DNA from: a virus
Taxonomy: Duplodnaviria; Heunggongvirae; Uroviricota; Caudoviricetes
IMG/VR virus record: IMGVR_UViG_3300031760_000012
Span: 33,387 to 97,386 of that record
DNA length: 64,000 bases
Direction: 5' to 3' (one strand)
Shown here: in pieces, positions 1 through 64,000 of the stretch
How the letters are laid out: each line of letters begins with the position of its first letter
How positions within the stretch are numbered: position 1 is the first letter of the stretch
Position numbers and translations under genes: made by a program
The notes under the pieces: model-generated
Told to the model about the DNA's origin: nothing
The model's input: the letters and a program-made list of their open reading frames with translations, nothing else
The model's database searches: none

Positions 1-3000
1 CAAAAGATCGTCATGATGGCGAATCAGCTGATGGCATCGTTTCGATTTACAAAGATGCGATGAGTGCAATCTCAGCAGAAGCCGCCAGAGTAAGAGCTGA
101 AGGTGCGTCAGAAAACAACGAGTACCTGATCGAACTCAAGCGCCAGTGGTACGACTATCGTGACCGTGTCAAGGAAGTTCAGAAGGAAGTATACGCAGAA
201 CAGGCTGCATGGGCGAAGCATCAGACAACAATGCTGGAGTCAACCATCGTAGGAAGCTCCGGCAAGAGCCAGTTGATCGGCGCATATCAAAACGAACAGC
301 GCGCGTTGCTACAGGAAATTTCCAATCTGGCGGCAATGGGCTATCAAGAGACAGACCAAGAGATTTACTCGCTCCGTGAGCAGATCGCATCATTGAACGC
401 GTCGATTCGAGAGACACAGAAGGAAGTTGTCGAGAACGCAGCTGCATTCGCAAAGCACAATACGACGATGGCACAGTACGCTACGGCGCACACTGGAGAC
501 TCGAGGTCGATGATCGGCGCATGGCGCAGCGAGCAGGCAGCACTACAACAACAAATTTCTGCTCTGGCGGCGATGGGTTATCGAGAAACAGATCAGGAGA
601 TTTACTCTCTGAGAGAACAGATCGCTGAGCTGAGTAACTCGATCGTCGAGGCGAACGCTCAGTGGCTTGAAATTCAGGCACAGATCGACCGCCGCGAAGA
701 GACGATCATGGACTATTATCATTCCTCTCCGCAGGACATGATGAAGTACTACGACAAGATGATCCAGCGCACACAGGAGCGCCGCAACCAGCTTTACGGA
801 CTCGGCTACGGAGAGTTCAGTAGCGAGGTCCAAAGTACGATCGACGAGTACTGGGACTACATGCAGAAGAAGCAGGATGCGTACAAGGAGCAGCTCCAGC
901 AGGCGATCGACGTATATGACCTGTACAAGAAGGAACTCGAAGTCGGCAAATATCCGTTCGAGGAATTCGTCCGTGTCATATATGAAGAGCGCGCCAATGT
1001 CGAAGAAATGATGCGTGCTCTGCGCAACATGGGATACGCAGAGAACTCGTCCGAAATGGTATCACTGAAGCAGCAATGGCTCGAGGCGATCAATGAGATC
1101 GAGGACCGTGCTTCTGACGCCATGAGCGAGATTGACCGCCGTCTTGGACATCAGATCAAGATGATCCAGAATAACTACACGATCCCAGAGGCAGCTGAAC
1201 GGACTATTCCGTTGCTGAAACAGCAGCAGCGTGAGTACCACGAACTGGCAGAGCAGCTCAGAATGCTGGGCTACAACGAAGATAGCGAAGTCATCCAGAA
1301 GCTCGAGGAAGCATGGTGGGATGTACAGCGCGAAATCGTTAACACCTACAAAGAAGCGATGGACGACATCATCGCAGTATCTGAGCATACTGTATCAATG
1401 GTGTTTGACCGTAGAAACTATTCATATCAGGAATATGTAAACGAATATAAGCGCATCCAATCTGAGCTCCATGCGACTGCTGACAAGTATCGTGAAATGG
1501 GCATCGATGAAAACGACGAGCTTATTCGCGACCTTCAAGATCAGTGGTGGGACTACGAAGACAAAGTTCTTGATGTGTTCCAGAATCTGGTCGACGAAGC
1601 AAGCAAGTCGATCGACGCTCTGAAGGGAGCCTACGACGACTTCCTTAAAGCGGCGGAAGACTATGGACAATATGGAGCGCTTTCATACGATTCATTCAAG
1701 GCGATCATCGATCTTGGTCCAGAATATCTGTCATACATTACTGATACTAACGGCTTGCTGCAGATCAACAAGGCGAACATCAAACAGGTTCTTGCCGCCA
1801 AAGCAGAAGAGCTTGCTGTTGATACTGCGCTGAATTACCTTGAGCGCATTCGCGAAGCACGCATGACCGATCAGGTCGACCTCATTGACGAGCTGACCAA
1901 AGGAACACAACACGCAGCATCCGCGACTCGTGAACTGATCTACTTCCAGCTGAAGAACTTAGGTTTGACGCAGACTCAGTTCGAAGGAGCTGTGGCGAAT
2001 CTGGACAAGATGTTCTCGCTGAAGGACCAGTTCGTGCTCGATATCGACGTGGCACTGAATCCGGAAAATACCAGTTCGCTGGACGATCTCTCTGGGTCGT
2101 TCGACGACATGGTTGGCTACGTCGAGGATATGATCAAGTCTGAGTACGACGAGATGGGCAAAGCTCTGGACGAGCAGCTCAAGAAGTACAAGGACATTGT
2201 CGACAAGAAGAAGGAAGCCCTGAAGCTTGCGAAGGAAGAGGCAGACTACGAAGAAGAGGTCGCCGATCAGGTCAAAGAGATTGCGAAGCTGCAAAATCAG
2301 ATCGACCAGTTGTCGCTGGATGACAGCAACGAGGCACGCGCGAAGCGTGCCAAGCTGGAAGAAGAGCTTGCCAACGCGACGAAGAAGCTTGCGGACAACC
2401 AGAGAGATCACGCAATTGCGGCTACGGAAGATCAACTCGACGCGGACGTTAAGGCAGTCGAGGAATCGACCGATGCACGCAAGGAGGCAATCAACGACGA
2501 AGTAAGTTCAGCAGAGAAGCTCCACCGACTGGCGATGGATCGCATCATGCAGTACGGAGAGCAGAATCTGAACAAACTGCTTCAGGAAGTGCTCGACTGG
2601 AACCTGAAGTCAGGCAACTCACTCGAGCGGAACATTAAGGATACATGGATCGACATTAACAACCTTGTTGAAAGATACGGATCTCTCGTAGGCGCGATCG
2701 CGGCGATCAGGAATTCGTCACTGAAAGATACCGTCAGAGAAGTAATGGCCGAAGGTGTCGGCACGACGAATACTGGCTCGAACGACATTATCGGACGAAG
2801 CTACTACAACGGTCTCGACATGACTGAGTTCCAGAAGGTGCTGGACAGCATGATCGAGAACTCAATGGACTGGTGGACTGCGACGCGGAACAACCAGCGT
2901 AGATCTGTCACAGAAGAAGCGAACGAGAACTCCAGACTGTCGAACAAATTTAAGCAGCTGACCGGCGTGTCGAGTACACGTCGCGGAGACGGACGCTGGT

Positions 3001-3644
3001 ATATCGACGATTCCGACAAGCTTCTGTACGACAATCAGGATGTCGGTGAATGGGTCGTTAACCGGATGAAGGAAAACGACGCGAAGGTAATCGCCGGAGA
3101 TATGACGTCTGCTCAGGCGCAGAAAGAGAACGCTGACTTTGCTCAGTCGCTTGGTCAGTATACTGGCGCAAGAGTCACCCAGGGATCGGACGGTACATGG
3201 TATTACAACGGACGCAAACTGTACGATGTCACCAAGTTCCACTCTGGCGGCGTTGTCGGTAAGGGAACATTGAAGCAGGATGAGATCATGGCGAAGCTCC
3301 AGAAGGGCGAGATGGTTCTGAACAAAGAGCGTCAGAAAGGCTTGTTCAAGCTGGTCGATCTGGCATCTTATCTGTCAGAGAAGCTCGGCGTGAATCTCCG
3401 TGGCAAGACGCTTTCTGCTAGCGGAGACCTGAAGAATATGGATCTTGACGGAGTTACGAAACCGACGAATCAGATTAACTCGAGCGTGAATTTCGCACCA
3501 AATATCAATGTTACTATCTCTGGCGGTGTTGAGGATCCAATGTCAGCCAAGAAGTATGCAAAATCGATTGCCGATCTCACATTGGGCAATCTCAAAGAGG
3601 CATTCTCACAGAAAGGCATCACGCGCTCACTGCAGAATGCATAA
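1..3644 (+). CDS. tail tape measure protein; 5' end lies outside the window (frame open back to nt 3)
   Basis: 1194+ aa, highly charged and alpha-helical, with internal sequence repeats (LAAMGYxETDQEIYSLREQIA occurs twice). It sits immediately upstream of the tail tip proteins. No in-frame stop between nt 3 and the first ATG at 60. Confidence 0.75.
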   Translation, partial: KDRHDGESADGIVSIYKDAMSAISAEAARVRAEGASENNEYLIELKRQWYDYRDRVKEVQKEVYAEQAAWAKHQTTMLESTIVGSSGKSQLIGAYQNEQRALLQEISNLAAMGYQETDQEIYSLREQIASLNASIRETQKEVVENAAAFAKHNTTMAQYATAHTGDSRSMIGAWRSEQAALQQQISALAAMGYRETDQEIYSLREQIAELSNSIVEANAQWLEIQAQIDRREETIMDYYHSSPQDMMKYYDKMIQRTQERRNQLYGLGYGEFSSEVQSTIDEYWDYMQKKQDAYKEQLQQAIDVYDLYKKELEVGKYPFEEFVRVIYEERANVEEMMRALRNMGYAENSSEMVSLKQQWLEAINEIEDRASDAMSEIDRRLGHQIKMIQNNYTIPEAAERTIPLLKQQQREYHELAEQLRMLGYNEDSEVIQKLEEAWWDVQREIVNTYKEAMDDIIAVSEHTVSMVFDRRNYSYQEYVNEYKRIQSELHATADKYREMGIDENDELIRDLQDQWWDYEDKVLDVFQNLVDEASKSIDALKGAYDDFLKAAEDYGQYGALSYDSFKAIIDLGPEYLSYITDTNGLLQINKANIKQVLAAKAEELAVDTALNYLERIREARMTDQVDLIDELTKGTQHAASATRELIYFQLKNLGLTQTQFEGAVANLDKMFSLKDQFVLDIDVALNPENTSSLDDLSGSFDDMVGYVEDMIKSEYDEMGKALDEQLKKYKDIVDKKKEALKLAKEEADYEEEVADQVKEIAKLQNQIDQLSLDDSNEARAKRAKLEEELANATKKLADNQRDHAIAATEDQLDADVKAVEESTDARKEAINDEVSSAEKLHRLAMDRIMQYGEQNLNKLLQEVLDWNLKSGNSLERNIKDTWIDINNLVERYGSLVGAIAAIRNSSLKDTVREVMAEGVGTTNTGSNDIIGRSYYNGLDMTEFQKVLDSMIENSMDWWTATRNNQRRSVTEEANENSRLSNKFKQLTGVSSTRRGDGRWYIDDSDKLLYDNQDVGEWVVNRMKENDAKVIAGDMTSAQAQKENADFAQSLGQYTGARVTQGSDGTWYYNGRKLYDVTKFHSGGVVGKGTLKQDEIMAKLQKGEMVLNKERQKGLFKLVDLASYLSEKLGVNLRGKTLSASGDLKNMDLDGVTKPTNQINSSVNFAPNINVTISGGVEDPMSAKKYAKSIADLTLGNLKEAFSQKGITRSLQNA

Positions 3645-3695
3645 CGATAAAACTACTACGAGGTGGGAGGCTTGTCCTCTCACCTCTTCACATAA

Positions 3696-6600
3696 ATGAA
3701 AGGAGGGACGCTGGTGATTGTCGATTTTCAGACGATAGACATTTACGACAGGCAGCCGACACTGGTCTTGAAGGCGCCAAGCGGCAAGGTCATTCAGACA
3801 CTGGGCTACGCGCACAATATCGAGTGCAGCTTTAACTATAGCGAAACGAGCAAGCTCACCTTTGACCTGCCGGCATATGTAAATGGCGAACCGACACCTA
3901 ATTACGATAAGGTCGTCGGAGAGATGATTATTGACTTGGTCGGATGGGGATTATTCATCCTTCAGAATCCGAGCACAACAAACACAGGCATACAAGAAAC
4001 GAAGTCCTGTACAGCCTATTCGTTAGAATACGAACTGACTCATCGGCAGATGTCTCTTGAAGAAGGCACGTACAACTTTTGGGACTCAGGCGTAACCGCC
4101 GGCGACTCCCCTACCACACTCATGGGTATCATCTTGCAGTATTGTCCAGGCTGGAGTATGGGCGACGTCGACAATGCGCTCATTGGCAAGTACCGTACAT
4201 TCGATCAGATTCAGGATAATGCGTACAATGTCATGATGAATACGCTGCAGGTTCCGTACAACTGTATCTTCTCGTTCGACACATATAAAAGGAAGATAAA
4301 TGTCATCGACGCGAACTCAGACGCTCCGTCCAACCCGATCTTCATCTCGCTGGATAACCTTGCGAAAGAGATCGAGATCAACGAACAGTCAGAGAATCTG
4401 ATCACGGTGCTGGATGTGTACGGCGCAGACGATGTTGATATCAGAGGCGCGAACCCGCTTGGCACGAACAAGATTTACAATCTGGACTACTTTATGAACG
4501 AGGTCCACTTCGACCAAGAGACCATCGACAAATGGAACGCGTGGAAGGATACGTTTGAGCAGAACCGCCAGACGTATTATGATTTGTCGATTCGTCGCGC
4601 TATGAAGACATCTGAGAAGATTGCGCTTCAGGCACGAAAGACCGACGAGGAAGGTGTCCTGTCAACGTACGAGACTGAGCAGGGCGTCAACATCCGTCAG
4701 CTATCGTACGGAGACGAGACTGGCGCGGTTCAGGAAAGACTCGACGAACTCAACGACTTGATCCCACAGCAGCGTGCGACGATTACTGGAACACAGCTCG
4801 AGATCGACGAAGTTCAGTCTGAGCTCGACGATATCCTTGCACAGCTCAAGGAAATCAACGAGGCAACGGCGTTTGAAAGCTTCTTTACGGATGATGAAAT
4901 CGAGCAGCTTCAGCACTACTTCATCGAGAACGCGCTTGAGGAGTCGTCGTTTGCGGTTAATGAATACACATCGTTTTCGGACGAGTCACAGACAGCGGCT
5001 GATGTGCCGATCACGTCGACGGTTACTGGTTCACAGGTAACAACTGTTGATCCGCGCGAAGGAACGAACGAGGAGATCTATTCCTTCATTGACGGCACGG
5101 TTGAGGTGTCATACGGCAGTTATACTGACGATGACGATGTTGAACATCCACGATTTACGATTACCGCAAGCATTAAACGCGGCTCTGCGGAGTTGAACGA
5201 CACGACTGAAGATGACGTAACGACGAGACGCCTGACCGAGACTATCGTCGTCGGCGCAGGGACTAAGACCGACAACAAGGAAAACAATGTGTCGCAGTTC
5301 ATGAACGGCACGCTGATCATCCTGGGCAAGCACGAGTCGACCGAGTCGGACGTTGCAGACACAGAGATCAACGTCATGCGCGAAGGATCGACCTTGACAT
5401 GCTCTGTCTCAGAAGGCGACATGTACCTGACCTCACAGGCGACGCTGTTCGAGCAGTACGACGTCGAGCTGGATCTGTACGAGTTCGCACAGGAAGAACT
5501 GCGCAAGATGGCGTATCCGACGTACACATTCAAGATCGACACATCGAACTTCCTTGCACTGGAAGACTTTAAACAATTTGCATCGCAGCTCTCGTTGGGG
5601 CAGCGTTTATATATAGATATCGGAACAAAAGTACTGGAGCCAATTCTAGTCGGAGTCGAGATGTCATTCGAGGATCTGACAGACTTCTCGCTTTCGTTCA
5701 GCGACACATACCACGGAGACGACAATGCATTCGGACTGGTGGATTTGTTGCAGAAAAGCGTCAGCATGGGTCACAAGCTTGATCTGAGCAAGTACTCGTA
5801 TGGCGCGTATGTAAACAGTGGAGCGAACACAGCGGTAAAAGATTTCATGACTTCTGCATTGGACGCGTCTAAAAACGCCGTCGTAAACGCCGCTAATCAA
5901 GCCGTCAAAATCGACGAGTCAGGAATTCGGCTCAGAAATCCGGATGAATCTGGAGGATTCGACGATGAGCAGATGTGGATCATCAATAACAATATCGTTC
6001 TTACTGATGACGGCTGGAACACTGCAAAGGTTGCGATTGGTCATTTCCATGACGATAACACGGGAGATGGCTGGGGTGTCGTTGCGCCGAACATCGTAGG
6101 AACACTGCTCGCAGGAGAGAATCTGGTCATCGAGTCAAAGAAGGCTGGTGTTCCGGGGAGCTCTGGCGAAACGTCGCTATTCAGAGTCGACGGAGATGGC
6201 GCGTCATTATACAACGCGAAGTTCGAACTTATTACACCACTCGGAGAGACCAGTGATGGCGTTGGTCATTACGGCAATATCGTCCTCGACCCTGAGCTTG
6301 GCATCGGTATCGGCTCGTACTCAGGTGCGTACACGAAGCAAAATGTGACACGGAGAGGTCATTCCGGTCAAGTTGACGGGATTATATTTACATCAGACGA
6401 CGGATCGATCAGAGAGTGGAACTCAGACATTATGAGCGGTGGTCTCAACTCGTACGATGGTAATACGAATTTCTGGGTTGACCTAGATGGCAGTATTCAT
6501 TTCAAAGGAACGCTCGAAGGTGCAGATGGTCAGTTCACAGGATCGCTCAAGGTCGGAGATCCGGATGGATCGCTGACTGGTGAAACGCATGGACTCTATG

Positions 6601-9170
6601 TCGACGAAAACGGAAATCTTTCTCTTGGCGGAATCTATAAGCCGGGCAGTCAGGTTGATGGCTCCACAGAAGAAGGTCTCGAGGCGCCGTTCTATGTAGA
6701 CGCGCAGGGTAACATGTATGCGACATCCGGCACGTTTACGGGTGTTGTAAGCGCAGACAATTTGTTATTCAAAGATCCGACAACAGGTAATTTTGAAAGT
6801 GTTCTCGACGACCACAACCGTATCATGAGCAACTTTCTTGACCTCGGCGGCATACAGCTGGAGGGCGAGACCGGTAATATCACGATGAGCGGTACGCTAA
6901 ATCTAGGTGGACTGAGTAGCATCATCTGGGGAAACAATATCCCTGGGTCGACATACGAGTATTCTGATGACGGAATCACATGGGTCGCTGAGAATAAGGA
7001 TCAGGTTACGCTTGTAGTATCAACGGTGAACAATCCGGGTATAAAACAAGGAAATGTCAAAATCTTCTACGACACTGAGTTCCTTGAATTTGGTTCTATC
7101 ACGAACGGTTCTGTCTCATCGGTAATTGCTGAAAACGACAAGACAACCGGTTGTGTAACATGTAAATTCGGCAACGGGACAAGTACTGTTTCAGGGAATG
7201 GTACACTATGTACTTTGACATTTAACGTAAACGGACGAGTACGCGGCGACTATAAGTTCACTTCTGGCGGCAAATATACGTCAGACTCAGAGCGCGATGT
7301 TCCGGTTGTAAACATTCCATTTACGCTTGGCACGTCGTATGGTGAAAGCAGTGCTGTTACTGGGTCGCCGTTCAAATATCAGGCAACAACAACACAAGGT
7401 ATAAACGATAAGAAATACTGCAGAACTGTCACGAAGTACACAAAGCGCGACCAGGCGGGAAATCTTACGGAAATCATAAAGTACGGAGAGCCAACTCTTA
7501 CGACAACAGGATCGTATTTGCCGTCATATATCAAAGAGACTCATATTGACATGGGAGCGGTAACCTCTCCGTCGTTCCTTGGTAACGACATGTACGCAAT
7601 CAACTTTAAGATCGTCGACGGGTTTACTCAAGGAAGCGAAGGCACTGCTGTCCCGCAATCCATCCTAGGAACGATGGGTCAGATTAACGGATGGGCTGGA
7701 AAATACAAGTCTGACGGAAGTAAATTATACACAGTAGGCGTAGGACTACGACAAGATGACGACCATTACGTAATTTGTACAAGCCTTGGGACTAGGCTTC
7801 AGACAGGAACTGTTAACAATAATTCAGGAACCGGCTGGAGTAGTGTTGTTACAATGTCATCGTCTGCTTATATGGCGAGTGGTAATAGACTGTATCTTGG
7901 CTTAGAAAATAACAATGGAAGACTTATCGGCGGATATTTCAATGTAAATTCAAGCGGAACAAGAACGCCTAAGTCGATTGTTGAGATGACGTCTAGTGAA
8001 GCGAAAATGCAGTATTCCACATCTACATCTGGCGTATATTCAACCGTTAGCCTTACAGAATATGACGCAATAGTTAGCTACACAGACGAAGTATTTTTGG
8101 ATGCTGGGATTTCAGGCGTGACCATCCAGTATACAGCCAACAGTAAAATAGAAATTGGTGGCAGTATTAATATAGAAACAAAGGGCTATGAAACAAATAT
8201 TTCTATATCGGCAAATAATAACGCTGGCTTAAAAGCAAATAGTGGAACAGCATCGCTTATTGGAGCAACGTATACAGAGATCATGGCGACCCATAGCGCT
8301 GGCGCGAATGTACAGATAAAAGACTACGTTGGGAATGTCAGATGGACATCAAATAATTCCGAAGCAAGAATGCAGTATTCGTCAACTTCTGTCGCGTGTT
8401 CGTCAACAGGAATATCTATTGATTCAGGCAAGGCACTTACAATGACAGGAACTTCAATAGGTATTACAGCATCTGCCGGGACAACTATTAATACAAGTGG
8501 TAGTTACTCAACTGTCATACAGTCAGGCGGGTCAACAAGACTTTCAGCAGGATCACAAGGTATATGGCTTCACGGTCAAACTCCAACATCAAACTATGAG
8601 CATCCATATATCAAAGTAACAACAACAGAAGCTTATATGCAATACAGAACAAACAGATATCTAAACGTCGGCAATTCTGGCGTTGAGATGAGATTCGATA
8701 ATACTGGGTTTGTTTCTGTTAACAGCACAAATGCAAGACTTTCGTATGACACACTTGTGTATGTAAATTGTTACGGATCTGGCGTCGATATACGCGCTGG
8801 AAATTATCAAATGTGGATATATACAGACGGGTCTTACGGTCCTTCCGACATAAGATGGAAGAAAAATATTGAATATTCAGTAGACGGAGACCTTGTTGAT
8901 GAACTCAAACCGGTAAGATTTATGTATAACTGGGGAACAGATTATACTTATGGATTTATAGCTCAAGATGTGCGCGATGTAATTCCTGAGCTTGTTGGGG
9001 TTAAACATGGAGAAGGAGATCCAGAAGATGGTTATTTAGGGCTGAATTACGACGCATTCGTTCCTATCCTCACAGCAAAGCTCCAGAAACACACGCGGAT
9101 CATCAAAGAACAGGAAGACCGCATTGCAGAATTAGAACGACAGATAAGAGAGGTGAGAAACGATGGATGA
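3696..9170 (+). CDS. tail tip/fiber protein (1824 aa): N-terminal phage minor-structural (Tal-like) region, long beta-rich central part, C-terminal peptidase S74 intramolecular chaperone domain
   Basis: The C-terminus (DIRWKKNIEY...GFIAQDVRDVIPELV...LNYDAFVPILTAKLQ) matches the conserved auto-cleaving chaperone domain of phage tail spikes/endosialidases. It follows the TMP directly. RBS AAAGGAGGG; the true start may be the GTG at 3714. Confidence 0.75.
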   Translation: MKGGTLVIVDFQTIDIYDRQPTLVLKAPSGKVIQTLGYAHNIECSFNYSETSKLTFDLPAYVNGEPTPNYDKVVGEMIIDLVGWGLFILQNPSTTNTGIQETKSCTAYSLEYELTHRQMSLEEGTYNFWDSGVTAGDSPTTLMGIILQYCPGWSMGDVDNALIGKYRTFDQIQDNAYNVMMNTLQVPYNCIFSFDTYKRKINVIDANSDAPSNPIFISLDNLAKEIEINEQSENLITVLDVYGADDVDIRGANPLGTNKIYNLDYFMNEVHFDQETIDKWNAWKDTFEQNRQTYYDLSIRRAMKTSEKIALQARKTDEEGVLSTYETEQGVNIRQLSYGDETGAVQERLDELNDLIPQQRATITGTQLEIDEVQSELDDILAQLKEINEATAFESFFTDDEIEQLQHYFIENALEESSFAVNEYTSFSDESQTAADVPITSTVTGSQVTTVDPREGTNEEIYSFIDGTVEVSYGSYTDDDDVEHPRFTITASIKRGSAELNDTTEDDVTTRRLTETIVVGAGTKTDNKENNVSQFMNGTLIILGKHESTESDVADTEINVMREGSTLTCSVSEGDMYLTSQATLFEQYDVELDLYEFAQEELRKMAYPTYTFKIDTSNFLALEDFKQFASQLSLGQRLYIDIGTKVLEPILVGVEMSFEDLTDFSLSFSDTYHGDDNAFGLVDLLQKSVSMGHKLDLSKYSYGAYVNSGANTAVKDFMTSALDASKNAVVNAANQAVKIDESGIRLRNPDESGGFDDEQMWIINNNIVLTDDGWNTAKVAIGHFHDDNTGDGWGVVAPNIVGTLLAGENLVIESKKAGVPGSSGETSLFRVDGDGASLYNAKFELITPLGETSDGVGHYGNIVLDPELGIGIGSYSGAYTKQNVTRRGHSGQVDGIIFTSDDGSIREWNSDIMSGGLNSYDGNTNFWVDLDGSIHFKGTLEGADGQFTGSLKVGDPDGSLTGETHGLYVDENGNLSLGGIYKPGSQVDGSTEEGLEAPFYVDAQGNMYATSGTFTGVVSADNLLFKDPTTGNFESVLDDHNRIMSNFLDLGGIQLEGETGNITMSGTLNLGGLSSIIWGNNIPGSTYEYSDDGITWVAENKDQVTLVVSTVNNPGIKQGNVKIFYDTEFLEFGSITNGSVSSVIAENDKTTGCVTCKFGNGTSTVSGNGTLCTLTFNVNGRVRGDYKFTSGGKYTSDSERDVPVVNIPFTLGTSYGESSAVTGSPFKYQATTTQGINDKKYCRTVTKYTKRDQAGNLTEIIKYGEPTLTTTGSYLPSYIKETHIDMGAVTSPSFLGNDMYAINFKIVDGFTQGSEGTAVPQSILGTMGQINGWAGKYKSDGSKLYTVGVGLRQDDDHYVICTSLGTRLQTGTVNNNSGTGWSSVVTMSSSAYMASGNRLYLGLENNNGRLIGGYFNVNSSGTRTPKSIVEMTSSEAKMQYSTSTSGVYSTVSLTEYDAIVSYTDEVFLDAGISGVTIQYTANSKIEIGGSINIETKGYETNISISANNNAGLKANSGTASLIGATYTEIMATHSAGANVQIKDYVGNVRWTSNNSEARMQYSSTSVACSSTGISIDSGKALTMTGTSIGITASAGTTINTSGSYSTVIQSGGSTRLSAGSQGIWLHGQTPTSNYEHPYIKVTTTEAYMQYRTNRYLNVGNSGVEMRFDNTGFVSVNSTNARLSYDTLVYVNCYGSGVDIRAGNYQMWIYTDGSYGPSDIRWKKNIEYSVDGDLVDELKPVRFMYNWGTDYTYGFIAQDVRDVIPELVGVKHGEGDPEDGYLGLNYDAFVPILTAKLQKHTRIIKEQEDRIAELERQIREVRNDG

Positions 9171-9579
9171 GTTTGTACGCGGCGCGACCAGCGTCTTAGA
9201 AGTAACGGTCGATCAGGATATCAGCGAGTCGACAAATATCGAAATGTGGATCGACACATTCAACGACGTTTATAAGCACGAAAAGGACGCACTGAAATAC
9301 GTACGCGTCTCGAACGGTGTAACGACCGTCGGCTACCAATTAACTCAGTATGAATCCCTCTCTTGTCGCGAGGATTATATATCGGTTCAGCTCAGATGGA
9401 CCAGTGACACTGGGATTGTCGGAGCGACCAAAAAGAAATATATGGTAATCAACGACGCTGAGTGGGAGGATCGCATCACGCTCGAGCCGAGCGACGACGA
9501 AGACGATGCAACATATCTCGGCATTGACAGAATCCCTGAACGTGACATCTTGACGATGATGAACGAGCAGGACGGGTGA
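9163..9579 (+). CDS. hypothetical phage structural protein
   Basis: 138-aa ORF. Its ATG overlaps the stop of the upstream gene (ATGGATGA), suggesting translational coupling. Confidence 0.5.
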   Translation: MDEFVRGATSVLEVTVDQDISESTNIEMWIDTFNDVYKHEKDALKYVRVSNGVTTVGYQLTQYESLSCREDYISVQLRWTSDTGIVGATKKKYMVINDAEWEDRITLEPSDDEDDATYLGIDRIPERDILTMMNEQDG

Positions 9580-9590
9580 AAGGAATAATT

Positions 9591-9752
9591 ATGGAAACTA
9601 TTAAAAACAACATCGCATTAGTAATCAATGCACTTAACAACGTAGAGACCAAAGGCGTGCAGAATCTCAACAATCTTGTTGGTAGTATCAACATCTTGCA
9701 GGAGACACTGAACAAATTATCAGAGCCGCCAGAAGTCGTCAATGAGGAGTGA
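9591..9752 (+). CDS. small hypothetical protein (53 aa); not in the ORF track
   Basis: ATG at 9591 preceded by AAAGGAATAAT; clean ORF METIKNNIALVINALNNVETKGVQNLNNLVGSINILQETLNKLSEPPEVVNEE; it fills the gap between the flanking genes. Confidence 0.35.
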   Translation: METIKNNIALVINALNNVETKGVQNLNNLVGSINILQETLNKLSEPPEVVNEE

Positions 9753-9758
9753 TCTCAT

Positions 9759-10559
9759 ATGGCATTTTATGGATGCGATTTCAAATACGACTCGTCATGG
9801 GCGAGCAACCTTGAGCTGCAGATTTACGACTTCGACTCTTCTGATCAAGGGTCGACGTCGGACTTTGTGGCTCAAGGAACCATCGTCAGCGATGCCGTAG
9901 CCGGGCGCGATGACATTTTGCTGTACGGGCAGGAGCAGAAAGATACTCTTGCCCCGCATCTTGTCTTCGGTGTCAATCAGGGACGGCTCGACGAGGACCG
10001 CTGGCTGACGCGGAAGGAAATCGCGCACATCGCAGAATGGCTCACAGCTGACGGACGGTGGCACTGGCTCAAGATCAAGCAGGAAGATATGGTCGAGTAT
10101 CGTTACAAGGTCGTTCTCGAGTCGCTGCAGCTGCTGCACAATGGGACGTATCCGTATGCGTTCGAGGCTAGCTTCGTCGCGGATTCTGCGTATGCGTACA
10201 TGTACCCGCGAGAATACACATGGCACAGGGGCGAGAACGAGTTTTACAACATCAGCACGAGCAAGATGTACTACAAGCCGACGCTACTCATCCATCTTTC
10301 TTCTGGCGGCGACTGCTCGATCGTGAATCACTCTGATGGCGACAGGGAGTTTAAGCTCGCTGGAGTTCCGGGGTCAGTGTCAAACATCTTGGTCGACAAC
10401 GCGAACCAGATTATCACGGATGTTGATGGCGGTCTGAATTTGTACGAGTACTTTAACTTCAACTTCTTCAGAGCGGTCAAAGGCAAGAACGACCTGACCG
10501 TTACCGGCAGTGATGAGATTGTTGCTATGTGCGAGTTCCCTATGAATATCGGGGTCTGA
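9759..10559 (+). CDS. hypothetical tail-associated protein
   Basis: 266-aa ORF within the tail module; no recognizable motif. Confidence 0.5.
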   Translation: MAFYGCDFKYDSSWASNLELQIYDFDSSDQGSTSDFVAQGTIVSDAVAGRDDILLYGQEQKDTLAPHLVFGVNQGRLDEDRWLTRKEIAHIAEWLTADGRWHWLKIKQEDMVEYRYKVVLESLQLLHNGTYPYAFEASFVADSAYAYMYPREYTWHRGENEFYNISTSKMYYKPTLLIHLSSGGDCSIVNHSDGDREFKLAGVPGSVSNILVDNANQIITDVDGGLNLYEYFNFNFFRAVKGKNDLTVTGSDEIVAMCEFPMNIGV

Positions 10560-10575
10560 TAATCGAGGTGATTAA

Positions 10576-10968
10576 ATGAAACACTATTTAGACTTACCCG
10601 GTCTCACATTTTTCTACAATCAGATCAAGCAGCGATTCGCGCTGAAGGCAGACATCGGAGCGCCTCTTATCGCGAAGAACCACTCCGAGATGACAAATCA
10701 GAAAAAGATTTATGTCTATACAGGATCTGAGGATGGATATACGAATGGCAACTGGTACTATTACGATTCCGGACAATGGGTTTCTGGCGGAGTATACAAC
10801 GCAGTTGCTGTTGAGACTGACAAATCACTTGGGCTCGAGAATTTGCCGGCAGACTCAAAGGCGACCGGAGACGCGATAGCTGGTCTTAGAGCAGAGATGC
10901 CGGAACTTATTGAAGCGAACCACAAGATGATAACAAGTGAAGATGTAATCAATATGTGGGCAGAATAA
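10576..10968 (+). CDS. hypothetical protein
   Basis: 130-aa ORF; RBS GAGGTGA upstream. Confidence 0.5.
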   Translation: MKHYLDLPGLTFFYNQIKQRFALKADIGAPLIAKNHSEMTNQKKIYVYTGSEDGYTNGNWYYYDSGQWVSGGVYNAVAVETDKSLGLENLPADSKATGDAIAGLRAEMPELIEANHKMITSEDVINMWAE

Positions 10969-10982
10969 CGGGAGGTGATCCA

Positions 10983-11468
10983 ATGACATATGTAAAAGTA
11001 AATGATGAATTAGATCTTGCAATTACTGAGGCAGAGCCGATCTACCAAGGCGAGAATTTCTCAAAATCCGTCACGTTCATCGTTCCGAAAATCGTGAGCG
11101 AACTGGACATAAAGTCGACGATTGCGTACCTCGTTTACATCAGAGCGGATGGCCATCCGGATATTGTCTACCTCGAGCGCGAGGAGGAAGATTACAACGA
11201 CGACTATTATCAGTACGTCGTTCCGATCCCGGAGACCGTCACAAGGTATCCTGGTGAGATCGTGTTCTGGCTCGAGTTCTTTGCAGGGCTTGCGTCGAAT
11301 CCGACCGTGCTGCGCACTGGCACGAGCGGACTTCATATCATCGAGCATCCTACTGTGACAGACTCTCTGACAGATTCTCAGGTTACGGCTATTTATCAGC
11401 TGTCTGCAAGGATCCTCGACACGGAGGACGACGTGACTCCGACGTATAACGATGTAATACTTTTCTGA
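10983..11468 (+). CDS. hypothetical protein
   Basis: The ATG at 10983 is preceded by GGGAGGTGA and is a better start than the track start at 10956; 161 aa. Confidence 0.5.
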   Translation: MTYVKVNDELDLAITEAEPIYQGENFSKSVTFIVPKIVSELDIKSTIAYLVYIRADGHPDIVYLEREEEDYNDDYYQYVVPIPETVTRYPGEIVFWLEFFAGLASNPTVLRTGTSGLHIIEHPTVTDSLTDSQVTAIYQLSARILDTEDDVTPTYNDVILF

Positions 11469-11473
11469 CGGGG

Positions 11474-12805
11474 GTGATGACGATTAGTAGATCGCATATT
11501 GCGTATGGAGCAAAAGACGATATACGGGGAGCGATCGCCGCGAAGAAGATCCCGAAGAATTGTCTCATCGTGACAAAGATCACAGATCCATACGAACAAG
11601 CAGAATTATTTTATTATGACAAAGAGAAAAACTTGCGCGCCCTCTCGACGAAGGAAGTGTTCAGCTCGCTGGAAGCAGCGACTGCATGGGTCAACTCGTA
11701 CTATTGCGTAGGCCGCCAGATCGTGGTTCTTGTGGACGACGAGTGGCACCTGTATACGGTCGACGCTGAGAACAATCTGGTACTGCGCGACGGAAGCGAC
11801 AAAGTCGCGGATATCGCCCCAGAGGACCCGTCCATTCATGTTGGCGGCACGAGCACATCCCCTACTATATCCGTCGTGATCGACCCGGTACTGGCGAACG
11901 GACTTGACATTGGCGAAGACGGAATCTTGCTGATGCCTGCGACACAGCAGACTGCAGGCGCGATTTCAGCAGCCGACAAGACGAAGCTGGACGGGATCGA
12001 GGCAGGCGCGGAAGTAAACACGATTCGCGACATCGGCACCGGAGCAACCGAGGGTACAATCTCTGTTAACGGCGTCGACGTGCGCGTCAAAGGACTCGGC
12101 TCAGCAGCGTTCACAGATTCGAACGCGTACCAGCCAATGGGAACTGGTATGAACTACGCTGTCGTCGAGGAGCTCCCTGACGTTGGTCGCACAGATACGA
12201 TTTATCTGAAGGCGAACAAGGGCGAGGAAAACAACGTATTCGACGAGTTCTTATACGTTAACGGCGTCTTCGAGTTAGTCGGAACTACCAAGACGGACCT
12301 GTCCGACTATTATACTCGTGGCGAAGCCGACAGAAAGATCAATTCAGTGGTCACAGAGGCGCTTATCCCAAAGGCGAACTCTGCTGATCTTGCCAAGGTC
12401 GCGACAACCGGATCGTACAAAGACCTGTCTGACAAGCCGAAGTTTCCGATCATCGTTAACTGTAAACAGAAGAGCGATGGTTATTACTACGCGGAGACTC
12501 CGTTCGGAACTGCGAAGAGCTTGCTCAAACAGGGACTGCAGGTCGCGATATACTGGCCGCCAACGAATATGGTGTTCCAGTGTACGATTTACAGCGACAG
12601 CACCAACGTCATGTACCTTGGCGTAATGGACAACACCACGTATCGTTTCTTACAGTGGACTGGCAGAAACGATCGTGTTGAAGAATATTCAAAAGCAACA
12701 TTTATCTCTAAAGAATACCTACAACTTTATTACACAAAAGAAGAGGTGGACGATATGTTTGCTCAAATCGAAGAAGATGAAATTACAAGAATGTGGGGTG
12801 TCTAA
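11474..12805 (+). CDS. tail-fiber-like protein
   Basis: 443 aa. Contains KTKLDGIEAGAEVN-type fiber repeat motifs and Gly/Thr-rich segments. Sits directly upstream of the giant fiber gene. Confidence 0.55.
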   Translation: MMTISRSHIAYGAKDDIRGAIAAKKIPKNCLIVTKITDPYEQAELFYYDKEKNLRALSTKEVFSSLEAATAWVNSYYCVGRQIVVLVDDEWHLYTVDAENNLVLRDGSDKVADIAPEDPSIHVGGTSTSPTISVVIDPVLANGLDIGEDGILLMPATQQTAGAISAADKTKLDGIEAGAEVNTIRDIGTGATEGTISVNGVDVRVKGLGSAAFTDSNAYQPMGTGMNYAVVEELPDVGRTDTIYLKANKGEENNVFDEFLYVNGVFELVGTTKTDLSDYYTRGEADRKINSVVTEALIPKANSADLAKVATTGSYKDLSDKPKFPIIVNCKQKSDGYYYAETPFGTAKSLLKQGLQVAIYWPPTNMVFQCTIYSDSTNVMYLGVMDNTTYRFLQWTGRNDRVEEYSKATFISKEYLQLYYTKEEVDDMFAQIEEDEITRMWGV

Positions 12806-15800
12806 TGAGCATAAAGTATTTAGGAGAATCAGGCACACGAACCCTCATCAACCAGCTTAAGTCTCGCCTTGCCGAATTTTACGACAAGACAGAGACCGAC
12901 ACAGCGATCGAGGTCGCACTTTCAGATGAGATCGCGCCACTGGCTGAGACGATTACGACGCTCAACCAGAACAGTGAGACATACTGTCAGGCACTGGAAG
13001 TTGACGAGGACGGTCTCGTGTGGCTGCTCAACAATGGACAAAGAATAGAAGGGCCATACGGACCTTTCGCTGGTGGCGGCGGAGGCGGCGGTGGCTCGTC
13101 AGTAGGCGGCGCAACAATGAGAGTCTCAAACACGACTGGATGGCTCTCGAATACCGTCGTCAAAGATGCCGAGTGCAAAGTCAGCATGACATGGTCTTCT
13201 ATTGAAGATGACATGCCTACAGGCGATGGTACTGTAAAGGTTTCCGTAAACGGAGTCTTGAAATCGTCGCGAAACGTAGCACAGGGTGCATTCGAAATCG
13301 ACGTAGCTCCTTATCTCGCCACCGGTACGAACATGGTACAGGTTGCTCTGTCTGACGTATACGGAACGAATCGTAAAATCAATTACACGATTACCGTAAT
13401 CGAGCTTTCGATCAGTTCTACGTTCGACACAACGGCAACTTTCTCCGGGAAGATCACCTTCCCTTACACTCCTGTCGGCGCGGCGACGAAGACAATTCAC
13501 TTCATCCTTGACGGGACGGAGCTTGACACACTGACAACGTCTGCGTCGAACAGACAATTATCATACGTTATTCCACAACAGTCTCACGGCGTTCACGTGT
13601 TCGAGTGCTACTTCGACGCTACCATCAACGGTCAGATCGTAACTTCGAACAGACTGTACTACGAGATCACATGCATCAATGAGGAAAGCTCCTCTACGAT
13701 CATCTCATCCTCGTTCAACCAGTCAACCGTGACGCAGTATACGACTCTGAACATTCCGTACAGAGTATATACACCGAGTTCGTCTACGTCACCTGTGACG
13801 ATCAAGGTTAACGGCGAGACAAAAGCTGAACTTACAGTCGACCGTTCAGAGCAGATCTTTACTTATAGACCGTCAACCCCTGGCACGCTTACAATCCTCT
13901 TTACATGTGGCGACGTTAATAAGACGATCACGCTTACAGTAGAGGAAGCCGAGGCTGACGTTCACGCTGAAACGCAGGATCTTGCTCTGTATCTGAACGC
14001 GATCAGCCGTAGTAACGCAGAAGCCGATCCATCGATCTGGCAGTACAACAACATCAAGGCGACATTGACGGGATTCAACTACATTATCGACGGCTGGCAG
14101 CAGGATGACGAAGGTATCGACGTTCTCAGAGTCGACGGAGATGCGCGTGTCACAATTCCGTACAATCTGTTCGGAACTGACTTTAAGTCGACCGGTAAGA
14201 CAATCGAGATCGAGTTCGCAACTCGTCAGGTATCAGACTACACAGCGACTATTATCTCTTGTTTCTCTGACGGCATTGGTCTTCAGATCACACCGCAGAT
14301 GGTAACATTCAGCGGCGCACAGACATCGACGAATACTCTTTACAAAGAGAACGAGCATATCACACTGTCAATCGTTGTTGAGAAGCAGAACGAGAACAGA
14401 CTGATCCTTGTTTATATCAACGGCATCATGTCAAGGGCGATCCAGTATGCGTCTGGTGAGCGTTTCTCACAGCTGAGTCCGGTTGGCATTAGTATCGGAT
14501 CTGACGACTGTGGTGTCGACATTTACAAGATCAGAGTCTACGACAATAGTTTGTCAAGAGAACAGATTCTGGACAACTGGATTGCGGATACTCAGGATGG
14601 TCCGACAATGCTCGAACGTTATAACCACAACGACGTGTACGACGAGTACGGTAGTGTATCGATCAACAAGCTGCCGAAGGATCTTCCATATATGATCCTT
14701 GAGTGCGACGAACTTCCGCAGTACAAAGGTGACAAGAAGAAGACTGTCAAAGGTTCGTTTACTGATCCAGTCGACTCATCAATGGATTTTACTTTTGATG
14801 GCTGCGAAATGGACGTACAGGGTACATCATCCGCTCCATACTACAGGAAGAATTTCGATATGAAATTTAAAGCCTGCGGATTCGACACAGCGTCTGGTAA
14901 TGTGCCGGTATACGCTCTCAGAAAAGGATCAATTCCGTTCAATCGTTTCGTCCTTAAGGCTGACGTTGCGTCATCCGAGTCAACAAACAACACTGGTCTG
15001 ACAATGTTTTATAACGATACATGTCCTTACAAGACCCGTGAGATGCTGGCCAACTCCAAGGTGCGTCATGGTATTGAAGGTATTCCAATTGTTCTTTATT
15101 GGCACGATACCGTCAACGACAAAACGTATTTTTGGGGCAAGTACAATTTCAACCTTCCTAAGCGTGCAAATACTCCGCTGGGCTATTCCGGTAATATGCA
15201 GTCTTGGGAATGGCAAAGAAACAACTCACCGAATGTTAAGTTCCAGGCGTCAGACTTCACGACTGAAATCTGGGATGAAGAAGCCGGTCAGTATAAGCCT
15301 TTATGGTACGACGACTTTGAGGCGCGATTCCCTGAAGATACATGGCGCGACTATACTCAGCTCAAGGAAATCCTCGACTGGGTAGTATCGACCGACAGGA
15401 CCAAGGCGACGAATGAAACGCTTAGTTCTCCTGTATCATACACTCTGGATAATACGCTCACGCTTGTGAACTATTCAGACGACACGAGTTATACAGTAAC
15501 CGATGCCGCCAACAACAAGAAGACGATTACGTTCACAAAAGATACTCCAGCTTATCGACTCACGAGGTTCAAAGCGGAATGCGGTGATCGCTTCGAAATG
15601 CAGTCTGCGTATTTCTATTACCTTTTCACAGAGCTGTTCTTAATGATCGACTCTCGTGCAAAGAATATGTTCATCGGCTTCAAGGGATCCGACGTTACGT
15701 TGCAAGGATCATCGCTTACGAGAAAGGCTGTGTTCGAGCCATACGATATGGATACCGCGATTGGTACTAACAACTCCGGTGTTCTGATGTTCGGATACTA

Positions 15801-18800
15801 CCTCGAAGATACTGACCATGTATCCAGCATTATCTCTGGCGGCGACGAAGGCGGAACTGATGCGCCTGTATTCAACGCGCAGGATTCTGTATTCTGGATG
15901 AACCTTAGAGACTCGTCAAGACCTGAACTTATGAGCATGTATAGAACGCTGAGAAGTGGTGCATGGTCATATTCGATCGTTGAGACAATGTTCGAAAATC
16001 ATCAGGCGAAGTGGCCAGAGGCGATCTTCAACGAGGACGCGTATGCGAAGTATTTAACTCCGCTTGTAGAAGCCGTTACGGTAGACGAAGAAACTGGCAA
16101 GCTCATCAAGACAGACCGTTACCTGACTATGCTTCAGGGATCTAAAACCGAGCAGCGTAAATGGTGGCTCAACGGGCGCTTCCGCTATATCGACTCCAAG
16201 TACAACACAGGCGATGCCGCCAACAAGTATATCTATATGCGTCTGTTCAATAACGGAACGCTGACGATTACCCCGGCGATCGACATGTACGTAGGAGCGA
16301 GCTTTGGCGGTGGAAGTACTCCGAACTTGAAGAGAACAACTGCGAATACTCCAGTTTCGTTCCCGTATCAGATGGACACGGGCGTAACCGAAATGGAAAC
16401 ATGGGTCTACTCCGCCGACTTGATCACAGACGTTGGCGATCTGGCTCCGCTATTCCCGAACGAACTGGACTTCAGTAGGGCGACCCGTATCAAGAATCTG
16501 AAGATCGGCGACGCATCACCGACCTACAGCAATGCGAACTTTAAGACACTGGACGTGCGGAACTCTGCCCTGCTCGAGACAATCGACGTACGGAACTGTC
16601 CGCAGCTGACGATTACGGTTAATCTCGAAGGATCGCCGAAGCTCAAAGAAGCGTACTTCGACGGAACTGCGATTACAGGTGTTGATCTGGTCGATGGCGG
16701 CGTGCTCGAGACGCTGCACCTGCCTGCGACGATTACGACGCTGACGCTGATGAACCAGAACAAGCTGACAGATCTGCAGATCGACTCTTACTCGAACGTG
16801 TCAAGGCTCATGCTGAAGGATATGAATCAGTCTGTTCTGAATCCACTGACCGTGCTTAGGCAGATCAGACCGAACGCACAGGTTTATATCAGCGGTCTGG
16901 AGCTGACACTGGCAACTGCTGCTGAGATCGAGGAGTTCTTGGATTTGCTCGACACGATGCAGGGTGTTGACCGTGAGAAGGGCACCGACGGATCGTGGGT
17001 TTACCATACGTATGATACTGCTCAGGTAGCTGGTGTTATTACGACAGGTTCGCTCACTGGCGCACAGGTTGCTTCGTACAACGCGAGATATCCGTACCTC
17101 GAGATCAACGCTGAGCATATTGAGTCAACGCTGACATATATGAATTTCGACGGGACGCAGACAATAAAGACTGTTCGGTGCTTGGATGGCGTGCCACAGG
17201 AAAGCGGTCCATCAGGTCCTACGAGGGAATCCACAGCACAGTACAACTTCACCTTTGTCGGCTGGAGCCGTGACAAGAACGCGGAAATTGCGCAGAGCGA
17301 CGCCGCGTCAAACGTCAAGGGCGACCGTACGATCTACGCTGCGTACACAAAGGCAATCAGATCGTATACAGTTACTTGGAAGAATCAGGGTACGACACTT
17401 AAGACAGACACTGTTGAGTATGGTGTTACTCCTTCATACTCAGGTCCGACCCCGACATATCAGGGACAGACATCGACTGGCTGGGACCCTGAGATTAGCC
17501 CGGTGACTGGCAATATTACGTATAACGCGACGTATCTGCCAAGATATACTGTTACATATTACAACGACACGACTGTAATAAAGACTGAGCAGGTTACGCA
17601 AGGCGCGAACGGTGTGCCACCTACTGAAACTCCGACGAAGCCTGGAAGCAATCCGGGAGATTACGAGTTCATGGGCTGGAATCCACTACCGAATAACGTA
17701 CAGGCGAACATGTCTGTATATGCACAGTACAAAGATAATCGGTCGGTTGTTGTTAAGTATTTGACGAATAGTCTTGATAAGTATGAAACGACATCGAATA
17801 CAACCCTGGCAGCAAACGCGTTCTATAATATGTCTTCGCTTACAGAAGTTTCTGGCCCGTTGACAACAATTGATTCATCAGCGTTCTCAAGCGCATCGAA
17901 TCTTACAAAAGTTGATCTGACCGGAACAAGCCCTGTGACGATTTCGACCACAGCGTTGGCAAGTAAGGCGAAATTGGACGCGTTGTTTATTCGCAGCACA
18001 ACTATGTCGTCTATGTCGAGCACGAGCAATCTCGCAGGCACAAAGATCTCTGCAGGAGCAGGAGCTATATATGTTCCGAGCGGATTGGTCGCGTCGTACA
18101 AAGCTGATTCAATATGGAAGAATTATTGCATTGCCTCGATTGACGATTATCCTATTACAGATTTCTCGACGATTACTGATTCGTGGGAGCAAATTTTCGC
18201 GAATGAGACTAATGGGTCGTATGCGAACAAGTATCACGTTGGTGACACAAAGAAGATCACCATTAACGGTGTCGAGGATTACATGCAGATAGTTGCCATG
18301 GAAGCAGATGATCTCGCTGATGGATCAGGCAAGGCAAAGATTACGTGGTTGAGCAAGGGATTATTCACGACTCATAAAATGAATGACACAGGTACCAACG
18401 CAAACGGCTGGGCTCAATCCGGTATGCGTACGTGGCTCAGAGAAACGATACTGCCTACGCTGGATTCAACAATTCAGAGCAATATCAAAGAAGTAACAAA
18501 GACGTATTATGATAAGACGACCACTTCGACATTATCAATCACAGATACGGTGTGGATCCCATCAGCTAGAGAAATATACGGAGGCACATCATACGAATCT
18601 GCAGGTTGTGATTATACTTCTCTGTTTAACTCAGATTCAGCACGCATTAAATATGACACATCAGGTACTGCCAGCGGTTGGTGGCTGCGTTCTGCTGATA
18701 GCAACAACGACACTTACTTCCGTTTTGTGCGTAGCTACGGTGGCGTGGGCAACGGCGGTGCCGGCTATACTTATGGCGTAGCCCTCGGCTTCTCGACTTG

Positions 18801-18801
18801 A
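12805..18801 (+). CDS. giant DGR target protein 1 (about 1998 aa), receptor-binding/tail-fiber type
   Basis: Features in order: poly-Gly linker (GGGGGGGGS); leucine-rich repeats (aa about 1240-1330 and BspA-like LRR near the C-terminus); three Listeria/Bacteroides-type (Flg_new-like) repeats; a C-terminal domain ...WWLRSA...GVALGFST whose last about 130 nt form VR1. The ATG at 12805 overlaps the upstream stop (TAATG); the track start at 12793 is a GTG. Confidence 0.8.
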   Translation: MSIKYLGESGTRTLINQLKSRLAEFYDKTETDTAIEVALSDEIAPLAETITTLNQNSETYCQALEVDEDGLVWLLNNGQRIEGPYGPFAGGGGGGGGSSVGGATMRVSNTTGWLSNTVVKDAECKVSMTWSSIEDDMPTGDGTVKVSVNGVLKSSRNVAQGAFEIDVAPYLATGTNMVQVALSDVYGTNRKINYTITVIELSISSTFDTTATFSGKITFPYTPVGAATKTIHFILDGTELDTLTTSASNRQLSYVIPQQSHGVHVFECYFDATINGQIVTSNRLYYEITCINEESSSTIISSSFNQSTVTQYTTLNIPYRVYTPSSSTSPVTIKVNGETKAELTVDRSEQIFTYRPSTPGTLTILFTCGDVNKTITLTVEEAEADVHAETQDLALYLNAISRSNAEADPSIWQYNNIKATLTGFNYIIDGWQQDDEGIDVLRVDGDARVTIPYNLFGTDFKSTGKTIEIEFATRQVSDYTATIISCFSDGIGLQITPQMVTFSGAQTSTNTLYKENEHITLSIVVEKQNENRLILVYINGIMSRAIQYASGERFSQLSPVGISIGSDDCGVDIYKIRVYDNSLSREQILDNWIADTQDGPTMLERYNHNDVYDEYGSVSINKLPKDLPYMILECDELPQYKGDKKKTVKGSFTDPVDSSMDFTFDGCEMDVQGTSSAPYYRKNFDMKFKACGFDTASGNVPVYALRKGSIPFNRFVLKADVASSESTNNTGLTMFYNDTCPYKTREMLANSKVRHGIEGIPIVLYWHDTVNDKTYFWGKYNFNLPKRANTPLGYSGNMQSWEWQRNNSPNVKFQASDFTTEIWDEEAGQYKPLWYDDFEARFPEDTWRDYTQLKEILDWVVSTDRTKATNETLSSPVSYTLDNTLTLVNYSDDTSYTVTDAANNKKTITFTKDTPAYRLTRFKAECGDRFEMQSAYFYYLFTELFLMIDSRAKNMFIGFKGSDVTLQGSSLTRKAVFEPYDMDTAIGTNNSGVLMFGYYLEDTDHVSSIISGGDEGGTDAPVFNAQDSVFWMNLRDSSRPELMSMYRTLRSGAWSYSIVETMFENHQAKWPEAIFNEDAYAKYLTPLVEAVTVDEETGKLIKTDRYLTMLQGSKTEQRKWWLNGRFRYIDSKYNTGDAANKYIYMRLFNNGTLTITPAIDMYVGASFGGGSTPNLKRTTANTPVSFPYQMDTGVTEMETWVYSADLITDVGDLAPLFPNELDFSRATRIKNLKIGDASPTYSNANFKTLDVRNSALLETIDVRNCPQLTITVNLEGSPKLKEAYFDGTAITGVDLVDGGVLETLHLPATITTLTLMNQNKLTDLQIDSYSNVSRLMLKDMNQSVLNPLTVLRQIRPNAQVYISGLELTLATAAEIEEFLDLLDTMQGVDREKGTDGSWVYHTYDTAQVAGVITTGSLTGAQVASYNARYPYLEINAEHIESTLTYMNFDGTQTIKTVRCLDGVPQESGPSGPTRESTAQYNFTFVGWSRDKNAEIAQSDAASNVKGDRTIYAAYTKAIRSYTVTWKNQGTTLKTDTVEYGVTPSYSGPTPTYQGQTSTGWDPEISPVTGNITYNATYLPRYTVTYYNDTTVIKTEQVTQGANGVPPTETPTKPGSNPGDYEFMGWNPLPNNVQANMSVYAQYKDNRSVVVKYLTNSLDKYETTSNTTLAANAFYNMSSLTEVSGPLTTIDSSAFSSASNLTKVDLTGTSPVTISTTALASKAKLDALFIRSTTMSSMSSTSNLAGTKISAGAGAIYVPSGLVASYKADSIWKNYCIASIDDYPITDFSTITDSWEQIFANETNGSYANKYHVGDTKKITINGVEDYMQIVAMEADDLADGSGKAKITWLSKGLFTTHKMNDTGTNANGWAQSGMRTWLRETILPTLDSTIQSNIKEVTKTYYDKTTTSTLSITDTVWIPSAREIYGGTSYESAGCDYTSLFNSDSARIKYDTSGTASGWWLRSADSNNDTYFRFVRSYGGVGNGGAGYTYGVALGFST
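18667..18796 (+). repeat. DGR variable region VR1 (3' end of target gene 1)
   Basis: Aligns over about 128 nt with the TR at 19271-19398. All 24 internal differences fall at TR adenines (AAC/AAT codons become GGC/TAC/CGT/AGC/GGT and so on). Confidence 0.85.
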
Positions 18802-18819
18802 TCTAAATATCAATCAACC

Positions 18820-18839
18820 TCGCCGCCTGCGTGCGGCGA
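18820..18839 (+). promoter_or_regulatory. GC-rich hairpin downstream of VR1, a DGR target-recognition/IMH-associated stem-loop
   Basis: TCGCCGC-ctgcgt-GCGGCGA, a perfect 7-bp stem about 23 nt after VR1. An identical element follows VR2 and none follows the TR. Confidence 0.6.
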
Positions 18840-18855
18840 ACACGTTGTAAAGGGG

Positions 18856-19263
18856 ATGATTATTATTTCAGTAGTTAAAAGCAAACGTGGCGTATCGAAA
18901 ATGGAGTTCGTCCATAACGCAGGAAAGTTAGCTGCGTTTACAATTAAAAGATGCGTAAATTTTCCGAAGAGATACACATTTTTCATAAGCGACCGGCTTG
19001 CTAATATGGCGTCCGAAGTATATACCAACGTAATACGTGCAAATAATATCTATGCGAAGAATCAGCACGACGCACAAATAAGAATAGATTTTCTTGTCGA
19101 CGCTCGCGGATTACTTTACGGTCTTATTTCTCAAATCGGAATCGCACGAGAGCTATTCACAATAAACGACAATGTAATGGAAGAGTGGATGACTTTGATA
19201 AACACTGAAATATCTCTTATAAACGGCGTGATCAAAAATGATAGAAGAAAGTTTGGGTTATAA
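18856..19263 (+). CDS. avd: accessory variability determinant (Avd-like four-helix-bundle protein)
   Basis: 135-aa basic protein between the VR and TR. The segment FPKRYTFFISDRLANMASEVYTNVIRAN resembles the FPKxE..S.LRRAA.SI..NIAEG core of the Avd/S23-IVP family. Position is the canonical target-avd-TR-RT order. An alternative start exists at 18901. Confidence 0.6.
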   Translation: MIIISVVKSKRGVSKMEFVHNAGKLAAFTIKRCVNFPKRYTFFISDRLANMASEVYTNVIRANNIYAKNQHDAQIRIDFLVDARGLLYGLISQIGIARELFTINDNVMEEWMTLINTEISLINGVIKNDRRKFGL

Positions 19264-19270
19264 ACTGTAT

Positions 19271-19398
19271 ACTGCCAACAATTGGTGGCTGCGTTCTGCT
19301 AATAGCAACAACGACACTAACTTCCGTAATGTGAATAACAACGGTAACGTGAACAACAACAATGCCAACAATACTAATGGCGTAGCCCTCGGATTCTC
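19271..19398 (+). repeat. DGR template repeat (TR)
   Basis: Non-coding copy of VR1/VR2, extremely adenine-rich (runs of AAC/AAT). It lies between avd and the RT and lacks the downstream hairpin. Confidence 0.85.
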
Positions 19399-19571
19399 TC
19401 AAGGCAGACAGAGTAACCATACGGCGAAATCAGTCCATGAAGAGAAGGAGTTTATAACCCTCCCGTATGGGTAAATGAATGCGCTGACGAGACAGAGTGG
19501 ACGCTGCTTGCATGGCAATATTTTATTGTTTCATACTCGGTCTCTACGAGTAGCGTACGAAAGGAATTTGT

Positions 19572-20672
19572 ATGACAAGCGAACAAAGGCATGCTGCAAG
19601 ACGAAAGCGACGTGAAGAAAAACGCCGCCAAAAGAAAGCTGAATTTATGTTGGATTACGACGATTTCGACAAGGTGTTTACATTTGACCATCTGTACAAG
19701 TCGTATGAAAAATGTCGCAGAAGCGTATCATGGAAATCGAGCGTGCAGAATTATATAGCTCAAGCTCCGCTAAAAGTTAATAACACGTTGAAAGAACTGC
19801 GAGAAGGTAAATTTAGAACAGACGGATTTTACGAATTCGACATATACGAGCGCGGCAAAATCAGACATATTAAATCTGTTACGATGCGCGAACGCGTTGT
19901 TCAAAGATGTTTGTGTGATTACGCCCTCACGCCTGTGTTATCAAGGACGTTCATATATGATAACGGAGCGTCGCTACCAGACAAAGGATACCATTTTTCA
20001 ATGAACAGAATTCAGGAGCACCTGAGAGAATGTGGTCGAGATGGATATATTTTACTTTTTGATTTTTCGCAATTCTTCGATAGCATTCCGCACGATATGG
20101 TAAAGGGCATTATCAGAAACGAATTTACTGATGAAAGGATTGTCGAGTTGTGCGACCATTTTGTCGACGTATTCGGCGACGTTGGACTAGGACTCGGATC
20201 TCAAATAAGCCAAATTCTCGCTCTGGCGGCAGTGAATCGTTTGGATCATTTTGTAAAAGAACACCTTAGAATACGTGGTTATGGAAGATATATGGATGAT
20301 GGTTATCTGATTCACAAAGATAAAGAGTATTTAAAATATTGTTTAAAAGAGATAAAAGCACTGTGTTCGGAACTTGGCATTGTGCTTAATCCAAAGAAAA
20401 CTCAAATCGTAAAAATTAGTCACGGATTCACATGGCTGAAATGTCGGTTCATTGTTACTGATAGTGGCAAGGTGATAAAGAAAATCTGCAAGAATTCGGT
20501 AACACGAGAGAGGCGTAAAATCAAAAAACTTTCAGCTATGCAACAACAAGGAATTGTCAGTATCGAGGATGTGACCGCATCATACCAGAGCTGGCGTGGA
20601 TATGCATCACACTTCGACGCATATCGTACAATCCAAAACATGGATAAATTATTTAAGGAGGAATTCTTATGA
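19572..20672 (+). CDS. DGR reverse transcriptase
   Basis: 366 aa. RT motifs present, including YMDD (RYMDDGYL) and the DGR-characteristic motif-4 variant LGLGSQISQ ([IL]GxxxSQ instead of QGxxxSP). RBS AAAGGAA. Located 170 nt downstream of the TR. Confidence 0.9.
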   Translation: MTSEQRHAARRKRREEKRRQKKAEFMLDYDDFDKVFTFDHLYKSYEKCRRSVSWKSSVQNYIAQAPLKVNNTLKELREGKFRTDGFYEFDIYERGKIRHIKSVTMRERVVQRCLCDYALTPVLSRTFIYDNGASLPDKGYHFSMNRIQEHLRECGRDGYILLFDFSQFFDSIPHDMVKGIIRNEFTDERIVELCDHFVDVFGDVGLGLGSQISQILALAAVNRLDHFVKEHLRIRGYGRYMDDGYLIHKDKEYLKYCLKEIKALCSELGIVLNPKKTQIVKISHGFTWLKCRFIVTDSGKVIKKICKNSVTRERRKIKKLSAMQQQGIVSIEDVTASYQSWRGYASHFDAYRTIQNMDKLFKEEFL

Positions 20673-21082
20673 GTAACTATACAGCACTTTTGCATGATGG
20701 GACTGTAATTCCAATCGCAGACGGCACTTACACACTGAATTTGATTTGTAATTTCGAAACGAAGGAAGCGTTCGAGTCCACATGGGGAACAATGAATTCT
20801 GAGTCTCTGAAAACGATCGAAATTCAGCGTGGCGAAATCACGGTTGGAACTTTCTACAACTGCGTTCTGACGAATATCCAGATCGTAATTAATTCAAACA
20901 ACACATATACAGTTCACTTCTATCTGAAAGAAAACGACACTGACGAAGAACTTCCAAAGACGTATACTCAGCTTCTCGCTGAACGTATTGACGCACTTGA
21001 AGATGGTCAGGCAACTCAGGACGGAGCGATCGAAGATCTCGGATACGCAATCTCTGAGCTCGCAGAAGGAGGCGAAGCATAA
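20669..21082 (+). CDS. hypothetical protein, in the XkdW-like position
   Basis: 137-aa ORF overlapping the RT stop (ATGA); acidic C-terminus. Confidence 0.45.
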   Translation: MSNYTALLHDGTVIPIADGTYTLNLICNFETKEAFESTWGTMNSESLKTIEIQRGEITVGTFYNCVLTNIQIVINSNNTYTVHFYLKENDTDEELPKTYTQLLAERIDALEDGQATQDGAIEDLGYAISELAEGGEA

Positions 21083-21189
21083 TGGGAAGATTCTATGGTG
21101 AAAAAATCCTTGCAGGACAGATGACGATTTATCAGGTGCCGAAATACTGGCGTAAAAAGGTTGAAGACTGGCTTGCTGAAAATCAGTAA
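21082..21189 (+). CDS. small XkdX-like protein (35 aa); not in the ORF track
   Basis: ATG overlaps the upstream stop (TAATG). MGRFYGEKILAGQMTIYQVPKYWRKKVEDWLAENQ resembles the small XkdX family proteins that follow tail fiber genes in Firmicutes prophages. Confidence 0.35.
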   Translation: MGRFYGEKILAGQMTIYQVPKYWRKKVEDWLAENQ

Positions 21190-21249
21190 GTTCGATAATA
21201 CGGTGGCTGGGTTCATTGCTCAGCCACCACTGAACAGAAAGGATTAATT

Positions 21250-22272
21250 ATGGCAAATACAAGAGATACATTAGGAGATCAGGCTACTCTTGATGGGCTG
21301 GTTAATGGTACGCTAACGGAGCTTGAAGAAGACGGAGTCACATCTCTTCCGTCGTATGCGCTTCACAAAAACACTCATATCGAGACGCTGAAATTCCCGA
21401 ATGTTACAAGCATTTCCGGTAACGCATTTAACGGATGTTCTGCATTAAAACATCTGGTCCTCGGTAGTTCAACAAAGTGTACGTTGTCAGCAACATCAGC
21501 CTTTACTGGGACGCCGATCAGCATGACTAAAGGCGCGATTTATGTGCCAAAAGATCTTGTGAGTACTTACAAAGCTGACTCCAATTGGAAGAATTATTTT
21601 ATTACATCTGACGAAAATTATCCAACGAGCGAGTATTCGACAATCACTGATTCGTGGGCACAGATCGTCGCGGCTATCAGCGATGGGTCATACGCGACAA
21701 AGTATAATGTCGGCGACACAAAGGCGATTTCGATCAATGGCGTAGATGATTATATGGTTTTGATCGCAAAAGACACTGACGTTCTGGCGGATGGATCTGG
21801 GAATGCGAAAACGACGTGGCTGAGTAAAGGACTATTCGCAACGCACAACATGAATACGCAAAGTACAAACGCAAACGGCTGGGCTCAATCCGGCATGCGT
21901 ACGTGGCTCAGAGAAACAATACTTCCAACTTTAGACTCTACTATACGAAGTGGAATTAAGGAAGTAACAAAAACATACTACGACAAAACCACATCTTCTA
22001 CTCTATCGGTTTCAGACACAGTGTGGATCCCATCTGCTCGTGAGATGTTTGGCGGTACGTCATATGAAGATTCTGGCTGTGACTACACATCATTGTTCAA
22101 TTCAAATTCAGCTCGCATTAAATACAATACATCAGGATCTGCCGACAGTTGGTGGCTGCGTTCTGCTCATAGCAGCTACGACACTAACTTCCGTTATGTG
22201 CGTAGCAACGGTGGCGTGGACGACAGCGGTGCCAGCAGTACTCGTGGCGTAGCCCTCGGCTTCTCGATTTGA
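21250..22272 (+). CDS. DGR target protein 2 (340 aa), a short paralog of the C-terminal LRR + variable domain of target 1
   Basis: About 60 percent identical to the last roughly 330 aa of the 2002-aa protein (same BspA-like LRR, SDTVWIPSARE, WWLRSA, GVALGF). RBS AAAGGA. The 3' end carries VR2. Confidence 0.8.
   Translation: MANTRDTLGDQATLDGLVNGTLTELEEDGVTSLPSYALHKNTHIETLKFPNVTSISGNAFNGCSALKHLVLGSSTKCTLSATSAFTGTPISMTKGAIYVPKDLVSTYKADSNWKNYFITSDENYPTSEYSTITDSWAQIVAAISDGSYATKYNVGDTKAISINGVDDYMVLIAKDTDVLADGSGNAKTTWLSKGLFATHNMNTQSTNANGWAQSGMRTWLRETILPTLDSTIRSGIKEVTKTYYDKTTSSTLSVSDTVWIPSAREMFGGTSYEDSGCDYTSLFNSNSARIKYNTSGSADSWWLRSAHSSYDTNFRYVRSNGGVDDSGASSTRGVALGFSI
22137..22266 (+). repeat. DGR variable region VR2
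   Basis: Aligns with the TR; its 22 internal differences from the TR are all at TR adenines. Differs from VR1 at many of the same adenine-templated positions. Confidence 0.85.
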
Positions 22273-22290
22273 TCTATATACCACTAAATC

Positions 22291-22310
22291 TCGCCGCCTG
22301 CGTGCGGCGA
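22291..22310 (+). promoter_or_regulatory. GC-rich hairpin downstream of VR2 (identical to the one after VR1)
   Basis: TCGCCGCctgcgtGCGGCGA located 25 nt after the VR2 stop codon. Confidence 0.6.
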
Positions 22311-22506
22311 ACCAGAACCCCTTTGGTTTAGCGTGCATGTCTGGACGCTTGTAATATTGGTGACGTATAAACCTTCCAGAATATTCCCATGGTACAGTCG
22401 CTATAGTCCACTCTTTTACGATAGAAAGGAGTTAGTTATGAGTAACTCAGATCCGCCATTTAATTAAATCGCGCAGTTATCGTCATAGAACAGAAAAGAG
22501 AATAAT

Positions 22507-22893
22507 ATGGGATACAGATATTATAACCCAAATCCTTCCGGCAGAATGGTTGGCGATTGTGTAATACGCGCAATATCAAAAGCAACAAACAGAAGCTGGG
22601 AGGAGATCTATGTAAAGGTCGCCATTCAGGGATTGATGATGCATGATATGCCTTCATCGAATTCCGTCTGGGGATCTTTTTTATATAATCAAAATTTTCA
22701 CAGGTATTCAATCCCAGACATGTGTCCGGATTGTTACACCGTCGCCGAGTTTGCCGAAGATAACCCAATAGGTACATTCGTCTTAGCGACCGGCACACAC
22801 GTCGTAACAGTCCAAGATGGAGATTATTACGACGCATGGGACAGTGGATCAGAAATACCAGCATATTTTTGGACTCGAAAGGAGAATAATTAA
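22507..22893 (+). CDS. hypothetical protein (possible Cys/His/Asp papain-like fold)
   Basis: 128 aa; GDCVIRAIS ... GTHVVTVQDGDYYDAWDSG gives a Cys...His...Asp order. No confident family assignment. Confidence 0.45.
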   Translation: MGYRYYNPNPSGRMVGDCVIRAISKATNRSWEEIYVKVAIQGLMMHDMPSSNSVWGSFLYNQNFHRYSIPDMCPDCYTVAEFAEDNPIGTFVLATGTHVVTVQDGDYYDAWDSGSEIPAYFWTRKENN

Positions 22894-23426
22894 TGGCTTA
22901 TAACAATGGATTTCCAATAGGCTATCAACCGATTCAGTCGGTTCAGCCAATGCAGCCTGTCCAGCAGGCTCAGCCAAACGTCAACATGCAACAGCAACAG
23001 ATGTATCAACAGCCAGCTATCCAAACTCAGCAAATGCCACAGCCGCAAAGCAGCGACCATGGAATCATCTGGGTTCAAGGTGATGCAGGCGCGAAGTCGT
23101 ACCTCGTTGCACCGAACCAGAGTGTAATGCTGATGGACAGCGAGCAAAACTGTTTTTACATCAAATCTGCTGACGCCTCTGGCATGCCGCTGCCGCTTCG
23201 GACGTTCGACTATACCGAACGCGTGCAAGCGACCGAGATGCCGCCAGAGAGAGAAGTTGACATGTCGGCGTACATAACTAAGGACGAATACGAGTCCCGC
23301 GCGGCGAACTTCGCATCAACGATCGACGGATTATCCGCGCAACTCTCAGAGTCACTCAAGAAGATCAACGATCTCTCAGCGCAGCTCGAATCCATGTCAG
23401 ATTATTCGAATAAGAAAAGGAAGTGA
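22893..23426 (+). CDS. hypothetical protein with Q/P-rich N-terminus
   Basis: 177-aa ORF; ATGA overlap with the upstream gene. Confidence 0.5.
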   Translation: MAYNNGFPIGYQPIQSVQPMQPVQQAQPNVNMQQQQMYQQPAIQTQQMPQPQSSDHGIIWVQGDAGAKSYLVAPNQSVMLMDSEQNCFYIKSADASGMPLPLRTFDYTERVQATEMPPEREVDMSAYITKDEYESRAANFASTIDGLSAQLSESLKKINDLSAQLESMSDYSNKKRK

Positions 23427-23665
23427 AGTTAGTTATGGCTAATCAATTATTCAACATGCTCGGCGGAGGCATGCCTCAAATGCCGGGACCATTTGGCAAC
23501 ATCATGAATATGCTCGGAGCGCTCACGCAGTTCAGGCAGAACTTTCAGGGCAACCCACAGCAACAGGTCCAGCAGATGCTGAACTCTGGTCAGATCACGC
23601 AGGAACAGTTCAATCAGGCTGCGCAGATGGCGACCCAGATCCAAAATATGCTTAATGGAAGATAA
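23423..23665 (+). CDS. hypothetical small Q/N/M-rich protein
   Basis: 80-aa ORF; ATGA overlap with the upstream gene. An alternative start exists at 23436. Confidence 0.4.
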   Translation: MKLVMANQLFNMLGGGMPQMPGPFGNIMNMLGALTQFRQNFQGNPQQQVQQMLNSGQITQEQFNQAAQMATQIQNMLNGR

Positions 23666-23734
23666 GGGGCACTCACGTATATGAGTGTTTTTGTATGATT
23701 AGATATTTCCATATTTTAACAAAAGGAGAACATT

Positions 23735-24610
23735 ATGGCATTAACATCTTCTGAAATGAGCCCTGCGGATATCGCGGCAGTAACAAACAACAATGGAAAC
23801 AACGGAATGTGGGGAGATTCGTTTAGTTGGTGGATTATCATCCTCTTCCTTTTCGCCTTTGTCGGCAACGGAAGCTGGGGCTTTGGCGGCGGCAACAACG
23901 GTGGCGCTGTTCCGTACATGATGGCAACGAACACAAACGCAGACGTACAGCGTGGCTTCGACCAGGCATCTGTCATGGGTGCGCTTGGTGATCTGAACGT
24001 AGGTCAGGTTAACGGCTTCGCGAATGTACAGCAGGCGATGTGCTCTGGCTTCAACGGCGTAAATCAGGCTGTCAATAACGGATTTGCACAAGCTGAGATT
24101 TCCGCCAACGCGAGACAGATGGCTGATATGCAGCAGAGCTTCGCGTCCCAGACTGCTCTTACGCAGGGACTGAACGCACTGCAGGGTCAGCTCGCTATGA
24201 TTGGAAGCACTCAGGCGATGAACTCCGCCGATCTGAAATACACCATCGCGACTGAAGCATGCGCAGATCGTGCCGCTGTTACTGACGCACTTAGGGCAGT
24301 CAACGACAATGTCGATGCCAAGGCTCAGATGATTATTGACAAGATGTGCCAGTCCGAGCTCGACGCTGAGAGACGTGAGAACGCCAACCTCAGATCTCAG
24401 ATCCAGCTCATGCAGCTGACAAGCACGCAGGAAAATCAAACTCAGACACTCCTTGCCGGACAAAACGCAGGCGTCGCTTCTATTCTGGCGGGTCAGGCTC
24501 AGCGCGCCGCAGAAGTAGAACAGTACGTCAACCCTACAGCAGTTCCTGCATACATCGTGCAGAATCCTAACTGCTGCACTCCTCAGTACGGAACTGGATG
24601 CGGATGCTAA
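23735..24610 (+). CDS. hypothetical membrane-anchored protein
   Basis: 291 aa; one TM helix (WWIIILFLFAFVG), a G/N-rich region and a Cys-rich C-terminus (NCCTPQYGTGCGC). Confidence 0.5.
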   Translation: MALTSSEMSPADIAAVTNNNGNNGMWGDSFSWWIIILFLFAFVGNGSWGFGGGNNGGAVPYMMATNTNADVQRGFDQASVMGALGDLNVGQVNGFANVQQAMCSGFNGVNQAVNNGFAQAEISANARQMADMQQSFASQTALTQGLNALQGQLAMIGSTQAMNSADLKYTIATEACADRAAVTDALRAVNDNVDAKAQMIIDKMCQSELDAERRENANLRSQIQLMQLTSTQENQTQTLLAGQNAGVASILAGQAQRAAEVEQYVNPTAVPAYIVQNPNCCTPQYGTGCGC

Positions 24611-24624
24611 GGTGGTGACGATAC

Positions 24625-25077
24625 ATGGCTGAATATTTAAACAACGACGTCCAGACCGTTGCGCCGGGCGCTGCTGTAGCGCTTCGCACAAGCATTGGAT
24701 GTACAAAAGGTTTTATATACCACCGTCCAGAGAGTGGCATTCTTATTCTCCGCGGTGTCGTCAACAATCCGTGTTCGAATTTTGCACGCTATCAGGTTAC
24801 GTTCAACGGCAACATCGCAGTCGCCGAAGGAGGCACGCCGGGACCGATCGCAGTTGCACTCGCCATCGACAGTGAGCCGATCGCGACGAGTACTGCCATC
24901 GTAACTCCGACTGTCGCCGAGGCGTTCTTTAACGTCACATCGACGGCGATCATCGACGTACCACGTGGATGCTGCCTGAATCTGTCTGTCGAGAATGTAC
25001 CGGCAGATCCGACAGCGGTAACAACACCGACAATTAACGTACAGAATTCGAACCTGACCGTATCGAGAATCGCATGA
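24625..25077 (+). CDS. hypothetical beta-rich protein
   Basis: 150-aa ORF; RBS AAGGTGGTGA. Confidence 0.5.
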   Translation: MAEYLNNDVQTVAPGAAVALRTSIGCTKGFIYHRPESGILILRGVVNNPCSNFARYQVTFNGNIAVAEGGTPGPIAVALAIDSEPIATSTAIVTPTVAEAFFNVTSTAIIDVPRGCCLNLSVENVPADPTAVTTPTINVQNSNLTVSRIA

Positions 25078-25090
25078 GGGGGTTATACGA

Positions 25091-25543
25091 ATGGATAAAT
25101 TAAAGGATCTGAAATCCATGCTCGAGCTCCAGGTGAACCAAATCGTAGCCAAGGGCGACATTAACCCACAGGATCTCGAGATGCTTGACAAAGCAGTTGA
25201 TATTATCAAAGACATAGAAACGATTTGCGCAATGCGCGAGGCGGGCTACTCGCAGACGAATCCATACGCGAGAAACGGATACAGCTATGCTATGGACGAG
25301 GACGGATATTCACAGGGTTGGTTCGACCCTGTATATCACGAGGGCCGGAACTATCATACCAATGGCGGCACACACACCGATGGTATGTCTTACATGCAGA
25401 GACCGATGAATTACAGACGTGGCTACAGTCGCGACGAAGCGAAGGATCACATGCTCGACACACTCGAGGATATGATGGAAGAAGCTACTACAGAAAAAGA
25501 ACGGAACGCGATCAGACGCTGCATGGAGAAGATAAGGGCTTAG
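25091..25543 (+). CDS. hypothetical protein
   Basis: 150-aa ORF; RBS GAGGGGG. Confidence 0.5.
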   Translation: MDKLKDLKSMLELQVNQIVAKGDINPQDLEMLDKAVDIIKDIETICAMREAGYSQTNPYARNGYSYAMDEDGYSQGWFDPVYHEGRNYHTNGGTHTDGMSYMQRPMNYRRGYSRDEAKDHMLDTLEDMMEEATTEKERNAIRRCMEKIRA

Positions 25544-25577
25544 TCTGCCTTTGATATGAAATAAGGGGGTGGACAAG

Positions 25578-25922
25578 GTGACAATACCATGGGAGTTTCT
25601 GTCGACGATTATCGTCGCGGTGTTTGCGTCCACTGGGTTCTGGACGCTCGTTACGAACATTTACAACAAGAGATCGAGTCAGCACTCAGCTGAGACGAAG
25701 CTGCTGCTTGGCGTAGCCCATAACATGATTTTCGACAAGTGCGAGAGATATTTACGGCGCGGCTGGGTTACACCAGAAGAACTGGACGATCTGATTTATA
25801 TATACACACCATATTATGACACTGGCGGCAACGGTACTGCCAAGTTGATGGTTGAAAGAGTAAAACAGCTGCCTGTTAAACAGGTATTTTCGAACGAAGA
25901 GGAGGTCGCGCAAGATGATTAA
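25578..25922 (+). CDS. small membrane protein next to the holin (possible holin partner/antiholin)
   Basis: GTG start preceded by AAGGGGGTGG; N-terminal TM helix (FLSTIIVAVFASTGFWTLV); immediately upstream of the holin and overlapping it. Confidence 0.4.
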   Translation: MTIPWEFLSTIIVAVFASTGFWTLVTNIYNKRSSQHSAETKLLLGVAHNMIFDKCERYLRRGWVTPEELDDLIYIYTPYYDTGGNGTAKLMVERVKQLPVKQVFSNEEEVAQDD

Positions 25923-26172
25923 TTGGAAATTACGTTTTAAGAATAAGACTACTTTGATTACTTTACTCGTTGCGGTAGCAACGTTCATATATCAGATATT
26001 CGGGATCATAGGATATGTGCCGCCAATAAGTGAAAGTGAAGTTGTGCAAATCATCGGAACTCTGTGCAACGTCGCAGTCGCGCTCGGCATTATCGTAGAC
26101 CCGACCACAGCTGGCATCGCCGACTCTGACATGGCGATGTACTACGAATCTCCACGCGGAGGTGATGAATAA
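25915..26172 (+). CDS. holin
   Basis: 85 aa, two predicted TM helices, charged C-terminus. Sits directly upstream of and overlapping the endolysin gene. Confidence 0.65.
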   Translation: MINWKLRFKNKTTLITLLVAVATFIYQIFGIIGYVPPISESEVVQIIGTLCNVAVALGIIVDPTTAGIADSDMAMYYESPRGGDE

Positions 26173-27617
26173 TGATCGTTCCTGTTGACTATATGCAAAC
26201 CGACTCTCGGTGGGCTTCAAATAAATATGCGACCAAAGGTGAATCATCCACGATCAAATCAGCTGGATGTGGCATCACCTGCGCAGCAATGGTTATCGCG
26301 ACGCTGAAGAACCAGTCTGTCACTCCGGCGACGACCGCCAAATGGAGTATGGATCATGGTTATAAAGCGTATCATCAAGGCACGTATTATTCGTACTTTA
26401 AGCCACAGATGGCGGAGTACGGAATCGAGTGTAACCAGATGAACGGATCGACGGTTTATCATGGGTCGAACTCAGCCAAGTCGATGAACGAAAAGGCGGC
26501 TCAGACCGTCCGGAACGGCAACTGGGTTATCGCCTGTATGGGCAAGGGCGACTGGACGTCATCTGGGCACTTCGTGTTATGGTACGGAATTGACGACGAA
26601 GGCTACGCGCTGATTCGCGACCCGTACTCGACCAAGGCAACGAGACGTCGCGCGCCGGTTGCAAAGTTTCAGTATCAGGCAAAATTCTATTTCGAAGTAA
26701 AGGTAAACACAGGTGACAACATGGGCACAAACACTTCTTCTCTGGCGGACACGATCCTGAAAAACGGGGCGAAGTTCGTCATCGACGTAAGTTCACATAA
26801 CGGCACAGTCGACTGGTCTCAGGTAAAGGTTGACGGTGCGATTGTCCGTCTTGGGTATCGTGGCTATGGACAGGGTACGTTAACGATGGACACGCAGTTC
26901 AACGCAAACATACAGGGCTGTATTAAGAACAACATCCCGTACAGCGTTTACTGGTTCACGACAGCGATCAATACGAAGGAAGCGGTCGAGGAAGCTGAGT
27001 ACGTTCTGAACGCAGTCAAAAATCTGAAGCTCTGGTATCCGATCTTTATCGACACAGAGTACTCTAACGCGAACAAGAACGGTCGCTCTGACGGACTCGG
27101 CAAGGCAACCAGGACGGCGGTTGTAAAGGCGTTCTGCGAACGGATCAAACAGGATGGATATATCCCTGGTGTATACGCGTCCGAGAGCTGGTTTAAGACG
27201 ATGATCGACGTAAACGAATTACCGTATCGGTACTGGATCGCGAACTACTCGAAGCGTCCTACGTATCACGACTTTGACGGCTGGCAGAGAACTTCGTCTG
27301 GCAAAGTAAACGGCATTAGCACGAATGTCGACGTATCAGAGTGGTACTCTGAGAGAGTTATTTACGATCCGGTACTTAAGACTGCTCTTGAAGAATCCGC
27401 ATACGCTTCTGTGTACGCAGTTTCTGACACACCGGTCGTAGAACCGGCTCCGGCTCCGGCAGATCCAATGGCAGGACATGAGTGGTCTTTGGATGCGCGC
27501 AACTGGGCTGTGCAGCAAGGACTTGTCAAGGGCAAAGGTGAAGATATCGACTGGTTTGAGAATCTGACCCTTGAGCGGTTCGTGACGATTTTGTATAGAT
27601 ATAACTATATGAAATAA
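26172..27617 (+). CDS. endolysin: N-terminal C39-like cysteine peptidase domain + GH25 muramidase domain
   Basis: N-terminus YMQTDSRWA...SAGCGITCAAMV (peptidase C39-like). Central DVSSHNGTVDWSQVKVDGAIVRLGYRG...IDTEY (glycoside hydrolase family 25 pattern). Confidence 0.8.
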   Translation: MIVPVDYMQTDSRWASNKYATKGESSTIKSAGCGITCAAMVIATLKNQSVTPATTAKWSMDHGYKAYHQGTYYSYFKPQMAEYGIECNQMNGSTVYHGSNSAKSMNEKAAQTVRNGNWVIACMGKGDWTSSGHFVLWYGIDDEGYALIRDPYSTKATRRRAPVAKFQYQAKFYFEVKVNTGDNMGTNTSSLADTILKNGAKFVIDVSSHNGTVDWSQVKVDGAIVRLGYRGYGQGTLTMDTQFNANIQGCIKNNIPYSVYWFTTAINTKEAVEEAEYVLNAVKNLKLWYPIFIDTEYSNANKNGRSDGLGKATRTAVVKAFCERIKQDGYIPGVYASESWFKTMIDVNELPYRYWIANYSKRPTYHDFDGWQRTSSGKVNGISTNVDVSEWYSERVIYDPVLKTALEESAYASVYAVSDTPVVEPAPAPADPMAGHEWSLDARNWAVQQGLVKGKGEDIDWFENLTLERFVTILYRYNYMK

Positions 27618-27933
27618 CGCAAAAAATGGAGAGAGCCCTGCAATTAAGCAGATAGCTCTCTCCGTCTAGTATACAAATTAGTGTACAAAAATCTCGTCCA
27701 AGTAGAACTTCGGTGTACACCGAGATAATCTTTTCATGAGCAAATTGACAGAAATTTGTATTAATTTCGATCCAACCGCAACCGTTGGAATTTCAACGTT
27801 TGTGGGCATTATTTTTAAAAGGATTTTATAGCTTTGCAATAAATACTTTATCTTAATCGAGTTGCAAAAGTTGTGTATTTGCAACACATCCGATGGACGA
27901 TTTATACTTTCGTGTACAAAAAATTTTTGTACA
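27618..27933. promoter_or_regulatory. AT-rich intergenic region between the lysis module and integrase: candidate attP with repeated GTGTACA-containing sites
   Basis: GTGTACAAAAATC at 27681; 12-bp palindrome CGGTGTACACCG at 27711; perfect palindrome GTGTACAAAAAATTTTTGTACAC at 27912-27934 abutting the integrase stop; inverted repeat GTTGCAAA...TTTGCAAC at 27861-27892. Confidence 0.4.
27628..27663 (+). terminator. stem-loop after the lysis genes (putative terminator)
   Basis: GGAGAGAGC-18 nt-GCTCTCTCC inverted repeat starting 11 nt after the endolysin stop. There is no strong T tract, so the assignment is tentative. Confidence 0.4.
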
Positions 27934-29139
27934 CTAAAACCGTGCTATTGCGGAATTAATTTTGTTAATTTCATTTGGGATAGTTTCGTTCGTCATATGC
28001 GTATATTTAAGCGTCATATTATAAGACGAGTGTCCCATTATAGTCTGGACATAAATAGGCGACATGCCGACTTCGAAACACTTCGAGGCGAACGTATGTC
28101 GAAACAAGTGAGGGTGTATCTGCGGAATATCACGCGCAGGACGCCCTTCTTTTTTTGCGTTTTCCTCTTCCAGTGCGATCATACGTTCGCGGTTGTTGAT
28201 CATCAGACTTGCGAAGTTGTGCCTGATGTACGGTCTCCCTGTGCGCGGCACAATAAAGACAAGATCGTAATATTCTTCCTTATATTCTGGTGTCTTCCGC
28301 TTAATAAACTTCTCATGCAGAGCCTGTCGCTTCTCGCGCCACTCGGTTAGTAGCTCTCTCATGCCGCCAATGAAAGGAATCATGCGGTTGCCGGATTCCG
28401 ACTTCGGTCCGACGAATCGGCACTTCATATTCCCTTCGACGTGTGCACATGTAAGCGATCGCTGAATATGGATCAGCCCTTTGTCGAAGTCAATATCAGA
28501 CCATTTTAACGCAGACAGCTCTCCAACGCGGACCCCAGTCAGCAGCATGAACTTCAGCACCTCGTACCCAGGGCGACCCTTCATTACGTCGAAGAACAAT
28601 CTTACCATCCAGTCATCCAGCGCGAACGAAGGATTTCTCTTTCTGACGGCAGTGTTTATATGGATGTCGACGCATGGGTTCGTCTGGATCAGCCCGTTCG
28701 CCACAGCATATTTAAAGATCTGCCGGGTTGTGGATAACCCCGTTACAATCGTCGTAACACCGCGACCACTCTCGATCAGCTCGTTTGTGACACGCTGAAT
28801 GTCGATCTGATGTATATCTTCTAATCTGGCGGATCCGATCATCGCAGGATACGTATTGTCGTACTTCTTCCGGAAGAGCAGCTCATCCAGATCGCACTTC
28901 AGTTTCCGACGCTTCACCGTGTTAAACCATGTTTCGTACCATGAACCGAACGTGGTTTTTCCGGTGTTCCGTGTTTCTTCTTCTCGAATCGCTTCTTTGA
29001 ATTTAGCCCTGACTTCCGTCAGCGATCTCCCAGATGCGGAGACCGTCTTTCCGTCGATCATTTTCCGCGCGACGTATAATCCGTCAGGACGTTGCGATAT
29101 CCCCTTTCCTAATTCTTTTCCTTTTAAGCTTTTGCCCAC
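27934..29139 (-). CDS. int: tyrosine site-specific integrase
   Basis: 401 aa. C-terminal catalytic region HPHLFRHTFAS...GHSSYNMTLKYTHM (R-H-R-Y family). GTG start with AGGAGAG RBS. Confidence 0.9.
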   Translation of the reverse strand: MGKSLKGKELGKGISQRPDGLYVARKMIDGKTVSASGRSLTEVRAKFKEAIREEETRNTGKTTFGSWYETWFNTVKRRKLKCDLDELLFRKKYDNTYPAMIGSARLEDIHQIDIQRVTNELIESGRGVTTIVTGLSTTRQIFKYAVANGLIQTNPCVDIHINTAVRKRNPSFALDDWMVRLFFDVMKGRPGYEVLKFMLLTGVRVGELSALKWSDIDFDKGLIHIQRSLTCAHVEGNMKCRFVGPKSESGNRMIPFIGGMRELLTEWREKRQALHEKFIKRKTPEYKEEYYDLVFIVPRTGRPYIRHNFASLMINNRERMIALEEENAKKEGRPARDIPQIHPHLFRHTFASKCFEVGMSPIYVQTIMGHSSYNMTLKYTHMTNETIPNEINKINSAIARF

Positions 29140-29151
29140 TTTATCTCTCCT

Positions 29152-29337
29152 CTACTTGCCCGTAGATCCCATTCCACCATTCCTGACAGCAGTTGCGTTG
29201 TCGTCAGAAGTGATTCCATACGGCAAGAAGATGCCTTGTGCAAAACGCTCTTCTTTGTTGATAATTACATTATCGCTACTTGCTGTTACGCGCATTTTAA
29301 TCATAATATGCCCTTCGTTGTCTGCGTAATAGTAGTC
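29152..29337 (-). CDS. dut: dUTPase, exon 2 (C-terminal motifs 3b-5)
   Basis: DYYYADNEGHIMIK...ERFAQGIF...RNGGMGSTGK correspond to dUTPase motifs 3 (DYRGE-like), 4 (RIAQL) and 5 (GFGSTG). Confidence 0.65.
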   Translation of the reverse strand, partial: DYYYADNEGHIMIKMRVTASSDNVIINKEERFAQGIFLPYGITSDDNATAVRNGGMGSTGK

Positions 29338-30186
29338 CAATCATGTTACCCTACTGGCTTTTTATCCAATAGTTCCGGAGCTTTCGCTCTTTTAGGCTGG
29401 TCAATTCCAGCTCGGTTCAGCATATATTTTCATAATCAATTATGTCCCGCACTCTTGGGAATATTATTGCTTCCTTAACGCTCAATTCCTATGCGTTACA
29501 ACCCCCAGCGGTTACTGTGGGGTCACGGTATTAGCATAGGCACCACCCGTAGCCTCTACCGTTTTTGCGGGATTTTCCGACGCCGATTTACTATTACGCA
29601 GTGATGCATGCATCGATGTGTGATCTTGCAATGTCATGACTTTTAAATTATCAACATTATTATTTGTTCTATTTCCGTCTATGTGATGAACTACAAATCC
29701 TTGTTTTAAGTATGATTTCCCGTTAATATCAATCGAATTTTCAGGTGTTAACAAATATTGTTCTGCCACAAGTCTATGCTCAAGAACAAATCCATCGCAG
29801 TTGGCAAATGGATGATCTGGTGTTCTTACGAGTATATATCCATAAGTGTTAACTTTCTTGTCGGATTTCCATATTGGATTCTGTTCCCCTCTATTTCCGT
29901 AGTTTGGGTTGTTTTCTCCTTTATATAAAGTTTTTCTATACACAGCCATACACTCCATAGAGCAACAAGAACCATACTTGATTTTCTTTTGAGCTGATGG
30001 TCTCACATAATGAAGCTTTCCGCACACGACACAAGGAACCAGATTTTTATTATTCTTCTTTTTATATTCGCCTTCACACTGTTTGCTGCAAAAATGATGT
30101 TCGCGATCCAGTCTTTCTTTATGCTTGCAGTCAAAAGTCTTCCCGCAATTATCGCATACTAATTCCACATGCATTTATGCTACCTC
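29338..30186 (-). mobile_element. group I intron in dut (about 849 nt) carrying an HNH homing endonuclease ORF
   Basis: Exon 1 ends ...GIIDA on a U. The intron ends on a G immediately before GAC-TAC. Joining the exons restores motif 3 (GIIDA-DYYY). The dut reading frame hits a TAA right at the junction and the HNH ATG overlaps that stop. A Q-like element AAAUCCCGCAAAA is present (plus-strand 29563-29575). Confidence 0.6.
29512..30174 (-). CDS. HNH homing endonuclease (intron-encoded)
   Basis: 220 aa; Cys-rich N-terminal zinc motifs and HNH core GYILV...HRLVAEQ...VVHHIDGNRTNNNVDNL. Confidence 0.8.
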   Translation of the reverse strand: MHVELVCDNCGKTFDCKHKERLDREHHFCSKQCEGEYKKKNNKNLVPCVVCGKLHYVRPSAQKKIKYGSCCSMECMAVYRKTLYKGENNPNYGNRGEQNPIWKSDKKVNTYGYILVRTPDHPFANCDGFVLEHRLVAEQYLLTPENSIDINGKSYLKQGFVVHHIDGNRTNNNVDNLKVMTLQDHTSMHASLRNSKSASENPAKTVEATGGAYANTVTPQ

Positions 30187-30582
30187 AGCGTCGATAATTC
30201 CGCATGTGTTTTGCAGCGTTACCCCGTATTTAAATCCAAGTCCACTTCTTGGACAAATCGTAAAAACCCATCCGTCGCGGATCTTTACTCTTATCCCTGT
30301 TGGAATAACTACACCAACGCCGTTTGATGGAAGTGTAACCTTCAACGGAGATCTAATATCGTAGCCAGCAGATCCTGCAGTGCTGCGTTCTGGAAGACGA
30401 ATATCTTCCCATATCGCAAAGGCATCCTCCTTGCTTGTATACTCCCCGAGATCTTTAAGGCTTTGTTCAAAAATGGCAAAGCTTACCTTTTCAAAATTTC
30501 CCACTACTGGTATTTTTGCATTAAAATTCTCGTTTGTCAATTTAATAGTACCTCCTCTTGTTCCGGTTCCGCAAACGCGCAT
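30187..30582 (-). CDS. dut: dUTPase, exon 1 (motifs 1-3a)
   Basis: AGSAGYDIRS (motif 1), ICPRSGLGFKYGV (motif 2), NTCGIIDA (start of motif 3). Confidence 0.65.
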
Positions 30583-30890
30583 CCGATCTCAGCATCTACA
30601 AATTTTAGTTCTGCGTACATGTCAGACAACGTTCCGTGGTTGACAGACAGCAAGGCGTCAATCGCTTGAAGCCTTGCCATCATGTCCACTTTGTCCACAA
30701 GCTCATTGCCGAGTTGATCCAAGAGATCCTCTCGCTGCATGTACAGCATGTTAATTTCGTCGAGCAGTTCCTCTATCGTGAACTGTATCTCGTCTCCATA
30801 ATTCATTATTTCTTCTAACATGAAATCTCCGTATCCAATTCGTCGGCAACTGTACTTATCCATCCACGGTGATTGTGCGTAAGCGTACAT
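30537..30890 (-). CDS. hypothetical acidic protein
   Basis: 117-aa ORF; overlaps the annotated dut start region, so one of the two start sites is uncertain. Confidence 0.4.
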   Translation of the reverse strand: MYAYAQSPWMDKYSCRRIGYGDFMLEEIMNYGDEIQFTIEELLDEINMLYMQREDLLDQLGNELVDKVDMMARLQAIDALLSVNHGTLSDMYAELKFVDAEIGCAFAEPEQEEVLLN

Positions 30891-31567
30891 GCGGCTACAC
30901 GTTCGTCTTCCTTACTCAAGAACAGGTTAATCGTACTGGCGAACCCGCTGTTCTCTGGATGGCGGTACAGGTCCATCTGGCCCGTGTGACCTATGACGAT
31001 CACCTTGCACGAGTCGTGCATACGCGTCAGTGTTTTCTTTAGCTCCGACAAATAAAAGTTCTGAGCTTCGTCGATTATGACGACTTTGTTTTCGAAGTTC
31101 GTCCCACGCAGGAATGTGTGTGGCATACACTGGATGAACGCCGTTCCATTCTTCTTGCCTTCGAGGTTGTCGTCTGAGACAACGACTCTATTTGGGTCTT
31201 TGTTAATATTTATGATCGCTTCGTAAAGTGGCTCCATATATGGGGCTGTCTTCTGCTCCGTGCCGCCAGGCAGATAACCTTGTTTCTGTTCCTGTGTCGG
31301 CGCGACGATGTAAACGATCCCATCGTAAAGTCCATATTCATATAGCAAGTTAGCCGTGCCAAGCGCCACCGTGGTCTTACCGGTTCCTGCTTTGGCGTTT
31401 GCAAAGATGATCTTCTTCTGTGTGTTCCAGATCGCGTCTCGGAATACTTCTTGTTCATCGTCGAGAGACAGTCCGTAAAATATGTGATCATGTAGGTCTT
31501 TTGGAACGGACTGCCCTTTGCTACTGCTCGTCTTGCTTTTTGCCATCGTTACCTCCGATCTATTCAT
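30815..31567 (-). CDS. phoH: PhoH-like ATPase
   Basis: Walker A AKAGTGKTTVALG and the DEAQN motif characteristic of the PhoH family. Confidence 0.8.
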   Translation of the reverse strand: MNRSEVTMAKSKTSSSKGQSVPKDLHDHIFYGLSLDDEQEVFRDAIWNTQKKIIFANAKAGTGKTTVALGTANLLYEYGLYDGIVYIVAPTQEQKQGYLPGGTEQKTAPYMEPLYEAIININKDPNRVVVSDDNLEGKKNGTAFIQCMPHTFLRGTNFENKVVIIDEAQNFYLSELKKTLTRMHDSCKVIVIGHTGQMDLYRHPENSGFASTINLFLSKEDERVAACTLTHNHRGWISTVADELDTEISC

Positions 31568-32426
31568 CTTTTGTAACTACTGTTCCAGCTCCTTCTACGG
31601 TTATCCAACCGTGCTTCAGCCTTGCTTCGGCTTCCTTCATCGCGATCAGTTCCGGTGTGATTGATGATGACAGACGCTCGTTTGCCTGTGCTTCTCCGTC
31701 AGCTTTCGCGATCGCAATCTCAGCTTCGTTCTGCGCCTTGATCAGCTTAGTCTCAGCTTCTACCTTGGCGGTCTCCTGCTCAGCTTTCGCCTGATCAGCT
31801 TTCTGCTGCGCCTCGATGCGGTTGTTGATCGCTGTCTTGAGCTGCTTGTCAGGATGTACGTCGATGATCGACGCATCAATGACCTCGATGCCGTACTGCT
31901 TTTTGAATTTGTCGTTCAGATAATCAGTGAGCTTATTGTTAATCTCGCTCCTGTTTCCGCTGTACAGATCCATCAGCGAATAGTCAGTTGTTACTTCAGA
32001 CACGGTTGACTTCAGAACTGTCTTGACGCGGTTGTTTACGATCGCTTCTCCGTCCATGCCCTTGAACTTTTTGTACGTGTCGATTACTTTGTCAGGGATG
32101 AACCTATACGACATCTGGAAGCTGATTGCGATCGACGCGTTGTCAGACGTCGCGACGCGGAACGACTCGTTCTTGGAGCTTCCTTCGCGCTTGTCTTTCG
32201 TCAGGATCAGCTGCTCGTTGCCGACTGTGAACTCCTTTACTTTCTTTGTCGGCGCGACCAAGTGCCAGCCCTGCTGCAAGGTCTCGTCCTTAACTCCGCC
32301 GTTCATCGAGTACACGACTCCTTCGTATCCGACAGGAATCTTCTCAATGCAAATAAACGTCATGATTAAAGTGAATACTAAAACAATTGCTACAACAGCA
32401 GCTCCGATTCTACCAATGTTCGACAT
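31560..32426 (-). CDS. SPFH/band-7 (stomatin/prohibitin-like) membrane protein
   Basis: N-terminal TM helix then VPVGYEGVVYSMNGGV...QGWHLVAP, an SPFH-domain-like core, plus a long coiled-coil tail. Confidence 0.7.
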   Translation of the reverse strand: MSNIGRIGAAVVAIVLVFTLIMTFICIEKIPVGYEGVVYSMNGGVKDETLQQGWHLVAPTKKVKEFTVGNEQLILTKDKREGSSKNESFRVATSDNASIAISFQMSYRFIPDKVIDTYKKFKGMDGEAIVNNRVKTVLKSTVSEVTTDYSLMDLYSGNRSEINNKLTDYLNDKFKKQYGIEVIDASIIDVHPDKQLKTAINNRIEAQQKADQAKAEQETAKVEAETKLIKAQNEAEIAIAKADGEAQANERLSSSITPELIAMKEAEARLKHGWITVEGAGTVVTKDE

Positions 32427-32581
32427 CTTTATCCCTTTCTATTTCCATATTCTTCTTGACATTTTCGTATATGTTTACTACTTCATTTCCTACTCTGGCG
32501 GAGATCAGTGAGTACGTCGCAACGACCCACACGATCACAGCCGCCAAGATGACAAGTATCCAGAATGCGATATTCATATTA

Positions 32582-32827
32582 TTACCTCATCCACGGAGGA
32601 GCGTCGTCGAAATGCTTCACTCCGGTTTCATACTTCTTCCGCGCACCACAGTTCGGACAGTAATTATACGTCGCAAAGACGCTGTTGCTGATATGCCACA
32701 CTCCATCGTTGTCGGCATATTGTGTATGGCACGCGTGCTCGAATCCACATGAACAGTGCATGTAGTACGCCGAGTCGATCTTGTACTTGCGGATCTCCCA
32801 TACATGATCTCTTCCTCTAAGTTTCAT
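32582..32827 (-). CDS. small zinc-ribbon protein
   Basis: 81 aa with CSCGFEHACH...CPNCG cysteine pairs. Confidence 0.45.
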   Translation of the reverse strand: MKLRGRDHVWEIRKYKIDSAYYMHCSCGFEHACHTQYADNDGVWHISNSVFATYNYCPNCGARKKYETGVKHFDDAPPWMR

Positions 32828-32836
32828 CGCTCCTCC

Positions 32837-33535
32837 TTATATATGACAGTCCACGATCGTCAGGATCCATTCCGGGTCAGCTGTGTCAATGAATCGCTCG
32901 CGATAGTTTCTATCCCAGTCACGTGCCTCTTCAGGTGTTTCGCTCGACAAACCGAACCAGCCCATTCTACCTTTCTCATGCCACTTTCCGTCAGGCGTCA
33001 CAACTGCGAGCGTATTAAACTCAGAGTTGCGCCGTGCGTAGTCATCGGCAGAATCGTAATATTCCTGATAATATTCTTTCGTGTACCACGTGTTTGCGAT
33101 GTCGTTCATGATGTCGTCCCATTCCACGATGCTTTCGTCGTATATTTCGCGGCTTCCTGCAAAGTCAATATTTTTCACCTTGGCGGAATCGCTATATCCG
33201 GCGAACCATTCTGACACCGTTGTGTACGTCTCGAGCAAGTCACTAAATCTGCCGCCAATACTGTACCAGTCCCATTTACTGTCAGGGTTATACGTTGTCA
33301 AAAGATTGCCATCATCGTCGATCATGTCGTCGTCATACATCGACGCGATCTGATTATAGTAATCTGCGTCGGTCATGTTCGGCTCGTTCTTGTACCGCTC
33401 TTTGCCTTCTTTAATCGCTTCGTCGCGCGTGTACTGAATGTACGGTTCAACCTCGATGTTTTCGTCGTATGGCGCGAGCAACTCATTAATGTCCTGATCT
33501 TCTCTGTGAAATACTGCAACTGCGTAGTGAGACAT
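32837..33535 (-). CDS. hypothetical acidic protein
   Basis: 232-aa ORF with a KWDWYSIGGRF motif; family not recognized. Confidence 0.5.
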   Translation of the reverse strand: MSHYAVAVFHREDQDINELLAPYDENIEVEPYIQYTRDEAIKEGKERYKNEPNMTDADYYNQIASMYDDDMIDDDGNLLTTYNPDSKWDWYSIGGRFSDLLETYTTVSEWFAGYSDSAKVKNIDFAGSREIYDESIVEWDDIMNDIANTWYTKEYYQEYYDSADDYARRNSEFNTLAVVTPDGKWHEKGRMGWFGLSSETPEEARDWDRNYRERFIDTADPEWILTIVDCHI

Positions 33536-33954
33536 TACAGCTCCTTTCGTGTTACCTTTACTTCGACGTGGCGATCACCTTCGAGGTCGGCGCTCATGTC
33601 GAGCAGATCCCCGTCTACGTGAACGCTGAAATTACCTTCGATCTTGCCGATTCCACTTTCTTCTGAGAATCCGAGCAACCACATTCCGACATCCCTCAGT
33701 TCGATTTCTGGGATGAAGTCTTGTTTTACAGATTTGTTTTCAGGCATAAGCATCTCCTCCGTCCATAAATATTTCTGATCGTCAGCGGCAAGGTTGTAAT
33801 ATCCATTGCCGTCGAACCCTTTAATTCTCCTCGTGATCTTGGTCGTTGATCCGCAGTACTCGCCCATCGATTCAACGTCGAAGTCCCACGATGGGTCGAT
33901 GTTTTCTTCCTGGCGGATCGTGACCGTATCTCCAATCTTATATTTAAACCTCAA
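33535..33954 (-). CDS. hypothetical protein
   Basis: 139-aa ORF; ATGA-type overlap with neighbours. Confidence 0.5.
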   Translation of the reverse strand: MRFKYKIGDTVTIRQEENIDPSWDFDVESMGEYCGSTTKITRRIKGFDGNGYYNLAADDQKYLWTEEMLMPENKSVKQDFIPEIELRDVGMWLLGFSEESGIGKIEGNFSVHVDGDLLDMSADLEGDRHVEVKVTRKEL

Positions 33955-34468
33955 TATGCTCCTCCTTGATCATCCAGTCGAAAAATTCCATGAATCTGTC
34001 ATGCAGCTCTTCCAGAGGACCGTTGTTGACGAATGCGTAGTCGTACGCGTAGTCGTGCACGTTGTCATCAGCCATGTTGCCGTATGTGCGCTGGACGCGA
34101 TTCTCGATCAGCAATGTCACGACAGGCACTTCGGTCACCGCACTGACAAAGTGCTCTATCTCTGACGGCTCTCTGATGTGGACAAACATAATGTCGACAT
34201 CGTCCCATTCCAGAAACGCATCGTATATTTCTTTCATGCAGCGGAACGGCAGATCGTTGTACTCCGTGAACGCCAGCTTCACATCCGAAAGAAGTTTCCG
34301 CCCTGCGTCAGTTTTGAATTCCGACTCTGGCACTCCCGCCAGAGAGAGAATTTCCTTGATTGGTGCAATCGACGATGTGTTCAGTACCTCATAGTGCTGC
34401 GCCACAATGTCGACTACTGTATCCTTGCCGGATCCTCCAGACCCGTTAATCACTACTACGAATTTCAT
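33944..34468 (-). CDS. P-loop nucleotide/nucleoside kinase-like protein
   Basis: N-terminal Walker A VVINGSGGSGKDT; size and position fit a phage dNMP/nucleotide kinase. Confidence 0.5.
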   Translation of the reverse strand: MKFVVVINGSGGSGKDTVVDIVAQHYEVLNTSSIAPIKEILSLAGVPESEFKTDAGRKLLSDVKLAFTEYNDLPFRCMKEIYDAFLEWDDVDIMFVHIREPSEIEHFVSAVTEVPVVTLLIENRVQRTYGNMADDNVHDYAYDYAFVNNGPLEELHDRFMEFFDWMIKEEHIEV

Positions 34469-34624
34469 CCTTGTTCTCCAGTCCTATAACCCACTCTTCT
34501 ATTACATCATTCCACAGATCACCGAGCTTGTTTGTCAGCGTCATCAGGTCGAGAAAGGTCTGTGGGTTCTCTCGTGCGATCGTCTGCGACAAATACAGCT
34601 GAAAATCCAGCTCTTCTAACCTAG

Positions 34625-35143
34625 TCATATCGACACCTTTGGCTCGGACAGTTCGACCAGTTCGTCATTCGGCAGGTCTGTGCAGAAACAGATTCCATCG
34701 TGCTCTGCAAAAATATCGCTTGCAATATTCTCGTACAGCGTTGAGCGCATACCGTGAACATCGCCAAGGTTGTCGTCGAAGAACTGAACTACCTTATTAG
34801 CAAATACGATATAACTGACAGGGTTAGTAAACACGCCATCAACAGTTTCCATAAACGAGAAAGCAGGGTTCCCTTCGAGTGCTCTCCGAAACACGTTCGC
34901 GCTCGCCGTCCTGAATGAGTTAGCCGTGACTACCGTGACCTTAATAGTAACTCCTCCGAATGTCTTCTCTGCCGGCAGGAGCTGAGCAATCGCCTCGGCT
35001 TTGTCGTCGTTGTCAACAAGCAGCCTGATCTCGCCTTTGAGCTCGTTGTATTTCACGGTGATCTCAGGGTCTGCTCCGAATAACGCTTCGATCTCTCTGT
35101 AATAAGTCACCCATGGTGCGCTAAGTCCAACAATGTTTTTCAT
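34625..35143 (-). CDS. hypothetical protein
   Basis: 172-aa ORF between the kinase and nrdG. Confidence 0.45.
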   Translation of the reverse strand: MKNIVGLSAPWVTYYREIEALFGADPEITVKYNELKGEIRLLVDNDDKAEAIAQLLPAEKTFGGVTIKVTVVTANSFRTASANVFRRALEGNPAFSFMETVDGVFTNPVSYIVFANKVVQFFDDNLGDVHGMRSTLYENIASDIFAEHDGICFCTDLPNDELVELSEPKVSI

Positions 35144-35145
35144 GA

Positions 35146-35703
35146 TTACTCCTCTTTGTACTTAAATTGATAACAGATTTTGCCCCATTGTTCATGTGGC
35201 TGATATTCCGGACACTCGTCCGTATTTTGATGTGCGCATGCGTCGCACTTCAGATCGATGATTCTCTGGTTTGTCGAACCCCTGAATCGCAGCGACACGT
35301 CGCGCTTGTCCTGCTCGAAGCAGCCGTCAACGAGAACATTACACTTGATCAGTAACCGCATCATGTTCGCGTTGGAATATATTTCGTCCAGTGTGAATCC
35401 GGTATAGATCCACACGTTGTCGTTTGGAATCTCGAGTTGCTCCAGAAGTTCGCACACTTCGTAGGCGCTATACATCGGGTCACCGCCAGAGAGAGTGATC
35501 CCACTGAGGAATGGTCTCTTCATGATCTCCTCATTTATCTGGCGGATCAGCTCAGGTGTGACTGGCTCGCCGTTCTCGAAGTCGTGCGTCTGTGGCGAAT
35601 GGCACCCAGGGCAATCGTGTTCACATCCGGAGACGAATAACACGCATCGGACCCCGGATCCATCAGCGAGAGATTCGTAGTCGACTCCACTTAAATACAG
35701 CAT
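35146..35703 (-). CDS. nrdG: anaerobic ribonucleotide reductase activating protein (radical SAM)
   Basis: GVRCVLFVSGCEHDCPGCHSPQTHDF matches the NrdG GxRxxxFxxGCxxxCxxCxN signature; 185 aa. Confidence 0.8.
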   Translation of the reverse strand: MLYLSGVDYESLADGSGVRCVLFVSGCEHDCPGCHSPQTHDFENGEPVTPELIRQINEEIMKRPFLSGITLSGGDPMYSAYEVCELLEQLEIPNDNVWIYTGFTLDEIYSNANMMRLLIKCNVLVDGCFEQDKRDVSLRFRGSTNQRIIDLKCDACAHQNTDECPEYQPHEQWGKICYQFKYKEE

Positions 35704-35716
35704 TCATTCAACTCCT

Positions 35717-35968
35717 TCATGTGTGTATATATTCATTGCAGCATGTTTTGATAGGATCAGTGTCCCCTATGAGATTAGCGAAGTTGCTAATCCACAGTTT
35801 GTACTCCAGCTCGTCTATTCTCTGTTCGCATTCGTGTTGTCTCTCTTCGAGTACGATTTTCAACGCGTCCATGATCCCTTGCTTGTATGGGTTATCTGGG
35901 CTATTGTCTGCGAGATCCCACAGTCTTTGAATTACCTCATCCATGATCATTCTCCTTCTGGCGGTCAA
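35717..35968 (-). CDS. hypothetical protein
   Basis: 83-aa ORF. Confidence 0.4.
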   Translation of the reverse strand: MTARRRMIMDEVIQRLWDLADNSPDNPYKQGIMDALKIVLEERQHECEQRIDELEYKLWISNFANLIGDTDPIKTCCNEYIHT

Positions 35969-36201
35969 TCATCGATTGCAAGGTTATCGATCTTTTTGTA
36001 CGCGTCCAAATACCACTCGTCCATATCTCCGTTGTATGTCAGCTCGTAGTACATGCCGTCACGAAGAGAACTCGCGATGAGATACTTCCAGTTCTGCAGG
36101 ATCTTGCTTTTCCATACGATGTATGTTGTGAAACTCTCTGTAGTATCTTCCATATGTGCAATGATATAATCTCTCACTATGTTTACAGCTCTATAATCCA
36201 T
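35965..36201 (-). CDS. hypothetical protein
   Basis: 78-aa ORF; ATGA overlap with the upstream gene. Confidence 0.4.
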   Translation of the reverse strand: MDYRAVNIVRDYIIAHMEDTTESFTTYIVWKSKILQNWKYLIASSLRDGMYYELTYNGDMDEWYLDAYKKIDNLAIDD

Positions 36202-36204
36202 GTT

Positions 36205-36654
36205 CTATATCAGACCCCTTTCCTTCGCTTCTTTTTGTTTCATCCAGATGTATCCGCCAGCCTTGCGATAGAAGTGCTCCTTGTTCACGACCCAGCTGAT
36301 GCTTTGGTGGTGAACTCCGGTCGCTCTTGACGCAGCACCGATCGACGGATACGTCGCGATGAGGTTGAGGTCACCGTCGAACTGTGCAACGGCGACCCTG
36401 ACGCTTACCTTTGGCGGTTTATGAAGTACTTCAGTGTTGTACCTTATGTTGTACGAACAGTCACACCATTCCAGATTGTCGGCACGGTTGTTCGTCTTGT
36501 CGCCATCTTTGTGATTGACGTATATGAAGTTACCAGGATCTGGATTGTCAACAAACGCTTCTGCGACGATTCTGTGAACTCGCAGCTTTTTGGGCTTGCC
36601 GTCTTTCGTCAGGCTGATTCGCATATACCCGTACGTTTCCAGCGTTGGCTTCAT
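36205..36654 (-). CDS. free-standing HNH homing endonuclease
   Basis: HRIVAEAFVDNP...YVNHKDGDKTNNRADNLEW, an HNH_3-type core; located just downstream of nrdD. Confidence 0.75.
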   Translation of the reverse strand: MKPTLETYGYMRISLTKDGKPKKLRVHRIVAEAFVDNPDPGNFIYVNHKDGDKTNNRADNLEWCDCSYNIRYNTEVLHKPPKVSVRVAVAQFDGDLNLIATYPSIGAASRATGVHHQSISWVVNKEHFYRKAGGYIWMKQKEAKERGLI

Positions 36655-36755
36655 GATTTTTCCAGTGCGGAGTGACTTAATGTCGCCTGCATCGCTTACT
36701 TCGTATAGTCCTTCGTATCCTTTTATTTCCTTCCATTGAATAGCACATCACCACC

Positions 36756-37727
36756 TTACAGCTCGGTGTAAGCACTATGCTTTACACGGTCGTTTGTCTC
36801 GGCATATTTGCCATCGTTAAATCTCCTATAGTCTGCGGTCAGATATCCTGTAACTCGCCTGAGCTGTAATATGTTTTCGCTTCCGCACTCAGGACATCGG
36901 TCGTTAAACTCTCCCTGATATCCACAATCGAGACACGAGTCTATAGGAAAATTAAATGCAAGGTATGGAATATCGAGTTCTTTAAACGCATAGTCTATAA
37001 TATCTTCGACAGCTTTCGTATTGTTTACAAATGTTGAGTCTAGTTCGACATATGTGATGCAACCAGACTTCGGATACTTCGTGAAAGGAGCTTCACATTC
37101 CAGCTTTTCAAAGATGGATACTTCTTCCCATACAGGAACATGGTGAGAGTTTGTCAGATACTCTCTGTCTGTTACATTAGGAATAGATCCGTACTGTTCA
37201 TATAATTTGTTCCTCGCTGTCATACACAAACTCTCAGCAGGAGTCGCGTATGCCGCTCCATTCAGATTATTTCTTTCGCTAAACTCAGCTGCGAACTCTG
37301 CGATTCTTCTGACGACCGCCAGGGCGAAATCATGAATGTCTTTGTTGTGGACATGATTCTCTCCGAACAGCGCCTGACACATTTCTGCGATGCCGATATA
37401 CCCAAAGGCGAAACTGTTATGTTTCAGAGCATCGTAAACAGAATCTTTACATTTGTCGGCGTCAGATATTGTTCCATTCTGATACATAAACGGTGCCGCT
37501 TCAGCAGGTTGCTGTTTCATAATCTCAAAGCGCTCTAGATGCGCCTTTTCAACGAGCTTCAATGTTCTTTCGAGTTCATTCCAGAATCCGTCTAGATCTG
37601 GTTCTTTGCGCTTACCTAAACAGATGCCATATTCTATTCCGAGCTTTGGCAGAATAATCGTGATCGGGTTGTTGTTGCCGCGACCGACTCTACGATATCC
37701 GAGTCCGTTGCGATCATATCCGATCAT
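36756..37727 (-). CDS. nrdD: anaerobic ribonucleoside-triphosphate reductase, exon 3 (C-terminal part with zinc ribbon and glycyl-radical motif)
   Basis: NNNPITIILPKLG..., the CLDCGYQGEF..CPECG zinc ribbon, and the C-terminal RVTGYL glycyl-radical loop. Confidence 0.75.
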   Translation of the reverse strand: MIGYDRNGLGYRRVGRGNNNPITIILPKLGIEYGICLGKRKEPDLDGFWNELERTLKLVEKAHLERFEIMKQQPAEAAPFMYQNGTISDADKCKDSVYDALKHNSFAFGYIGIAEMCQALFGENHVHNKDIHDFALAVVRRIAEFAAEFSERNNLNGAAYATPAESLCMTARNKLYEQYGSIPNVTDREYLTNSHHVPVWEEVSIFEKLECEAPFTKYPKSGCITYVELDSTFVNNTKAVEDIIDYAFKELDIPYLAFNFPIDSCLDCGYQGEFNDRCPECGSENILQLRRVTGYLTADYRRFNDGKYAETNDRVKHSAYTEL

Positions 37728-38533
37728 CGTGCGACACGGGCGTTTCCGCCCAGACTATATCATGGGTGTCTGGTGCACCCCTCAAACGCTTCGACCCAAC
37801 GAGTTTCACGTCAGATCTACTCTACTCAGTTCCGTACCAGAAGTAACCCAGATTCCTCTTCTGGCGGCTTTTCGATAGTCGTTCCACATTCCGCAACATA
37901 ATCAAACACATAATCATAATGATTCTCTATTTCACCCTTCAATATCCTCGCGACCTTATGTCTGTCTACATGCAGGTCTTCTCCTAACGCTCTTATTGAC
38001 GGGTACTCTTTTCTCCAATCATCTTTAATGGCAACCACTTTAGTTCTGTTTTTGTGTGTTCTGTTTCCACTATGCCATCCATGGTATACATTGTATGAAT
38101 TAGTACACCATTCAAGATTATCAAGAGAGTTGTTAAGTTTATTACTATCAATATGGTTTACATATTTATAATTATTAGGATTATCTATAAATAAATTAGC
38201 GAATAACACATGTACTCTTATGTGTTTGCTGTCACCGTTTTCATCTCTTCTGGAAACTTGATAATAACCATCTGTTCCGACAAAAGGAGTCACAATATTT
38301 CCAGTCCTTGAGTTGTAGATGTTAAAATCATCATCTACCAAAAATCCTTTGTATTCTCTTATAAAAACACCCCCATTCGGAGTGTGTGATTATGTTGCTT
38401 AGCACGGCGATTACCATTGCTGGCTCCCCCGTTAGCACAGACACTATCTGTCATTTCCTACAGATCCTTCCGTTGTCTGTACACCCTACATGTGTAGGTT
38501 CGTTTGAGTTTTACATGGGCCGTCGTGTCGATA
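37728..38533 (-). mobile_element. group I intron 2 in nrdD with HNH ORF; the 5' boundary is approximate
   Basis: RNA (minus strand) has the S element GAUAUAGUCUGG followed by the P9 hairpin GGCGGAAACGCC (plus 37739-37763) just before exon 3. An R-like element GUGUACAGACAA lies at plus 38470-38486. The HNH ORF sits between R and S. Confidence 0.6.
37826..38341 (-). CDS. HNH homing endonuclease (intron-encoded)
   Basis: HVLFANLFIDNP...YVNHIDSNKLNNSLDNLEW HNH_3 core; 171 aa. Confidence 0.8.
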   Translation of the reverse strand: MVDDDFNIYNSRTGNIVTPFVGTDGYYQVSRRDENGDSKHIRVHVLFANLFIDNPNNYKYVNHIDSNKLNNSLDNLEWCTNSYNVYHGWHSGNRTHKNRTKVVAIKDDWRKEYPSIRALGEDLHVDRHKVARILKGEIENHYDYVFDYVAECGTTIEKPPEEESGLLLVRN

Positions 38534-39119
38534 TTGACCCATGGTTGCAAAATAAGTATCAGGATCATCCAGATCTTCATGCGCCTCTGACCAGTCGCAG
38601 TTTACAAAGTTCGGATAAATCCGTTTTGCCATTGACTTCAGAGCAAGCTCCTTGAGATCGTAATTCGGATCTCCCTGCTCTGCGTTATCTCCAGATTTGT
38701 ACTGGAATATCGAAATCGGGAATATTGGTGTAAGGTGGAATTTGCCAATTCCTGATATGCTTGCGAGCAACATGTGTCGCGTTACAAATCTTCCTTCCCA
38801 TGTAGTATTTCTTCCACTATTCAGGGACGTAAATGGAACTTGACTTCCAGCTCTACTCTCAAGTGTATTTAAATTGTGGTACAACGCTTCGAATGACTGC
38901 TTCCCCTCGCGCTCGAGCATATCCATCGCATAGTTATAAACTGCCTCGTGCCAGAGATAATCTTCTTGCTTGTAATCCCCAATAGATATATCAGCAGCCT
39001 CTTTCTTATATTTTTCGATCACTTCGTCACTTGCGTTTGCGATGTATTTCAGACCGTCCGCAAAATGTTTTATGAAGCTCTTCCTTACGAATGGGGCAAG
39101 ATCATAGTCTAGATGCCCA
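38534..39119 (-). CDS. nrdD: nrdD exon 2 (central part); its 3' end is approximate
   Basis: In-frame translation from the 3' splice site gives QYGGVASGHLDYDLAPFVRKSF...HNLNTLESRAGSQVPF...GDPNYDLKELAL...YPNF...ATMG, all class III RNR-like. Confidence 0.6.
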
Positions 39120-39522
39120 CTAGCTACACCGCCGTACTGCCAAACTATGTGTGCAGGTGTAGCATGTTACACACATAGCTCCGACTATATCTTCATCCGT
39201 TTATACGGAGATTCGCGCTTCGATTTAAGGGGGTTTCACCCACTGGGAATCACACCCAGCCCTACTCCTATTGCGAGCCAATACCGCCAATGGGATAGTC
39301 TGTTGACGTTTAAGATTGTTCTTTATAAAATCTAAATCCTTTTGTTGAGTTTTGTTTTCCAGTAAAACACAAATTTACATTTCCAATAAAAGAACAATCT
39401 ATTTCGCACAGGATATTTTCTGATCGGCTACATCAGAACCTTCCCCTGTTAGCACCATTACAGGCACACCCCGGTTGTCCGGGTTCACGAATTTTACTTC
39501 TGATCTTCTCAGATCAGTGAGG
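39120..39522 (-). mobile_element. group I intron 1 in nrdD (403 nt, no ORF)
   Basis: Exon 1 ends CAG-GU on a U and the intron ends ...UAGUUUG on a G. R element GUCAACAGACUAUCC (plus 39271-39287), S element GAAGAUAUAGUCGG (plus 39162-39172), then a P9 hairpin. The spliced product reads ...IMQCQSQ-V-QYGG..., in frame with exon 2. Confidence 0.7.
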
Positions 39523-40177
39523 CACTGTTACATACCTGGCTTTGGCACTGCATGATCACAGCAACCTGCTGACATGCTGTCGCCAGATTAGACGGAGGTC
39601 TTACATCACCATTTCTGGTCGTAAATCCCTCAGTTAACAATTTGTGGAAGTCGATAAACAAACAATTATGCTCGCCCACGTTGAACTTATCCAGATCGTG
39701 CTGATAAATGAGACCATCTTTATGCGCTTTTGCGACATCGTACGACATGTTATACTCAAGTGCGATCATCTTCTGAAGATCGGAACTTGCTTCTTTTTCT
39801 CTGCCGGAGAATGACTTTTCGTCCACATTTGCATTTGAGTTCTCCACATTCTTCGCGTCGATTCGCTCCATTACTTTATTAATAATTGCGTTGTTGATCC
39901 CACGCTTACGCGCATGGTCCTCTCTATATAATATGTATGCTTTCGCAACTCTGTCACATCCTGACAGCATCAGTTCCTTTTCTACGGCGTCCTGTATTTC
40001 CTCGACATTTACCATGCCGCGACCTTTAAAATACTCAGTCTCGATTTTTTCAGCGATTTCATTTGCTACGTCGGAGTTCAGGCTTCCTGTATCCGCCATT
40101 GCCTTATTGATTGCTGCCACGATTTTGCTTTTGTCGAAAAGTACTTTTCTTTTTCCATCACGCTTGAGTACTACCAT
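39523..40177 (-). CDS. nrdD: nrdD exon 1 (ATP-cone and N-terminal region)
   Basis: MVVLKRDGKRKVLFDKSKIVAAINKA is an ATP-cone; ...IYQHDLDKF...DVRPPSNLATACQQVAVIMQ follows the NrdD pattern. Confidence 0.7.
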
Positions 40178-40198
40178 AACTGATCACCATGTCCTTTC

Positions 40199-40657
40199 TT
40201 ATTTACCAACAGATATTGACGCAGTAGCGATCTTGTTTCTCAAGCAGAAACTGTCGCTCCTGTCTACTTTGACAGACCATACTTCATGTTCTTCTCCGGT
40301 GTCTTCCACACCGACAACAGCCCATGGAAACAGGACTCCTTCTTCACCTACGATCACGTCTCCTGGTTCTAGGTCCGTCGTCTCTACCTTTCCTTCTCTG
40401 CCGGCAACATACCATTCTTGATCAGCTGCTGCGTATATCGCCGTATCTGTACTCACATACACGCCCTTACGAAACGTGACTTTGTAAATTTGTTTTTTTT
40501 TATCGAGTTTTCGAACTGTAGCCTTTTTGTATTTTCCTTCTTTTGTGACTACAGCTGTCCTTACCTCATCACCTATCTCATCGAATGTCTGTGTGCCGTT
40601 CTTCGATATGAACGACACACATTGATGAAATCCTCCTTTAACGTCCATAAGCATCAC
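40199..40657 (-). CDS. Hint/intein-like small protein (degenerate, free-standing)
   Basis: N-terminal C-VSFISKNGTQTFDEIG (intein block A-like) and C-terminal VWSVKVDRSDSFCLRNKIATAS (block F/G-like, with HN replaced by TA). No endonuclease domain. Confidence 0.3.
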   Translation of the reverse strand: MMLMDVKGGFHQCVSFISKNGTQTFDEIGDEVRTAVVTKEGKYKKATVRKLDKKKQIYKVTFRKGVYVSTDTAIYAAADQEWYVAGREGKVETTDLEPGDVIVGEEGVLFPWAVVGVEDTGEEHEVWSVKVDRSDSFCLRNKIATASISVGK

Positions 40658-40941
40658 ACCTTCAATAATTTATCTACATCTTCTTCTGATATGTCTCCAA
40701 TCTGCGGCGGGTCGCAACGTAAAACCCATCTGAGCGGTTTCGTGCCACAATCGAATGTGTACTTCGGCGCCGTGGTCGTGGTTGCATAATTCGTGACCCA
40801 TTCGTCAACCGCACCTTTCGAATAATTAATATAACGGTTAACATAAGGAAGCATTGATTTGGTAATTCCTCTTCCGTACCACGATTCTAGTTTTTGCGTC
40901 GTCGTTTTTGTTCCATATGCTTCCGTCAACCCCATGATCAT
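40654..40941 (-). CDS. hypothetical protein
   Basis: 95-aa ORF; ATGA overlap with the downstream gene. Confidence 0.45.
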   Translation of the reverse strand: MIMGLTEAYGTKTTTQKLESWYGRGITKSMLPYVNRYINYSKGAVDEWVTNYATTTTAPKYTFDCGTKPLRWVLRCDPPQIGDISEEDVDKLLKV

Positions 40942-41246
40942 AACAATTCGTCAACTCCTTCGAAGTCAGCTTCCGTAAGCTGGTTGTCGTCAATGAACGT
41001 CAATGTAAGTCCGTCACAACGAAGCTCGACTGTATGCTTTCCGCCAATATCATTTGATGTCGAAGCATAGTCAACTCCTTCGAATCTAATAACTCCAGTT
41101 CTCCCGTTTGAAAAGCTTACAGACATAGACGCATTATTGAAAGACGTTATCGAATAGTTCTGAACAGCCCAATCATTAAGATTCCAGAACACACTGGAGC
41201 CACCATGAACCTCATCGACGATTAAGTTGCTATTATCCAAATACAT
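40938..41246 (-). CDS. hypothetical protein
   Basis: 102-aa ORF; ATGA overlap with the downstream gene. Confidence 0.45.
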   Translation of the reverse strand: MYLDNSNLIVDEVHGGSSVFWNLNDWAVQNYSITSFNNASMSVSFSNGRTGVIRFEGVDYASTSNDIGGKHTVELRCDGLTLTFIDDNQLTEADFEGVDELL

Positions 41247-41325
41247 TAAAATCTCCTCACTACCTGCAGGTCCAGATCGTTTTTAAAACGCTCACACACA
41301 CGCGTAAACACGTCGAATTTTCGGC

Positions 41326-41595
41326 TCATTTGCCAAAAATCGCCTCTTCGATCTCTTCTACGGTCCAACTGCGCCTGTTCTTCGGTTTGTAAGTTCTTCT
41401 GTCGATATGCACAATGTCACCTATGTCGCAGTCAAGAACATCACATATTTTTTCCAGCGACTTCAGCGACACGTATTTGTTCTTTGTCAGATTCGACAAT
41501 ATGTTCCGGTCGATCCCAGCGCGCTGTGCCATCTCCGTTTTGCGCATATGCTTATCGAGCAAGATCTCCCACAGCTGGCTATATTCAACAGACAT
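41326..41595 (-). CDS. XRE-family helix-turn-helix transcriptional regulator
   Basis: MRKTEMAQRAGIDRNILSNLTKNKYVSLKSLEKIC is a Cro/CI-type HTH. Confidence 0.65.
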   Translation of the reverse strand: MSVEYSQLWEILLDKHMRKTEMAQRAGIDRNILSNLTKNKYVSLKSLEKICDVLDCDIGDIVHIDRRTYKPKNRRSWTVEEIEEAIFGK

Positions 41596-42262
41596 TACGA
41601 TCCTTCCCTGTGATTAACCATCCCGCCAGAGGAAGAGTCTCGATCCAGTCACAGACGTACTGCCAATCTGGTAACAGATGATGGCGACGCTGCTTATAGA
41701 TATTCTTCAGCGATCTGTAATTCGTCGACATGCCTGCCGTAAGTTCGAACCCAGTAGGTATGTTATACAACAATTCCAATTTTGCTTCCTTTATCCTCTC
41801 CTGATCTCCGCCTTCTTTTGCGCGGTTGAATTTTTCCAAAAGAGCATTGACAGTATCGATAGAATTTCCGTACACGTATTTGTTTACAGACGACGCTATG
41901 TTGAATTGCGCCGCTCTGTGCATCAGTGAAAACGAAGACACGAAGTCGAGGAACTTGTACCGCTGTACTTGAGTCCACGCTTTCAGAGCAACGGTCAGGT
42001 CGAAGTCGACCTTAATGCCTGTCAGGAACTGATCCTCTCCGCCACCCTTAGCGTTGGCTAACCTGATCGCACGTGAAATATGCTTGTTCGCCAGCAGGTC
42101 TTCTGGATCGTGTGACTGGTTGTATTTGTCGATTGCGCCACGGACCTGTGCGACCTCGGTATCAAACTCTTCTTCTTTTGGCGGCACAGTCATAAACGAA
42201 TAGCCGCTTCTATAAATCGATCTATCTAATGCGTAAATTTCGCAGTTACTAATTTTCGGCAT
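41585..42262 (-). CDS. divergent ThyX-like (flavin-dependent thymidylate synthase family) protein
   Basis: MHRAAQFNIASSVNKY loosely matches the ThyX RHRxxSxxxxSxRY motif, and TNYRSLKNIYKQRRHHLLPDWQ matches the ThyX C-terminal region. The second Arg of the signature is missing. Confidence 0.3.
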   Translation of the reverse strand: MPKISNCEIYALDRSIYRSGYSFMTVPPKEEEFDTEVAQVRGAIDKYNQSHDPEDLLANKHISRAIRLANAKGGGEDQFLTGIKVDFDLTVALKAWTQVQRYKFLDFVSSFSLMHRAAQFNIASSVNKYVYGNSIDTVNALLEKFNRAKEGGDQERIKEAKLELLYNIPTGFELTAGMSTNYRSLKNIYKQRRHHLLPDWQYVCDWIETLPLAGWLITGKDRNVC

Positions 42263-42271
42263 TTCTCCTCC

Positions 42272-42679
42272 TTACTCAGCGTCGGCCAACAACCAGTCAA
42301 GCGTGTCGAGGCTGCACTTGTCACAATCACCGTCGCATACAATGCTGTCCGCCAACGTCGCGAACGATCCATCGAACACACCGTCACCGTCCGTGCGATA
42401 TTTATACATAGCACATGACGAGTTCAGCCCTGCTTTCATGGCGCTCATAACAGCATCATGAATTTCCTGTGCGTGCTTTTCGCAATTCTTCATACTCACA
42501 CCGTCGCTTTCTTCATAAAGGAAATCCATCGAATTCTTAAGACACCTCCGGCATCCACGCAGAGATAGTCCCTTTTTACATAGCTTGCCGACCGACTTGA
42601 ATCTCATCAGCTGACACGATATCGCCATCTTTATTACGTCAAATGTCGATAGCTTCTTAATCTCGTCACTTGTCGGCAT
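42272..42679 (-). CDS. hypothetical Cys-rich protein
   Basis: 135 aa with multiple Cys pairs. Confidence 0.45.
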   Translation of the reverse strand: MPTSDEIKKLSTFDVIKMAISCQLMRFKSVGKLCKKGLSLRGCRRCLKNSMDFLYEESDGVSMKNCEKHAQEIHDAVMSAMKAGLNSSCAMYKYRTDGDGVFDGSFATLADSIVCDGDCDKCSLDTLDWLLADAE

Positions 42680-42929
42680 CTTTCTCGCCTCTTGTCATCA
42701 TCGAGATAATCTCGTCCATCTTTTTCGCGTACGCATCCTTGAACTCATCCGGAGAGATGCCAATCTCCGTCTGTAAGATCGTATTCTGTGCAAGTACATC
42801 AGCCATCGAGTTTAACATTCTCTGCTTGTCTTCTTCTCTCCAGCCACTCATGCGATATACCGCCAGAGACATAAGCTCTGATCCGATCGCAGATATGACG
42901 CCGTCGATCATAATCTCTTTCAGTTCCAT
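42666..42929 (-). CDS. hypothetical protein
   Basis: 87-aa ORF. Confidence 0.4.
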   Translation of the reverse strand: MELKEIMIDGVISAIGSELMSLAVYRMSGWREEDKQRMLNSMADVLAQNTILQTEIGISPDEFKDAYAKKMDEIISMMTRGEKDADK

Positions 42930-42939
42930 TCAAAACCTC

Positions 42940-43158
42940 CTAATCACCATACGCTTCTGGTGCATACATCCACGCGACCACGTCGTTTAATTCCGTATTG
43001 AAGGTCGCGTCGTAGAAACTACCGTTTACATAATATCCCTGCACAACTACTCTATCTGGCGGGTCCACATCTTCGTTGATCGAGACTGTGGTTAATACGT
43101 CAGCGTAGTCGACTGGTTCTTTTTCGTCTGGGTCATCCCACCTAAATCTGTTTTGCAT
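42940..43158 (-). CDS. hypothetical protein
   Basis: 72-aa ORF. Confidence 0.4.
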   Translation of the reverse strand: MQNRFRWDDPDEKEPVDYADVLTTVSINEDVDPPDRVVVQGYYVNGSFYDATFNTELNDVVAWMYAPEAYGD

Positions 43159-43714
43159 CGTTCGCTCCGTCTATCGCAATTCTGTGAATCGTCTTTATCC
43201 CTGAGAGCATGCCAGCCCTGATGATGTCCTTGAGGCTGTACGGCGTGTAGTTGCATACATCAGCCGCCAGATTGAGAAATCTGCATCCGTCGACCGAGTA
43301 GATCGGACCACCATTTCCGCGACCGTGAACATGCCCGTGAATGTTCAGACACCATGGCAATCCACGTACCGGCTCGTGAGAAAGTAGTATCTTATCCGAG
43401 ATCATCAGCGGTCCCGTATAAATCTCGTCGAATATGTCACGGTAGTCGCTACGCCGATCGTGGTTGCCCATGATCAGAATCTTCCTGTTCGCCTTGATCT
43501 GCCGTGCGTAATCTGGGTCGCCAACGTCGCCGAGACATATGAACGTATCCGGACGCTTCACGATATAGTTGATCACATCAACTTGCTCGTCTGGCGGCAT
43601 CCAGTTCGGATCCATGTACACACAATCTGCATCGTTAAAATGTGGGTCAGAGTACAGGTACACCGATCCTCCGTATGACCAATGCTGAAATTTCTCGTAT
43701 AATGTTTTGATCAT
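43142..43714 (-). CDS. calcineurin-like metallophosphoesterase
   Basis: GDVGD, GNHD and GHVHG motifs in canonical order. Confidence 0.7.
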   Translation of the reverse strand: MIKTLYEKFQHWSYGGSVYLYSDPHFNDADCVYMDPNWMPPDEQVDVINYIVKRPDTFICLGDVGDPDYARQIKANRKILIMGNHDRRSDYRDIFDEIYTGPLMISDKILLSHEPVRGLPWCLNIHGHVHGRGNGGPIYSVDGCRFLNLAADVCNYTPYSLKDIIRAGMLSGIKTIHRIAIDGANDAKQI

Positions 43715-43895
43715 CTTGTTTCTCCTTATCTGATCACAAGTTGTCTGAACATCCAGTGCTCCAATTCTTCTTCACACTTTTCGCACAGATCAATTTCCCC
43801 TTCAAATTTATGGGTAATGTTAAACCTTCGTTTAGAAAAGTCTATTTTGTCGTAATCCCCAATCTCACAATCACATCTGTCACAAAATACTTTTC

Positions 43896-44135
43896 TCATT
43901 CTTCCTCCTCCACAGGCATCATCAATGCAAAGCCGACTGGCGCGTATTCGTCCGAGTCAGGGTCGACATAGATGAATGTCGCGTCTGTGACTCCCTGCTT
44001 CTCGCTTGTCGGCATCGGAACACCGATCAGAATCTTGTCTGGATATATACGGTCGACCCAGCCAAAACATCCGCACCATTTGTGTCCGTCCAGAAACTGG
44101 ACGACATCTCCTCTATGTAATTCCAAACACACCAC
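43896..44135 (-). CDS. hypothetical protein
   Basis: 79-aa ORF. Confidence 0.4.
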   Translation of the reverse strand: MVCLELHRGDVVQFLDGHKWCGCFGWVDRIYPDKILIGVPMPTSEKQGVTDATFIYVDPDSDEYAPVGFALMMPVEEEE

Positions 44136-44141
44136 TCCTTA

Positions 44142-45305
44142 TCAAATCGCTCTCAGTATATTGACACATTCTTTAATCCGCTCTGCTGCCTGCTCAACAT
44201 CATCTTCTGTGTTGGCGGCACCAAGCGAGAATCGCACGACTCCGTGAATGAGTTCGTCTGGGACGCCTATCGCCTCAAGCACTCTAGGCGGAGTTAACTT
44301 GTTCGACGAGCACGCCGATCCGACAGAGCAACACACGTCGAAATTGTCCAGTGCCATCAGAAGTGACTCTGCTTCTACTCCATCGAACGCGACCGCGAGG
44401 TTCCCCGGAAGTCGCTTCGATATGCTTCCAGGTCCGATCAGGTGTGTTCCCGGAACACTGTCAATCAGTCGGAAGAATAGCTCTGCTCGCAGAGCGACCA
44501 TGCGCTTGACATGCTTCTTGAGATTATTTTTGGCTAACTCGCACGCCTTGCCAAATCCGACAATGCCTGGCACATTCTCTGTCCCTGACCGCATTCCATA
44601 TTCTTGTCCGCCGCCAAAGAGTAAAGGTCTGGTTGGAACGGTTCGCTCAATATACAGAGCGCCAACTCCCTTTGGTCCACAGAGTTTGTGCGACGACATC
44701 GACAGCAAATCCACGTCGAGTTCCTTTACATCAACCGGAATATTCCCAACAGCCTGGACTGCGTCTGTGTGCATATATCCGCCACACGAGTGAACGTAGT
44801 CCGCAATCGCACGAATCGGTTGAATCGTCCCGATCTCGTTGTTCGCCAGCATGATACTCGCGAATCCGATGTCGCTCCCAAGCTCCTGAGAGATCTCACC
44901 GATCTGCTTGATCTCTGCCGGATCGACGAATCCGTGCCGGTCTACTGGAACGATTACCGAGAGGAATCCGTCCTTCTCAACCTCGATCGCCTTGTTGAAA
45001 ATCGCCGGATGCTCAATCTCAGAAACGACGATTCTTCCGCGAATCTCTGGGCTCATCGCAATGTCGAGCGCCCAGTTGTCAGACTCCGTCCCGCCAGAAG
45101 TGAAATAGATTTCATTCGGATTTGCGTTGATCAGATCCGCGACCTGCTCTCGTGCATGTTCGACCGCGACCTTTACAGAGCGACTCTTTCCATATCTGGC
45201 GGAAGGGTTGTAGTACAACTCGGAGAAGTATGGCTTCATCTCGTGGAGTACTTCCTCGCTCACCGGCGTTGTGGCCGAATTGTCTAAGTAAATCACCTTG
45301 CCCAT
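44142..45305 (-). CDS. cysteine desulfurase (NifS/IscS-type, class V aminotransferase)
   Basis: SSHKLCGPKGVGALY (PLP-lysine SxHK motif) and a C-terminal catalytic Cys region (SVGSACSS); 387 aa. Confidence 0.85.
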   Translation of the reverse strand: MGKVIYLDNSATTPVSEEVLHEMKPYFSELYYNPSARYGKSRSVKVAVEHAREQVADLINANPNEIYFTSGGTESDNWALDIAMSPEIRGRIVVSEIEHPAIFNKAIEVEKDGFLSVIVPVDRHGFVDPAEIKQIGEISQELGSDIGFASIMLANNEIGTIQPIRAIADYVHSCGGYMHTDAVQAVGNIPVDVKELDVDLLSMSSHKLCGPKGVGALYIERTVPTRPLLFGGGQEYGMRSGTENVPGIVGFGKACELAKNNLKKHVKRMVALRAELFFRLIDSVPGTHLIGPGSISKRLPGNLAVAFDGVEAESLLMALDNFDVCCSVGSACSSNKLTPPRVLEAIGVPDELIHGVVRFSLGAANTEDDVEQAAERIKECVNILRAI

Positions 45306-45451
45306 TAGTGCTTCTCCTTCTTACGTAATTTTTTAATCTTGCTTATAACTCCGACCTCATCACGGACTACGTTGACCACGTAAATAATGATCAGACAAAA
45401 AGCAAAACAGCAGCAAACGACTGTTGCTGCATTCATAAACATATCAATCAT
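45305..45451 (-). CDS. small hydrophobic protein (48 aa) translationally coupled to the desulfurase; not in the ORF track
   Basis: MIDMFMNAATVVCCCFAFCLIIIYVVNVVRDEVGVISKIKKLRKKEKH; its stop overlaps the nifS-like ATG (TAATG). Confidence 0.3.
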   Translation of the reverse strand: MIDMFMNAATVVCCCFAFCLIIIYVVNVVRDEVGVISKIKKLRKKEKH

Positions 45452-45827
45452 TTTGTGCGTCCTTCCACGGCTTTGGCAGTTCCATCCATGCTACAGGCGT
45501 TCGATCCCAGCGATCTCTCGTCACAGTGAATCGCTCTATACTCCATAGCCCATCTTCAACATTGTAATAATGCTTGTCTATCTTTCCACGGCGCTCCGTC
45601 GCGAGATACAATCCTGACTTTGGCGGCTTCGCCTCGCAGCATGGTGTCCATTTTGTGTGATCGCTGTATGCTTTGAGATCGTCGAGCAATTTGTAGACAT
45701 CTCCGGCACGATACAGAGCATCATCTTCTTCCGAGTTTGCGCCATGGACAAGCTCGCCAGTTGGACCGATGTGATACCAGTCAAGTTCTTCAAATTTGTC
45801 GATCACATGTTCCATAAATTCATTCAT
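45444..45827 (-). CDS. hypothetical protein
   Basis: 127-aa ORF. Confidence 0.45.
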   Translation of the reverse strand: MNEFMEHVIDKFEELDWYHIGPTGELVHGANSEEDDALYRAGDVYKLLDDLKAYSDHTKWTPCCEAKPPKSGLYLATERRGKIDKHYYNVEDGLWSIERFTVTRDRWDRTPVAWMELPKPWKDAQND

Positions 45828-46300
45828 CCTTCAAACCCCGCTCCATATGCATAGCCGTATTCACATATCCACTCCGTTCCGTCCGGCTCCGTCATACACA
45901 CGATGTACGGGGCAGTTCCACAATGAGAGAACTCAAAGCGATACCCTTTATAGTCGAACGTGACTATGTCGTACTCCCACAAGTCCATTCCTTCACGTCT
46001 GTAGTCGATCTTCTTGATCCTATCAGGAGTTGCTTCGTAGATATCCGGTAGTCCCTGTTTGTAGCATGCGACGCGGATGTCGCCGTCGCCCATGACTCCG
46101 TGATGTGGATGTTCTATCCAGTCGTAGTCATAATCCTGATGCTTATTCAACAAGAAGGTGAAGATCCTACCGCCAGAAGGAACGTCATTACTGTCACATC
46201 CGAACGTCTCTTCATCAGATGCGAATACCGCTACGTCTTCTTTGTCTGGCCTGCGCTCGTCGTTTTTATAAACGAATGCGCCGTAATCGTTGTATGCCAT
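45824..46300 (-). CDS. hypothetical protein
   Basis: 158-aa ORF; ATGA overlap with the downstream gene. Confidence 0.45.
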   Translation of the reverse strand: MAYNDYGAFVYKNDERRPDKEDVAVFASDEETFGCDSNDVPSGGRIFTFLLNKHQDYDYDWIEHPHHGVMGDGDIRVACYKQGLPDIYEATPDRIKKIDYRREGMDLWEYDIVTFDYKGYRFEFSHCGTAPYIVCMTEPDGTEWICEYGYAYGAGFEG

Positions 46301-46459
46301 TAGCTACCTCCTTCAACTATTTATAACTCCGTTCACTACACCTAATACGAAGCCGAAGATGAACGTTGCAAATCCAAATAATTCTGGGAATTCGTGCATA
46401 AAATTATATATTGCTACCATCATTTATACTCTCCCGATTTCTTTTCCGGACGAATGGTT

Positions 46460-46645
46460 TTATATTTTTTTTACATTAATAACAACAACATGTGGATCTC
46501 TGCATTCATTCGGACGTTTCTCCCCCATAAATCCATCGACTGATTTAATTCTGTACTCATTCTGATCACCTTTTACATGAATGACTGCATTGCCGTAAAG
46601 CAATTTCATATCATTTAGGCGCTCAATCAATTCTTTCAACTCCAT
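46460..46645 (-). CDS. hypothetical small protein (start revised to the internal Met MELKELIE)
   Basis: The track ORF 46460-46762 overlaps the upstream gene by over 100 nt. The internal ATG immediately after that gene's stop is the more plausible start. Confidence 0.35.
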   Translation of the reverse strand: MELKELIERLNDMKLLYGNAVIHVKGDQNEYRIKSVDGFMGEKRPNECRDPHVVVINVKKI

Positions 46646-46646
46646 C

Positions 46647-46988
46647 TTATTCACCTCGCATGTCTGCGCCGCAATTCGGGCAGAAATCTGTAAGATCATA
46701 CATAAACCACTCATTGACATTTGCCTGTCTGCCGCATTCAGAGCATCTCCAATCAGGATCAATAAAACCGCTTGTATCGTCGCCGTGATATGTGCTATGC
46801 TGCACCCACTTCCCCTTCTTCTGCTCCGGTTCTACAGTTTGAGCGTGTTTAATATCATTTATTGCCGCATACGTTGCCAGCTTAAGTATTTCAACCTCCA
46901 TATGTTCTGCATCATCCCGCAACTTTTCTATCAGTGCGTCCGCATCAATCGTTCTCATATTTGCTCTCCTACTAACTTGACTCCGCAA
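46647..46988 (-). CDS. Cys4 zinc-finger protein (one of a paralog family in this genome)
   Basis: KGKWVQHS...WRCSECGRQ...CPNCGADMRGE; the same architecture appears at 49481-49831 and, shorter, at 32582-32827. Confidence 0.45.
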   Translation of the reverse strand: MRSQVSRRANMRTIDADALIEKLRDDAEHMEVEILKLATYAAINDIKHAQTVEPEQKKGKWVQHSTYHGDDTSGFIDPDWRCSECGRQANVNEWFMYDLTDFCPNCGADMRGE

Positions 46989-47058
46989 TTAGGACAGAAC
47001 TTTATCTTCTTGACAGTATTGCTCCATCCTAAACATTCTTCGCAGACCTTTTTCGAAC

Positions 47059-47358
47059 TCAGTCATCGATTAACCCCACCTTTACAAATACCTTTCTGGC
47101 GGTCTCGTCTTCCGCAGCGATCTCGTCGATGCTCATGCCGTAATAGCCGTAATAGCTCTGATACACTTTGATGATGTTATTCAGCTCATCTTCTGAGAAT
47201 GTCGAGTCTTCTATCTGCTTTCTGATTTCATTGCATTCATCAATGACTTCTTGTTCCGTCTGATCTGTCCACATCGAATACTCCCACACAGCCGTCAACG
47301 ATGACGCTTCGTACTCTTTGAGTAGATCGAGTGCTATATTTTTCAGATTAATCATCAT
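47059..47358 (-). CDS. hypothetical acidic protein
   Basis: 99-aa ORF. Confidence 0.4.
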   Translation of the reverse strand: MMINLKNIALDLLKEYEASSLTAVWEYSMWTDQTEQEVIDECNEIRKQIEDSTFSEDELNNIIKVYQSYYGYYGMSIDEIAAEDETARKVFVKVGLIDD

Positions 47359-47629
47359 TGCCCTCCCTCTTGTTCCACGCGTTTATCGCATCATCAGCTC
47401 CGTTCGCCTCAATGCGAATGAATCCATCTCTGTCCTGATAGATCTTGCTTACATAAACAGCCGATCTGGATGTACACTGCGTGCATTCGACATAGTATGA
47501 ATTTGCTAAACTCACAGGGTCGCAAGAATAGTCCTGCGACGTCCTAAACATAGACACCTTTAGTTCTGCCTTTCCACCACAGAACGGACAGGTCGCAAGC
47601 TCTCGTTCGTCAGTGTTCTTTTTAAACAT
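47348..47629 (-). CDS. Lar-family restriction-alleviation-like zinc-ribbon protein (start revised)
   Basis: ATCPFCGGKAELK...YYVECTQCTSRS...DAINAWNKRE matches the Lar pattern (CPFCGG...C..C...AI..WN.R). The ATG at 47629 is preceded by AGGAGGATGAGG. Confidence 0.5.
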   Translation of the reverse strand: MFKKNTDERELATCPFCGGKAELKVSMFRTSQDYSCDPVSLANSYYVECTQCTSRSAVYVSKIYQDRDGFIRIEANGADDAINAWNKREGNDD

Positions 47630-47813
47630 CCTCATCCTCCTGAATTTTGCGTATTTTTTCTGCGATACGACTAAGCGATCTGTCCATTTTCTCTGAGTAG
47701 CACATATCCTCTTTATGAAGGGCGCATGGAACAGTCTCGAGTGAACATATAAATATGCCGCCAAAAGATACTGAGTGTCCGCATGTGTACGGATTGTATT
47801 TTTCTTCTGTCAT
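47622..47813 (-). CDS. hypothetical small Cys-containing protein
   Basis: 63-aa ORF; its stop overlaps the Lar-like start. Confidence 0.35.
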   Translation of the reverse strand: MTEEKYNPYTCGHSVSFGGIFICSLETVPCALHKEDMCYSEKMDRSLSRIAEKIRKIQEDEDV

Positions 47814-47945
47814 AATGAGATCGCCCTATATACCGCAACAGCGCCAACAAAGACACCGCAAATAATTCCGATGTAGCTCTTTTTGTAAAAACTACACCCG
47901 CTGATTATTCCGCCTGCTACGCTGAGCAACAAAGTTACCGCAGTA

Positions 47946-48299
47946 TCAATCATCTTCTCCCTCCTGTTCTTTGTCGTCGCCATCAAGATACTTTATGATT
48001 CCTTTCACGAGCGACAGTGCAGCCTCGTGCGAGACACTCCAGCCCATATACTTTCTGTGACAGTAATCACAGTCGCCAGAATCTTGGTACTGACATGTGT
48101 CGCAGTAGACGCCGGTTAGCGACTCTTCGACGAATCGTACAGCGTCGTCAATTTCTCTTCTGGCGGACGGGAGTCGTCTGAGAATTCTAAATTTTTCACA
48201 GTCTCCGTACTTGAATTTGCAAGAGCTTGGATCTGGCGTCATGCCGCATATGTTACATATCGCGTTGACAGCGTCGAGTCTATATACCGTGTCTTTCAT
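47946..48299 (-). CDS. hypothetical Cys-rich protein
   Basis: 117 aa with several CxxC pairs. Confidence 0.4.
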   Translation of the reverse strand: MKDTVYRLDAVNAICNICGMTPDPSSCKFKYGDCEKFRILRRLPSARREIDDAVRFVEESLTGVYCDTCQYQDSGDCDYCHRKYMGWSVSHEAALSLVKGIIKYLDGDDKEQEGEDD

Positions 48300-48307
48300 G
48301 ATTCACC

Positions 48308-48559
48308 TCACTTCTTGTATATGACAACGTATTCTACGTCAAAGTCGTATTTTTCTGCTCCGATGTAGATTATATTTTCTGAGCTTATATGCTTCGAATT
48401 CAAAAACAAAGTAAGCGTATGCTCGGTCTCGAGCTTTGCACATTCATACGTCGGTTTCGACGATGCTGAAGTCGTCGGAGTGTCGCCGAACGCTATAGCC
48501 GCGCAGAACAAACATGCACAAAGAGCTACTACTGAAATCGCTTTTATAATTTTTGACAT
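48308..48559 (-). CDS. small secreted/lipoprotein-like protein
   Basis: N-terminal signal-like segment MSKIIKAISVVALCACLFCAAIA. Confidence 0.4.
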   Translation of the reverse strand: MSKIIKAISVVALCACLFCAAIAFGDTPTTSASSKPTYECAKLETEHTLTLFLNSKHISSENIIYIGAEKYDFDVEYVVIYKK

Positions 48560-49128
48560 TACTTACCTTTCTTTCTCCATGTAGCATGGTACTCCTTACA
48601 TAATTCGGTTCCTTTAACCTTCTTTACGTATATCATCTTCTTTACAGTCGACTTTCGTTCATGTTTTGTTTCCATACCTTTGTGCGTTTTTGTGCTGCCG
48701 ATTGTTTCTCCGATATAATCCCAATTATCAGCTTTATATACAGTTCCTTTTCGTCTTTCGTTTTCGATTACAAAAGTTTCAAATCCATGAACAGCAACAC
48801 CGTAACGGTCTTCCCAATCTTTTGCGATGCGCTTTCTCCACATTGACAATACCTGTGTACCAAGATTTGGAAGATGCTTCTCAAGCCTGAATACTGTGTT
48901 ATTTACAATACAATTCAGAGCGACTTTTTTATTGTATTTTGTCAGACCAAAATATTCGTCTCTGCTTTTAACGGCATATACTGCAGATGCGCCAGATATA
49001 ATCCCAACAATCTCCCCGTCAAGAGAAATTAAATAATGCATCTGTTGACCAAATGTTCCCCTATTGGGAATGTAATGACGATCTCTAATCTCTTGATAAC
49101 GCTCGTCTGATCTCTTGCATTTAATCAA
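48559..49128 (-). CDS. hypothetical protein
   Basis: 189-aa basic protein; family not recognized. Confidence 0.45.
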   Translation of the reverse strand: MIKCKRSDERYQEIRDRHYIPNRGTFGQQMHYLISLDGEIVGIISGASAVYAVKSRDEYFGLTKYNKKVALNCIVNNTVFRLEKHLPNLGTQVLSMWRKRIAKDWEDRYGVAVHGFETFVIENERRKGTVYKADNWDYIGETIGSTKTHKGMETKHERKSTVKKMIYVKKVKGTELCKEYHATWRKKGK

Positions 49129-49173
49129 TTCAACGTTATATATAACTAACCATCTCCTTTAAAACATCCATCC

Positions 49174-49587
49174 TCATCCTTTCATATCTCGTACCGCCAA
49201 AAGGTAAGCTGCAGTGTTACGTGTCCACTCATCGAACCTCAGATGATACCCAGTGCTCGCGTCCCAGTCCTCAAACATGCGCGAATACTTGACCTCTTTG
49301 GCTATGTCTGGATACTTGAGCTGCAAAGATCGTAGTTCTCGCGCCCATTGCGCCCACTTTTCGTCAGAGATCAGATTGTCGTTCAGTTCATAATATATGT
49401 ACGAATGAACAAGCATTTGTAACCTACGTTGCTTTATCTTGGCGGCGATGTAATTGCGCTCATTATCATATGGTGTGAATTCATTTATTTTGATCACCTC
49501 CCATATACGCGTCGCAGTTCGGACAAGACAACCATTGATGCTCTGCAATGTCACCACCGTATGTCGGCGCCTCGATGCCGTATACAT
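49174..49587 (-). CDS. hypothetical protein
   Basis: 137-aa ORF. Confidence 0.45.
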   Translation of the reverse strand: MYTASRRRHTVVTLQSINGCLVRTATRIWEVIKINEFTPYDNERNYIAAKIKQRRLQMLVHSYIYYELNDNLISDEKWAQWARELRSLQLKYPDIAKEVKYSRMFEDWDASTGYHLRFDEWTRNTAAYLLAVRDMKG

Positions 49588-49831
49588 GTACGCCTTTTCC
49601 GCATTCTGAACAGCACCATACCGGGTCGCCTCCAGGAGTTGCGTAACCGCTTATCTTCACCCAGCGACCTTCTTTTCTTGCTGGCGGCAGATCTTTTAAT
49701 ATCGACGCATACCATACAGGATATCGCTCCTCTGGCGGTTCACTTAATATCGCATGTATTGCATCTGCCCTGCTAATCGTATCATTCATTTTTATTCTCC
49801 TTAATAAACATATGTCAACACCAACTATCAA
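49481..49831 (-). CDS. Cys4 zinc-finger protein (paralog of 46647-46988)
   Basis: EGRWVKISGY...WCCSECGKG...CPNCDAYMGGD. Confidence 0.45.
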   Translation of the reverse strand: MIVGVDICLLRRIKMNDTISRADAIHAILSEPPEERYPVWYASILKDLPPARKEGRWVKISGYATPGGDPVWCCSECGKGVHVYGIEAPTYGGDIAEHQWLSCPNCDAYMGGDQNK

Positions 49832-50060
49832 TATAATCTATTATCTCTACAATAATAAAAATGATTGTATATATAATAGAGATAATTGCAATAACACCCG
49901 TGCATGTTCCTACATAGTGAATAATTACGCTCATAGTCCCGTCTGGAGGTATCGGTGACGCAAACATAAATGCAAAAAGAACCACCGTCCATACAACTGT
50001 TCCTCCCCACAAAATCGTAAGGATTGTAAACATCACTCTATACACGCTGTCGCTTATCAT
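49815..50060 (-). CDS. small integral membrane protein
   Basis: 81 aa, highly hydrophobic (2-3 TM helices). Confidence 0.4.
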   Translation of the reverse strand: MISDSVYRVMFTILTILWGGTVVWTVVLFAFMFASPIPPDGTMSVIIHYVGTCTGVIAIISIIYTIIFIIVEIIDYIDSWC

Positions 50061-50223
50061 TTATCACCTCGATACACAACTGTTTAACACATTCAAAACA
50101 CAAATCAACCTTTTGGTAACCTGGCTGCATGTTATGTAAAATCTGCCTTATCAAGCTATGTCGCCTGACAAGCTTTCCGCATTTGTCGCATTTAATTACA
50201 ACGAGTTCCATTACATTAATCAT
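50038..50223 (-). CDS. small zinc-ribbon protein
   Basis: CDKCGK...CFEC motifs; 61 aa. Confidence 0.35.
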   Translation of the reverse strand: MINVMELVVIKCDKCGKLVRRHSLIRQILHNMQPGYQKVDLCFECVKQLCIEVINDKRQRV

Positions 50224-50386
50224 CCTCGTAAACCAACAATATTGGCGTATGACCTACTCTTTCATAACTTCCAAATGATATTGACACTATTTTTTCTTTT
50301 TCAATTTCATATAAATTTAAGTAGTTTGCTAGTTGGAATTCATCAGTAAACATTTTTGCACGATACATCGCAATCTCCTTTCAAAT

Positions 50387-50461
50387 TGGCACGGCGTAGT
50401 GGAGTCGAACCACTACTTTCTGGGTCAAAGCCAGACGGACTAACCGTTATCCGAACGCCGT
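50387..50461 (-). tRNA. tRNA-Gln (anticodon UUG), CCA encoded
   Basis: Manual fold: acceptor ACGGCGU/ACGCCGU, D-stem GGAU/GUCC, anticodon stem UCUGG/CCAGA with loop CUUUGAC, T-arm AGUGG-UUCGACU-CCACU, discriminator G, CCA; 75 nt. Confidence 0.8.
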
Positions 50462-50464
50462 TAG

Positions 50465-50540
50465 TGGCATACCCTGCAGGGCTCGAACCTGCGACACCCG
50501 GTTTTGGAGACCGGCGCTCTCCCAACTGAGCTAAGGGTAC
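50465..50540 (-). tRNA. tRNA-Trp (anticodon CCA), CCA encoded
   Basis: Manual fold: acceptor GUACCCU/AGGGUAU, D-arm GCUC-AGUUGGGA-GAGC, anticodon stem CCGGU/ACCGG with loop CUCCAAA, T-arm GCAGG-UUCGAGC-CCUGC; 76 nt; 3 nt from tRNA-Gln. Confidence 0.8.
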
Positions 50541-50928
50541 GCGGTGCGCGTGGGTTATATGCAACTGCGTATCGTGCAGCCTTCTTTGCCACGCGCGATT
50601 AAAGAACGCGGGCGATCAACTCCGCGCGGTCTCGGGTGTGGATTTGCACCATACATAGAAACCGTTGCTGCTTTCCATCATCTACGTTTCTGGAATCGTT
50701 TCCTTACAGTTTAGCGTCTACCTATTCCGCCACCGAGAAAAATCACCATTCGTAATCAGACAGAATCATTCTGATGTCGTCAAGAAGCGCATTAAATACT
50801 TCTGGCGACAGCTCATTCAACGCACTGTCTAAAAGTTCTTGGATCTCCATCTCGTATGCATTTTTCGTCATTGGTATATACCTTTCGTTAAAGCGGGGAG
50901 TCGAATCATCTCCTCCCCGTGAATCACG

Positions 50929-51132
50929 TCACACTTCTACTGCCACAATGGACAGATCGAAAAGATCATTCGGGCTGTTCGTGAATCCGCGCTTCAAGTA
51001 CTCGTGTCCGCCGTCAACAGATACCATTCCGCAGCTGCATTCGACGTATTCGTGTACGGTTCTGGATTCGATCACATCTCCGCAATGATTACATTTGATT
51101 TTGTTTGAAAAGATCTTTTGTCTCTTTTTCAT
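50929..51132 (-). CDS. small zinc-ribbon protein
   Basis: CNHCGD...CSCG; 67 aa. Confidence 0.4.
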   Translation of the reverse strand: MKKRQKIFSNKIKCNHCGDVIESRTVHEYVECSCGMVSVDGGHEYLKRGFTNSPNDLFDLSIVAVEV

Positions 51133-51142
51133 ACTTCCTCCA

Positions 51143-53125
51143 TTATGCTACGTGTGCGTACTTTCGGAGCTGGAACCATTTGCCGTCTTTCGTGTATTCC
51201 AGGCATCGTATAACATCATTAGGTTTGATAGGGGATTTATCATACGCACCCTTAAACACGGTCATGCGACCCTCGATCCCAGATCCAATTGATTGATAAA
51301 AGACAGCATAGCCGAAAAGCTTTCCGTCTTTTTTGCGCTTCACTGGCTGGACGTCTTTCACGTACAGGGTGCTCCGATCTGACTGCACTCCCGTCACGAA
51401 CCCGACGTAGCCAGCCACGTCAGCGTAGTTTCTGGCTTTCTCAGCCAGAGAGAGATCTGCTATGTGCTGACTCTTGACAAAGTCTTCAGCTGAACGAGCG
51501 ATTGTTTGGGCGTCAAAACCAGTCCAGCTTACGGATTCTTTGCCTGCTTTGGTCAGTCCATCAGCATGCAACCTGAAAACTTCTTCTATGCCGGCGTCAC
51601 GTGCCTTTTCTTTTCGAATTGACTTTGCGTCGCCGGACTTCAATAGCGTATTATATATGTACATCAAAGCCTCGAGCTCCCGCTGATTCCCGAAGTCGCT
51701 GAAGAAGTCGAGCTTGCGCAGTATGTCCATCTGTCTGGCATCAATATCCGTGTTGGATATGTCCGCCAGAAGATCGACAAAGTAGTTGTAAGTTCGGCTA
51801 TGCGCTAGCTCGTATAAGGTCTCGGCGCACCTTTTCGAAATGAACTTCACACTGGCGACCCCGCGGGAAATAACATTTTCGGCTTTGTTGTACTCGTAAT
51901 GTGATCTGGACAAACCAAATTTTGGTGTTGTCATTTTGATTCCGTATACTTTCGCGAGTTCTGCACCGTTGCGTATATCATCGTCATTGGCGGCTGTATT
52001 CAGATACGCCGTGATGAATTCGCCAGGATAATAATAACGGAAGTATGCGCAGTAATATGTCAACATGGAATAGCTTATTCCATGATTCTTGGAAAACATA
52101 TAAGAAGACGCATCTTCTATTACCTGCAAAAACTCCCTTGCCTCATCTTCTGCGACATCCCTTGGTTTATCTGATTTCATACAGTACCCATCCAATATCA
52201 CAGGGATCCATTCCTTCAGTTTGTCAAGGTTCTTTTTTGCGATAAATCTCCTTACAGAGTCAGCGGAAGATCCGGATAATCCACATATTTTTTGAAGAAA
52301 ATCGATGATTTGTTCTTGAAAAACTAGCCAGGCGTAACTTTCTGACAACATTTCATCGATCTGCTTTGATGGATTATGATTATATTTTCTAGAGAACAAA
52401 GCTTCTCTGTACGATGCTCCAGAAGGTCTGATCGCCGCCGTTACGAGTGTTATGTCATGAACACTCTGTGGACGAAACTTTTTGAGACTATTAAATGCAA
52501 AATCACCTTCGAACTGGAATAATCCAACAGGCGATCTCATCATATCTTCAAAGACCTTCTCGTCGTTCCAGTTGATCTCGTGTGCGACGGGATATGGAAT
52601 TCCTATGGACTTACATGTTGTGTCTATAAGCTCCAAAGTTTTTAATGCAAGAAAGTCGAATTTCGCAAGGTTTACATAATGAGCTGAATTCATATCCAGC
52701 ATCAGAATGTTATCATTGTCCTTCCTGTATGTTCCGTATGTATCAGTCAGTGGGATCGGCGAAATTACGATCCCGGCAGGATGAATGCTTAAGCTGGAAT
52801 ACGTGCCTAAAAGCCCATCGTAGTAATAAAACAGTTCTGGATATTTACTCTTTGTGGCTTCCTCATCTGCTTCGAACTCTTTCTTGATCTGATCAATTTT
52901 CTTTACAGACCAAGGACATTCTGCATCTTCGTTCTTTATAATTCTATCGATACGACTGACCTTCTCCCAGTCCAGTTTGAGAGCTCTCCCGATTTCTTCT
53001 ATAACTGCTTTCGATTTGAGAGTCTGATACGCTGCGACTCGCGCCGTATATCTTTCTCCGAATCTATCAATAATGTATTTAAAAATTCGTGGTCGTTGTT
53101 TTTCTATGCAATCGATGTCGATATC
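51143..53125 (-). CDS. dnaE: DNA polymerase III alpha (DnaE-type), exon 2
   Basis: In-frame translation back to the 3' splice site gives DIDIDC...RFGERYTARVAAYQTLKSKAVIEEIGRAL...SIHPAGIVISPIPLTD...FDFLALKTLE...FSKNHGISYSMLTYYCAYFRYYYPGEFITA, all canonical DnaE palm/fingers motifs. The track ORF begins only at the internal Met at 52702. Confidence 0.7.
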   Translation of the reverse strand, partial: DIDIDCIEKQRPRIFKYIIDRFGERYTARVAAYQTLKSKAVIEEIGRALKLDWEKVSRIDRIIKNEDAECPWSVKKIDQIKKEFEADEEATKSKYPELFYYYDGLLGTYSSLSIHPAGIVISPIPLTDTYGTYRKDNDNILMLDMNSAHYVNLAKFDFLALKTLELIDTTCKSIGIPYPVAHEINWNDEKVFEDMMRSPVGLFQFEGDFAFNSLKKFRPQSVHDITLVTAAIRPSGASYREALFSRKYNHNPSKQIDEMLSESYAWLVFQEQIIDFLQKICGLSGSSADSVRRFIAKKNLDKLKEWIPVILDGYCMKSDKPRDVAEDEAREFLQVIEDASSYMFSKNHGISYSMLTYYCAYFRYYYPGEFITAYLNTAANDDDIRNGAELAKVYGIKMTTPKFGLSRSHYEYNKAENVISRGVASVKFISKRCAETLYELAHSRTYNYFVDLLADISNTDIDARQMDILRKLDFFSDFGNQRELEALMYIYNTLLKSGDAKSIRKEKARDAGIEEVFRLHADGLTKAGKESVSWTGFDAQTIARSAEDFVKSQHIADLSLAEKARNYADVAGYVGFVTGVQSDRSTLYVKDVQPVKRKKDGKLFGYAVFYQSIGSGIEGRMTVFKGAYDKSPIKPNDVIRCLEYTKDGKWFQLRKYAHVA

Positions 53126-54084
53126 CTTTTTGATTGTTTATGTTTTGCAGGAGTAAACACTGCTCTCTCCTCATCCCATCCAAGCGTGTAAATGCGATTC
53201 CATATTGTTGAGCTGTTAACACCCGACAACTCAGACCATTCTTTAACAGTGTGCGATTCTCCATTGATTGTTATTGGACTATTCTTGCTTTTTACCGGTC
53301 TTGTAACAGCATCTTCAATGCTCCAACCTTTATACACCCTTCCTCTTAGTGTCTGTATATTTATGTCGAACCTTTCAGATAACTCTCTTAAAGTGTACTC
53401 TTCCCCTTTGTACGAATACTTTTTATTCAATTCCGCAACAGGAGTTTTTATTGCTTTGTCTGCATCCCACTTTCCTTTAGCGACTCTTGCTCTAAGAGTT
53501 ACTTTTTTAATCCTAAATTCGTCCGCCCATTCACAAGCACTCTTTACCTCTCCATCTAATTCCAATAAAATTGTTTTTTCTTTATTAGTACTTTGTGTTT
53601 TAATATCTACAAATCTGCAATTATCAGGACAATACCCTTTGTTAACGTTTATCCTATCAATAGTACACTCTCCGTAATCTGCATTTTCGTCATACCCGTT
53701 CGAAATAGCCCATTGTTTGAACTCTGAATAATCGTGCAGCCATTCATCACACACAGTTATCCCTCTTCCGCCATATCTTGCATACTTTTGATTATTCGTG
53801 TTATAACATCTTCCCTTCATACTCTCCCAGACATGGTACAATCTGTCATAACTGCCTCCATGTGTTAACGAGTTGGTGTGAATCTTTTCATCACGTAAAC
53901 ACCCACAAGATTTTGTATTACCGCTTCTTAAATTCGAACCTCTGACGTTTGTTATGTTTCCGCATTTACAACGACATTCCCATACTGGGGTTTTAATACC
54001 TGTTTCCGAAACATAGTCTTCAACACGCCTTAAAACAGTAAGTCGTCCAAAAGTTTTTCCGGTTAAATCTTTAAGTTTTCCCAT
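53104..54084 (-). CDS. intron-encoded homing-endonuclease-like DNA-binding protein (Zn ribbon + YxxWxxMxxRC...YGGRGI.VC.EW module + three HTH-like repeats)
   Basis: FGRLTVL...WECRCKCGN...SCGC and YHVWESMKGRCYNTNNQKYARYGGRGITVCDEW. Three repeats of the type EWADEFRIKKVTLRARVAKGKW, as in NUMOD-type homing-endonuclease DNA-binding modules. The last about 7 codons overlap dnaE exon 2 in another frame. Confidence 0.6.
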   Translation of the reverse strand: MGKLKDLTGKTFGRLTVLRRVEDYVSETGIKTPVWECRCKCGNITNVRGSNLRSGNTKSCGCLRDEKIHTNSLTHGGSYDRLYHVWESMKGRCYNTNNQKYARYGGRGITVCDEWLHDYSEFKQWAISNGYDENADYGECTIDRINVNKGYCPDNCRFVDIKTQSTNKEKTILLELDGEVKSACEWADEFRIKKVTLRARVAKGKWDADKAIKTPVAELNKKYSYKGEEYTLRELSERFDINIQTLRGRVYKGWSIEDAVTRPVKSKNSPITINGESHTVKEWSELSGVNSSTIWNRIYTLGWDEERAVFTPAKHKQSKRISTSIA

Positions 54085-54384
54085 ACTTCACCTCCCTTCC
54101 ACGAAACCTTACAACACTCCATGTTTCCATGGAGAATAGACTATATCTTTACTCTATCATTTAAGTCGCAGAGCACTCACCGCTGTCCCATATGGGCACT
54201 TAGTCGTTGAACGTTCTCCTGTTCGGAGCTTCGCTGCTGATTGCCTAATCGACGTCTTTTTCAAGCATTCGCGCTTATCTATATTTCATGATTACGCTGT
54301 AGCAGACGCCGCTCTAAAGGGTTTCCAGCAATTCAATGAGTATTTTTTCGAACGCTTACAGCGACATCAGCGAACGTTGGCAAT
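53126..54384 (-). mobile_element. group I intron in dnaE (about 1259 nt) with an endonuclease-like ORF extending across the 3' splice site
   Basis: Exon 1 ends ...IGKD (GAU) and the intron ends ...AAAAAG. The junction rebuilds the polymerase catalytic motif (xDIDIDC, compare PDIDIDF). P-like GAAUUGCUGGAAAC (plus 54321-54334), R element GUUCAACGACUAAGUG (plus 54197-54213), and S element AAAGAUAUAGUC (plus 54139-54149) are all present. Confidence 0.7.
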
Positions 54385-55560
54385 ATCTTTACCAATCTCG
54401 ACGCGATTTTCATTGCAGAACCTTGAAAAAACTGTCCCCCATATCATCGGATTCACATCTGTGATTTCCGTCAAATATGCGACAAGGCTACCAGCAACAC
54501 TACCGCGTCCAGTACCGATTGCAATATTATTGTTTTTACACCACACTATGATTTCTGACATGAGAAGCATGAATCCGCCCATGCCAACCTTTTTAAATAC
54601 ATTCAGTTCTTCCTGTATCCTATCAACATATTCCTGTTCTTTATCTGGCGGCACGATTCCGCTTTCGAGTTTCTCGTTGAACATCTCCCACGTTTTCTCC
54701 TCAAAGATCTCAGTGTCTCTTTCAGGTGATCCGTTTATGATCGGATATTTAATATCTTCTGTGTTCAAATAAAGCTCTTCACACCACTCATCTAACAAAT
54801 TCGTATTCTCGATCGCCTGCATATAAACTTCTTCTGACAAAGCATCTTGCTTCTTGAACGCATCAACAAGCTGATCGTACGTTTTGTACGTAAGATCAAA
54901 TCCTGATTCGTCATAGTCGATATGTTTTGCTTTTAGAAACATCGTCCTGCATTGAGCTTTGTATTCATTGATCGAATGAGCGTCAGTTGCGGCTATAAGA
55001 GGTTTATTAAATCGTTGTGATAATTCGAAAAGCTTTTTGTTGTACGAAACTTGCTCTGGATTTGTGTGCGGTTGCACTTCGTAGAACGTAAATTTTGCCG
55101 CCAGAAGAGGAAAGTATGGGTTGTTTTCGTCGAGCTTATTGAGCGGTCCTGCAAGACACGCAGACGTAGTTATGATATTGTCGCTTATTTTTAAGAACGT
55201 GTCGAAATCAACACGATTCTTATAGTAAAAATGTTCCTCGTCTGAACTCAGTGCGATCAGCCTATTCAGTTCTTCGACGCCTTTCTGATTCCGCGCGATC
55301 ATAACCGTGTGGTAGTTATCCCTAACCTTTTCGTCAAGCGTTTCCGTGAGGTACATTTCTACAGAATGAAGGTACTTGATCCCTTTCTCCTTGCAGTACG
55401 CCCATTTGTCGACCCAGTTCAACGGCTTCCCATGCTCAGAAATCGAGATCGCCTTAAGCCCTTCGTCGACCGCCGCGTCAATGTAATCCTGAAACTTTGT
55501 ACACGAGTCGAGAATACTCAGATCACTGTGCATATGGTATGGCACATATAATTTACTCAC
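54385..55560 (-). CDS. dnaE: DNA polymerase III alpha (DnaE-type), exon 1 (PHP domain + start of palm)
   Basis: HMHSDLSILDS...ISEHG (PHP) and IGTGRGSVAGSLVAYLTEITDVNP...FSRFCNENRVE (DnaE palm). The ORF runs into a stop 5 codons into the intron. Confidence 0.75.
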
Positions 55561-55565
55561 TCATA

Positions 55566-56576
55566 TCACCACTCCAATCTCTGCTCATATAACTTCCTGA
55601 ATACTTCTTCTCCTTTGTCGGCTGGCGAATCTTTCTCATCGAGAACTCCTTCCTGATCTACGATCACACTGACATTGCAGTACCGTCTGAGCTTTTTTAT
55701 GTTCTTATCCGCGAACGGATTCGCATCTTTGTCCAGCGCAAAAACCACGGGTCTACCCAGACGGATCAGCAGCTTATACTGGTCATCGTTCAGGTGCGAC
55801 GTCAGGATCGCGCAGGTATTCCGAAAGCCCCATCCATAGCACATCATTACCGATTTCGCCGACTCGAACAAAACGATTTCATCTTTGGCGGCGATCTCAT
55901 CACATGCCTCGGAGAATCCGTACAGCATGTCCAGATTTCCAAGCGGAAAAAAATATGTATATTTGCGAAGACCTTTTCGCTTAAATTCCGTGTCAGTCGT
56001 GCGCCCTATGACGTTGATAATATTTCCAGAATTGTCTTTTAGTGGAAATACAATCCGATTAGAAAGAGGATCGTACCGGACTTCGAAAACTCTCATCGTC
56101 TCGTCCGTGATCCCCTCGTCCCGCCAGAGTTGTAATTTGTCGTCGTTCCACGTGAATCTACGCATGTAGTCACTCGACAGAATCTTATGCCCGTTGCTCT
56201 TACGCTTGCTGTCTTTCTTCTGATACCGCTTTGCCACAACCACCGAATCAAGATGCGTCTTGCGCGTCAGTTCCGACTCGTCGATCGCGGCGTACCGTGA
56301 CAATATTTTAATCGCTTCTTTAGTTCCAACGCCTTCGTAGACCTTGACAAAGTCCACAATGTCACCACTCGCGCCACTGGAAAAGTCTTTAAAAACATGC
56401 CGATCGGATCTCTCGGTGTTCACGCTGAATGACGGAGTGCGCTCATTCGTCAGCGGAGACAGCGCCCAGTACTCTCTTCCTTTCTGGCGGAAATCTGTAT
56501 ACTGAGATACATAATCTACCATGTCGACATTTCGGTCGATCAGCGCGATCTGTTCTTCTATCGTCATTCGCTCCAC
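55566..56576 (-). CDS. DnaG-like DNA primase (degenerate zinc-binding region + TOPRIM)
   Basis: TPSFSVN...FKDFSSGASGDIVDFV resembles the DnaG Zn-ribbon region but the Cys/His ligands are replaced. A TOPRIM-like segment with acidic residues follows. Confidence 0.6.
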   Translation of the reverse strand: MERMTIEEQIALIDRNVDMVDYVSQYTDFRQKGREYWALSPLTNERTPSFSVNTERSDRHVFKDFSSGASGDIVDFVKVYEGVGTKEAIKILSRYAAIDESELTRKTHLDSVVVAKRYQKKDSKRKSNGHKILSSDYMRRFTWNDDKLQLWRDEGITDETMRVFEVRYDPLSNRIVFPLKDNSGNIINVIGRTTDTEFKRKGLRKYTYFFPLGNLDMLYGFSEACDEIAAKDEIVLFESAKSVMMCYGWGFRNTCAILTSHLNDDQYKLLIRLGRPVVFALDKDANPFADKNIKKLRRYCNVSVIVDQEGVLDEKDSPADKGEEVFRKLYEQRLEW

Positions 56577-56655
56577 CAGATAAAGAAACTCATTATCATC
56601 AATGCTATACCGAATCCAATAAGTGCTACTGATACTGTATGCATCAAACCACCTC

Positions 56656-57996
56656 CTAATACGGAACTACAGGCTCGTGCTGACGCGCCTCTTCGTACGA
56701 AATCAGATTCCCATTGAAGCGCATATCAATGTACTCACCTTCGCCCATCTGCGGACCGTTACGATTTAAAATGATTTTAAGCTTCTTGTTTCCGCACTCA
56801 GGACCATCCTGTTCAATCTCTTCTGGAGTCTTGTCATCGATCATAATAATCGTCGACGCGTTCCGACCTATCTTGGCGGAGTCAGCCAGACGTCCAGTCG
56901 ACGTAGCCTGAGCCGCTCCGAGTGCAGGAATATTCAGCGCGCCTGCGAGCTTGTTCTTGACCAGATCGACGAACTTGCCGAGCTCCGCGTAGTTCGCGTA
57001 CGCTTCATCTTTCGACGACTTAAAATAGTCTATGATCAGAACGTCCATCTTGCCGAGATGCCTGAGTCTCTTCGCGGTTGTATAAACAGTAGACTCGTCG
57101 AATATCGGCATATACAAATGCGTCATTGTCTTCGTCTTTAACCAGTCTCGTGCCGCCAAAAGGTTAGCATGTTCCTCTTGTGAGTAGTTGCCAGACTTCA
57201 GGCGCGAATACTCGATCCCTGACAGATGTGCGTACAGCCTTGTCATGAACATTTTCGTATTTAGCTCCGAGTCCAGATACAAAACCGCCTTGCCCTTTCT
57301 GAGCAAATCGACCGCTTCATTCAGAAGCAGCATTGACTTCCCTTGCTTCGCCTGTGCTCCGAAGATCACAAGCTCGCCAGGCTCGATACGGACGTAATCG
57401 TTTAAGACATTCCATTTGAACGGTATCCCAGAAAGCCCTTCCTGATCTTGGATGATCTGGTCGAGCATCTCATCTGCAATGTCCGCGACTTCTGGAATGT
57501 CTTTTACAATCGAAAACCGCTTCATCGTGTCGTCCAGAATCTGGTACGCACGTGACTCAACATCTTCGATCTCGCGATTCATCGCCATGCGTTTATACTC
57601 GTCAGCCATGGAAACCATCTCGCGTCTGAGTGCTGCGTCTAAGATTTTGTTGACCTCGGCTATGTAATCCACCTGAGTATCTCTGGCGATCGCACCTGCT
57701 TCTTCGAACATTTCGTTGACTGTCTGAACTGTGATGAACCCTTCTACTTTCTGGCGTATCGACTCTTTCCGATACAGCGTGTTCACAATGCTGTATGTGT
57801 CGACTTTTTGGCGACCCTTGTTGACCAGATCCCTGACTGCCCAGTACAGGAACGCATTGTCTTCTGATGTGAAGTGATTCGGCGTCAAATTCTCACTGTA
57901 GAAAATCAAATCAGGCTTCAAAAGCACAGACGCGACGACGGCTGCTTCTGCCTGTACGTCGCGGATCATTCTGTCTTCATCCATACGCCACCTCAC
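56656..57996 (-). CDS. replicative DNA helicase (DnaB family)
   Basis: DnaB-like N-terminal domain, Walker A region GAQAKQGKSMLLLN, and the RecA-fold motifs of DnaB; 446 aa. Confidence 0.85.
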   Translation of the reverse strand: MRWRMDEDRMIRDVQAEAAVVASVLLKPDLIFYSENLTPNHFTSEDNAFLYWAVRDLVNKGRQKVDTYSIVNTLYRKESIRQKVEGFITVQTVNEMFEEAGAIARDTQVDYIAEVNKILDAALRREMVSMADEYKRMAMNREIEDVESRAYQILDDTMKRFSIVKDIPEVADIADEMLDQIIQDQEGLSGIPFKWNVLNDYVRIEPGELVIFGAQAKQGKSMLLLNEAVDLLRKGKAVLYLDSELNTKMFMTRLYAHLSGIEYSRLKSGNYSQEEHANLLAARDWLKTKTMTHLYMPIFDESTVYTTAKRLRHLGKMDVLIIDYFKSSKDEAYANYAELGKFVDLVKNKLAGALNIPALGAAQATSTGRLADSAKIGRNASTIIMIDDKTPEEIEQDGPECGNKKLKIILNRNGPQMGEGEYIDMRFNGNLISYEEARQHEPVVPY

Positions 57997-58181
57997 AACT
58001 TTTTAACTAAAAGAAATACCAGTACGATAACAACAACCAAGCTGATCCATATCGGACTTAAAACCCAAACCCAACTCCACGTGATTACGCCACACAGTTT
58101 CAAAACGATAAAAACCAATGTAAGTAAATCAAGAAAGCCGATTCCGGCTGATGCGTTTTTATTTGAATTCATATAGTTCAT
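57993..58181 (-). CDS. small membrane protein (2 TM)
   Basis: 62 aa, hydrophobic; ATGA overlap with dnaB. Confidence 0.4.
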   Translation of the reverse strand: MNYMNSNKNASAGIGFLDLLTLVFIVLKLCGVITWSWVWVLSPIWISLVVVIVLVFLLVKKL

Positions 58182-58600
58182 ATTATTACCTCAAAAAAGG
58201 CTGACAAGAAAACACGAAAAAGAATTCACTCAGCATAACTAGTGCCCAATGGCGAAACGTGTTTTCGATTTGTCGATTGGCGGATTTGCGTGTTCGTCGA
58301 ATTTTTTGCGTCGAGCGTCGGTTCCATGTGTGCGATACGGTCAGAACCCCATTGCGTTGAACTTGCTTAGTGCAGGATTCACAAAGTCCCCACAAGACCA
58401 ATCTATTTCTACCTAGACGGAAAACATTTGAGACGCGACGACGGATCGTCGATCTCGGGTGCGCTGCATCGTACTTCATCAGCGCCTGAAGCTGTTTTCT
58501 CGTCAGCCTTATGTCGCATACCCCGCCCCTTACGCGACTCTCTGGTGAACCTTAACGTGTTACAGAAAGGAGATGATTTTATACCAGAGCCCATATTGCA

Positions 58601-59284
58601 TCACCCAACAGAATCAATGATGTCCTGCATGGTGTCTGTTTTGCTAAACCTTGGATCGTGGTCGATCTTGATTGTCAGCATCAGCTCGTCGATTTCGTAC
58701 GACCGAGCTTCTACCTCGTCGCTATACCGACCAGCCAGTTTCTTTAGTTTGTTCCGGTCAAAGTCAATCGTGGTAACCTTGCGAACCGGATACCGATACG
58801 CGACCTGTTCACCGGCATGCTCGCCTGACTCGATGATTTTGTACGCGATTGCCTCGCTGCGCGTCTCTGATGTCTTGTGCATCAATGCCGCGTTCAGGAC
58901 GTCTACAATCTGACGCATATGTTTGTTGGTTGCGACAAGTACGTCGATGTTCTTACTCTGGCTCGCCTTTGCGTCACAAATCTTTTCGTCGAGCGCTTCG
59001 ATCTCCGACTCCAGACTGAAGAGCACTTCAACAATCTTCTCTGGGTCGACCTGAGCAAGAACTCCCGGTGCTTCGTATATCGAAATCGGCGACTGTAATG
59101 TGCCTGATCTCGAGTCGAAAAACTCGTCATCGGCTCCAGGATTCGCCTTCGACTTTAAGTGCTCCTCTTTGACGACGCAAAATGCATCAGTTGACATAGC
59201 ATTACGTTTCAGCTCGTTAAACATGCTTGACAGATAGTTTCTGTAAGCAAAAGCTTCTTTTAAATTCATAATTGCCCCTTTCAT
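58601..59284 (-). CDS. hypothetical protein
   Basis: 227-aa ORF; its ATG overlaps the stop of the upstream nuclease gene (ATGA). Confidence 0.45.
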   Translation of the reverse strand: MKGAIMNLKEAFAYRNYLSSMFNELKRNAMSTDAFCVVKEEHLKSKANPGADDEFFDSRSGTLQSPISIYEAPGVLAQVDPEKIVEVLFSLESEIEALDEKICDAKASQSKNIDVLVATNKHMRQIVDVLNAALMHKTSETRSEAIAYKIIESGEHAGEQVAYRYPVRKVTTIDFDRNKLKKLAGRYSDEVEARSYEIDELMLTIKIDHDPRFSKTDTMQDIIDSVG

Positions 59285-60069
59285 TCCTCACCGAAAAACT
59301 CGCACTGGTCACTCAGCCCGCATATGTGATTACATTTCCAATATTCCGCGTCAGCACCCCATTCTTCTTCCTGGCGGATCTGCTCGATCGAATCCAGTGC
59401 CCAGCGCTTTGCTTCTTCGAAGCGCTCCTCATCGAAGGGTTCGATTATGAAGCGAGTCTTGTCGTCGTTGCGGAAGCAGTTGAAAACAAGCCACTTCGGA
59501 AACCTCCCGAACTTTTGCTTGACTGGAATGCAGTACAGATACAGTTGTCTAAGATATTCGTCGAGCTCGGCGTCGCCCTTGGTCGGCTTCTTTCTGCCGG
59601 ATCGTGGCTTCAGTTGGTGGCTCTTGTGGTCGAGAATAACAAGATCACCGTCGTCGGTCTCGCAGACCATGTCGACTATGCCGACAAACTTTCTGCCGCC
59701 AAGAGAGAAATTGTACCGCTCTTCTATCGCGAGTGGCTTCCACCGTTTGAGATCCGTGTCGATTTGCGATAAGTACTCAGCGCCACGATCGAAATACTTT
59801 TCAAAAATCCTGTCGTTCGGAGCTTCTCCTTTGACCGTCTTACGGAAATCCTTAAGATACTTTATGACAAGATCATCGGACGGTGTCCCACTCTCCAGAT
59901 GCTCCGCGATCAGCTCATGCATGAACGAGCCGTAGTCCGAGAAGAACATCGGCTTCTCGTGTTCTCCGTAAATGTAATGCATCAAAAACTGATACGGGCA
60001 CTGATTAAAGGATCCGATCCGCGAATACGACCAGGTCATTTCGTCGATTATGTTGGTATATTTCATCAA
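59281..60069 (-). CDS. PD-(D/E)xK nuclease of the Cas4/RecB family (phage exonuclease)
   Basis: YSRIGSFNQCPYQF, GIVDMV...DGDLVILDHKS (D...D/ExK), and a C-terminal Cys cluster C...CxxxxxC typical of Fe-S Cas4-like nucleases. Confidence 0.7.
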   Translation of the reverse strand: MMKYTNIIDEMTWSYSRIGSFNQCPYQFLMHYIYGEHEKPMFFSDYGSFMHELIAEHLESGTPSDDLVIKYLKDFRKTVKGEAPNDRIFEKYFDRGAEYLSQIDTDLKRWKPLAIEERYNFSLGGRKFVGIVDMVCETDDGDLVILDHKSHQLKPRSGRKKPTKGDAELDEYLRQLYLYCIPVKQKFGRFPKWLVFNCFRNDDKTRFIIEPFDEERFEEAKRWALDSIEQIRQEEEWGADAEYWKCNHICGLSDQCEFFGEE

Positions 60070-60395
60070 AATCGACCCCAGCCGAGGATGTCTCCGATCT
60101 CTTCAAGTTTTTTCTCAACCCGCTCTGCCTTCTCTTTTTCCTCCATGCCTTTCAATACGGGGTTTCTGACGTGCTTAAAATCGCCTGTAACATACCCGCA
60201 GAAATCGTTGACGTCGACATCGTGCGCTTCGCAGATTTCTGTAACAGCATTCGCCAGCCAGACCTTTGCGACGGTCCACTGTGCCTCTTTCGCGTAATCG
60301 ATCGCTCTATACGAAAGATCGTAAAGCTTCGGAATCTGCATCATCCAGTCAAGCATTTCAAATGAACTCATATCAAAACCACTCTTAAATTCCAT
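60066..60395 (-). CDS. hypothetical protein
   Basis: 109-aa ORF; ATGA overlap with the downstream gene. Confidence 0.45.
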   Translation of the reverse strand: MEFKSGFDMSSFEMLDWMMQIPKLYDLSYRAIDYAKEAQWTVAKVWLANAVTEICEAHDVDVNDFCGYVTGDFKHVRNPVLKGMEEKEKAERVEKKLEEIGDILGWGRF

Positions 60396-60465
60396 GTTTA
60401 ATTGCTCCCTCTAAAACTTACTATCTCAGTTAAATCTTTTCCCATACAGCGTGTCCTTTACCGCA

Positions 60466-60834
60466 TCAAAAAGGAACGTCCTCTTCAGAGATGTAATCCT
60501 CATCATCGACTGGCTTCGACTTCTTACCGCCGCCAGAAGAGAATTCAGAGGGTTCATAGTCCCATACAGTGTAATTGGTGTATTTTTTTTCCTGCTCTTT
60601 GACGTACTTTGTCGTAACCTCGCAGCCGTTCAGCTTGATCCTGTCGCCGCGCTTCAGTGTCGCTGCCTTCTTCGCTGCGTCACCTGCGAACATTGCATAA
60701 CCAGACCAGTCGGTCTCGTACTCTCCTGTGTCGCGATCCTTCTTTGACGTTGACAGATTGACATTAAAACTTCTCCCGGACGGATTCTTCTTTACTTCCC
60801 AGATTGTCGCCCAGGCTCCTTCGCGAAACCCCAT
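60466..60834 (-). CDS. ssb: single-stranded DNA-binding protein
   Basis: OB-fold-like N-terminus, Gly-rich linker and acidic C-terminal tail DDEDYISEEDVPF (SSB tail motif). Confidence 0.8.
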   Translation of the reverse strand: MGFREGAWATIWEVKKNPSGRSFNVNLSTSKKDRDTGEYETDWSGYAMFAGDAAKKAATLKRGDRIKLNGCEVTTKYVKEQEKKYTNYTVWDYEPSEFSSGGGKKSKPVDDEDYISEEDVPF

Positions 60835-60836
60835 AC

Positions 60837-61556
60837 TTAAGCTCCTTTCTTGGCGGCTTTACCGCTCTCTTCCATAAAACTATTGACCTTCTCAAGCAGC
60901 TCTCCTGCGATATCAGGAGACTTGATCGAGAAGTAATTCGCCGACGCTTTGCCGGACTCTTTCTTTGTGTACTTTTTGATCAGCTTTGTGATCTCAGGTT
61001 TTATATCTTCATTCGCTTCAACTAACTCGTTGACCTTGCGATGAACCTGCTCGATAATTTTCCGTGCCACGAGTGCGTCTTCGTGATTCTCCGCTTCTTT
61101 CTGGCGGGTTCTCCACTGGTCAGGATCGTCGTTGGTCGTCGCGACATTGAAGAATTTCAGGAGGAAATACCTCCCGCAATACGTCAGCCCTGAGCCGAAC
61201 GCTTGCGATGCGTCTGCTTGCTGACCCGACATCGCCCATGGAACCTCGATGAAATCTGACGGATCATCATCGTTTACCCAGCGCCATAGCATGTCCGCCT
61301 GAACCAAAATCTCGTTGACCGGAATCTCTTCGCCCTTTTTCTTCTTTGTGTACTCGTACGGAGTAACCTGAAGCGTCCCAGGAACCACACTTGGGATTAG
61401 TGATACATGATATTTCTCCATCGCTCCTGTTATCTGTGCGAGAATAGCTTCCTCGTTAACGTATGTATAGCCGTATGCCTGAGAGTCTTTTTTCATGACC
61501 TCTACTGGCTTGCGGATTTTTGCCAATTTTTGATATATATTAAGCTGCTCTGACAA
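60837..61556 (-). CDS. ERF-family single-strand annealing protein (recombinase)
   Basis: N-terminal NIYQKLAKIRKPVEVMKKD...YGYTYVNEEAIL pattern of the ERF superfamily; directly upstream of ssb. Confidence 0.5.
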   Translation of the reverse strand: MSEQLNIYQKLAKIRKPVEVMKKDSQAYGYTYVNEEAILAQITGAMEKYHVSLIPSVVPGTLQVTPYEYTKKKKGEEIPVNEILVQADMLWRWVNDDDPSDFIEVPWAMSGQQADASQAFGSGLTYCGRYFLLKFFNVATTNDDPDQWRTRQKEAENHEDALVARKIIEQVHRKVNELVEANEDIKPEITKLIKKYTKKESGKASANYFSIKSPDIAGELLEKVNSFMEESGKAAKKGA

Positions 61557-61558
61557 AA

Positions 61559-61993
61559 TTAAGCTCCCTTCCCAACCGAAACTGGAATCATACCCTTCAT
61601 ACCTTTAACCCGTTCGACCAACGCTTCTTTGTGCTTTCCTGCGTCAACTGCCTTGTTGATCGCAGTAACAGCTGCGTCTGTGTCTTTTGGATCGATCTTG
61701 TCGACGATATCTGACAAGACTCCAGCGAAATATTTCTCAATCTCTGCGACGACGTCCGCCTTAGGAACCATCTCTTCTCCTTTTGGCGGCAAATCGAAGT
61801 TGAACAAATCTTCAAATGAAACCGTCTTTCCTTTTTTGCCCGTCCTATAAACCAGATCGTCAAGCGTCACATCGTCATTTAACATAAATGGGAACATCAT
61901 ATATTTACTCCTTTTCTTCACCAAACAGCCGCCAGCACAAAAGCACGCACATAGCATCACAAAACGATACGAACAAACGCTCATCGCTTCCAA
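61559..61993 (-). CDS. hypothetical protein
   Basis: 144-aa ORF with a hydrophobic N-terminus. Confidence 0.45.
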   Translation of the reverse strand: MEAMSVCSYRFVMLCACFCAGGCLVKKRSKYMMFPFMLNDDVTLDDLVYRTGKKGKTVSFEDLFNFDLPPKGEEMVPKADVVAEIEKYFAGVLSDIVDKIDPKDTDAAVTAINKAVDAGKHKEALVERVKGMKGMIPVSVGKGA

Positions 61994-62129
61994 AATTACG
62001 TGCGGCTACAAGATCCCACCGGCAATCGTTAAGCGTTTCTACGGCATCGTCATTCCCTTTCTCTTTCTGCCTCTTACTCTCGCGCTTTAGTTCTCGAATA
62101 ACCATGTCAATTTCTGTGTCGAACATGCA

Positions 62130-63017
62130 TCAATTTCCTCCCTTAAGCAAATACTTATTATTGATCGCTTTCATGCTTAGCCAGCCACCAGTAGTAAGAG
62201 ATTGTGTTGGGAAGATTGGTCGAATCACAATCCCTTCCTTCTGCTTTCCGGAAGAATATTTTCCTTCCGCTCGCTCAAGAAGCTGTCCTGCCGTGTATGA
62301 AAAGTCGATCTCTGCTTCCTCTACAGGAACCATCTGAACCCCGAGATTCGCGGTTACGTCTTGCAGCTCGTTAAGTCCGCATAACTCCCACCGTAGTTTA
62401 TCGTCGTTCAAGAAAAGCACATTGAATACAAACCATTCAGGCTTCTTCAGATTCAGTCGATTCTTCTGGATTCCCGGCGAGCAGAACTCACCCTGCAAGA
62501 CCAACCGATCGATTTCTACTTTGGCGGCATACTCAGCAAACCTCTCTGGCAAATCATGTTCATGCGCATATCGCCAGAAAGCAGAAGAACCGTCATCCTT
62601 GTATTCGTAATTATGTCCGCAAACACCGAACTCTCCATCTACGTAATACATTGTTACCGACGTGCCGTCCATCTTTGTCGTGATGTAGTATGGCTTGCCG
62701 CGAAGCTCATCGACCAGTTCTGGAAACGACTGGATCCTGAGCTCGTCCGTTTTAGGGATGTCATACGGCATCAAACCTTTGACGTTACCGCCCGTTGTGG
62801 CGCGTTCTTCAATCTCGAATTTTCTTACGCCGAGGACCTCAGTCACATCGTCGCCTATGGCGTATTCTCCTTCTGGCAGAATCGATATTGGCAAAAGCAA
62901 CCCTTGACTGAGCTGTCCTCTCATGCGAGCTGTCTTCAGTCGAAAACCCTCGCCCATTATGTCAGTCTTCTTATAGCTGCTCTTGCGCAAGAACTCGAAC
63001 TCTTGGCGGATCGGCAA
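62130..63017 (-). CDS. ATP-dependent RNA/DNA ligase (nucleotidyltransferase superfamily, Rnl2-like)
   Basis: Motif I TKMDGTS (KxDG), motif IV-like EGEFC and motif V EGIVIRP. Confidence 0.6.
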   Translation of the reverse strand: MPIRQEFEFLRKSSYKKTDIMGEGFRLKTARMRGQLSQGLLLPISILPEGEYAIGDDVTEVLGVRKFEIEERATTGGNVKGLMPYDIPKTDELRIQSFPELVDELRGKPYYITTKMDGTSVTMYYVDGEFGVCGHNYEYKDDGSSAFWRYAHEHDLPERFAEYAAKVEIDRLVLQGEFCSPGIQKNRLNLKKPEWFVFNVLFLNDDKLRWELCGLNELQDVTANLGVQMVPVEEAEIDFSYTAGQLLERAEGKYSSGKQKEGIVIRPIFPTQSLTTGGWLSMKAINNKYLLKGGN

Positions 63018-63233
63018 AAACGAGTCGATCTCGAAGTAAACTCCGATGTCACCTACCGAAAACTAGCCCTTCTTTGTGACAACCTGCCATCCGAGCACAT
63101 GCGCACACTCGACCGCGTCTGCTCCTTCGATCGGGGTAACATCGTGTATGTACTGTACGGATGCAAGCTTTCTGTGTTTGCTCATTGTTCCTCCTTCTGG
63201 CGGAAAAGAAGACGCCGCTCGCGCGACGTCTGC

Positions 63234-63686
63234 TCATCTCCTTCCTTCCCGTTTCATTCTTCTATATCTCTGCTTAACCACCCTTGGATCTGGATGATAT
63301 TTCTTATACTCTGGGTCGAGTGGCATTATGTTTCGAGGATCGTACCATATCGTCCAACCTTCCTTCTCGGAGATCGCCTTTACGAACGCCGCTCTTATAT
63401 GTTCTGCCTTCGGCGCTGATGCGATGAACAGTCTCACCGTCGGCTCCCAGCCGAGAATCGGATAGAACTCTTTTTCCCAGCCGTCTCTTGAGCACACCGT
63501 CTTCTCGATGAACTCCTGCCGCGGAATATTGTACTTCGGATTTTTCTTCTCCTCCTCAATGAGCCTTTCTGTTTCCGCTTCCATCATCTCAGCGAGCGAC
63601 ATCTCTTTTACATCATGAACTGCTTCTCCAGCTACGAACATCGGCAGTGCTCCTGCCAATAGACTGCCTATTAAAATTCCAAACAT
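63234..63686 (-). CDS. hypothetical protein with N-terminal signal/TM segment
   Basis: 150-aa ORF. Confidence 0.45.
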   Translation of the reverse strand: MFGILIGSLLAGALPMFVAGEAVHDVKEMSLAEMMEAETERLIEEEKKNPKYNIPRQEFIEKTVCSRDGWEKEFYPILGWEPTVRLFIASAPKAEHIRAAFVKAISEKEGWTIWYDPRNIMPLDPEYKKYHPDPRVVKQRYRRMKREGRR

Positions 63687-64000
63687 GCGTTATTTCCTTT
63701 CACAATTAGCATTTTAATATAGTACCCGAAACCCGTTCGCCACCAAGGGCTACAGGGAATTCCTGAATCAAGACAGTACGATATGTAACGCGTATGCAAC
63801 CGCGCCCCACACCGACAAAGCAGCAATCATTGTCATTCCTTCTCCTTCTTTAATGCATCATTTAACCCTTTGGCGGCTTTCTTAATTTCCCGCTTCGCCT
63901 TGTCGACATGCTTGATCAACTCCTCGAAGCTCTCTGCATCTGTGTCCGAAATCCGGCGCCTCAGTGCGCTCTGGAAAATATCTTCGACATTCCGGAAGTA

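Follow-up and report, generated by a model that had tools for sequence, protein, structure and literature searches.

What could change one copy of a repeat at its adenines and leave every other base untouched? This question is raised by a stretch of 64,000 nt of viral DNA (hereafter the window), in which a template repeat (TR) is flanked by two variable repeats (VR1 and VR2). A first-pass annotation, made from the letters alone, had attributed their differences to the mutagenic retrohoming of a diversity-generating retroelement (DGR) and not to ordinary divergence, and every independent line that we tested supported this reading. We put at about 95% the probability that the locus is a complete, recently active DGR within the tail module of a tailed phage that is uncultivated and probably infects bacteria of the gut or rumen Clostridia. 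The features on which we base this reading are collected in Table 1.

Table 1. Features of the DGR locus, in coordinates of the window
Feature	Coordinates	Strand	Details
Target gene 1	12793..18801	+	2002-aa tail-fibre-like protein; basis: ORF, Pfam
VR1 (variable repeat)	18668..18794	+	last ~42 codons of target 1
IMH-like 3' end of VR1	18775..18795	+	GGCGTAGCCCTCGGCTTCTCG
GC-rich inverted repeat, copy 1	18820..18839	+	TCGCCGC-CTGCGT-GCGGCGA, 25 nt after VR1
avd-like accessory gene	18856..19263	+	135 aa, pI 9.8; PHROG 'Avd protein of DGR' E=6.7e-11
TR (template repeat)	19272..19398	+	127 nt, intergenic; basis: repeat alignment
IMH*-like 3' end of TR	19379..19399	+	GGCGTAGCCCTCGGATTCTCT
Duplex, template-side strand (predicted)	19394..19401	+	UUCUCUCA, directly 3' of A19393
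Rfam RT-2 RNA (RF03077)	19399..19578	+	104.9 bits vs gathering score 40
Duplex, spacer-side strand (predicted)	19438..19446	+	UGAAGAGAA, A19440 bulged, then conserved GGAG
DGR reverse transcriptase (RT)	19572..20672	+	366 aa; Pfam RVT_1 E=3.8e-18, PHROG RT E=4.5e-93
137-aa acidic ORF	20669..21082	+	overlaps RT stop codon
Target gene 2	21250..22272	+	340 aa; N-terminal LRR_5 region, C-terminal DUF6273 C-type-lectin-like domain
VR2 (variable repeat)	22139..22265	+	3' end of target 2
GC-rich inverted repeat, copy 2	22291..22310	+	25 nt after VR2

Template and variable repeats

The three repeats align in a single ungapped register, with VR1 and VR2 offset from the TR by -604 and +2867, respectively; VR2, first located at 22137-22263, had been set 1 to 2 nt too low. 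The TR is composed of 42 A, 33 C, 28 T, and 24 G (n = 127 nt), and its differences from both VRs fall on the adenines. We found the same 24 mismatches in VR1 as counted originally (A to G, 16; A to T, 6; A to C, 2) and 21 in VR2 (A to G, 15; A to C, 4; A to T, 2), the 22 first reported for the latter being reached only when position 19271, outside the repeat proper, is included. The per-base tally of the first-pass annotation is reproduced, with all 45 mismatches (46/46 including 19271) at TR adenines and the 85 non-A positions unchanged in the VRs (85/85). The hypergeometric probability of such an all-adenine set is 7e-15 for VR1 and 1e-12 for VR2. The neutral expectation that had accompanied the tally, a quarter to a third of the differences at non-A bases, was mistaken, since non-A bases occupy 85 of the 127 positions and about two thirds would be expected. 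VR1 and VR2 differ from each other at 17 positions, all of them TR adenines and all at codon position 1 or 2.

As a control, we compared the 571 nt of paralogous coding sequence lying just upstream of both VRs, which are 71.5% identical. Their 163 differences are distributed over the four bases (A 48, T 47, G 34, C 34), 108 of them at codon position 3, a pattern significantly different from that of the VR mismatches (Fisher test, P = 8e-20). The repeats therefore show the adenine specificity of DGR template and variable repeats, next to a flank that diverges on all bases. Editing or deamination of the A-to-I type was ruled out because the TR adenines are replaced by G, T, and C.

Each VR ends two codons upstream of the stop codon of its target, and the TR contains 18 AAY codons; variable repeats at the 3' end of the target and a template rich in such codons are both expected of a DGR. 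Since 40 of the 42 adenines are at the first two positions of AAY-type codons, the changes recode surface residues of a C-type-lectin-like domain and cannot produce a stop codon. About 1.5e21 protein variants per target would be possible from the 18 AAY codons by themselves. A search of the window for further targets with the invariant 18-mer TGGTGGCTGCGTTCTGCT, allowing up to two mismatches, returned the three known copies only.

Two of the differences counted as adenine mutations are probably not products of mutagenesis. Position 19271 is T in the VR2 of both the window and L001, a phage contig 97% identical to the window over 13 kb, and therefore lies outside the repeat. At 19393, C is found in the four VRs examined (those of the window and L001), and the equivalent difference, A in the TR and C in the VR, recurs in 73 of 77 related TR/VR pairs; judged from these pairs, it is a fixed TR/VR discriminator across the clade. 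Selection or a biased RT also shapes the observed substitutions, since A to G makes up 62 of the 78 in the four VRs versus 50% across the clade.

Targets, accessory genes, and repeat ends

Target gene 1 is located downstream of the tape measure, minor tail, and Dit genes. The last ~340 aa of its product, which include LRR_5 and DUF6273 matches (the latter at residues 1862-1995, E=1.8e-17), are paralogous to target 2, with 58% identity over 343 aa. Both proteins belong to DUF6273, scoring 64.2 (target 1) and 73.7 bits (target 2) against a Pfam cut-off of 23.5. Of the two folds that carry variable residues in DGR targets, C-type lectin or Ig, they have a C-type-lectin-like one. Tentaclins have an N-terminal C-type-lectin domain with the VR, followed by at least one Ig-like domain (Baykov et al. 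2023, PMC10743442). We rejected membership of the targets in this group because the domain order is wrong: LRR_5 makes up the N-terminal part of both targets, DUF6273 and the VR come at the C-terminal end, and neither protein matched Ig or Fn3. It is probable that both hypervariable genes encode the receptor-binding proteins of the phage.

A full set of DGR genes and RNA lies between and around the repeats. Among solved structures, the RT is most closely related to bRT, from the DGR of the Bordetella phage (8ub7, E=7.5e-22), with group II RTs at about 1e-8, and it carries the motifs LGLGSQISQ (GSQISQ aligning to GSLTSQ of bRT) and YMDD. This ranking and the motifs assign the enzyme adjoining the TR to the DGR subclass. 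Between target 1 and the TR, where DGRs have an accessory protein, is the Avd-like gene. Its product scores below the cut-offs in its matches to Pfam 23S_rRNA_IVP (E=2e-3) and NCBIfam DivGenRetAVD (E=3.5e-4), shares 28% identity with the protein annotated as Avd in Roseburia phage Shimadzu (E=2e-10), and has homologues in 74 related loci; a comparison with solved structures gave no sequence match. For the 137-aa ORF that follows the RT gene, Pfam, PHROG, NCBIfam, and PADLOC gave nothing, and the related loci other than L001, where a copy is 99% identical, gave only one weak match; we did not count it as part of the DGR.

The 3' ends of the repeats distinguish the targets from the template. In the four VRs, a GC-rich segment, GGCGTAGCCCTCGG, is followed by two fixed differences from the TR, C for A at the equivalent of 19393 and G for T at that of 19399. 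The second is the non-A mismatch common to both VRs that had been taken as the 3' boundary; it does exist, but at 19399 and not at 19398. The VRs thus end in an IMH-like sequence and the TR in a non-identical, IMH*-like one, as in other DGRs, and the former may function as the IMH of Bordetella phage BPP-1 does (PMC5758913).

Identical GC-rich hairpins, with 7-bp stems and the 6-nt loop CTGCGT, follow VR1 and VR2, and the one after VR1 is the same in L001. Folding found no such hairpin after the TR in the window, and across the clade they occur after 71 of 86 VRs versus 3 of 86 TRs. Inverted repeats of this kind are present in a minority of DGRs overall and are typical of phage DGRs. The paralogous targets share 42 of 51 positions from the end of the VR through the hairpin and 13 of 55 beyond it. 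The hairpins were rejected as intrinsic terminators, as they have no T-run or T-tail and were not called by a terminator scan. Their loop does not fit the GRNA tetraloop consensus of phage DGR hairpins (PMC3240598). The GC-rich inverted repeat is a candidate DNA hairpin or cruciform for target recognition, and, together with the IMH-like end, it is found at both VRs and absent at the TR.

Recent turnover and alternative explanations

Between the window and L001, the TR does not differ at any of its 127 positions, whereas VR1 differs at 24 and VR2 at 16, the flanks showing about 0 to 1 differences per 100 nt. All 24 differences in VR1 and 15 of the 16 in VR2 are at TR-A positions (39/40, a single exception). 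The hairpins and the Avd-like protein sequence are also identical in both phages. Six further alleles of target 2 (P0001-P0006) differ mainly at the AAY-coded residues of the VR. The element was active recently, since its TR is unchanged while both VRs have been rediversified, and from these two assemblies and seven protein alleles we infer that the activity is ongoing. The invariant TR, the VRs changed between genomes that are 97% identical, and the VR-varying alleles of target 2 point indirectly to adenine-mutagenic, RT-dependent cDNA synthesis followed by retrohoming.

The first-pass annotation had also proposed that each target was diversified separately. The changes in both VRs between the window and L001 support this claim, but the states of VR1 and VR2 in the window are not statistically independent, since of the 15 positions at which both are mutated, 13 have been changed to one and the same base (binomial P = 0.006, permutation P = 1.6e-4). 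L001 has no excess of substitutions common to its two VRs. Selection, VR-to-VR conversion, and chance are all possible sources of these common bases.

The same observations bear on whether the pattern could record past activity only, in a fossil DGR whose targets are no longer diversified. Static assemblies alone were examined, and long selection on old variants could produce both the spectrum dominated by A to G and the 13 of 15 common substitutions. We nevertheless consider a fossil quite improbable: all ORFs are intact, the near-identical relative retains the TR, hairpins, and Avd-like protein unchanged next to VRs that differ at 24 and 16 positions, and the seven alleles of target 2 differ mainly within the VR.

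Still less probable are two explanations that dispense with a DGR. Divergence or gene conversion between paralogs, the adenine-specific look being due to codon usage or selection and no reverse transcription being involved, would suit the relationship between the targets and the selection that clearly acts on VR residues. It is, however, effectively refuted already by the adenine-only tally (0/45 differences at any of the 85 non-A positions; P about 1e-14 and 1e-12) and by the control, since the adjacent paralogous flank differs on all four bases; moreover, the template copy is intergenic and invariant, and an RT of the DGR type, an Avd-like protein, and a spacer RNA adjoin it. Equally negligible is the chance that the repeats have nothing to do with the RT and that this enzyme comes from a group II intron or from a defence system of the retron, DRT, or Abi type. 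There are weak matches to group II intron RT, Drt3a, and retron RT models, but none comes near its curated cut-off, the closest enzyme of solved structure is a DGR RT, and the surroundings are tail genes, together with an Avd-like protein and TR/VR repeats. Rfam recovered RT-2 as the only RNA, and neither retron msr/msd RNAs nor domains of intron RNA were found.

Spacer RNA, proposed priming, and related elements

The RT-2 RNA fills the spacer that separates the TR from the RT gene, matching model positions 1-222 and ending in the region of the RT start codon; a score above the threshold, a match to the full model, and an adjoining RT gene identify it as a member of this Rfam family. It also directly follows the TR in L001, L002, and Roseburia phage Shimadzu. 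Of the additional loci retrieved with a conserved 18-nt motif of RT-2, 81 have an adenine-mutagenized repeat, 100 nt or longer, immediately 5' of the RNA, with 92% of their 1319 TR/VR mismatches at A, and adenine-specific TR/VR pairs are present in eight of the ten loci found with the RT. To our knowledge, RT-2 had previously been described only as an RNA motif near RT genes, with no assigned role. Our literature collection, which is incomplete and hence no proof of novelty, contained no work linking it to DGRs.

Positions 19394-19401, at the 3' end of the TR, are complementary to 19438-19446 within the spacer. Across the clade, this duplex occurs in 29 covarying types, and its mean contiguous pairing is 6.8, versus 4.1 +/- 0.23 after permutation (0 of 5000 permutations reach the observed value). 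By analogy, A19446 is the predicted priming nucleotide, whose counterpart in BPP-1 is Sp A56 (bioRxiv 10.1101/2023.10.23.563531). In our incomplete collection, a search on conservation of the priming duplex returned that structural preprint only. Folded as a whole, the DGR RNA region (avd-3'/TR/spacer) reached a minimum free energy no better than that of shuffled sequences (z = -0.78), and the RNA model is built on Rfam and covariation only. Inspection by eye revealed no convincing pairing between the region upstream of the TR and the 3' spacer like that of the 'cPRT Stop' duplex of BPP-1.

The mechanism that we propose follows that of BPP-1 in its cis-priming, misincorporation by the RT, integration of the cDNA, and role in host-range switching. 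The avd gene, TR, RT-2-type spacer, and RT gene would be transcribed jointly, and the spacer RNA would fold so that AGAGAA (19441-19446) pairs with the 3' end of the TR (19394-19399). The RT and the Avd-like protein would then synthesize cDNA primed from the spacer, presumably at A19446, copying the TR toward its 5' end with misincorporation opposite adenines only. The mutagenized cDNA would replace the homologous VR at the 3' end of one or the other of the paralogous, probably receptor-binding genes, which would be marked as targets by the IMH-like GC-rich end (GGC versus GGA in the TR) and by the GC hairpin downstream. The TR itself would never be overwritten, because it lacks both a GGC-type IMH-like end and a hairpin.

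A broader proposal, to which we give slightly less than even odds, is that RT-2 is the cis-priming spacer RNA of a large DGR clade in phages of gut and rumen Bacillota. The 3' end of the TR would pair with a spacer segment ending in a conserved A followed by GG(AG), fixing initiation at a conserved GGA of the TR, and the C found there in nearly every VR (GGC) would amount to a one-base rule distinguishing donor from recipient. If this is true, A19446 is predicted as the priming nucleotide of this phage and A19393 or G19392 as the first template base; if it is also undescribed, the cis-priming model of BPP-1 would be extended by covariation to hundreds of uncultivated elements.

The prototype BPP-1 DGR (mtd-avd-TR-brt) shares with our locus the order of target, avd, TR, spacer, and RT, the adenine-specific TR-to-VR differences, the IMH/IMH* difference at the 3' end (PMC5758913), and a VR at the C terminus of a receptor-binding protein of C-type-lectin fold. 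It also resembles the window in the GC-rich inverted repeat after the VR only (PMC3240598), the duplex between the 3' end of the TR and the spacer beside a conserved A (bioRxiv 10.1101/2023.10.23.563531), and its RT, bRT being the best solved relative. However, BPP-1 has one target instead of two, and this is Mtd rather than a DUF6273 protein with an LRR N terminus; its RNA was placed in RT-10, not RT-2, by Weinberg et al. (PMC5737381); its GRNA tetraloop is close to the VR, whereas the 6-nt loop of the window is 25 nt away; and the host of our phage is probably a Gram-positive anaerobe.

Among cultured phages, the closest RT (49% identity, tblastn) is that of Roseburia phage Shimadzu (LR596903), which also has the order tail fibre-Avd-TR-RT, its RT gene being immediately preceded by the RT-2 RNA. 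A single target is annotated beside the Shimadzu cassette, in contrast to the long target and second, 340-aa target of the window, and Shimadzu is temperate and of myovirus type, with baseplate J and an integrase; no integrase was seen among the genes examined in the window phage. A megablast of 18000-22400 against 50,697 GenBank phage records gave no match. Elements in which a single TR supplies two VRs located in different structural genes are those of the gut phages nd4 and nd12 (Baykov et al. 2023, PMC10743442), with DUF6273 targets and RTs 32-39% identical to ours, and those of the Bacuni phages of Bacteroides uniformis (bioRxiv 10.1101/2020.10.09.334284). Like the window, these systems have DUF6273 or C-type-lectin-like variable domains and near-identical phages that differ almost only in their VRs. 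The targets of nd4 and nd12 have different topologies (tentaclins, with an N-terminal C-type-lectin domain and Ig domains), and those of Bacuni are DUF1566 pilin-tip-like proteins, unlike the window targets, which are paralogs with the same C-terminal LRR and C-type-lectin-like module.

The element is an ordinary member of the well-known DGR kind and conceptually adds nothing new to the field. What it settles is the identity of the three repeats, and it supplies probable receptor-binding genes useful for host-range prediction and for annotating an uncultivated Clostridia phage. It is also a clear case from nature in which two paralogous targets are served by one TR, and recent turnover is directly evident from a near-identical relative. 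If confirmed at the bench, the RT-2 RNA directly 3' of an adenine-mutagenized template in at least 81 phage loci, the covarying duplex in 29 variants, the GGA/GGC discriminator in 73 of 77 pairs, and the non-GRNA hairpin loops would be of interest to specialists, and they provide the exact nucleotides to mutate. The position of RT-2, the covariation of the duplex, the GGA/GGC rule, and the non-GRNA loops combined suggest that a distant and very abundant clade of gut phages has conserved the cis-priming architecture solved in BPP-1.

Adenine-specific differences among the repeats

The window contains a 127-nt repeat in three ungapped copies, as shown by direct reading of the sequence, a repeat finder and a per-base tally: a template repeat (TR) and the two variable repeats (VR1 and VR2) that end the target genes of the diversity-generating retroelement (DGR). 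The first-pass annotation had claimed that the TR differs from both VRs at adenines only, and this observation is confirmed, every mismatch falling on a TR adenine, for which the VR has G, T or C. For differences placed at random, such a pattern would have a probability of 7e-15 for VR1 and 1e-12 for VR2. The 17 differences between VR1 and VR2 also lie exclusively at TR adenines, all of them at codon positions 1 and 2.

As an internal control we used the 571 nt directly upstream of the VRs in the two paralogous target genes, which are 71.5% identical and whose 163 differences involve 48 A, 47 T, 34 G and 34 C, two thirds of them at codon position 3. Within the VRs, non-A positions are identical at 85 of 85 sites; set against the diverged flank, this indicates that the repeat has been homogenised from a common source except at adenine. 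Mutagenic retrohoming by a DGR, which had been preferred to ordinary divergence, is supported; the paralogous flanks differ on all four bases and the VRs on A only. All the DGR-defining features that can be tested in silico were found in this element. Some details of the annotation needed correction. The three ungapped copies exist, but VR2 had been placed 1-2 nt too low, and its 22 mismatches are reproduced only when position 19271 is included. The non-A difference that both VRs share at the boundary is indeed present, as T>G, although at 19399 instead of 19398, and the neutral expectation had been stated in reverse, as non-A bases should receive about two thirds of the differences under neutrality. 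Finally, not every A mismatch counted is a product of mutagenesis: one per VR (19393) is a fixed, clade-wide difference and hence non-stochastic.

Features of the DGR locus and of other parts of the window
Feature	Position	Strand	Details
Target gene 1	12793-18801	+	2002 aa, tail-fibre-like, ends in VR1
VR1	18668-18794	+	24 mismatches vs TR
GC hairpin after VR1	18820-18839	+	7-bp stem, 6-nt loop, exactly 25 nt 3' of VR1
Avd-like protein gene	18856-19263	+	135 aa, basic
TR	19272-19398	+	42 A, 33 C, 28 T, 24 G
Predicted TR:spacer duplex strands	19394-19401 and 19438-19446	+	complementarity, covariation
Spacer between TR and RT gene		+	180 nt
Reverse transcriptase (RT) gene	19572-20672	+	366 aa
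Acidic ORF	20669-21082	+	137 aa, pI 4.05; start codon overlaps RT stop codon (ATGA)
Target gene 2	21250-22272	+	340 aa, ends in VR2
VR2	22139-22265	+	21 mismatches vs TR; 22 with 19271 counted
GC hairpin after VR2	22291-22310	+	7-bp stem, 6-nt loop, same as VR1 copy, exactly 25 nt 3' of VR2
NrdD, C-terminal part	36756-37727	-	anaerobic ribonucleotide reductase
Class-V aminotransferase	44142-45305	-	
tRNA-Gln (UUG), tRNA-Trp (CCA)	50387-50461, 50465-50540	-	two adjacent genes
ORFs around group I intron	54367-55560, 53104-54084, 51143-52702	-	
Group I intron	54117-54421	-	Rfam, 92.7 bits; interrupts phage DNA polymerase III alpha gene

Genes of the cassette and their genomic setting

The window is part of a tailed-phage genome, with genes for a tape measure, a minor tail protein and a Dit-like protein upstream of the locus and a GH25 endolysin gene downstream of it. 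The best solved relative of the RT is bRT, the enzyme of the Bordetella phage BPP-1 DGR (8ub7, E=7.5e-22), compared with values of about 1e-8 to 1e-6 for group II intron and retron RTs, and the RT of the window carries the motifs GSQISQ (aligned with GSLTSQ of bRT) and YMDD. A defence-type identity was also considered, and the model matches were all far under the cut-offs. We assigned the protein encoded before the TR to the accessory protein Avd because of its match to the PHROG "Avd protein of DGR" (E=6.7e-11), its 28% identity to the annotated Avd of Roseburia phage Shimadzu, and its position and charge; matches to the Pfam and NCBIfam Avd models were sub-threshold. The acidic ORF is 99% conserved in L001 (a closely related IMG/VR contig), has no family match in four libraries, and gave one weak match only, at the corresponding position of the DGR locus L039.

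The comparison list for the target domain includes the DUF6273 N-terminal domain of the T. ramosa IgA peptidase (18.2), the C-terminal domain of Legionella Lcl (8.1), the Bacteroides pilin tip BACOVA_04982 (7.9), the Treponema variable protein TvpA (6.5) and animal C-type lectins (about 6.1). TvpA is a variable protein of the Treponema DGR (PDB entry name; PMC5758913), and BACOVA_04982 is a DGR target according to the Bacuni preprint (bioRxiv 10.1101/2020.10.09.334284). These fold matches agree with published work on gut phages in which DUF6273 is described as a C-lectin-like target domain of DGRs (PMC10743442). About 13% of DGRs are two-target cassettes (PMC5758913), and gut-phage DGRs with two DUF6273 targets have been described, as have near-identical phages differing only in their VRs (PMC10743442; bioRxiv 10.1101/2020.10.09.334284). 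The element itself would not surprise a specialist. Its particulars are the paralogous targets combining LRR and C-type-lectin-like domains, the length of the first target, a non-GRNA hairpin loop and a substitution spectrum rich in A>G (62 G, 11 T and 5 C in the four VRs of the window and L001, against 50% G, 33% T and 17% C in the clade).

Among cultured phages the closest relative is Roseburia phage Shimadzu, whose RT is 49% identical and whose gene order is the same. The nearest genomic matches are MAGs of Ruminococcus, Acetatifactor and Oscillospiraceae, a host range that the phage anaerobic NrdD and the GH25 endolysin fit. NrdD and the class-V aminotransferase are also consistent with an anaerobic host, and the latter may be an auxiliary metabolic gene. 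Elsewhere, the polymerase III alpha gene has its PHP and NTPase domains upstream of the intron and its finger and HHH domains in a separate downstream ORF, with a 326-aa ORF without a Pfam match between the two parts.

Target recognition and recent activity

The repeat ends in 21 GC-rich nt without variation, apart from two fixed differences between TR and VR: 19393, which is A in the TR and C in every VR (18789 in VR1, 22260 in VR2), and 19399 (T vs G). Both VRs are followed by a hairpin, and no comparable structure was found downstream of the TR. Identity between the paralogs is 42/51 from the end of the VR through the hairpin and 13/55 further on, so the duplicated unit ends with the hairpin. 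A role as terminators was rejected for these hairpins, which have no T-tail and gave no call in a terminator scan. In BPP-1, a hairpin/cruciform is needed for efficient retrohoming (PMC3240598; PMC5758913), and the 3'-end differences and hairpins of the window correspond to the IMH/IMH* pair (the 3' segments of the VR and TR ends) and hairpin/cruciform of that phage. Among related elements, a GC-rich hairpin (stem of at least 6 bp, within 70 nt) follows 71 of 86 VRs but only 3 of 86 TRs, with highly varied stem sequences. For target hairpins of phage DGRs, the consensus given in the literature is a GRNA tetraloop, unlike the loop in the window. Clade loops (related loci L012-L130) are mostly of 5-6 nt, such as CTTGT, CTTGC, CTGTGT and CTGCGT, and a minority are GNNA.

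L001 and the window are 97% identical over 13 kb. Their TRs show no differences in 127 nt, while VR1 differs at 24 positions and VR2 at 16, in flanks with only about 0-1 differences per 100 nt over several hundred bases on either side. TR-adenine positions account for 24/24 of these VR1 and 15/16 of these VR2 differences; the sole non-adenine TR/VR difference in the four VRs is a T>G in VR2 of L001 (L001 12566-12693) at the equivalent of TR 19336, the third base of an AAT codon. Changed VRs beside an invariant TR indicate that both targets have been rewritten after the split of the two phages. The databases contain six more alleles of target 2 (79-94% identity), which are hypervariable at the residues whose TR codon is AAY.

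The earlier claim that each target was diversified separately holds in that both VRs have changed relative to L001, but the VR states of the window are not independent draws: adenines changed in both VRs share the same base at 13 of 15 sites (binomial P = 0.006; permutation P = 1.6e-4). We put this excess down to selection, chance or occasional conversion from one VR to the other; population alleles show that these sites are not fixed, and our own count from the printed comparison table found no such excess in L001. Two other regions also differ from L001. Ordinary divergence outside the VRs has a hotspot at positions 17300-17700 in target gene 1, where 400 nt contain 56 differences, as against about 1-5 per 100 nt nearby; this suggests mosaic recombination in the fibre shaft. 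Just 3' of target 2, a 1.6-kb segment (22634-24207) is absent from L001, which is elsewhere 95-97% identical; this insertion/deletion polymorphism beside the cassette spans the end of ORF 22507-22893, the 177-aa ORF 22893-23426 and the start of ORF 23735-24610.

RT-2 RNA and a predicted priming duplex

The spacer that separates the TR from the RT gene matches the full model of the Rfam RNA RT-2 (RF03077; 19399-19578, 104.9 bits, gathering score 40), beginning one base past the TR and finishing at the RT start codon. RT-2 is likewise found 3' of the TR in L001, in the related locus L002 and in Roseburia phage Shimadzu. For Weinberg et al., RT-1 to RT-19 were simply motifs found close to RT genes; they linked RT-10 to BPP-1 and raised DGR membership of others as a speculation (PMC5737381). 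With a conserved RT-2 18-mer as the query we retrieved 119 viral loci. For 81 of these, the sequence immediately 5' of RT-2 recurs elsewhere in the locus over at least 100 nt, with 1220 of 1319 mismatches (92%) at A.

The cDNA of BPP-1 is primed from spacer A56, within a duplex of spacer 47-56 and TR 117-129 (bioRxiv 10.1101/2023.10.23.563531), and the pairing of the TR 3' end with the spacer in the window resembles this cis-priming duplex. Here, bases 19394-19399 (UUCUCU) are complementary to spacer positions 19441-19446 (AGAGAA), after which comes a conserved GGAG. In 76 non-identical loci with a TR ending in GGATT or TGATT, the spacer segment that ends at the conserved A, next to which stands GG(AG), pairs with the bases directly past the GGA of the TR, with a mean contiguous pairing of 6.9 for cognate and 3.9 for non-cognate combinations. 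RT-2-class DGRs contain 29 different covarying duplex sequences, and in a permutation test on 28 unique types none of 5000 permutations reached the observed value (6.82 vs 4.08 +/- 0.23). By analogy with BPP-1, A19446 is the predicted priming nucleotide.

Of 77 unique TR/VR pairs (L001-L130), 73 have GGC in the VR where the TR has GGA before TT, the differing base being 19393 in the window. As this A/C change is synonymous (Gly), its conservation lies at the nucleotide level, and we read 19393 as a putative fixed discriminator between donor and recipient, at or beside the initiation site and bordering the predicted duplex, rather than as a product of mutagenesis. We did not find a cis-priming reading of RT-2 in the searchable literature, whose coverage is incomplete. 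RT-2 may be the cis-priming RNA of a large clade of gut-phage DGRs, a predicted function that would involve a covarying duplex and a one-base discriminator between TR and VR.

Follow-up and report, generated by a model that had tools for sequence, protein, structure and literature searches.

HNH nicking endonucleases such as I-HmuI of SPO1 and its relatives reside within group I introns of Bacillus phages, and introns of the I-HmuI type interrupt genes of nucleotide or DNA metabolism. The Bacillus phage papers that we consulted report introns in the terminase, DNA polymerase and nrdE genes and none in dut, and those mentioning dUTPase as well as group I introns draw no link between the two. 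The T4 td intron belongs to subgroup IA2, as do the orf142 introns of the Staphylococcus phage Twort (AF132670), which carry no ORF. At the dUTPase site that concerns us here, an HNH gene inside a phage group I intron is known already: the split dut gene of crAssphage was described by Rossi et al. 2020 (PMC7551546), from the protein rather than from RNA structure, and in the record of Carjivirus communis (BK010471) gp34 is annotated as "Dut, contains intron insertion" and gp35 as "intron-encoded HNH endonuclease".

Here we describe a dut locus on the minus strand of a 64,000-nt stretch of viral DNA (the window, from whose first letter all coordinates are counted). We suggest, with a probability of roughly 0.88, that a mobile group I intron with an HNH gene inside it interrupts dut of this phage and would be removed by splicing. 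This reading is built on the sequence anatomy of the locus, a covarying RNA structure, kinship to proven group I introns and the selection seen in the exons. The phage probably infects Bacillota and is very different from crAssphage, an AT-rich phage of Bacteroidota with a much diverged dUTPase; the same dut site nonetheless appears to be occupied in both, and what the window would add is a further member of this arrangement in a distant phage. The crAssphage intron lies at the same codon boundary in dut motif III (PGTLDY before and GYRGE after the intron, against CGIIDA and DYYYA in the window), and in both phages U is the final base of exon 1 and G that of the intron; the crAssphage intron is 1016 nt long, compared to 849 nt here.

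Interruption of the dUTPase gene in motif III

Exon 1 (30187-30540, minus strand) matches positions 3-71 of the Pfam dUTPase profile PF00692 (E 7.6e-12); it encodes the N-terminal two thirds of a dUTPase, from motif I to the middle of motif III. Exon 2 (29152-29337, minus strand) matches profile positions 70-129 and contains the second half of motif III and motifs IV and V (DYYYADNEGH...GGMGSTGK), ending at the stop codon TAG (29154-29152). Both exons are also supported by alignment to intact homologues, and exon 2 in addition by its codon differences to a relative described below. A full-length trimeric dUTPase domain with its motifs in order is found only once 30186-29338 is removed; the joined protein then matches the profile unbroken from 3 to 129, with an E value of 3.9e-19. 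Searching with the joined protein returned thousands of uninterrupted dUTPases of 165-195 aa. The homologues that we aligned are 51-64% identical to it, and the closest of them (61-64%) read GIIDADYYYADNEGHIM straight across the join, the same as the joined exons.

The open reading frame of exon 1 terminates in ...NTCGIIDA, its last codons being GAC GCT (GCT at 30189-30187, last base U 30187), and exon 2 opens with GAC TAC at 29337, with G 29338 just before it. As read from the DNA, the dUTPase is interrupted between the Ala and Asp codons of motif III, GIIDA lying on one side and DYYY on the other. In this the original prediction holds: it had the dUTPase continuous only with 849 nt removed, exon 1 ending NTCGIIDA on a U, exon 2 preceded by a G and motif III regenerated at the junction, and the alignment of the spliced protein that it proposed is collinear with intact dUTPases. 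The stop codon that it placed exactly at the junction has to be moved, as the exon 1 frame reads E V A into the intron before reaching TAA (30177-30175), 9 nt inside.

Translation of dut likely starts at TTG 30540 and not at ATG 30582; GGAGG is found ahead of the TTG at 30555-30551, and this start matches that of the homologues P0001 and P0002. The spliced mRNA would encode an intact dUTPase of 179 aa. In the ligated-exon RNA, ...AUCGACGCU would be joined to GACUACUAU..., giving the junction peptide GIIDADYYYADNEGH, and the spliced product, 849 nt shorter, would read ...AUUAUCGACGCU followed directly by GACUACUAUUAC....

Intron boundaries and P1

The junction fixed by the protein alignment defines an intron of 849 nt (29338-30186, minus strand), whose group I nature is supported by covariation in a ribozyme family and by a covariance model of that family, both described below. 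It runs from GAGGUAGC... to a tail ...GGUAACAUGAUUG, with its 3'-terminal G at 29338. In most family members the conserved sequence likewise ends ...UUG or ...AUG, and this family 3' end, ...AUUG or ...AAUG, is conserved in unrelated host genes.

The 5' strand of P1 (30185-30193) consists of exon CGACGCU (30193-30187) and intron GA (30186-30185), and its 3' strand is an internal guide sequence, UC-GGCGUCG (29578-29586), located 5 nt upstream of P3. Between the guide (29578-29584) and the last seven bases of exon 1 there are six Watson-Crick pairs and a U.G wobble, the latter placed at the 5' splice site (U 30187 with G 29584). When the splice site is fixed independently from the protein alignment, which is the only meaningful version of the test, this pairing is matched by 11 of 20,000 shuffles of the guide region and nowhere among 229 other T positions. 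Searching for the best complement between exon and guide with the splice site left free gave noisy results in AT-rich loci; the top rank in the window, a spurious pairing at the start codon of the endonuclease gene, was discarded.

The two strands of P1 are separated by 603 nt in the window, and since the guide pairs with the end of exon 1 across this distance, the HNH gene sits in the P1 loop. Members of the family without an ORF have a local P1, with the guide just upstream of P2 or P3 and a U.G always at the junction, for example GUCGGU at the exon end with GCCGAC in L088 and GGGGU with GCCCC in L102. In the crAssphage intron, and in L088 and L003, which lack an ORF, the guide takes the same position as in the window. 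The crAssphage HNH gene also lies in the P1 loop: the guide GUAGUC, 6 nt before P3, pairs with GACUAU at the exon end 753 nt upstream, and relative to the window the pairing is kept through three double changes. L088 itself lies in another dUTPase, 12 nt upstream of the site used in the window. The 5' exon end of the intron in cr6_1 (L001) was not found, the genome being very AT-rich with recoded stop codons, and this intron was left out of the P1 test.

The HNH gene

The peripheral loop between the P1 strands holds an HNH homing endonuclease gene of 220 aa (29512-30174, minus strand). A 220-aa HNH ORF beginning at TAAATG had been predicted, and indeed the ATG at 30174 abuts the stop of the exon 1 frame, and Pfam HNH_3 matches residues 156-185 of the product (E 2.7e-9). 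HNH endonuclease families of PHROG match as well, with E values down to 1.8e-16. The N-terminal part of the protein has two Cys-rich CxxC...FCSxxC-like repeats in place of the NUMOD modules found in other family members. Searching with the HNH protein by tblastn reveals homologues annotated as intron-encoded in crAss-like phages; that of crAssphage itself is homologous over 97% of the length at 32% identity (E 1e-18), and its gene starts 83 nt into the intron, compared to 13 nt in the window. Among solved structures (PDB) no sequence match to the HNH protein was obtained at E<=1, I-HmuI included.

The sequence GAGG at 30186-30183 is likely the ribosome-binding site of the HNH gene. At the other end, the guide, P3, P4, P5 and the 5' strand of P6 coincide with the last ~75 nt of the gene, whose stop codon TAA (29514-29512) is located within the P6 loop. 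Because of this overlap, translation of the HNH gene and folding of the ribozyme should be mutually exclusive.

Ribozyme core and covariation

The last 260 nt of the intron are a member of a large phage RNA family. We aligned 24 diverse, non-redundant members with MAFFT, blind to structure, wrote a structure onto the alignment, and scored the helices P3 (a pseudoknot), P4, P6, a six-pair P7 with one bulge, P7.1 and the terminal hairpin. In this alignment 97.8% of the cells are paired, vs 34-46% when the partner columns are slid by 1-3; double changes occur in 23 of 33 pairs, and the observed values were reached by none of 500 shuffles. In the P3/P7 pseudoknot and the bulged P7, 100% and 99.3% of the cells pair and double changes occur, P3 itself being 99.3% paired with double changes in all six of its pairs, and P4, P6 and P7 are each 98.6-100% paired. 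RNAalifold, run blind, recovers P3, P4, P5, P6/P6a, P7.1 and the terminal hairpin, while the RNA of the window folded alone (z = -3.7) gives the same local helices together with P8, P9 and P9.1.

The first part of the ribozyme (29500-29572, minus strand) comprises the 5' strand of P3 (29572-29567) and the P4-P5-P6 domain, assigned from covariation, RNAalifold and the fold of the window RNA. P4 (29562-29557 with 29530-29525) and P6 (29524-29515 with 29508-29500) are supported by covariation, and P5 (29555-29552 with 29541-29538) is found both by RNAalifold and in the window's own fold. The catalytic core follows at 29419-29496, with the P3/P7 pseudoknot, the bulged P7 and the P8 hairpin. The 5' strand of P7, A-[bulged C]-GCAUA (29496-29490), is matched by the 3' strand UAUGCU (29424-29419). 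In between lie P7.1 (29489-29485 with 29462-29458), which covaries, the single strand CAAGAGU (29457-29451), the 3' strand of P3 (29450-29445), P8 (CAUAA/UUAUG, 29444-29440 with 29435-29431) and J8/7 (29430-29425). The 3' domain (29338-29418) opens with a GAAC junction (29418-29415) and continues with P9 (29411-29407 with 29400-29396), P9.1 (GAGC-GAAA-GCUC, 29389-29378) and a terminal hairpin, CUAUUGG-AUAAAAAG-CCAGUAG (29372-29351), in which all seven pairs show double changes. P8 and P9 are hairpins of variable length; of the 24 members, 21 have P8 and 23 have P9. The fold is that of a group I core, a P3/P7 pseudoknot enclosing the P4-P6 domain and P8.

The guanosine-binding role of P7 is known from the Tetrahymena, Azoarcus and Twort structures. 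In P7 of the family, alignment columns 99 and 196 covary (A-U in 15 members, G-C in 9), column 100 has no partner, and G101-C195 is the same in all 24 members. A covarying pair, a bulge and an invariant G-C are together the geometry of a guanosine-binding site, and P7 of the window intron may well serve as one.

Relation to other group I introns

A scan with a conserved pattern in two blocks located the family in at least 120 viral contigs and in 30 bacterial contigs, mostly of Bacillota. By BLASTN, 29499-29338 is ~72% identical to unannotated stretches of the crAss-like phage cr6_1, of Clostridium phage CB452P1 and of Caldibacillus phage CBP1, each of them flanked on one side by an endonuclease-type ORF or a gene fragment and on the other by the rest of a host gene. 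Members of the family occur in many host genes and carry LAGLIDADG, GIY-YIG or HNH endonuclease genes, in differing loops.

The curated group I model does not see this family. Cmscan with Rfam over 28900-30900 and 29300-29640 returned no Intron_gpI (RF00028), even at E<=10, so that the window intron does not reach the gathering score of 50 bits; the matches to SCARNA7 and Ref70 in these runs are chance hits. On the compact member L088, RF00028 scores 11.6 bits against the cut-off of 50, and it assigns P3, P4, P5, P6, J6/7-P7 and P3' to the segments that we had assigned. The same model gives the three Twort orf142 introns 64-101 bits, against 11.6 bits or less for this family, and also detects other introns in family loci. 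We thus attribute the negative result on the window intron to the limits of the model for this lineage. Elsewhere in the window, RF00028 detects a second intron.

A covariance model of the family (R1) scores 119 bits on 29415-29574 and aligns end to end with two Twort introns, I2 (29.7 bits) and I1 (27.6 bits), at E values of ~1e-6 to 1e-4 and with matching helices, a detectable relationship to experimentally proven group I introns. Another intron, for which RF00028 gives 93 bits, receives 73 bits from R1, and R1 also recognizes the crAssphage intron RNA over its full length (40.3 bits, E 1e-8), in which RF00028 finds nothing. The Twort orf142 introns have the same order of elements as the family. 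In both, J6/7 AAC is followed by the bulged P7, P7.1 comes after P7 and ahead of the 3' strand of P3, and the J8/7-P7'-UGAAC block and the 3' tail GUAACAU(A/G)AUUG correspond.

There are also differences. The family has P7 GCRUA/UAYGC where Twort has GACUA/UAGUC, the canonical sequence that crAssphage, unlike the window, also carries; it has the invariant single strand CAAGAGU where Twort has P7.2; and its terminal hairpin has a conserved AUAAAAAG loop that Twort lacks. In the classification of Michel and Westhof, IA2 introns are reportedly marked by P7.1 and P7.2 between P7 and the 3' strand of P3. The window intron has a covarying P7.1, and the position of P7.2 is taken by the unpaired CAAGAGU, so it is best called a group I intron of an IA2-like lineage, marked by P7 GCRUA/UAYGC, the lack of P7.2, the invariant CAAGAGU, a GGAUAAAAAGCC terminal hairpin and a GAUAACA tail.

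The group I assignment made in the original prediction is upheld by the covarying core, the pairing of the guide to the exon end through U.G and the terminal G of the intron, and the P3-P7 core that it expected to be foldable from the minus-strand RNA could be assigned and is backed by compensatory changes. The search that it suggested with a public group I covariance model came back empty on the window. It further called an intron with an endonuclease gene in dut a classic phage arrangement, with Bacillus or Staphylococcus phages as examples. This holds only loosely, the documented case that we found being crAssphage. In Bacillus phage IEBH a homologous HNH protein, gp24 (38.5% identity over 72% of the length), is encoded beside dut, yet the dUTPase (gp23) is complete, a duplicated dUTPase C-terminus (...ERGTNGYGSTGTK) forms the end of the HNH ORF, and neither RF00028 nor the family model matches the locus. 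IEBH is thereby ruled out as a second case of a Bacillus dut intron.

A relative with a decayed endonuclease gene, and alternative explanations

No phage record matched 24 kb of the window by megablast. A relative was found in an 86-kb metagenomic contig (L124), which has the order PhoH-dut-integrase as in the window and the same intron at the same dut site. Its HNH gene has lost 407 nt between two CATCA repeats and is frameshifted, while its ribozyme is 95.4% identical to that of the window, with 12 differences. Comparing the two loci, exon 2 shows 13 synonymous and 3 non-synonymous codon changes, exon 1 shows 17 and 20, and the neighbouring genes are 64-73% identical. In exon 1 there is 1 mismatch in the first 30 nt next to the intron, vs 3-9 further out. 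This gradient is only suggestive of co-conversion, because the stretch of exon 1 near the intron also encodes the conserved motif III. A possible P10 pairing changes from G-C to A-U between the window and L124, a single event and weak as evidence. Judged from these two sequences, the pattern fits an intron that is competent for splicing and whose endonuclease became dispensable after fixation, and it fits lateral movement of the segment comprising the intron and dut. The window and L124 would then show the life cycle of a homing endonuclease at two stages and at a single site, one with an intact gene and one with a decayed gene and a preserved ribozyme.

The same comparison bears on whether the element is still active. 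Since RF00028 gives no match and P7 departs from the canonical sequence, one could suppose an element that is a group I intron by descent and no longer splices, with dut left as a split pseudogene. We consider this very unlikely. The non-canonical P7 is common to all 24 aligned members and covaries in them; every core helix is intact in the window; the ribozyme changes relative to L124 are compensatory (sets in P6 and the terminal hairpin) or fall in loops, though the endonuclease gene of L124 has decayed; and the excess of synonymous changes in exon 2 is not expected for a dead gene.

Purifying selection on exon 2 could also be explained if the two halves of dut were translated separately, exon 2 from UUG 29340, and assembled into an enzyme without splicing. 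There is an in-frame UUG right before exon 2, where gene finders also report an ORF of 62 aa, the 62-codon frame from TTG 29340 (TTG GAC TAC) encoding the exon 2 piece; the dUTPase fragments in question would be of 121 aa and 61 aa. We regard this as marginally less probable again than a defunct intron, as the ribozyme's conserved 3' end accounts for the UUG, which lies behind a stable hairpin without a good ribosome-binding site, the break falls within motif III, a conserved active-site segment, and 260 nt of covarying group I structure with a guide matching the end of exon 1 would be left unexplained. That the insertion is another kind of element can be dismissed almost completely, even though in IEBH dut has a related HNH gene as its neighbour and no intron: an intein is contradicted by the stop that breaks the dut frame; a group II intron by the lack of a reverse transcriptase and of domains V/VI and by ends that are not GUGYG...AY; and a free-standing endonuclease with target duplication, as in IEBH, is contradicted by the absence of any duplicated dut segment and by neither exon being complete alone.

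A group I intron that splices is the reading we favour. The points that count against it are the negative RF00028 result, a P7 that is non-canonical in comparison to IA2, the missing P7.2, a P1 spanning 603 nt, the in-frame UUG before exon 2 and the failure of the endonuclease to match any solved structure by sequence.

Proposed mechanism and implications

We propose that dut is transcribed leftward along with the upstream PhoH-like gene, and that in the transcript the 3' 260 nt of the intron would fold as a ribozyme (P3-P9), the guide and the last seven exon 1 bases forming P1 with the U.G wobble at the splice site. Free guanosine held in P7 would attack after U 30187; the terminal G 29338 would next take the same site, and the exons would be ligated. 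The HNH protein would be translatable from unspliced RNA only. Ribosomes probably terminate at the UAA of the exon 1 frame and reinitiate at the AUG next to it, a translational coupling that we infer, like the activity of the endonuclease and its homing. Presumably, when a co-infecting relative carries dut without the intron, the endonuclease cuts this allele at the conserved sequence of motif III, the intron-less target reading ...GGAATTATCGACGCTGACTACTATTACGCA..., and repair of the cut allele would copy the intron in. The indications for homing are indirect: L124 has this intron at this site although its neighbouring genes have diverged much more, and crAssphage has the site occupied by an endonuclease of the same lineage.

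For annotation, this means that what looks like two dut fragments and an HNH gene would be one spliced dUTPase gene and an intron-encoded homing endonuclease. The window intron leaves the knowledge of how such introns work unchanged; its interest lies in the lineage. The public group I model misses well over a hundred copies of it, the published crAssphage dut intron included, and therefore introns annotated from RNA models in phage metagenomes are likely an incomplete set; a family alignment and model would recover the introns of this lineage. We speculate further, and rate this at somewhat less than an even chance, that the window intron stands for a big lineage of phage group I introns unseen by Rfam, and that one intron/HNH pair has colonised the same motif-III site of dut in phages of Bacteroidota (crAssphage) and, probably, of Bacillota. 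If this is true, many "split" or "truncated" phage genes in metagenomes would be unannotated introns of the lineage, and the dut site would be a homing site that is shared across phyla.

Endonuclease cargo and insertion sites of the intron family

When the family loci from IMG/VR (L001-L123) and from GTDB genomes (L126-L155) are compared, unrelated endonuclease genes are seen to ride on one ribozyme scaffold, with the type of gene varying by member. LAGLIDADG endonucleases are carried by L001 (the crAss-like phage cr6_1) and others, GIY-YIG endonucleases with NUMOD1 by L005, L010 and L017, an HNH_3 endonuclease with NUMOD by L031, and an unclassified endonuclease type by L041, L051, L062 and L103. 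The position of the gene also differs; in some members it is located in the L1 loop, while in others it reaches P4', i.e. lies in P5. Among the matches listed, approximately one third of the family members have no ORF.

For cr6_1, the CDS that is annotated ahead of the intron ORF has an in-frame TAG (L001, 1699-1701), which makes the 5' splice site of the intron harder to locate; this stop fits the stop-codon recoding that has been reported for crAss-like phages. An ORF-less member of the family also splits the phage dUTPase gene on contig L088, 12 nt upstream of the site used in the dut gene of the window (ANGVG|VIDRDYY). The same contig carries a canonical RF00028 intron, which scores 73 bits with the family model; the intron coordinates on L088 are 3040-3285 (+) and 5270-5522 (-). 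On some phage contigs the introns are clustered: a 4-kb stretch of L102 contains three copies of the family (921-1085, 2488-2642 and 4505-4663, all +), and L013 has a pair (6416-6578 and 6712-6890, both +) in which the family copy lies ~120 nt downstream of a canonical RF00028 intron.

In Bacillus phage IEBH (L157, 1116-2094), the HNH endonuclease gp24 directly follows a complete dUTPase, gp23, whose C-terminus is repeated at the end of gp24 (...ADELSHSERGTNGYGSTGTK). This looks like the insertion of a free-standing endonuclease with duplication of the 3' end of its target.

Other features of the window

The dut gene is flanked by an ORF of 117 aa (30537-30890, -), which overlaps its start, and by a tyrosine-recombinase (Phage_integrase) gene (27934-29139, -), which starts 13 nt past its stop; the order is identical in L124, the metagenomic contig with the same intron. 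Upstream of the 117-aa ORF lies a PhoH-like gene (30815-31567). Genes for tRNA-Gln (UUG) and tRNA-Trp (CCA) are found side by side at 50387-50540 (-).

A second group I intron at 54117-54421 (-; Rfam RF00028, 92.7 bits) interrupts the gene for DNA polymerase III alpha, with PHP and DNA_pol3_alpha domains present in the ORF at 54367-55560. The next ORF (53104-54084, 326 aa) has no match in Pfam; it could belong to the intron as its ORF, or be an exon that has diverged.

An RT-2 RNA motif (19399-19578, +; RF03077, 104.9 bits) lies directly 5' of a reverse transcriptase ORF (19572-20672, +; RVT_1, E 3.8e-18) with a small overlap, and just upstream of this pair is an ORF of 2002 aa (12793-18801). 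The layout of motif, reverse transcriptase and large ORF is reminiscent of a diversity-generating retroelement.

Follow-up and report, generated by a model that had tools for sequence, protein, structure and literature searches.

In the ribonucleotide reductase (RNR) genes of phages, group I introns that carry HNH endonucleases are textbook selfish elements. Phage T4 has a group IA intron in nrdD (sunY), whose endonuclease is I-TevII, and a free-standing HNH gene between nrdD and nrdG (nrdD-mobC-nrdG). The bnrdF intron of the Bacillus phage SPbeta sits in a class I nrdF gene and carries an ORF for the HNH endonuclease YosQ. A 2002 study of nrdE, as reported in PMC3653736, describes a pair of group I introns, the one without an ORF and the other coding for HNH, beside conserved functional residues. 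In the isolated Thomasclavelia phage TR-TP1/TP2 (PQ571309; host Thomasclavelia ramosa, a gut bacterium), nrdD is annotated as two CDS with HNH between them. In jug (jumbo gut) phages, which are Bacteroides/Phocaeicola jumbo phages, group I introns divide nrdD into as many as four fragments, and metatranscriptome reads support the splicing (PMC12880540).

The locus described here lies in a window of 64,000 nucleotides from a Caudoviricetes virus (IMG/VR record IMGVR_UViG_3300031760_000012, positions 33,387 to 97,386). Its nrdD is on the minus strand and has three exons and two intervening sequences, and we consider it very probable that this phage class III nrdD is interrupted by two group I (IA2-like) introns which would splice themselves out. 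The original prediction of an nrdD in three minus-strand pieces, with one ORF-less and one HNH-bearing group I intron and a further HNH gene downstream, is supported by the restored 742-aa protein, an intron-less allele and RNA folds. The gene order matches that of T4, but T4 nrdD has one intron rather than two, its endonuclease is GIY-YIG rather than HNH, and its insertion is elsewhere (about residue 300 in window NrdD numbering), leaving the T4 MGCR codons contiguous. The nrdE case in PMC3653736 is similar in that an RNR catalytic-subunit gene likewise holds one ORF-less and one HNH intron, although that gene, nrdE, is of class Ib and not class III and the introns are, as far as tested, unrelated in sequence. 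Jug phages are another group than the window phage, and a multi-intron nrdD is common to both. The exons are as follows (slashes within sequences mark splice junctions throughout):

39534..40177, minus strand: nrdD exon 1, the ATP-cone and N-terminal part, coding for residues 1-214 and the first two bases of Val215 (last bases ...CAG GU)
38537..39140, minus strand: nrdD exon 2, from the third base of Val215 to Gly416, ending in AUG GGU
36756..37736, minus strand: nrdD exon 3, from Cys417 to Leu742 and the stop codon, with the zinc-ribbon cysteines and the glycyl-radical motif RVTGYL

The junctions are set by an uninterrupted nrdD allele of 742 aa (P0001, on contig L001) that is 99% identical to the spliced product. 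At the DNA level it follows the window in three collinear blocks, the first running up to the end of exon 1, with breaks at both intron junctions (±1 nt). A second intron-less allele (L002, 83% identity), also equal in length to the spliced product, supports the same junctions. The intron-less allele alone cannot distinguish junctions shifted by 1 nt, but both introns as placed have a U at -1 paired with a guide-sequence G and a terminal G (omega-G, at 39141 and 37737), and shifting intron 1 by 1 nt (39140-39532) would leave no U.G pair. The limits first proposed, 39120-39522 (403 nt) and about 37728-38533, must be replaced: exons joined at those positions give a frameshift and stop codons, and L001 places the introns at 39141-39533 (393 nt) and 37737-38536 (800 nt). 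The 5' splice site of intron 2, thought ambiguous because of a short protein echo, is unambiguous. The supposed echo, ATMGQYRHDG, contains the translated first intron nucleotides past the true junction (ATMG/CRTMIGYDRNG), and exon 3 begins not at ATG 37727 but at 37736 (TGT, Cys417).

Conceptual excision of 39533-39141 and 38536-37737 yields a 742-aa NrdD. We aligned it to solved NrdD structures, a check that had been suggested, and residues 2-737 match 8p23 end to end (E=3e-117); junction 2 is gap-free, and a single-residue gap lies beside junction 1, next to which the 9d3x alignment is gap-free. In Pfam it matches the whole of the NRDD model (497.9 bits), an ATP-cone (74 bits) and Gly_radical (27 bits), and the protein retains MGC(417)R (finger-loop Cys), CLDCG...CPECG and RVTGYL. 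The predicted spliced product is therefore a class III (anaerobic) RNR, with an NrdG-like partner encoded downstream.

Intron 1 has the following parts:

39141..39533, minus strand: intron 1, a 393-nt ORF-less group I intron, IA2-like; U(39534) pairs with the guide G
39520..39525, minus strand: internal guide sequence GUGCCU, pairing with AGGU/AU (P1) in the unconstrained MFE fold
39486..39492, minus strand: P3 5' strand AUUCGUG, with its partner CGCGAAU at 39211-39217
39313..39400, minus strand: P6 extension, a 12-bp helix (AGAUUGUUCUUU with AAAGAACAAUCU) closing a ~64-nt AU-rich loop that has no ORF
39183..39300, minus strand: catalytic 3' domain, with P7 GACUAU (39300-39295) and AUAGUC (39188-39183) and, between the P7 strands, P7.1, P7.2, P3' and P8 (UCCGU with ACGGA)

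Intron 2 has these parts:

37737..38536, minus strand: intron 2, an 800-nt group I intron with an HNH ORF, at ATMG/CRT between Gly416 and the catalytic Cys417
38514..38520, minus strand: internal guide sequence GCCCAUG, which forms P1 with exon CAUGGGU, including a U.G pair at the splice site, again in an unconstrained fold
38501..38508, minus strand: P3 5' strand CUCAAACG, with its partner CGUUUGAG at 37781-37788 and the ORF in between
37893..38398, minus strand: P6 extension, an 11-bp helix of GCAACAUAAUC (38398-38388) and GAUUAUGUUGC (37903-37893)
37826..38362, minus strand: HNH homing-endonuclease ORF (HNH_3, 30.1 bits, cut-off 24.8)
37737..37880, minus strand: catalytic 3' domain, with P7 GACUAU (37880-37875) and AUAGUC (37758-37753), P7.1, P7.2, P3', P8 (GGGUG with CACCC) and P9 GGGCG-GAAA-CGCCC (37751-37738)

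Judged from sequence and predicted structure, both are group I introns, IA2-like, with a P3-P9 core, so this part of the prediction is borne out by folded cores, covariation and homology to SPbeta bnrdF. On relatives, RNAalifold recovers P1, P4, P7, P7.1, P7.2 and P8 without input from us, with compensatory changes in 22/34 and 19/25 pairs in its alignments. In 14/14 introns, with 10 distinct 5' strands among them, the long-range P3 has an unbroken run of at least seven pairs, against an average of 3.85 pairs for non-cognate strand combinations. Unconstrained MFE folds reproduce the helices of both introns (z = -4.4 and -6.1), and P5 and P6, read from sequence, are seen in single-sequence folds of both. 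P7 is present but invariant in the alignments, so covariation neither supports nor contradicts it. P7.1 and P7.2, between P7 and P3', are present and covarying in both introns, an IA2-like trait, but the subfamily departs from the textbook IA2 layout in that one or two extra hairpins separate P3 from P4.

The 3' domain of the SPbeta intron is homologous to that of intron 1 (about 73% identity): P7-P7.1-P7.2-P3'-P8-P7'-P9 aligns block by block, and 13/27 pairs are compensatory. The 5' domain of intron 1, in contrast to SPbeta, is of the intron-2 type with the extra hairpins. The R and S motifs quoted for intron 1 are both found, its lack of an ORF is confirmed, and the S motif and GGCGGAAACGCC hairpin of intron 2 are present as well. 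The R-like GUGUACAGACAA proposed for intron 2, however, is made up of two other elements, the conserved GUGU linker and, from a peripheral hairpin, the 5' strand. The true R is GGAACGACUAUCG, with its P7 strand at 37880-37875, and falls within the 3'-terminal part of the HNH ORF. That ORF was said to be inserted between R and S, but it is looped out of the P6 extension (a helix read from sequence and kept in the fold of the ORF-deleted core), and its last 78 nt overlap P6', J6/7, P7 and P7.1.

A search with Rfam group I models, also suggested as a check, is misleading as a refutation test. RF00028 gives intron 1 only 21.2 bits (E=0.029) against a gathering cut-off of 50, and reports no match for intron 2. 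As controls, five relatives without an ORF that share this 5' domain escape the model as well, while L133, with a standard 5' domain, scores 74 bits. We therefore read the sub-threshold result as a limit of the model and not a failure of the sequence, both introns being missed because of the extra hairpins between P3 and P4. Since the subfamily is invisible to RF00028 at threshold, pipelines call three fragmentary nrdD ORFs, as seen in gene calls on public contigs. Between P3 and P4 there is a conserved insertion, made up of AA, a hairpin with covariation, GUGU and, optionally, another hairpin whose loop is AGGAAAUG. That this insertion defines a phage IA2 subclass of distinct structure, abundant and mostly unannotated, to which the two introns belong, seems to us unlikely.

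Intron 2 splits the catalytic MGCR motif at Gly416/Cys417, and 14 other viral loci (10 distinct sequences) hold a family member at exactly ATGGGU/...G/UGU in nrdD (contigs with an intron at this MG/CR site: L005-L008, L006, L011, L031, L035, L047, L063, L070, L095, L102 and L118). These uncultured-phage introns share insertion point and RNA family with intron 2, but their host NrdDs are just 25-50% identical to that of the window and their ORF content varies: some are ORF-less, L005-L008 and L006 have HNH ORFs related to the intron-2 ORF (57-59% identity), and L011 has a different, longer one. A related 3'-domain motif occurs in >120 viral contigs. By these comparisons, intron 2 belongs to a widespread phage intron family that is found recurrently at the MG/CR site, presumably through homing. 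The TR-TP1/TP2 insertion lies 4 nt upstream of it (ACCAU/...G/GGGUUGU) and has another intron sequence. At the position of the intron 1 P6-extension loop, relatives hold an endonuclease gene, and the loop is weakly similar to the 3' end of the L031 ORF.

The HNH ORF predicted in the second intron is upheld by Pfam HNH_3, and by homology it would encode an I-HmuI-like HNH homing endonuclease of putative activity; against the I-HmuI NUMOD-like domain it scores 18.4 bits, below the cut-off of 27. Its relatives (57-62% identity) sit in other introns. Homologues have AUG where intron 2 has AUA (38362-38360). A canonical start first occurs at TTG 38341 (171 aa), with a poorly spaced Shine-Dalgarno sequence, so the endonuclease may be weakly expressed or decaying.

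In the proposed mechanism, each intron would fold after transcription, with P1 presenting the last exon U as a U.G wobble and P3-P8 and P7 forming the guanosine-binding core. Attack by exogenous guanosine at the 5' splice site would free the exon, which would then itself attack after the terminal G. The ligated exons would be the mRNA for the 742-aa NrdD, in which the catalytic Cys417 codon opens exon 3. The intron-2 endonuclease would cut intron-less nrdD, and the intron would be copied by double-strand-break repair.

It is very unlikely that these are group I relics, at least one of which no longer splices, leaving nrdD a pseudogene in the window phage. The intron-2 ORF has lost its AUG and an ORF in intron 1 is gone or was never there, which would suit such a history, but neither intron lacks any core helix, an identical allele is present in several independent samples and nrdG is intact downstream. 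Moreover, comparison with the intron-less allele shows strong purifying selection on the exons: their 165 nucleotide differences from L001 bring only 6 amino-acid changes.

We hold it to be extremely unlikely that the gene is split without splicing, its three pieces being translated separately and assembled after translation. Such assembly is reported for NrdA of Aeromonas phage Aeh1, split by mobE (PMC3653736, PMC7344957), and within exon 3 an ATG (37727) is in frame; translation from there would, however, omit the catalytic Cys417, encoded 9 nt upstream. Junction 1 lies within a codon (GU/G), exon 2 does not open with a start codon (the first one listed for it, a GTG, is 118 nt in), and both intervening sequences show full group I cores with covariation. 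Inteins, although known in phage RNR genes (PMC3653736), and an assembly chimera can be practically discounted: the insertions are out of frame with the exons and have many stop codons, Pfam finds no intein domains among the protein domains, and a 4.15-kb stretch recurs at 100% identity in two assemblies from different samples and at 99.2% in a third (one of the three may itself be the source of the window), so the three-exon architecture is not an assembly artefact.

Taking the locus, then, as an nrdD with two group I introns, the exon flanks bear on how intron 1 was acquired:

39068..39569, minus strand: exon flanks of intron 1 with a co-conversion tract (39569-39534 and 39140-39068, together 109 exon nt)

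Co-conversion of exon flanks had been suspected at intron 2, but its signature is at intron 1. Within these 109 nt there are 24 differences from the intron-less allele (P~1e-13), 23 of them synonymous, and the tract is edged by 128 nt and 111 nt of perfect identity. Because it is set in this foreign exon patch, intron 1 was probably brought in by recombination with a donor nrdD of greater divergence. The outgroup L002 agrees with the intron-less allele 13:4 within the tract, and the direction of exchange (gain with flanks versus loss by a patch) depends on this one outgroup. Mobilisation of intron 1 in trans by the neighbouring free-standing HNH endonuclease is, in our view, less likely than the new IA2 subclass considered above. 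Downstream of nrdD lie:

36205..36741, minus strand: free-standing HNH endonuclease gene between nrdD and nrdG (NUMOD4, HNH_3 and NUMOD1)
35146..35703, minus strand: nrdG-like activating enzyme (radical SAM / Fer4_12), the intact downstream partner of nrdD

The HNH gene was predicted at 36205-36654, 100 nt past the nrdD stop; its presence is confirmed (NUMOD4 59.1 bits, cut-off 23.4; HNH_3 30.4, cut-off 24.8; NUMOD1 24.2, cut-off 22.8), but not its start or spacing. The ORF is open in frame up to 36741 and NUMOD4 lies mostly upstream of ATG 36654, so the gene begins 14 nt past the stop, probably at a non-canonical ATT (36741) behind the Shine-Dalgarno sequence GGUGGUGA. The same gene adjoins the intron-less nrdD of L001. 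By its domains and position it is a free-standing (mob-like) homing endonuclease outside any intron, with putative activity and targets.

This locus leaves the general picture of phage RNR introns unchanged. What it adds is a natural before/after pair, in which a 99%-identical intron-less allele fixes both junctions to ±1 nt, and a sharply delimited tract flanking an intron that has no endonuclease gene. This tract is direct evidence, at the sequence level, that an intron has recently passed between divergent nrdD genes of phages. For annotation it is a warning that an intron subfamily goes undetected at the RF00028 threshold; if the P3-P4 insertion is undescribed, many phage introns would be going unnoticed and there would be a new peripheral element to study. 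The Gly416/Cys417 codon boundary emerges as a recurrent homing site in very divergent phage NrdDs, with a second intron type inserted only 4 nt from it. The putative subclass of introns 1 and 2 would repeatedly target the NrdD codon for the catalytic cysteine.

Listing and translating the minus-strand ORFs gave three NrdD-like pieces, with an HNH-type ORF in the second gap and another past the nrdD stop. The main interpretation of the original prediction (a three-piece nrdD, two group I introns and HNH genes) was correct. Corrections were needed to its coordinates, to which element is R and where the ORF lies in intron 2, to where the third HNH gene starts, and to the argument for co-conversion. 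Joining the pieces at the junctions first proposed produces a frameshift and stop codons. We placed the exon ends using conserved motifs and fixed the introns using L001, a viral contig with an intron-less nrdD:

39534, minus strand: end of exon 1 (...CAG GU)
39533-39141, minus strand: intron 1, 393 nt, ORF-less
39140-38537, minus strand: exon 2, from G 39140 to ...AUG GGU at 38537
38536-37737, minus strand: intron 2, 800 nt, with an HNH ORF
37736, minus strand: start of exon 3, UGU (Cys)

A public protein search found two uninterrupted NrdD proteins, P0001 (742 aa, 99% identical to the spliced product) and P0002 (83% identical), whose genes are uninterrupted on contigs L001 and L002. Compared with L001 by BLAST, the window falls into exactly three collinear blocks (40458-39533, 39139-38538 and 37737-36196) which abut gaplessly in L001, and their breaks match the proposed junctions to within 1 nt. 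That slack comes from two codons, GUA (Val) and GGG (Gly) in L001, which read GUG and GGU in the spliced window. An alternative junction 1 (exon end at 39530, intron end at 39140, with QVCQYGG as the product) satisfies the U/G rule as well, but its product is 743 aa, whereas the 99% allele is 742 aa with QVQYGG, so we rejected it.

The spliced NrdD is 742 aa long and spans the whole Pfam NRDD model (498 bits), with the ATP-cone and glycyl-radical region also present. Residues 2-737 align with the solved NrdD structure 8p23 (E=3e-117), gap-free at junction 2 (ATMG^CRT, with ^ marking the break) and with a single-residue gap beside junction 1; a second structure, 9d3x, aligns with no gap in the junction 1 region. 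Junction 2 is unambiguous: the "protein echo" ATMGQYRHDG, previously read as blurring this splice site, arises when the first 18 nt of intron 2 are translated conceptually. Relative to L001, 165 of 2229 exon nucleotides differ but only 6 amino acids, so the spliced nrdD is under purifying selection. Two assemblies from separate samples match the 4.15-kb region at 100% identity and another matches it at 99.2% (the window's own source may be one of the three), and the locus is therefore not an assembly artefact. Samples SRR9036511 and ERZ27256908 carry this phage.

At the gathering threshold, Rfam reports a group I intron in the window at 54117-54421 (92.7 bits) and none in nrdD. A permissive scan matched intron 1 at 21.2 bits (E=0.029) and gave no match for intron 2. 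Because these matches were weak or absent, we tested intron structure directly. As a control, RF00028 at its gathering score misses all five ORF-less members with the same 5' domain (in L118, L035, L070, L057 and L065), and L133, which has an intron-1-type 3' domain but a standard 5' domain, scores 74 bits. The Rfam negative is therefore a property of the model, and the failure is tied to the insertion that this subfamily carries between P3 and P4 relative to the usual IA2 layout. The insertion consists of AA, a hairpin, GUGU, an optional second hairpin, and then GCUAA; its one or two extra hairpins covary, and the second has a AGGAAAUG loop.

Homology searches placed each intron among relatives. 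With blastn, nt 224-351 of intron 1 (R to S, the strands that form P7) are ~73% identical to the annotated bnrdF intron of Bacillus phage SPbeta and to introns of AR9/PBS1 and Staphylococcus phages. Megablast of the nrdD locus against phage genomes gave no matches, scanning metagenomes for the intron 1 5' domain gave none either, and blastn with intron 2 matched only HNH coding sequence. Searching with the intron-2 HNH protein turned up viral contigs whose nrdD is broken at this same residue, and in all of them the exons read ...AUGGGU^ up to the break and ^UGU(C/A)G after it. We then searched for the family using conserved single-stranded blocks of the 3' domain (GACUAUCGAAA...AGUAGAGUA...GAUAUAGUC), which matched at least 120 viral contig stretches. 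Of the sequences fetched, 19 (the window and 18 viral loci) contain 20 copies that also have the same 5' domain, and in 14 of the 18 viral loci (10 distinct sequences) the intron, sometimes ORF-less and sometimes ORF-containing, occupies exactly the same nrdD site. Eight contigs (L027, L030, L033, L043, L070, L075, L076 and L102) carry 2-3 copies of the 3'-domain motif within a few kb, so those phage genomes are intron-rich.

RNAalifold, run on the sequences alone, predicts helices in both domains. In the 5' domain, P1 forms between the exon end and the guide sequence, a hairpin directly follows P3, another hairpin, bipartite and with AGGAAAUG as its conserved loop, comes next, and then P4; compensatory changes occur at 22 of 34 pairs. 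The 3' domain contains P7, P7.1, P7.2 and P8, with compensatory changes at 19 of 25 pairs. P7 itself (GACUAU/AUAGUC) does not vary, which makes covariation uninformative for this helix. The long-range P3 joins both domains across the ORF, with at least 7 consecutive pairs in 14 of 14 introns (10 distinct 5' strands), whereas non-matching combinations of 5' and 3' strands form 3.85 pairs on average, with only 3.6% of them attaining 7. The strands for this test were extracted by alignment, an earlier regex-based version having mis-anchored several sequences. The 3' domain of intron 1 also aligns block by block with those of SPbeta bnrdF, AR9 and three metagenomic introns, recovering P7, P7.1, P7.2, P8 and P9 (13 of 27 pairs compensatory).

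Unconstrained single-sequence folds, in which the ORF loop of intron 2 was swapped for GAAA, give P1, P3, both extra hairpins, P4-P5, the long P6 helix, P7.1, P7.2, P8 and P9 in both introns, and P2 in intron 1 only. Fold z-scores are -4.4 for intron 1 and -6.1 for intron 2. Each 5' splice site has a U.G pair (AGGU^AU with GUGCCU in intron 1, CAUGGGU^ with GCCCAUG in intron 2) and each intron ends in G. From these sequence features, both introns are predicted to splice.

The anatomy of intron 2 needed revision. By family comparison, the R element previously assigned, GUGUACAGACAA, consists of the conserved GUGU linker together with the 5' strand of peripheral hairpin 2 (ACAGAC/GUCUGU); we rejected it as part of P7 since P3-P6 would find no room upstream. 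We had also considered ACAGAC/GUCUGU as P4 and dropped it after comparison with intron 1 and relatives. P4 is ACGG/CCGU, followed by GCUAAG. The true R is GUGGAACGACUAUCG, with its P7 strand at 37880-37875 (minus), and falls inside the final 26 codons of the HNH ORF. An extension of P6 loops this ORF out:

38398-38388 (GCAACAUAAUC) paired with 37903-37893 (GAUUAUGUUGC), minus strand: P6-extending helix of intron 2, 11 bp

The 3' end of the ORF, which stops at 37826, overlaps P6', J6/7, P7 and P7.1. In intron 1 the equivalent P6 helix has 12 bp and closes an AU-rich, ORF-less loop of ~64 nt.

The intron-2 ORF has an HNH_3 domain above the Pfam cut-off and a sub-threshold I-HmuI-type NUMOD-like domain, and shares 57-62% identity with ORFs of viral contigs L004-L008. 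An intron of the intron-2 family occupies the same nrdD site in L005-L008 and L006; L004 has an insertion of a different type a few nt upstream of that site. Where homologues have AUG, the intron-2 ORF has AUA (38362), and its first canonical start is TTG at 38341, so its expression may be weak. A candidate RBS-sequestering hairpin (ACACUCC/GGGGGUG) has similar counterparts in two homologues, with weak fold statistics (z = -2.0, -0.8 and +0.3).

The free-standing HNH gene between nrdD and nrdG encodes NUMOD4, HNH_3 and NUMOD1 domains. Its previously proposed start, ATG 36654, is most likely too far downstream, as most of NUMOD4 lies upstream of it in a frame that is open back to a stop codon. 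This upstream extension is kept in L001, where 4 of 5 differences are synonymous, and a strong Shine-Dalgarno sequence (GGUGGUGA) precedes ATT 36741 with 6-nt spacing. The gene therefore most likely starts at ATT 36741, 14 nt past the nrdD stop. Neither HNH gene has a canonical start where its domains or homologues place it (ATT 36739-36741 and ATA 38360-38362, minus strand), which might serve to limit endonuclease expression or might mark early decay. The endonuclease activity of both proteins is putative. Intron-less L001 has the same HNH beside a native, uncut site, which speaks against that site as its target; the free-standing HNH may nevertheless mobilise intron 1 in trans, though this seems less likely.

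Differences between the window and L001 are unevenly distributed. Spliced nt 609-717 (-36 to +73 around junction 1) contain 24 of them, bordered by 128 nt and 111 nt of perfect identity (binomial P = 1e-13 at the difference rate seen elsewhere in exons 1-2). All but one leave the amino acid unchanged, and a serine codon has been switched from UCG to AGC. At tract sites the outgroup L002 agrees 13 times with L001 and 4 times with the window, so the window's tract is the foreign one. Such a tract is the mark left by exon co-conversion when an intron is acquired through double-strand-break repair, a process established for T4 (PMC2988022). Co-conversion had previously been suggested at intron 2, but the signature lies at intron 1 instead: junction 2 has no spike of window-L001 differences, and L001 differs there only at the two positions flanking the insertion point (GGG^UGC vs GGU^UGU).

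Two other divergence patterns were seen at the locus. Exon 3 beyond ~70 nt past junction 2 (36756-37416, minus; spliced nt 1321-2229) is ~11% diverged from L001, against 3-4% for exons 1-2 outside the tract, which suggests a further recombination boundary inside nrdD. In L143, a third assembly of the same phage, 25 of 27 differences from the window cluster in the region of the free-standing HNH gene (36339-36755), and the introns and exons 1-2 are identical; that region may be a recombination hot spot.

Elsewhere in the window (53100-55560, minus), the Rfam-matched intron at 54117-54421 breaks a PHP/DNA polymerase III alpha-like gene just before its catalytic DIDID motif. The polymerase frame resumes only at ~53125 (KDIDIDCIEK...), so the intervening sequence is ~1.3 kb; it includes, downstream of the matched core, a 326-aa ORF (53104-54084) with no Pfam match. 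The window also has an RT-2 RNA motif at 19399-19578 (plus; 104.9 bits, gathering score 40) and two adjacent tRNA genes at 50390-50540 (minus; 63 and 61 bits in Rfam).

Among known systems, T4 nrdD-mobC-nrdG has the same HNH placement between nrdD and nrdG. The intron in T4 nrdD occupies another site, T4 exon 1 ending near window NrdD residue ~300, and T4's MGCR codons, read directly from the T4 record, are contiguous, unlike those at junction 2; in a tblastn search with a 101-aa junction peptide, T4 was absent among the matches listed. An intron with an HNH gene lies 4 nt upstream of the window's junction 2 in Thomasclavelia phage TR-TP1. Further nrdD breaks occur in L070 (4434-4782, near residue 160), in L004 (a second break, around 3672-4616) and in L065 (7196-7489, at 416/417, plus a family-type intron elsewhere in the locus), and multi-intron nrdD seems common among phages. 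Among RNR genes, nrdD is reported to be the one that phage genomes most frequently carry split (PMC3653736), Twort nrdE is cited in that paper as having two introns, one with an HNH gene, and gut jumbo phages carry nrdD in up to four fragments, with RNA reads showing splicing (PMC12880540). The nrdD described here therefore belongs to a well-known kind of split, intron-bearing phage RNR gene.
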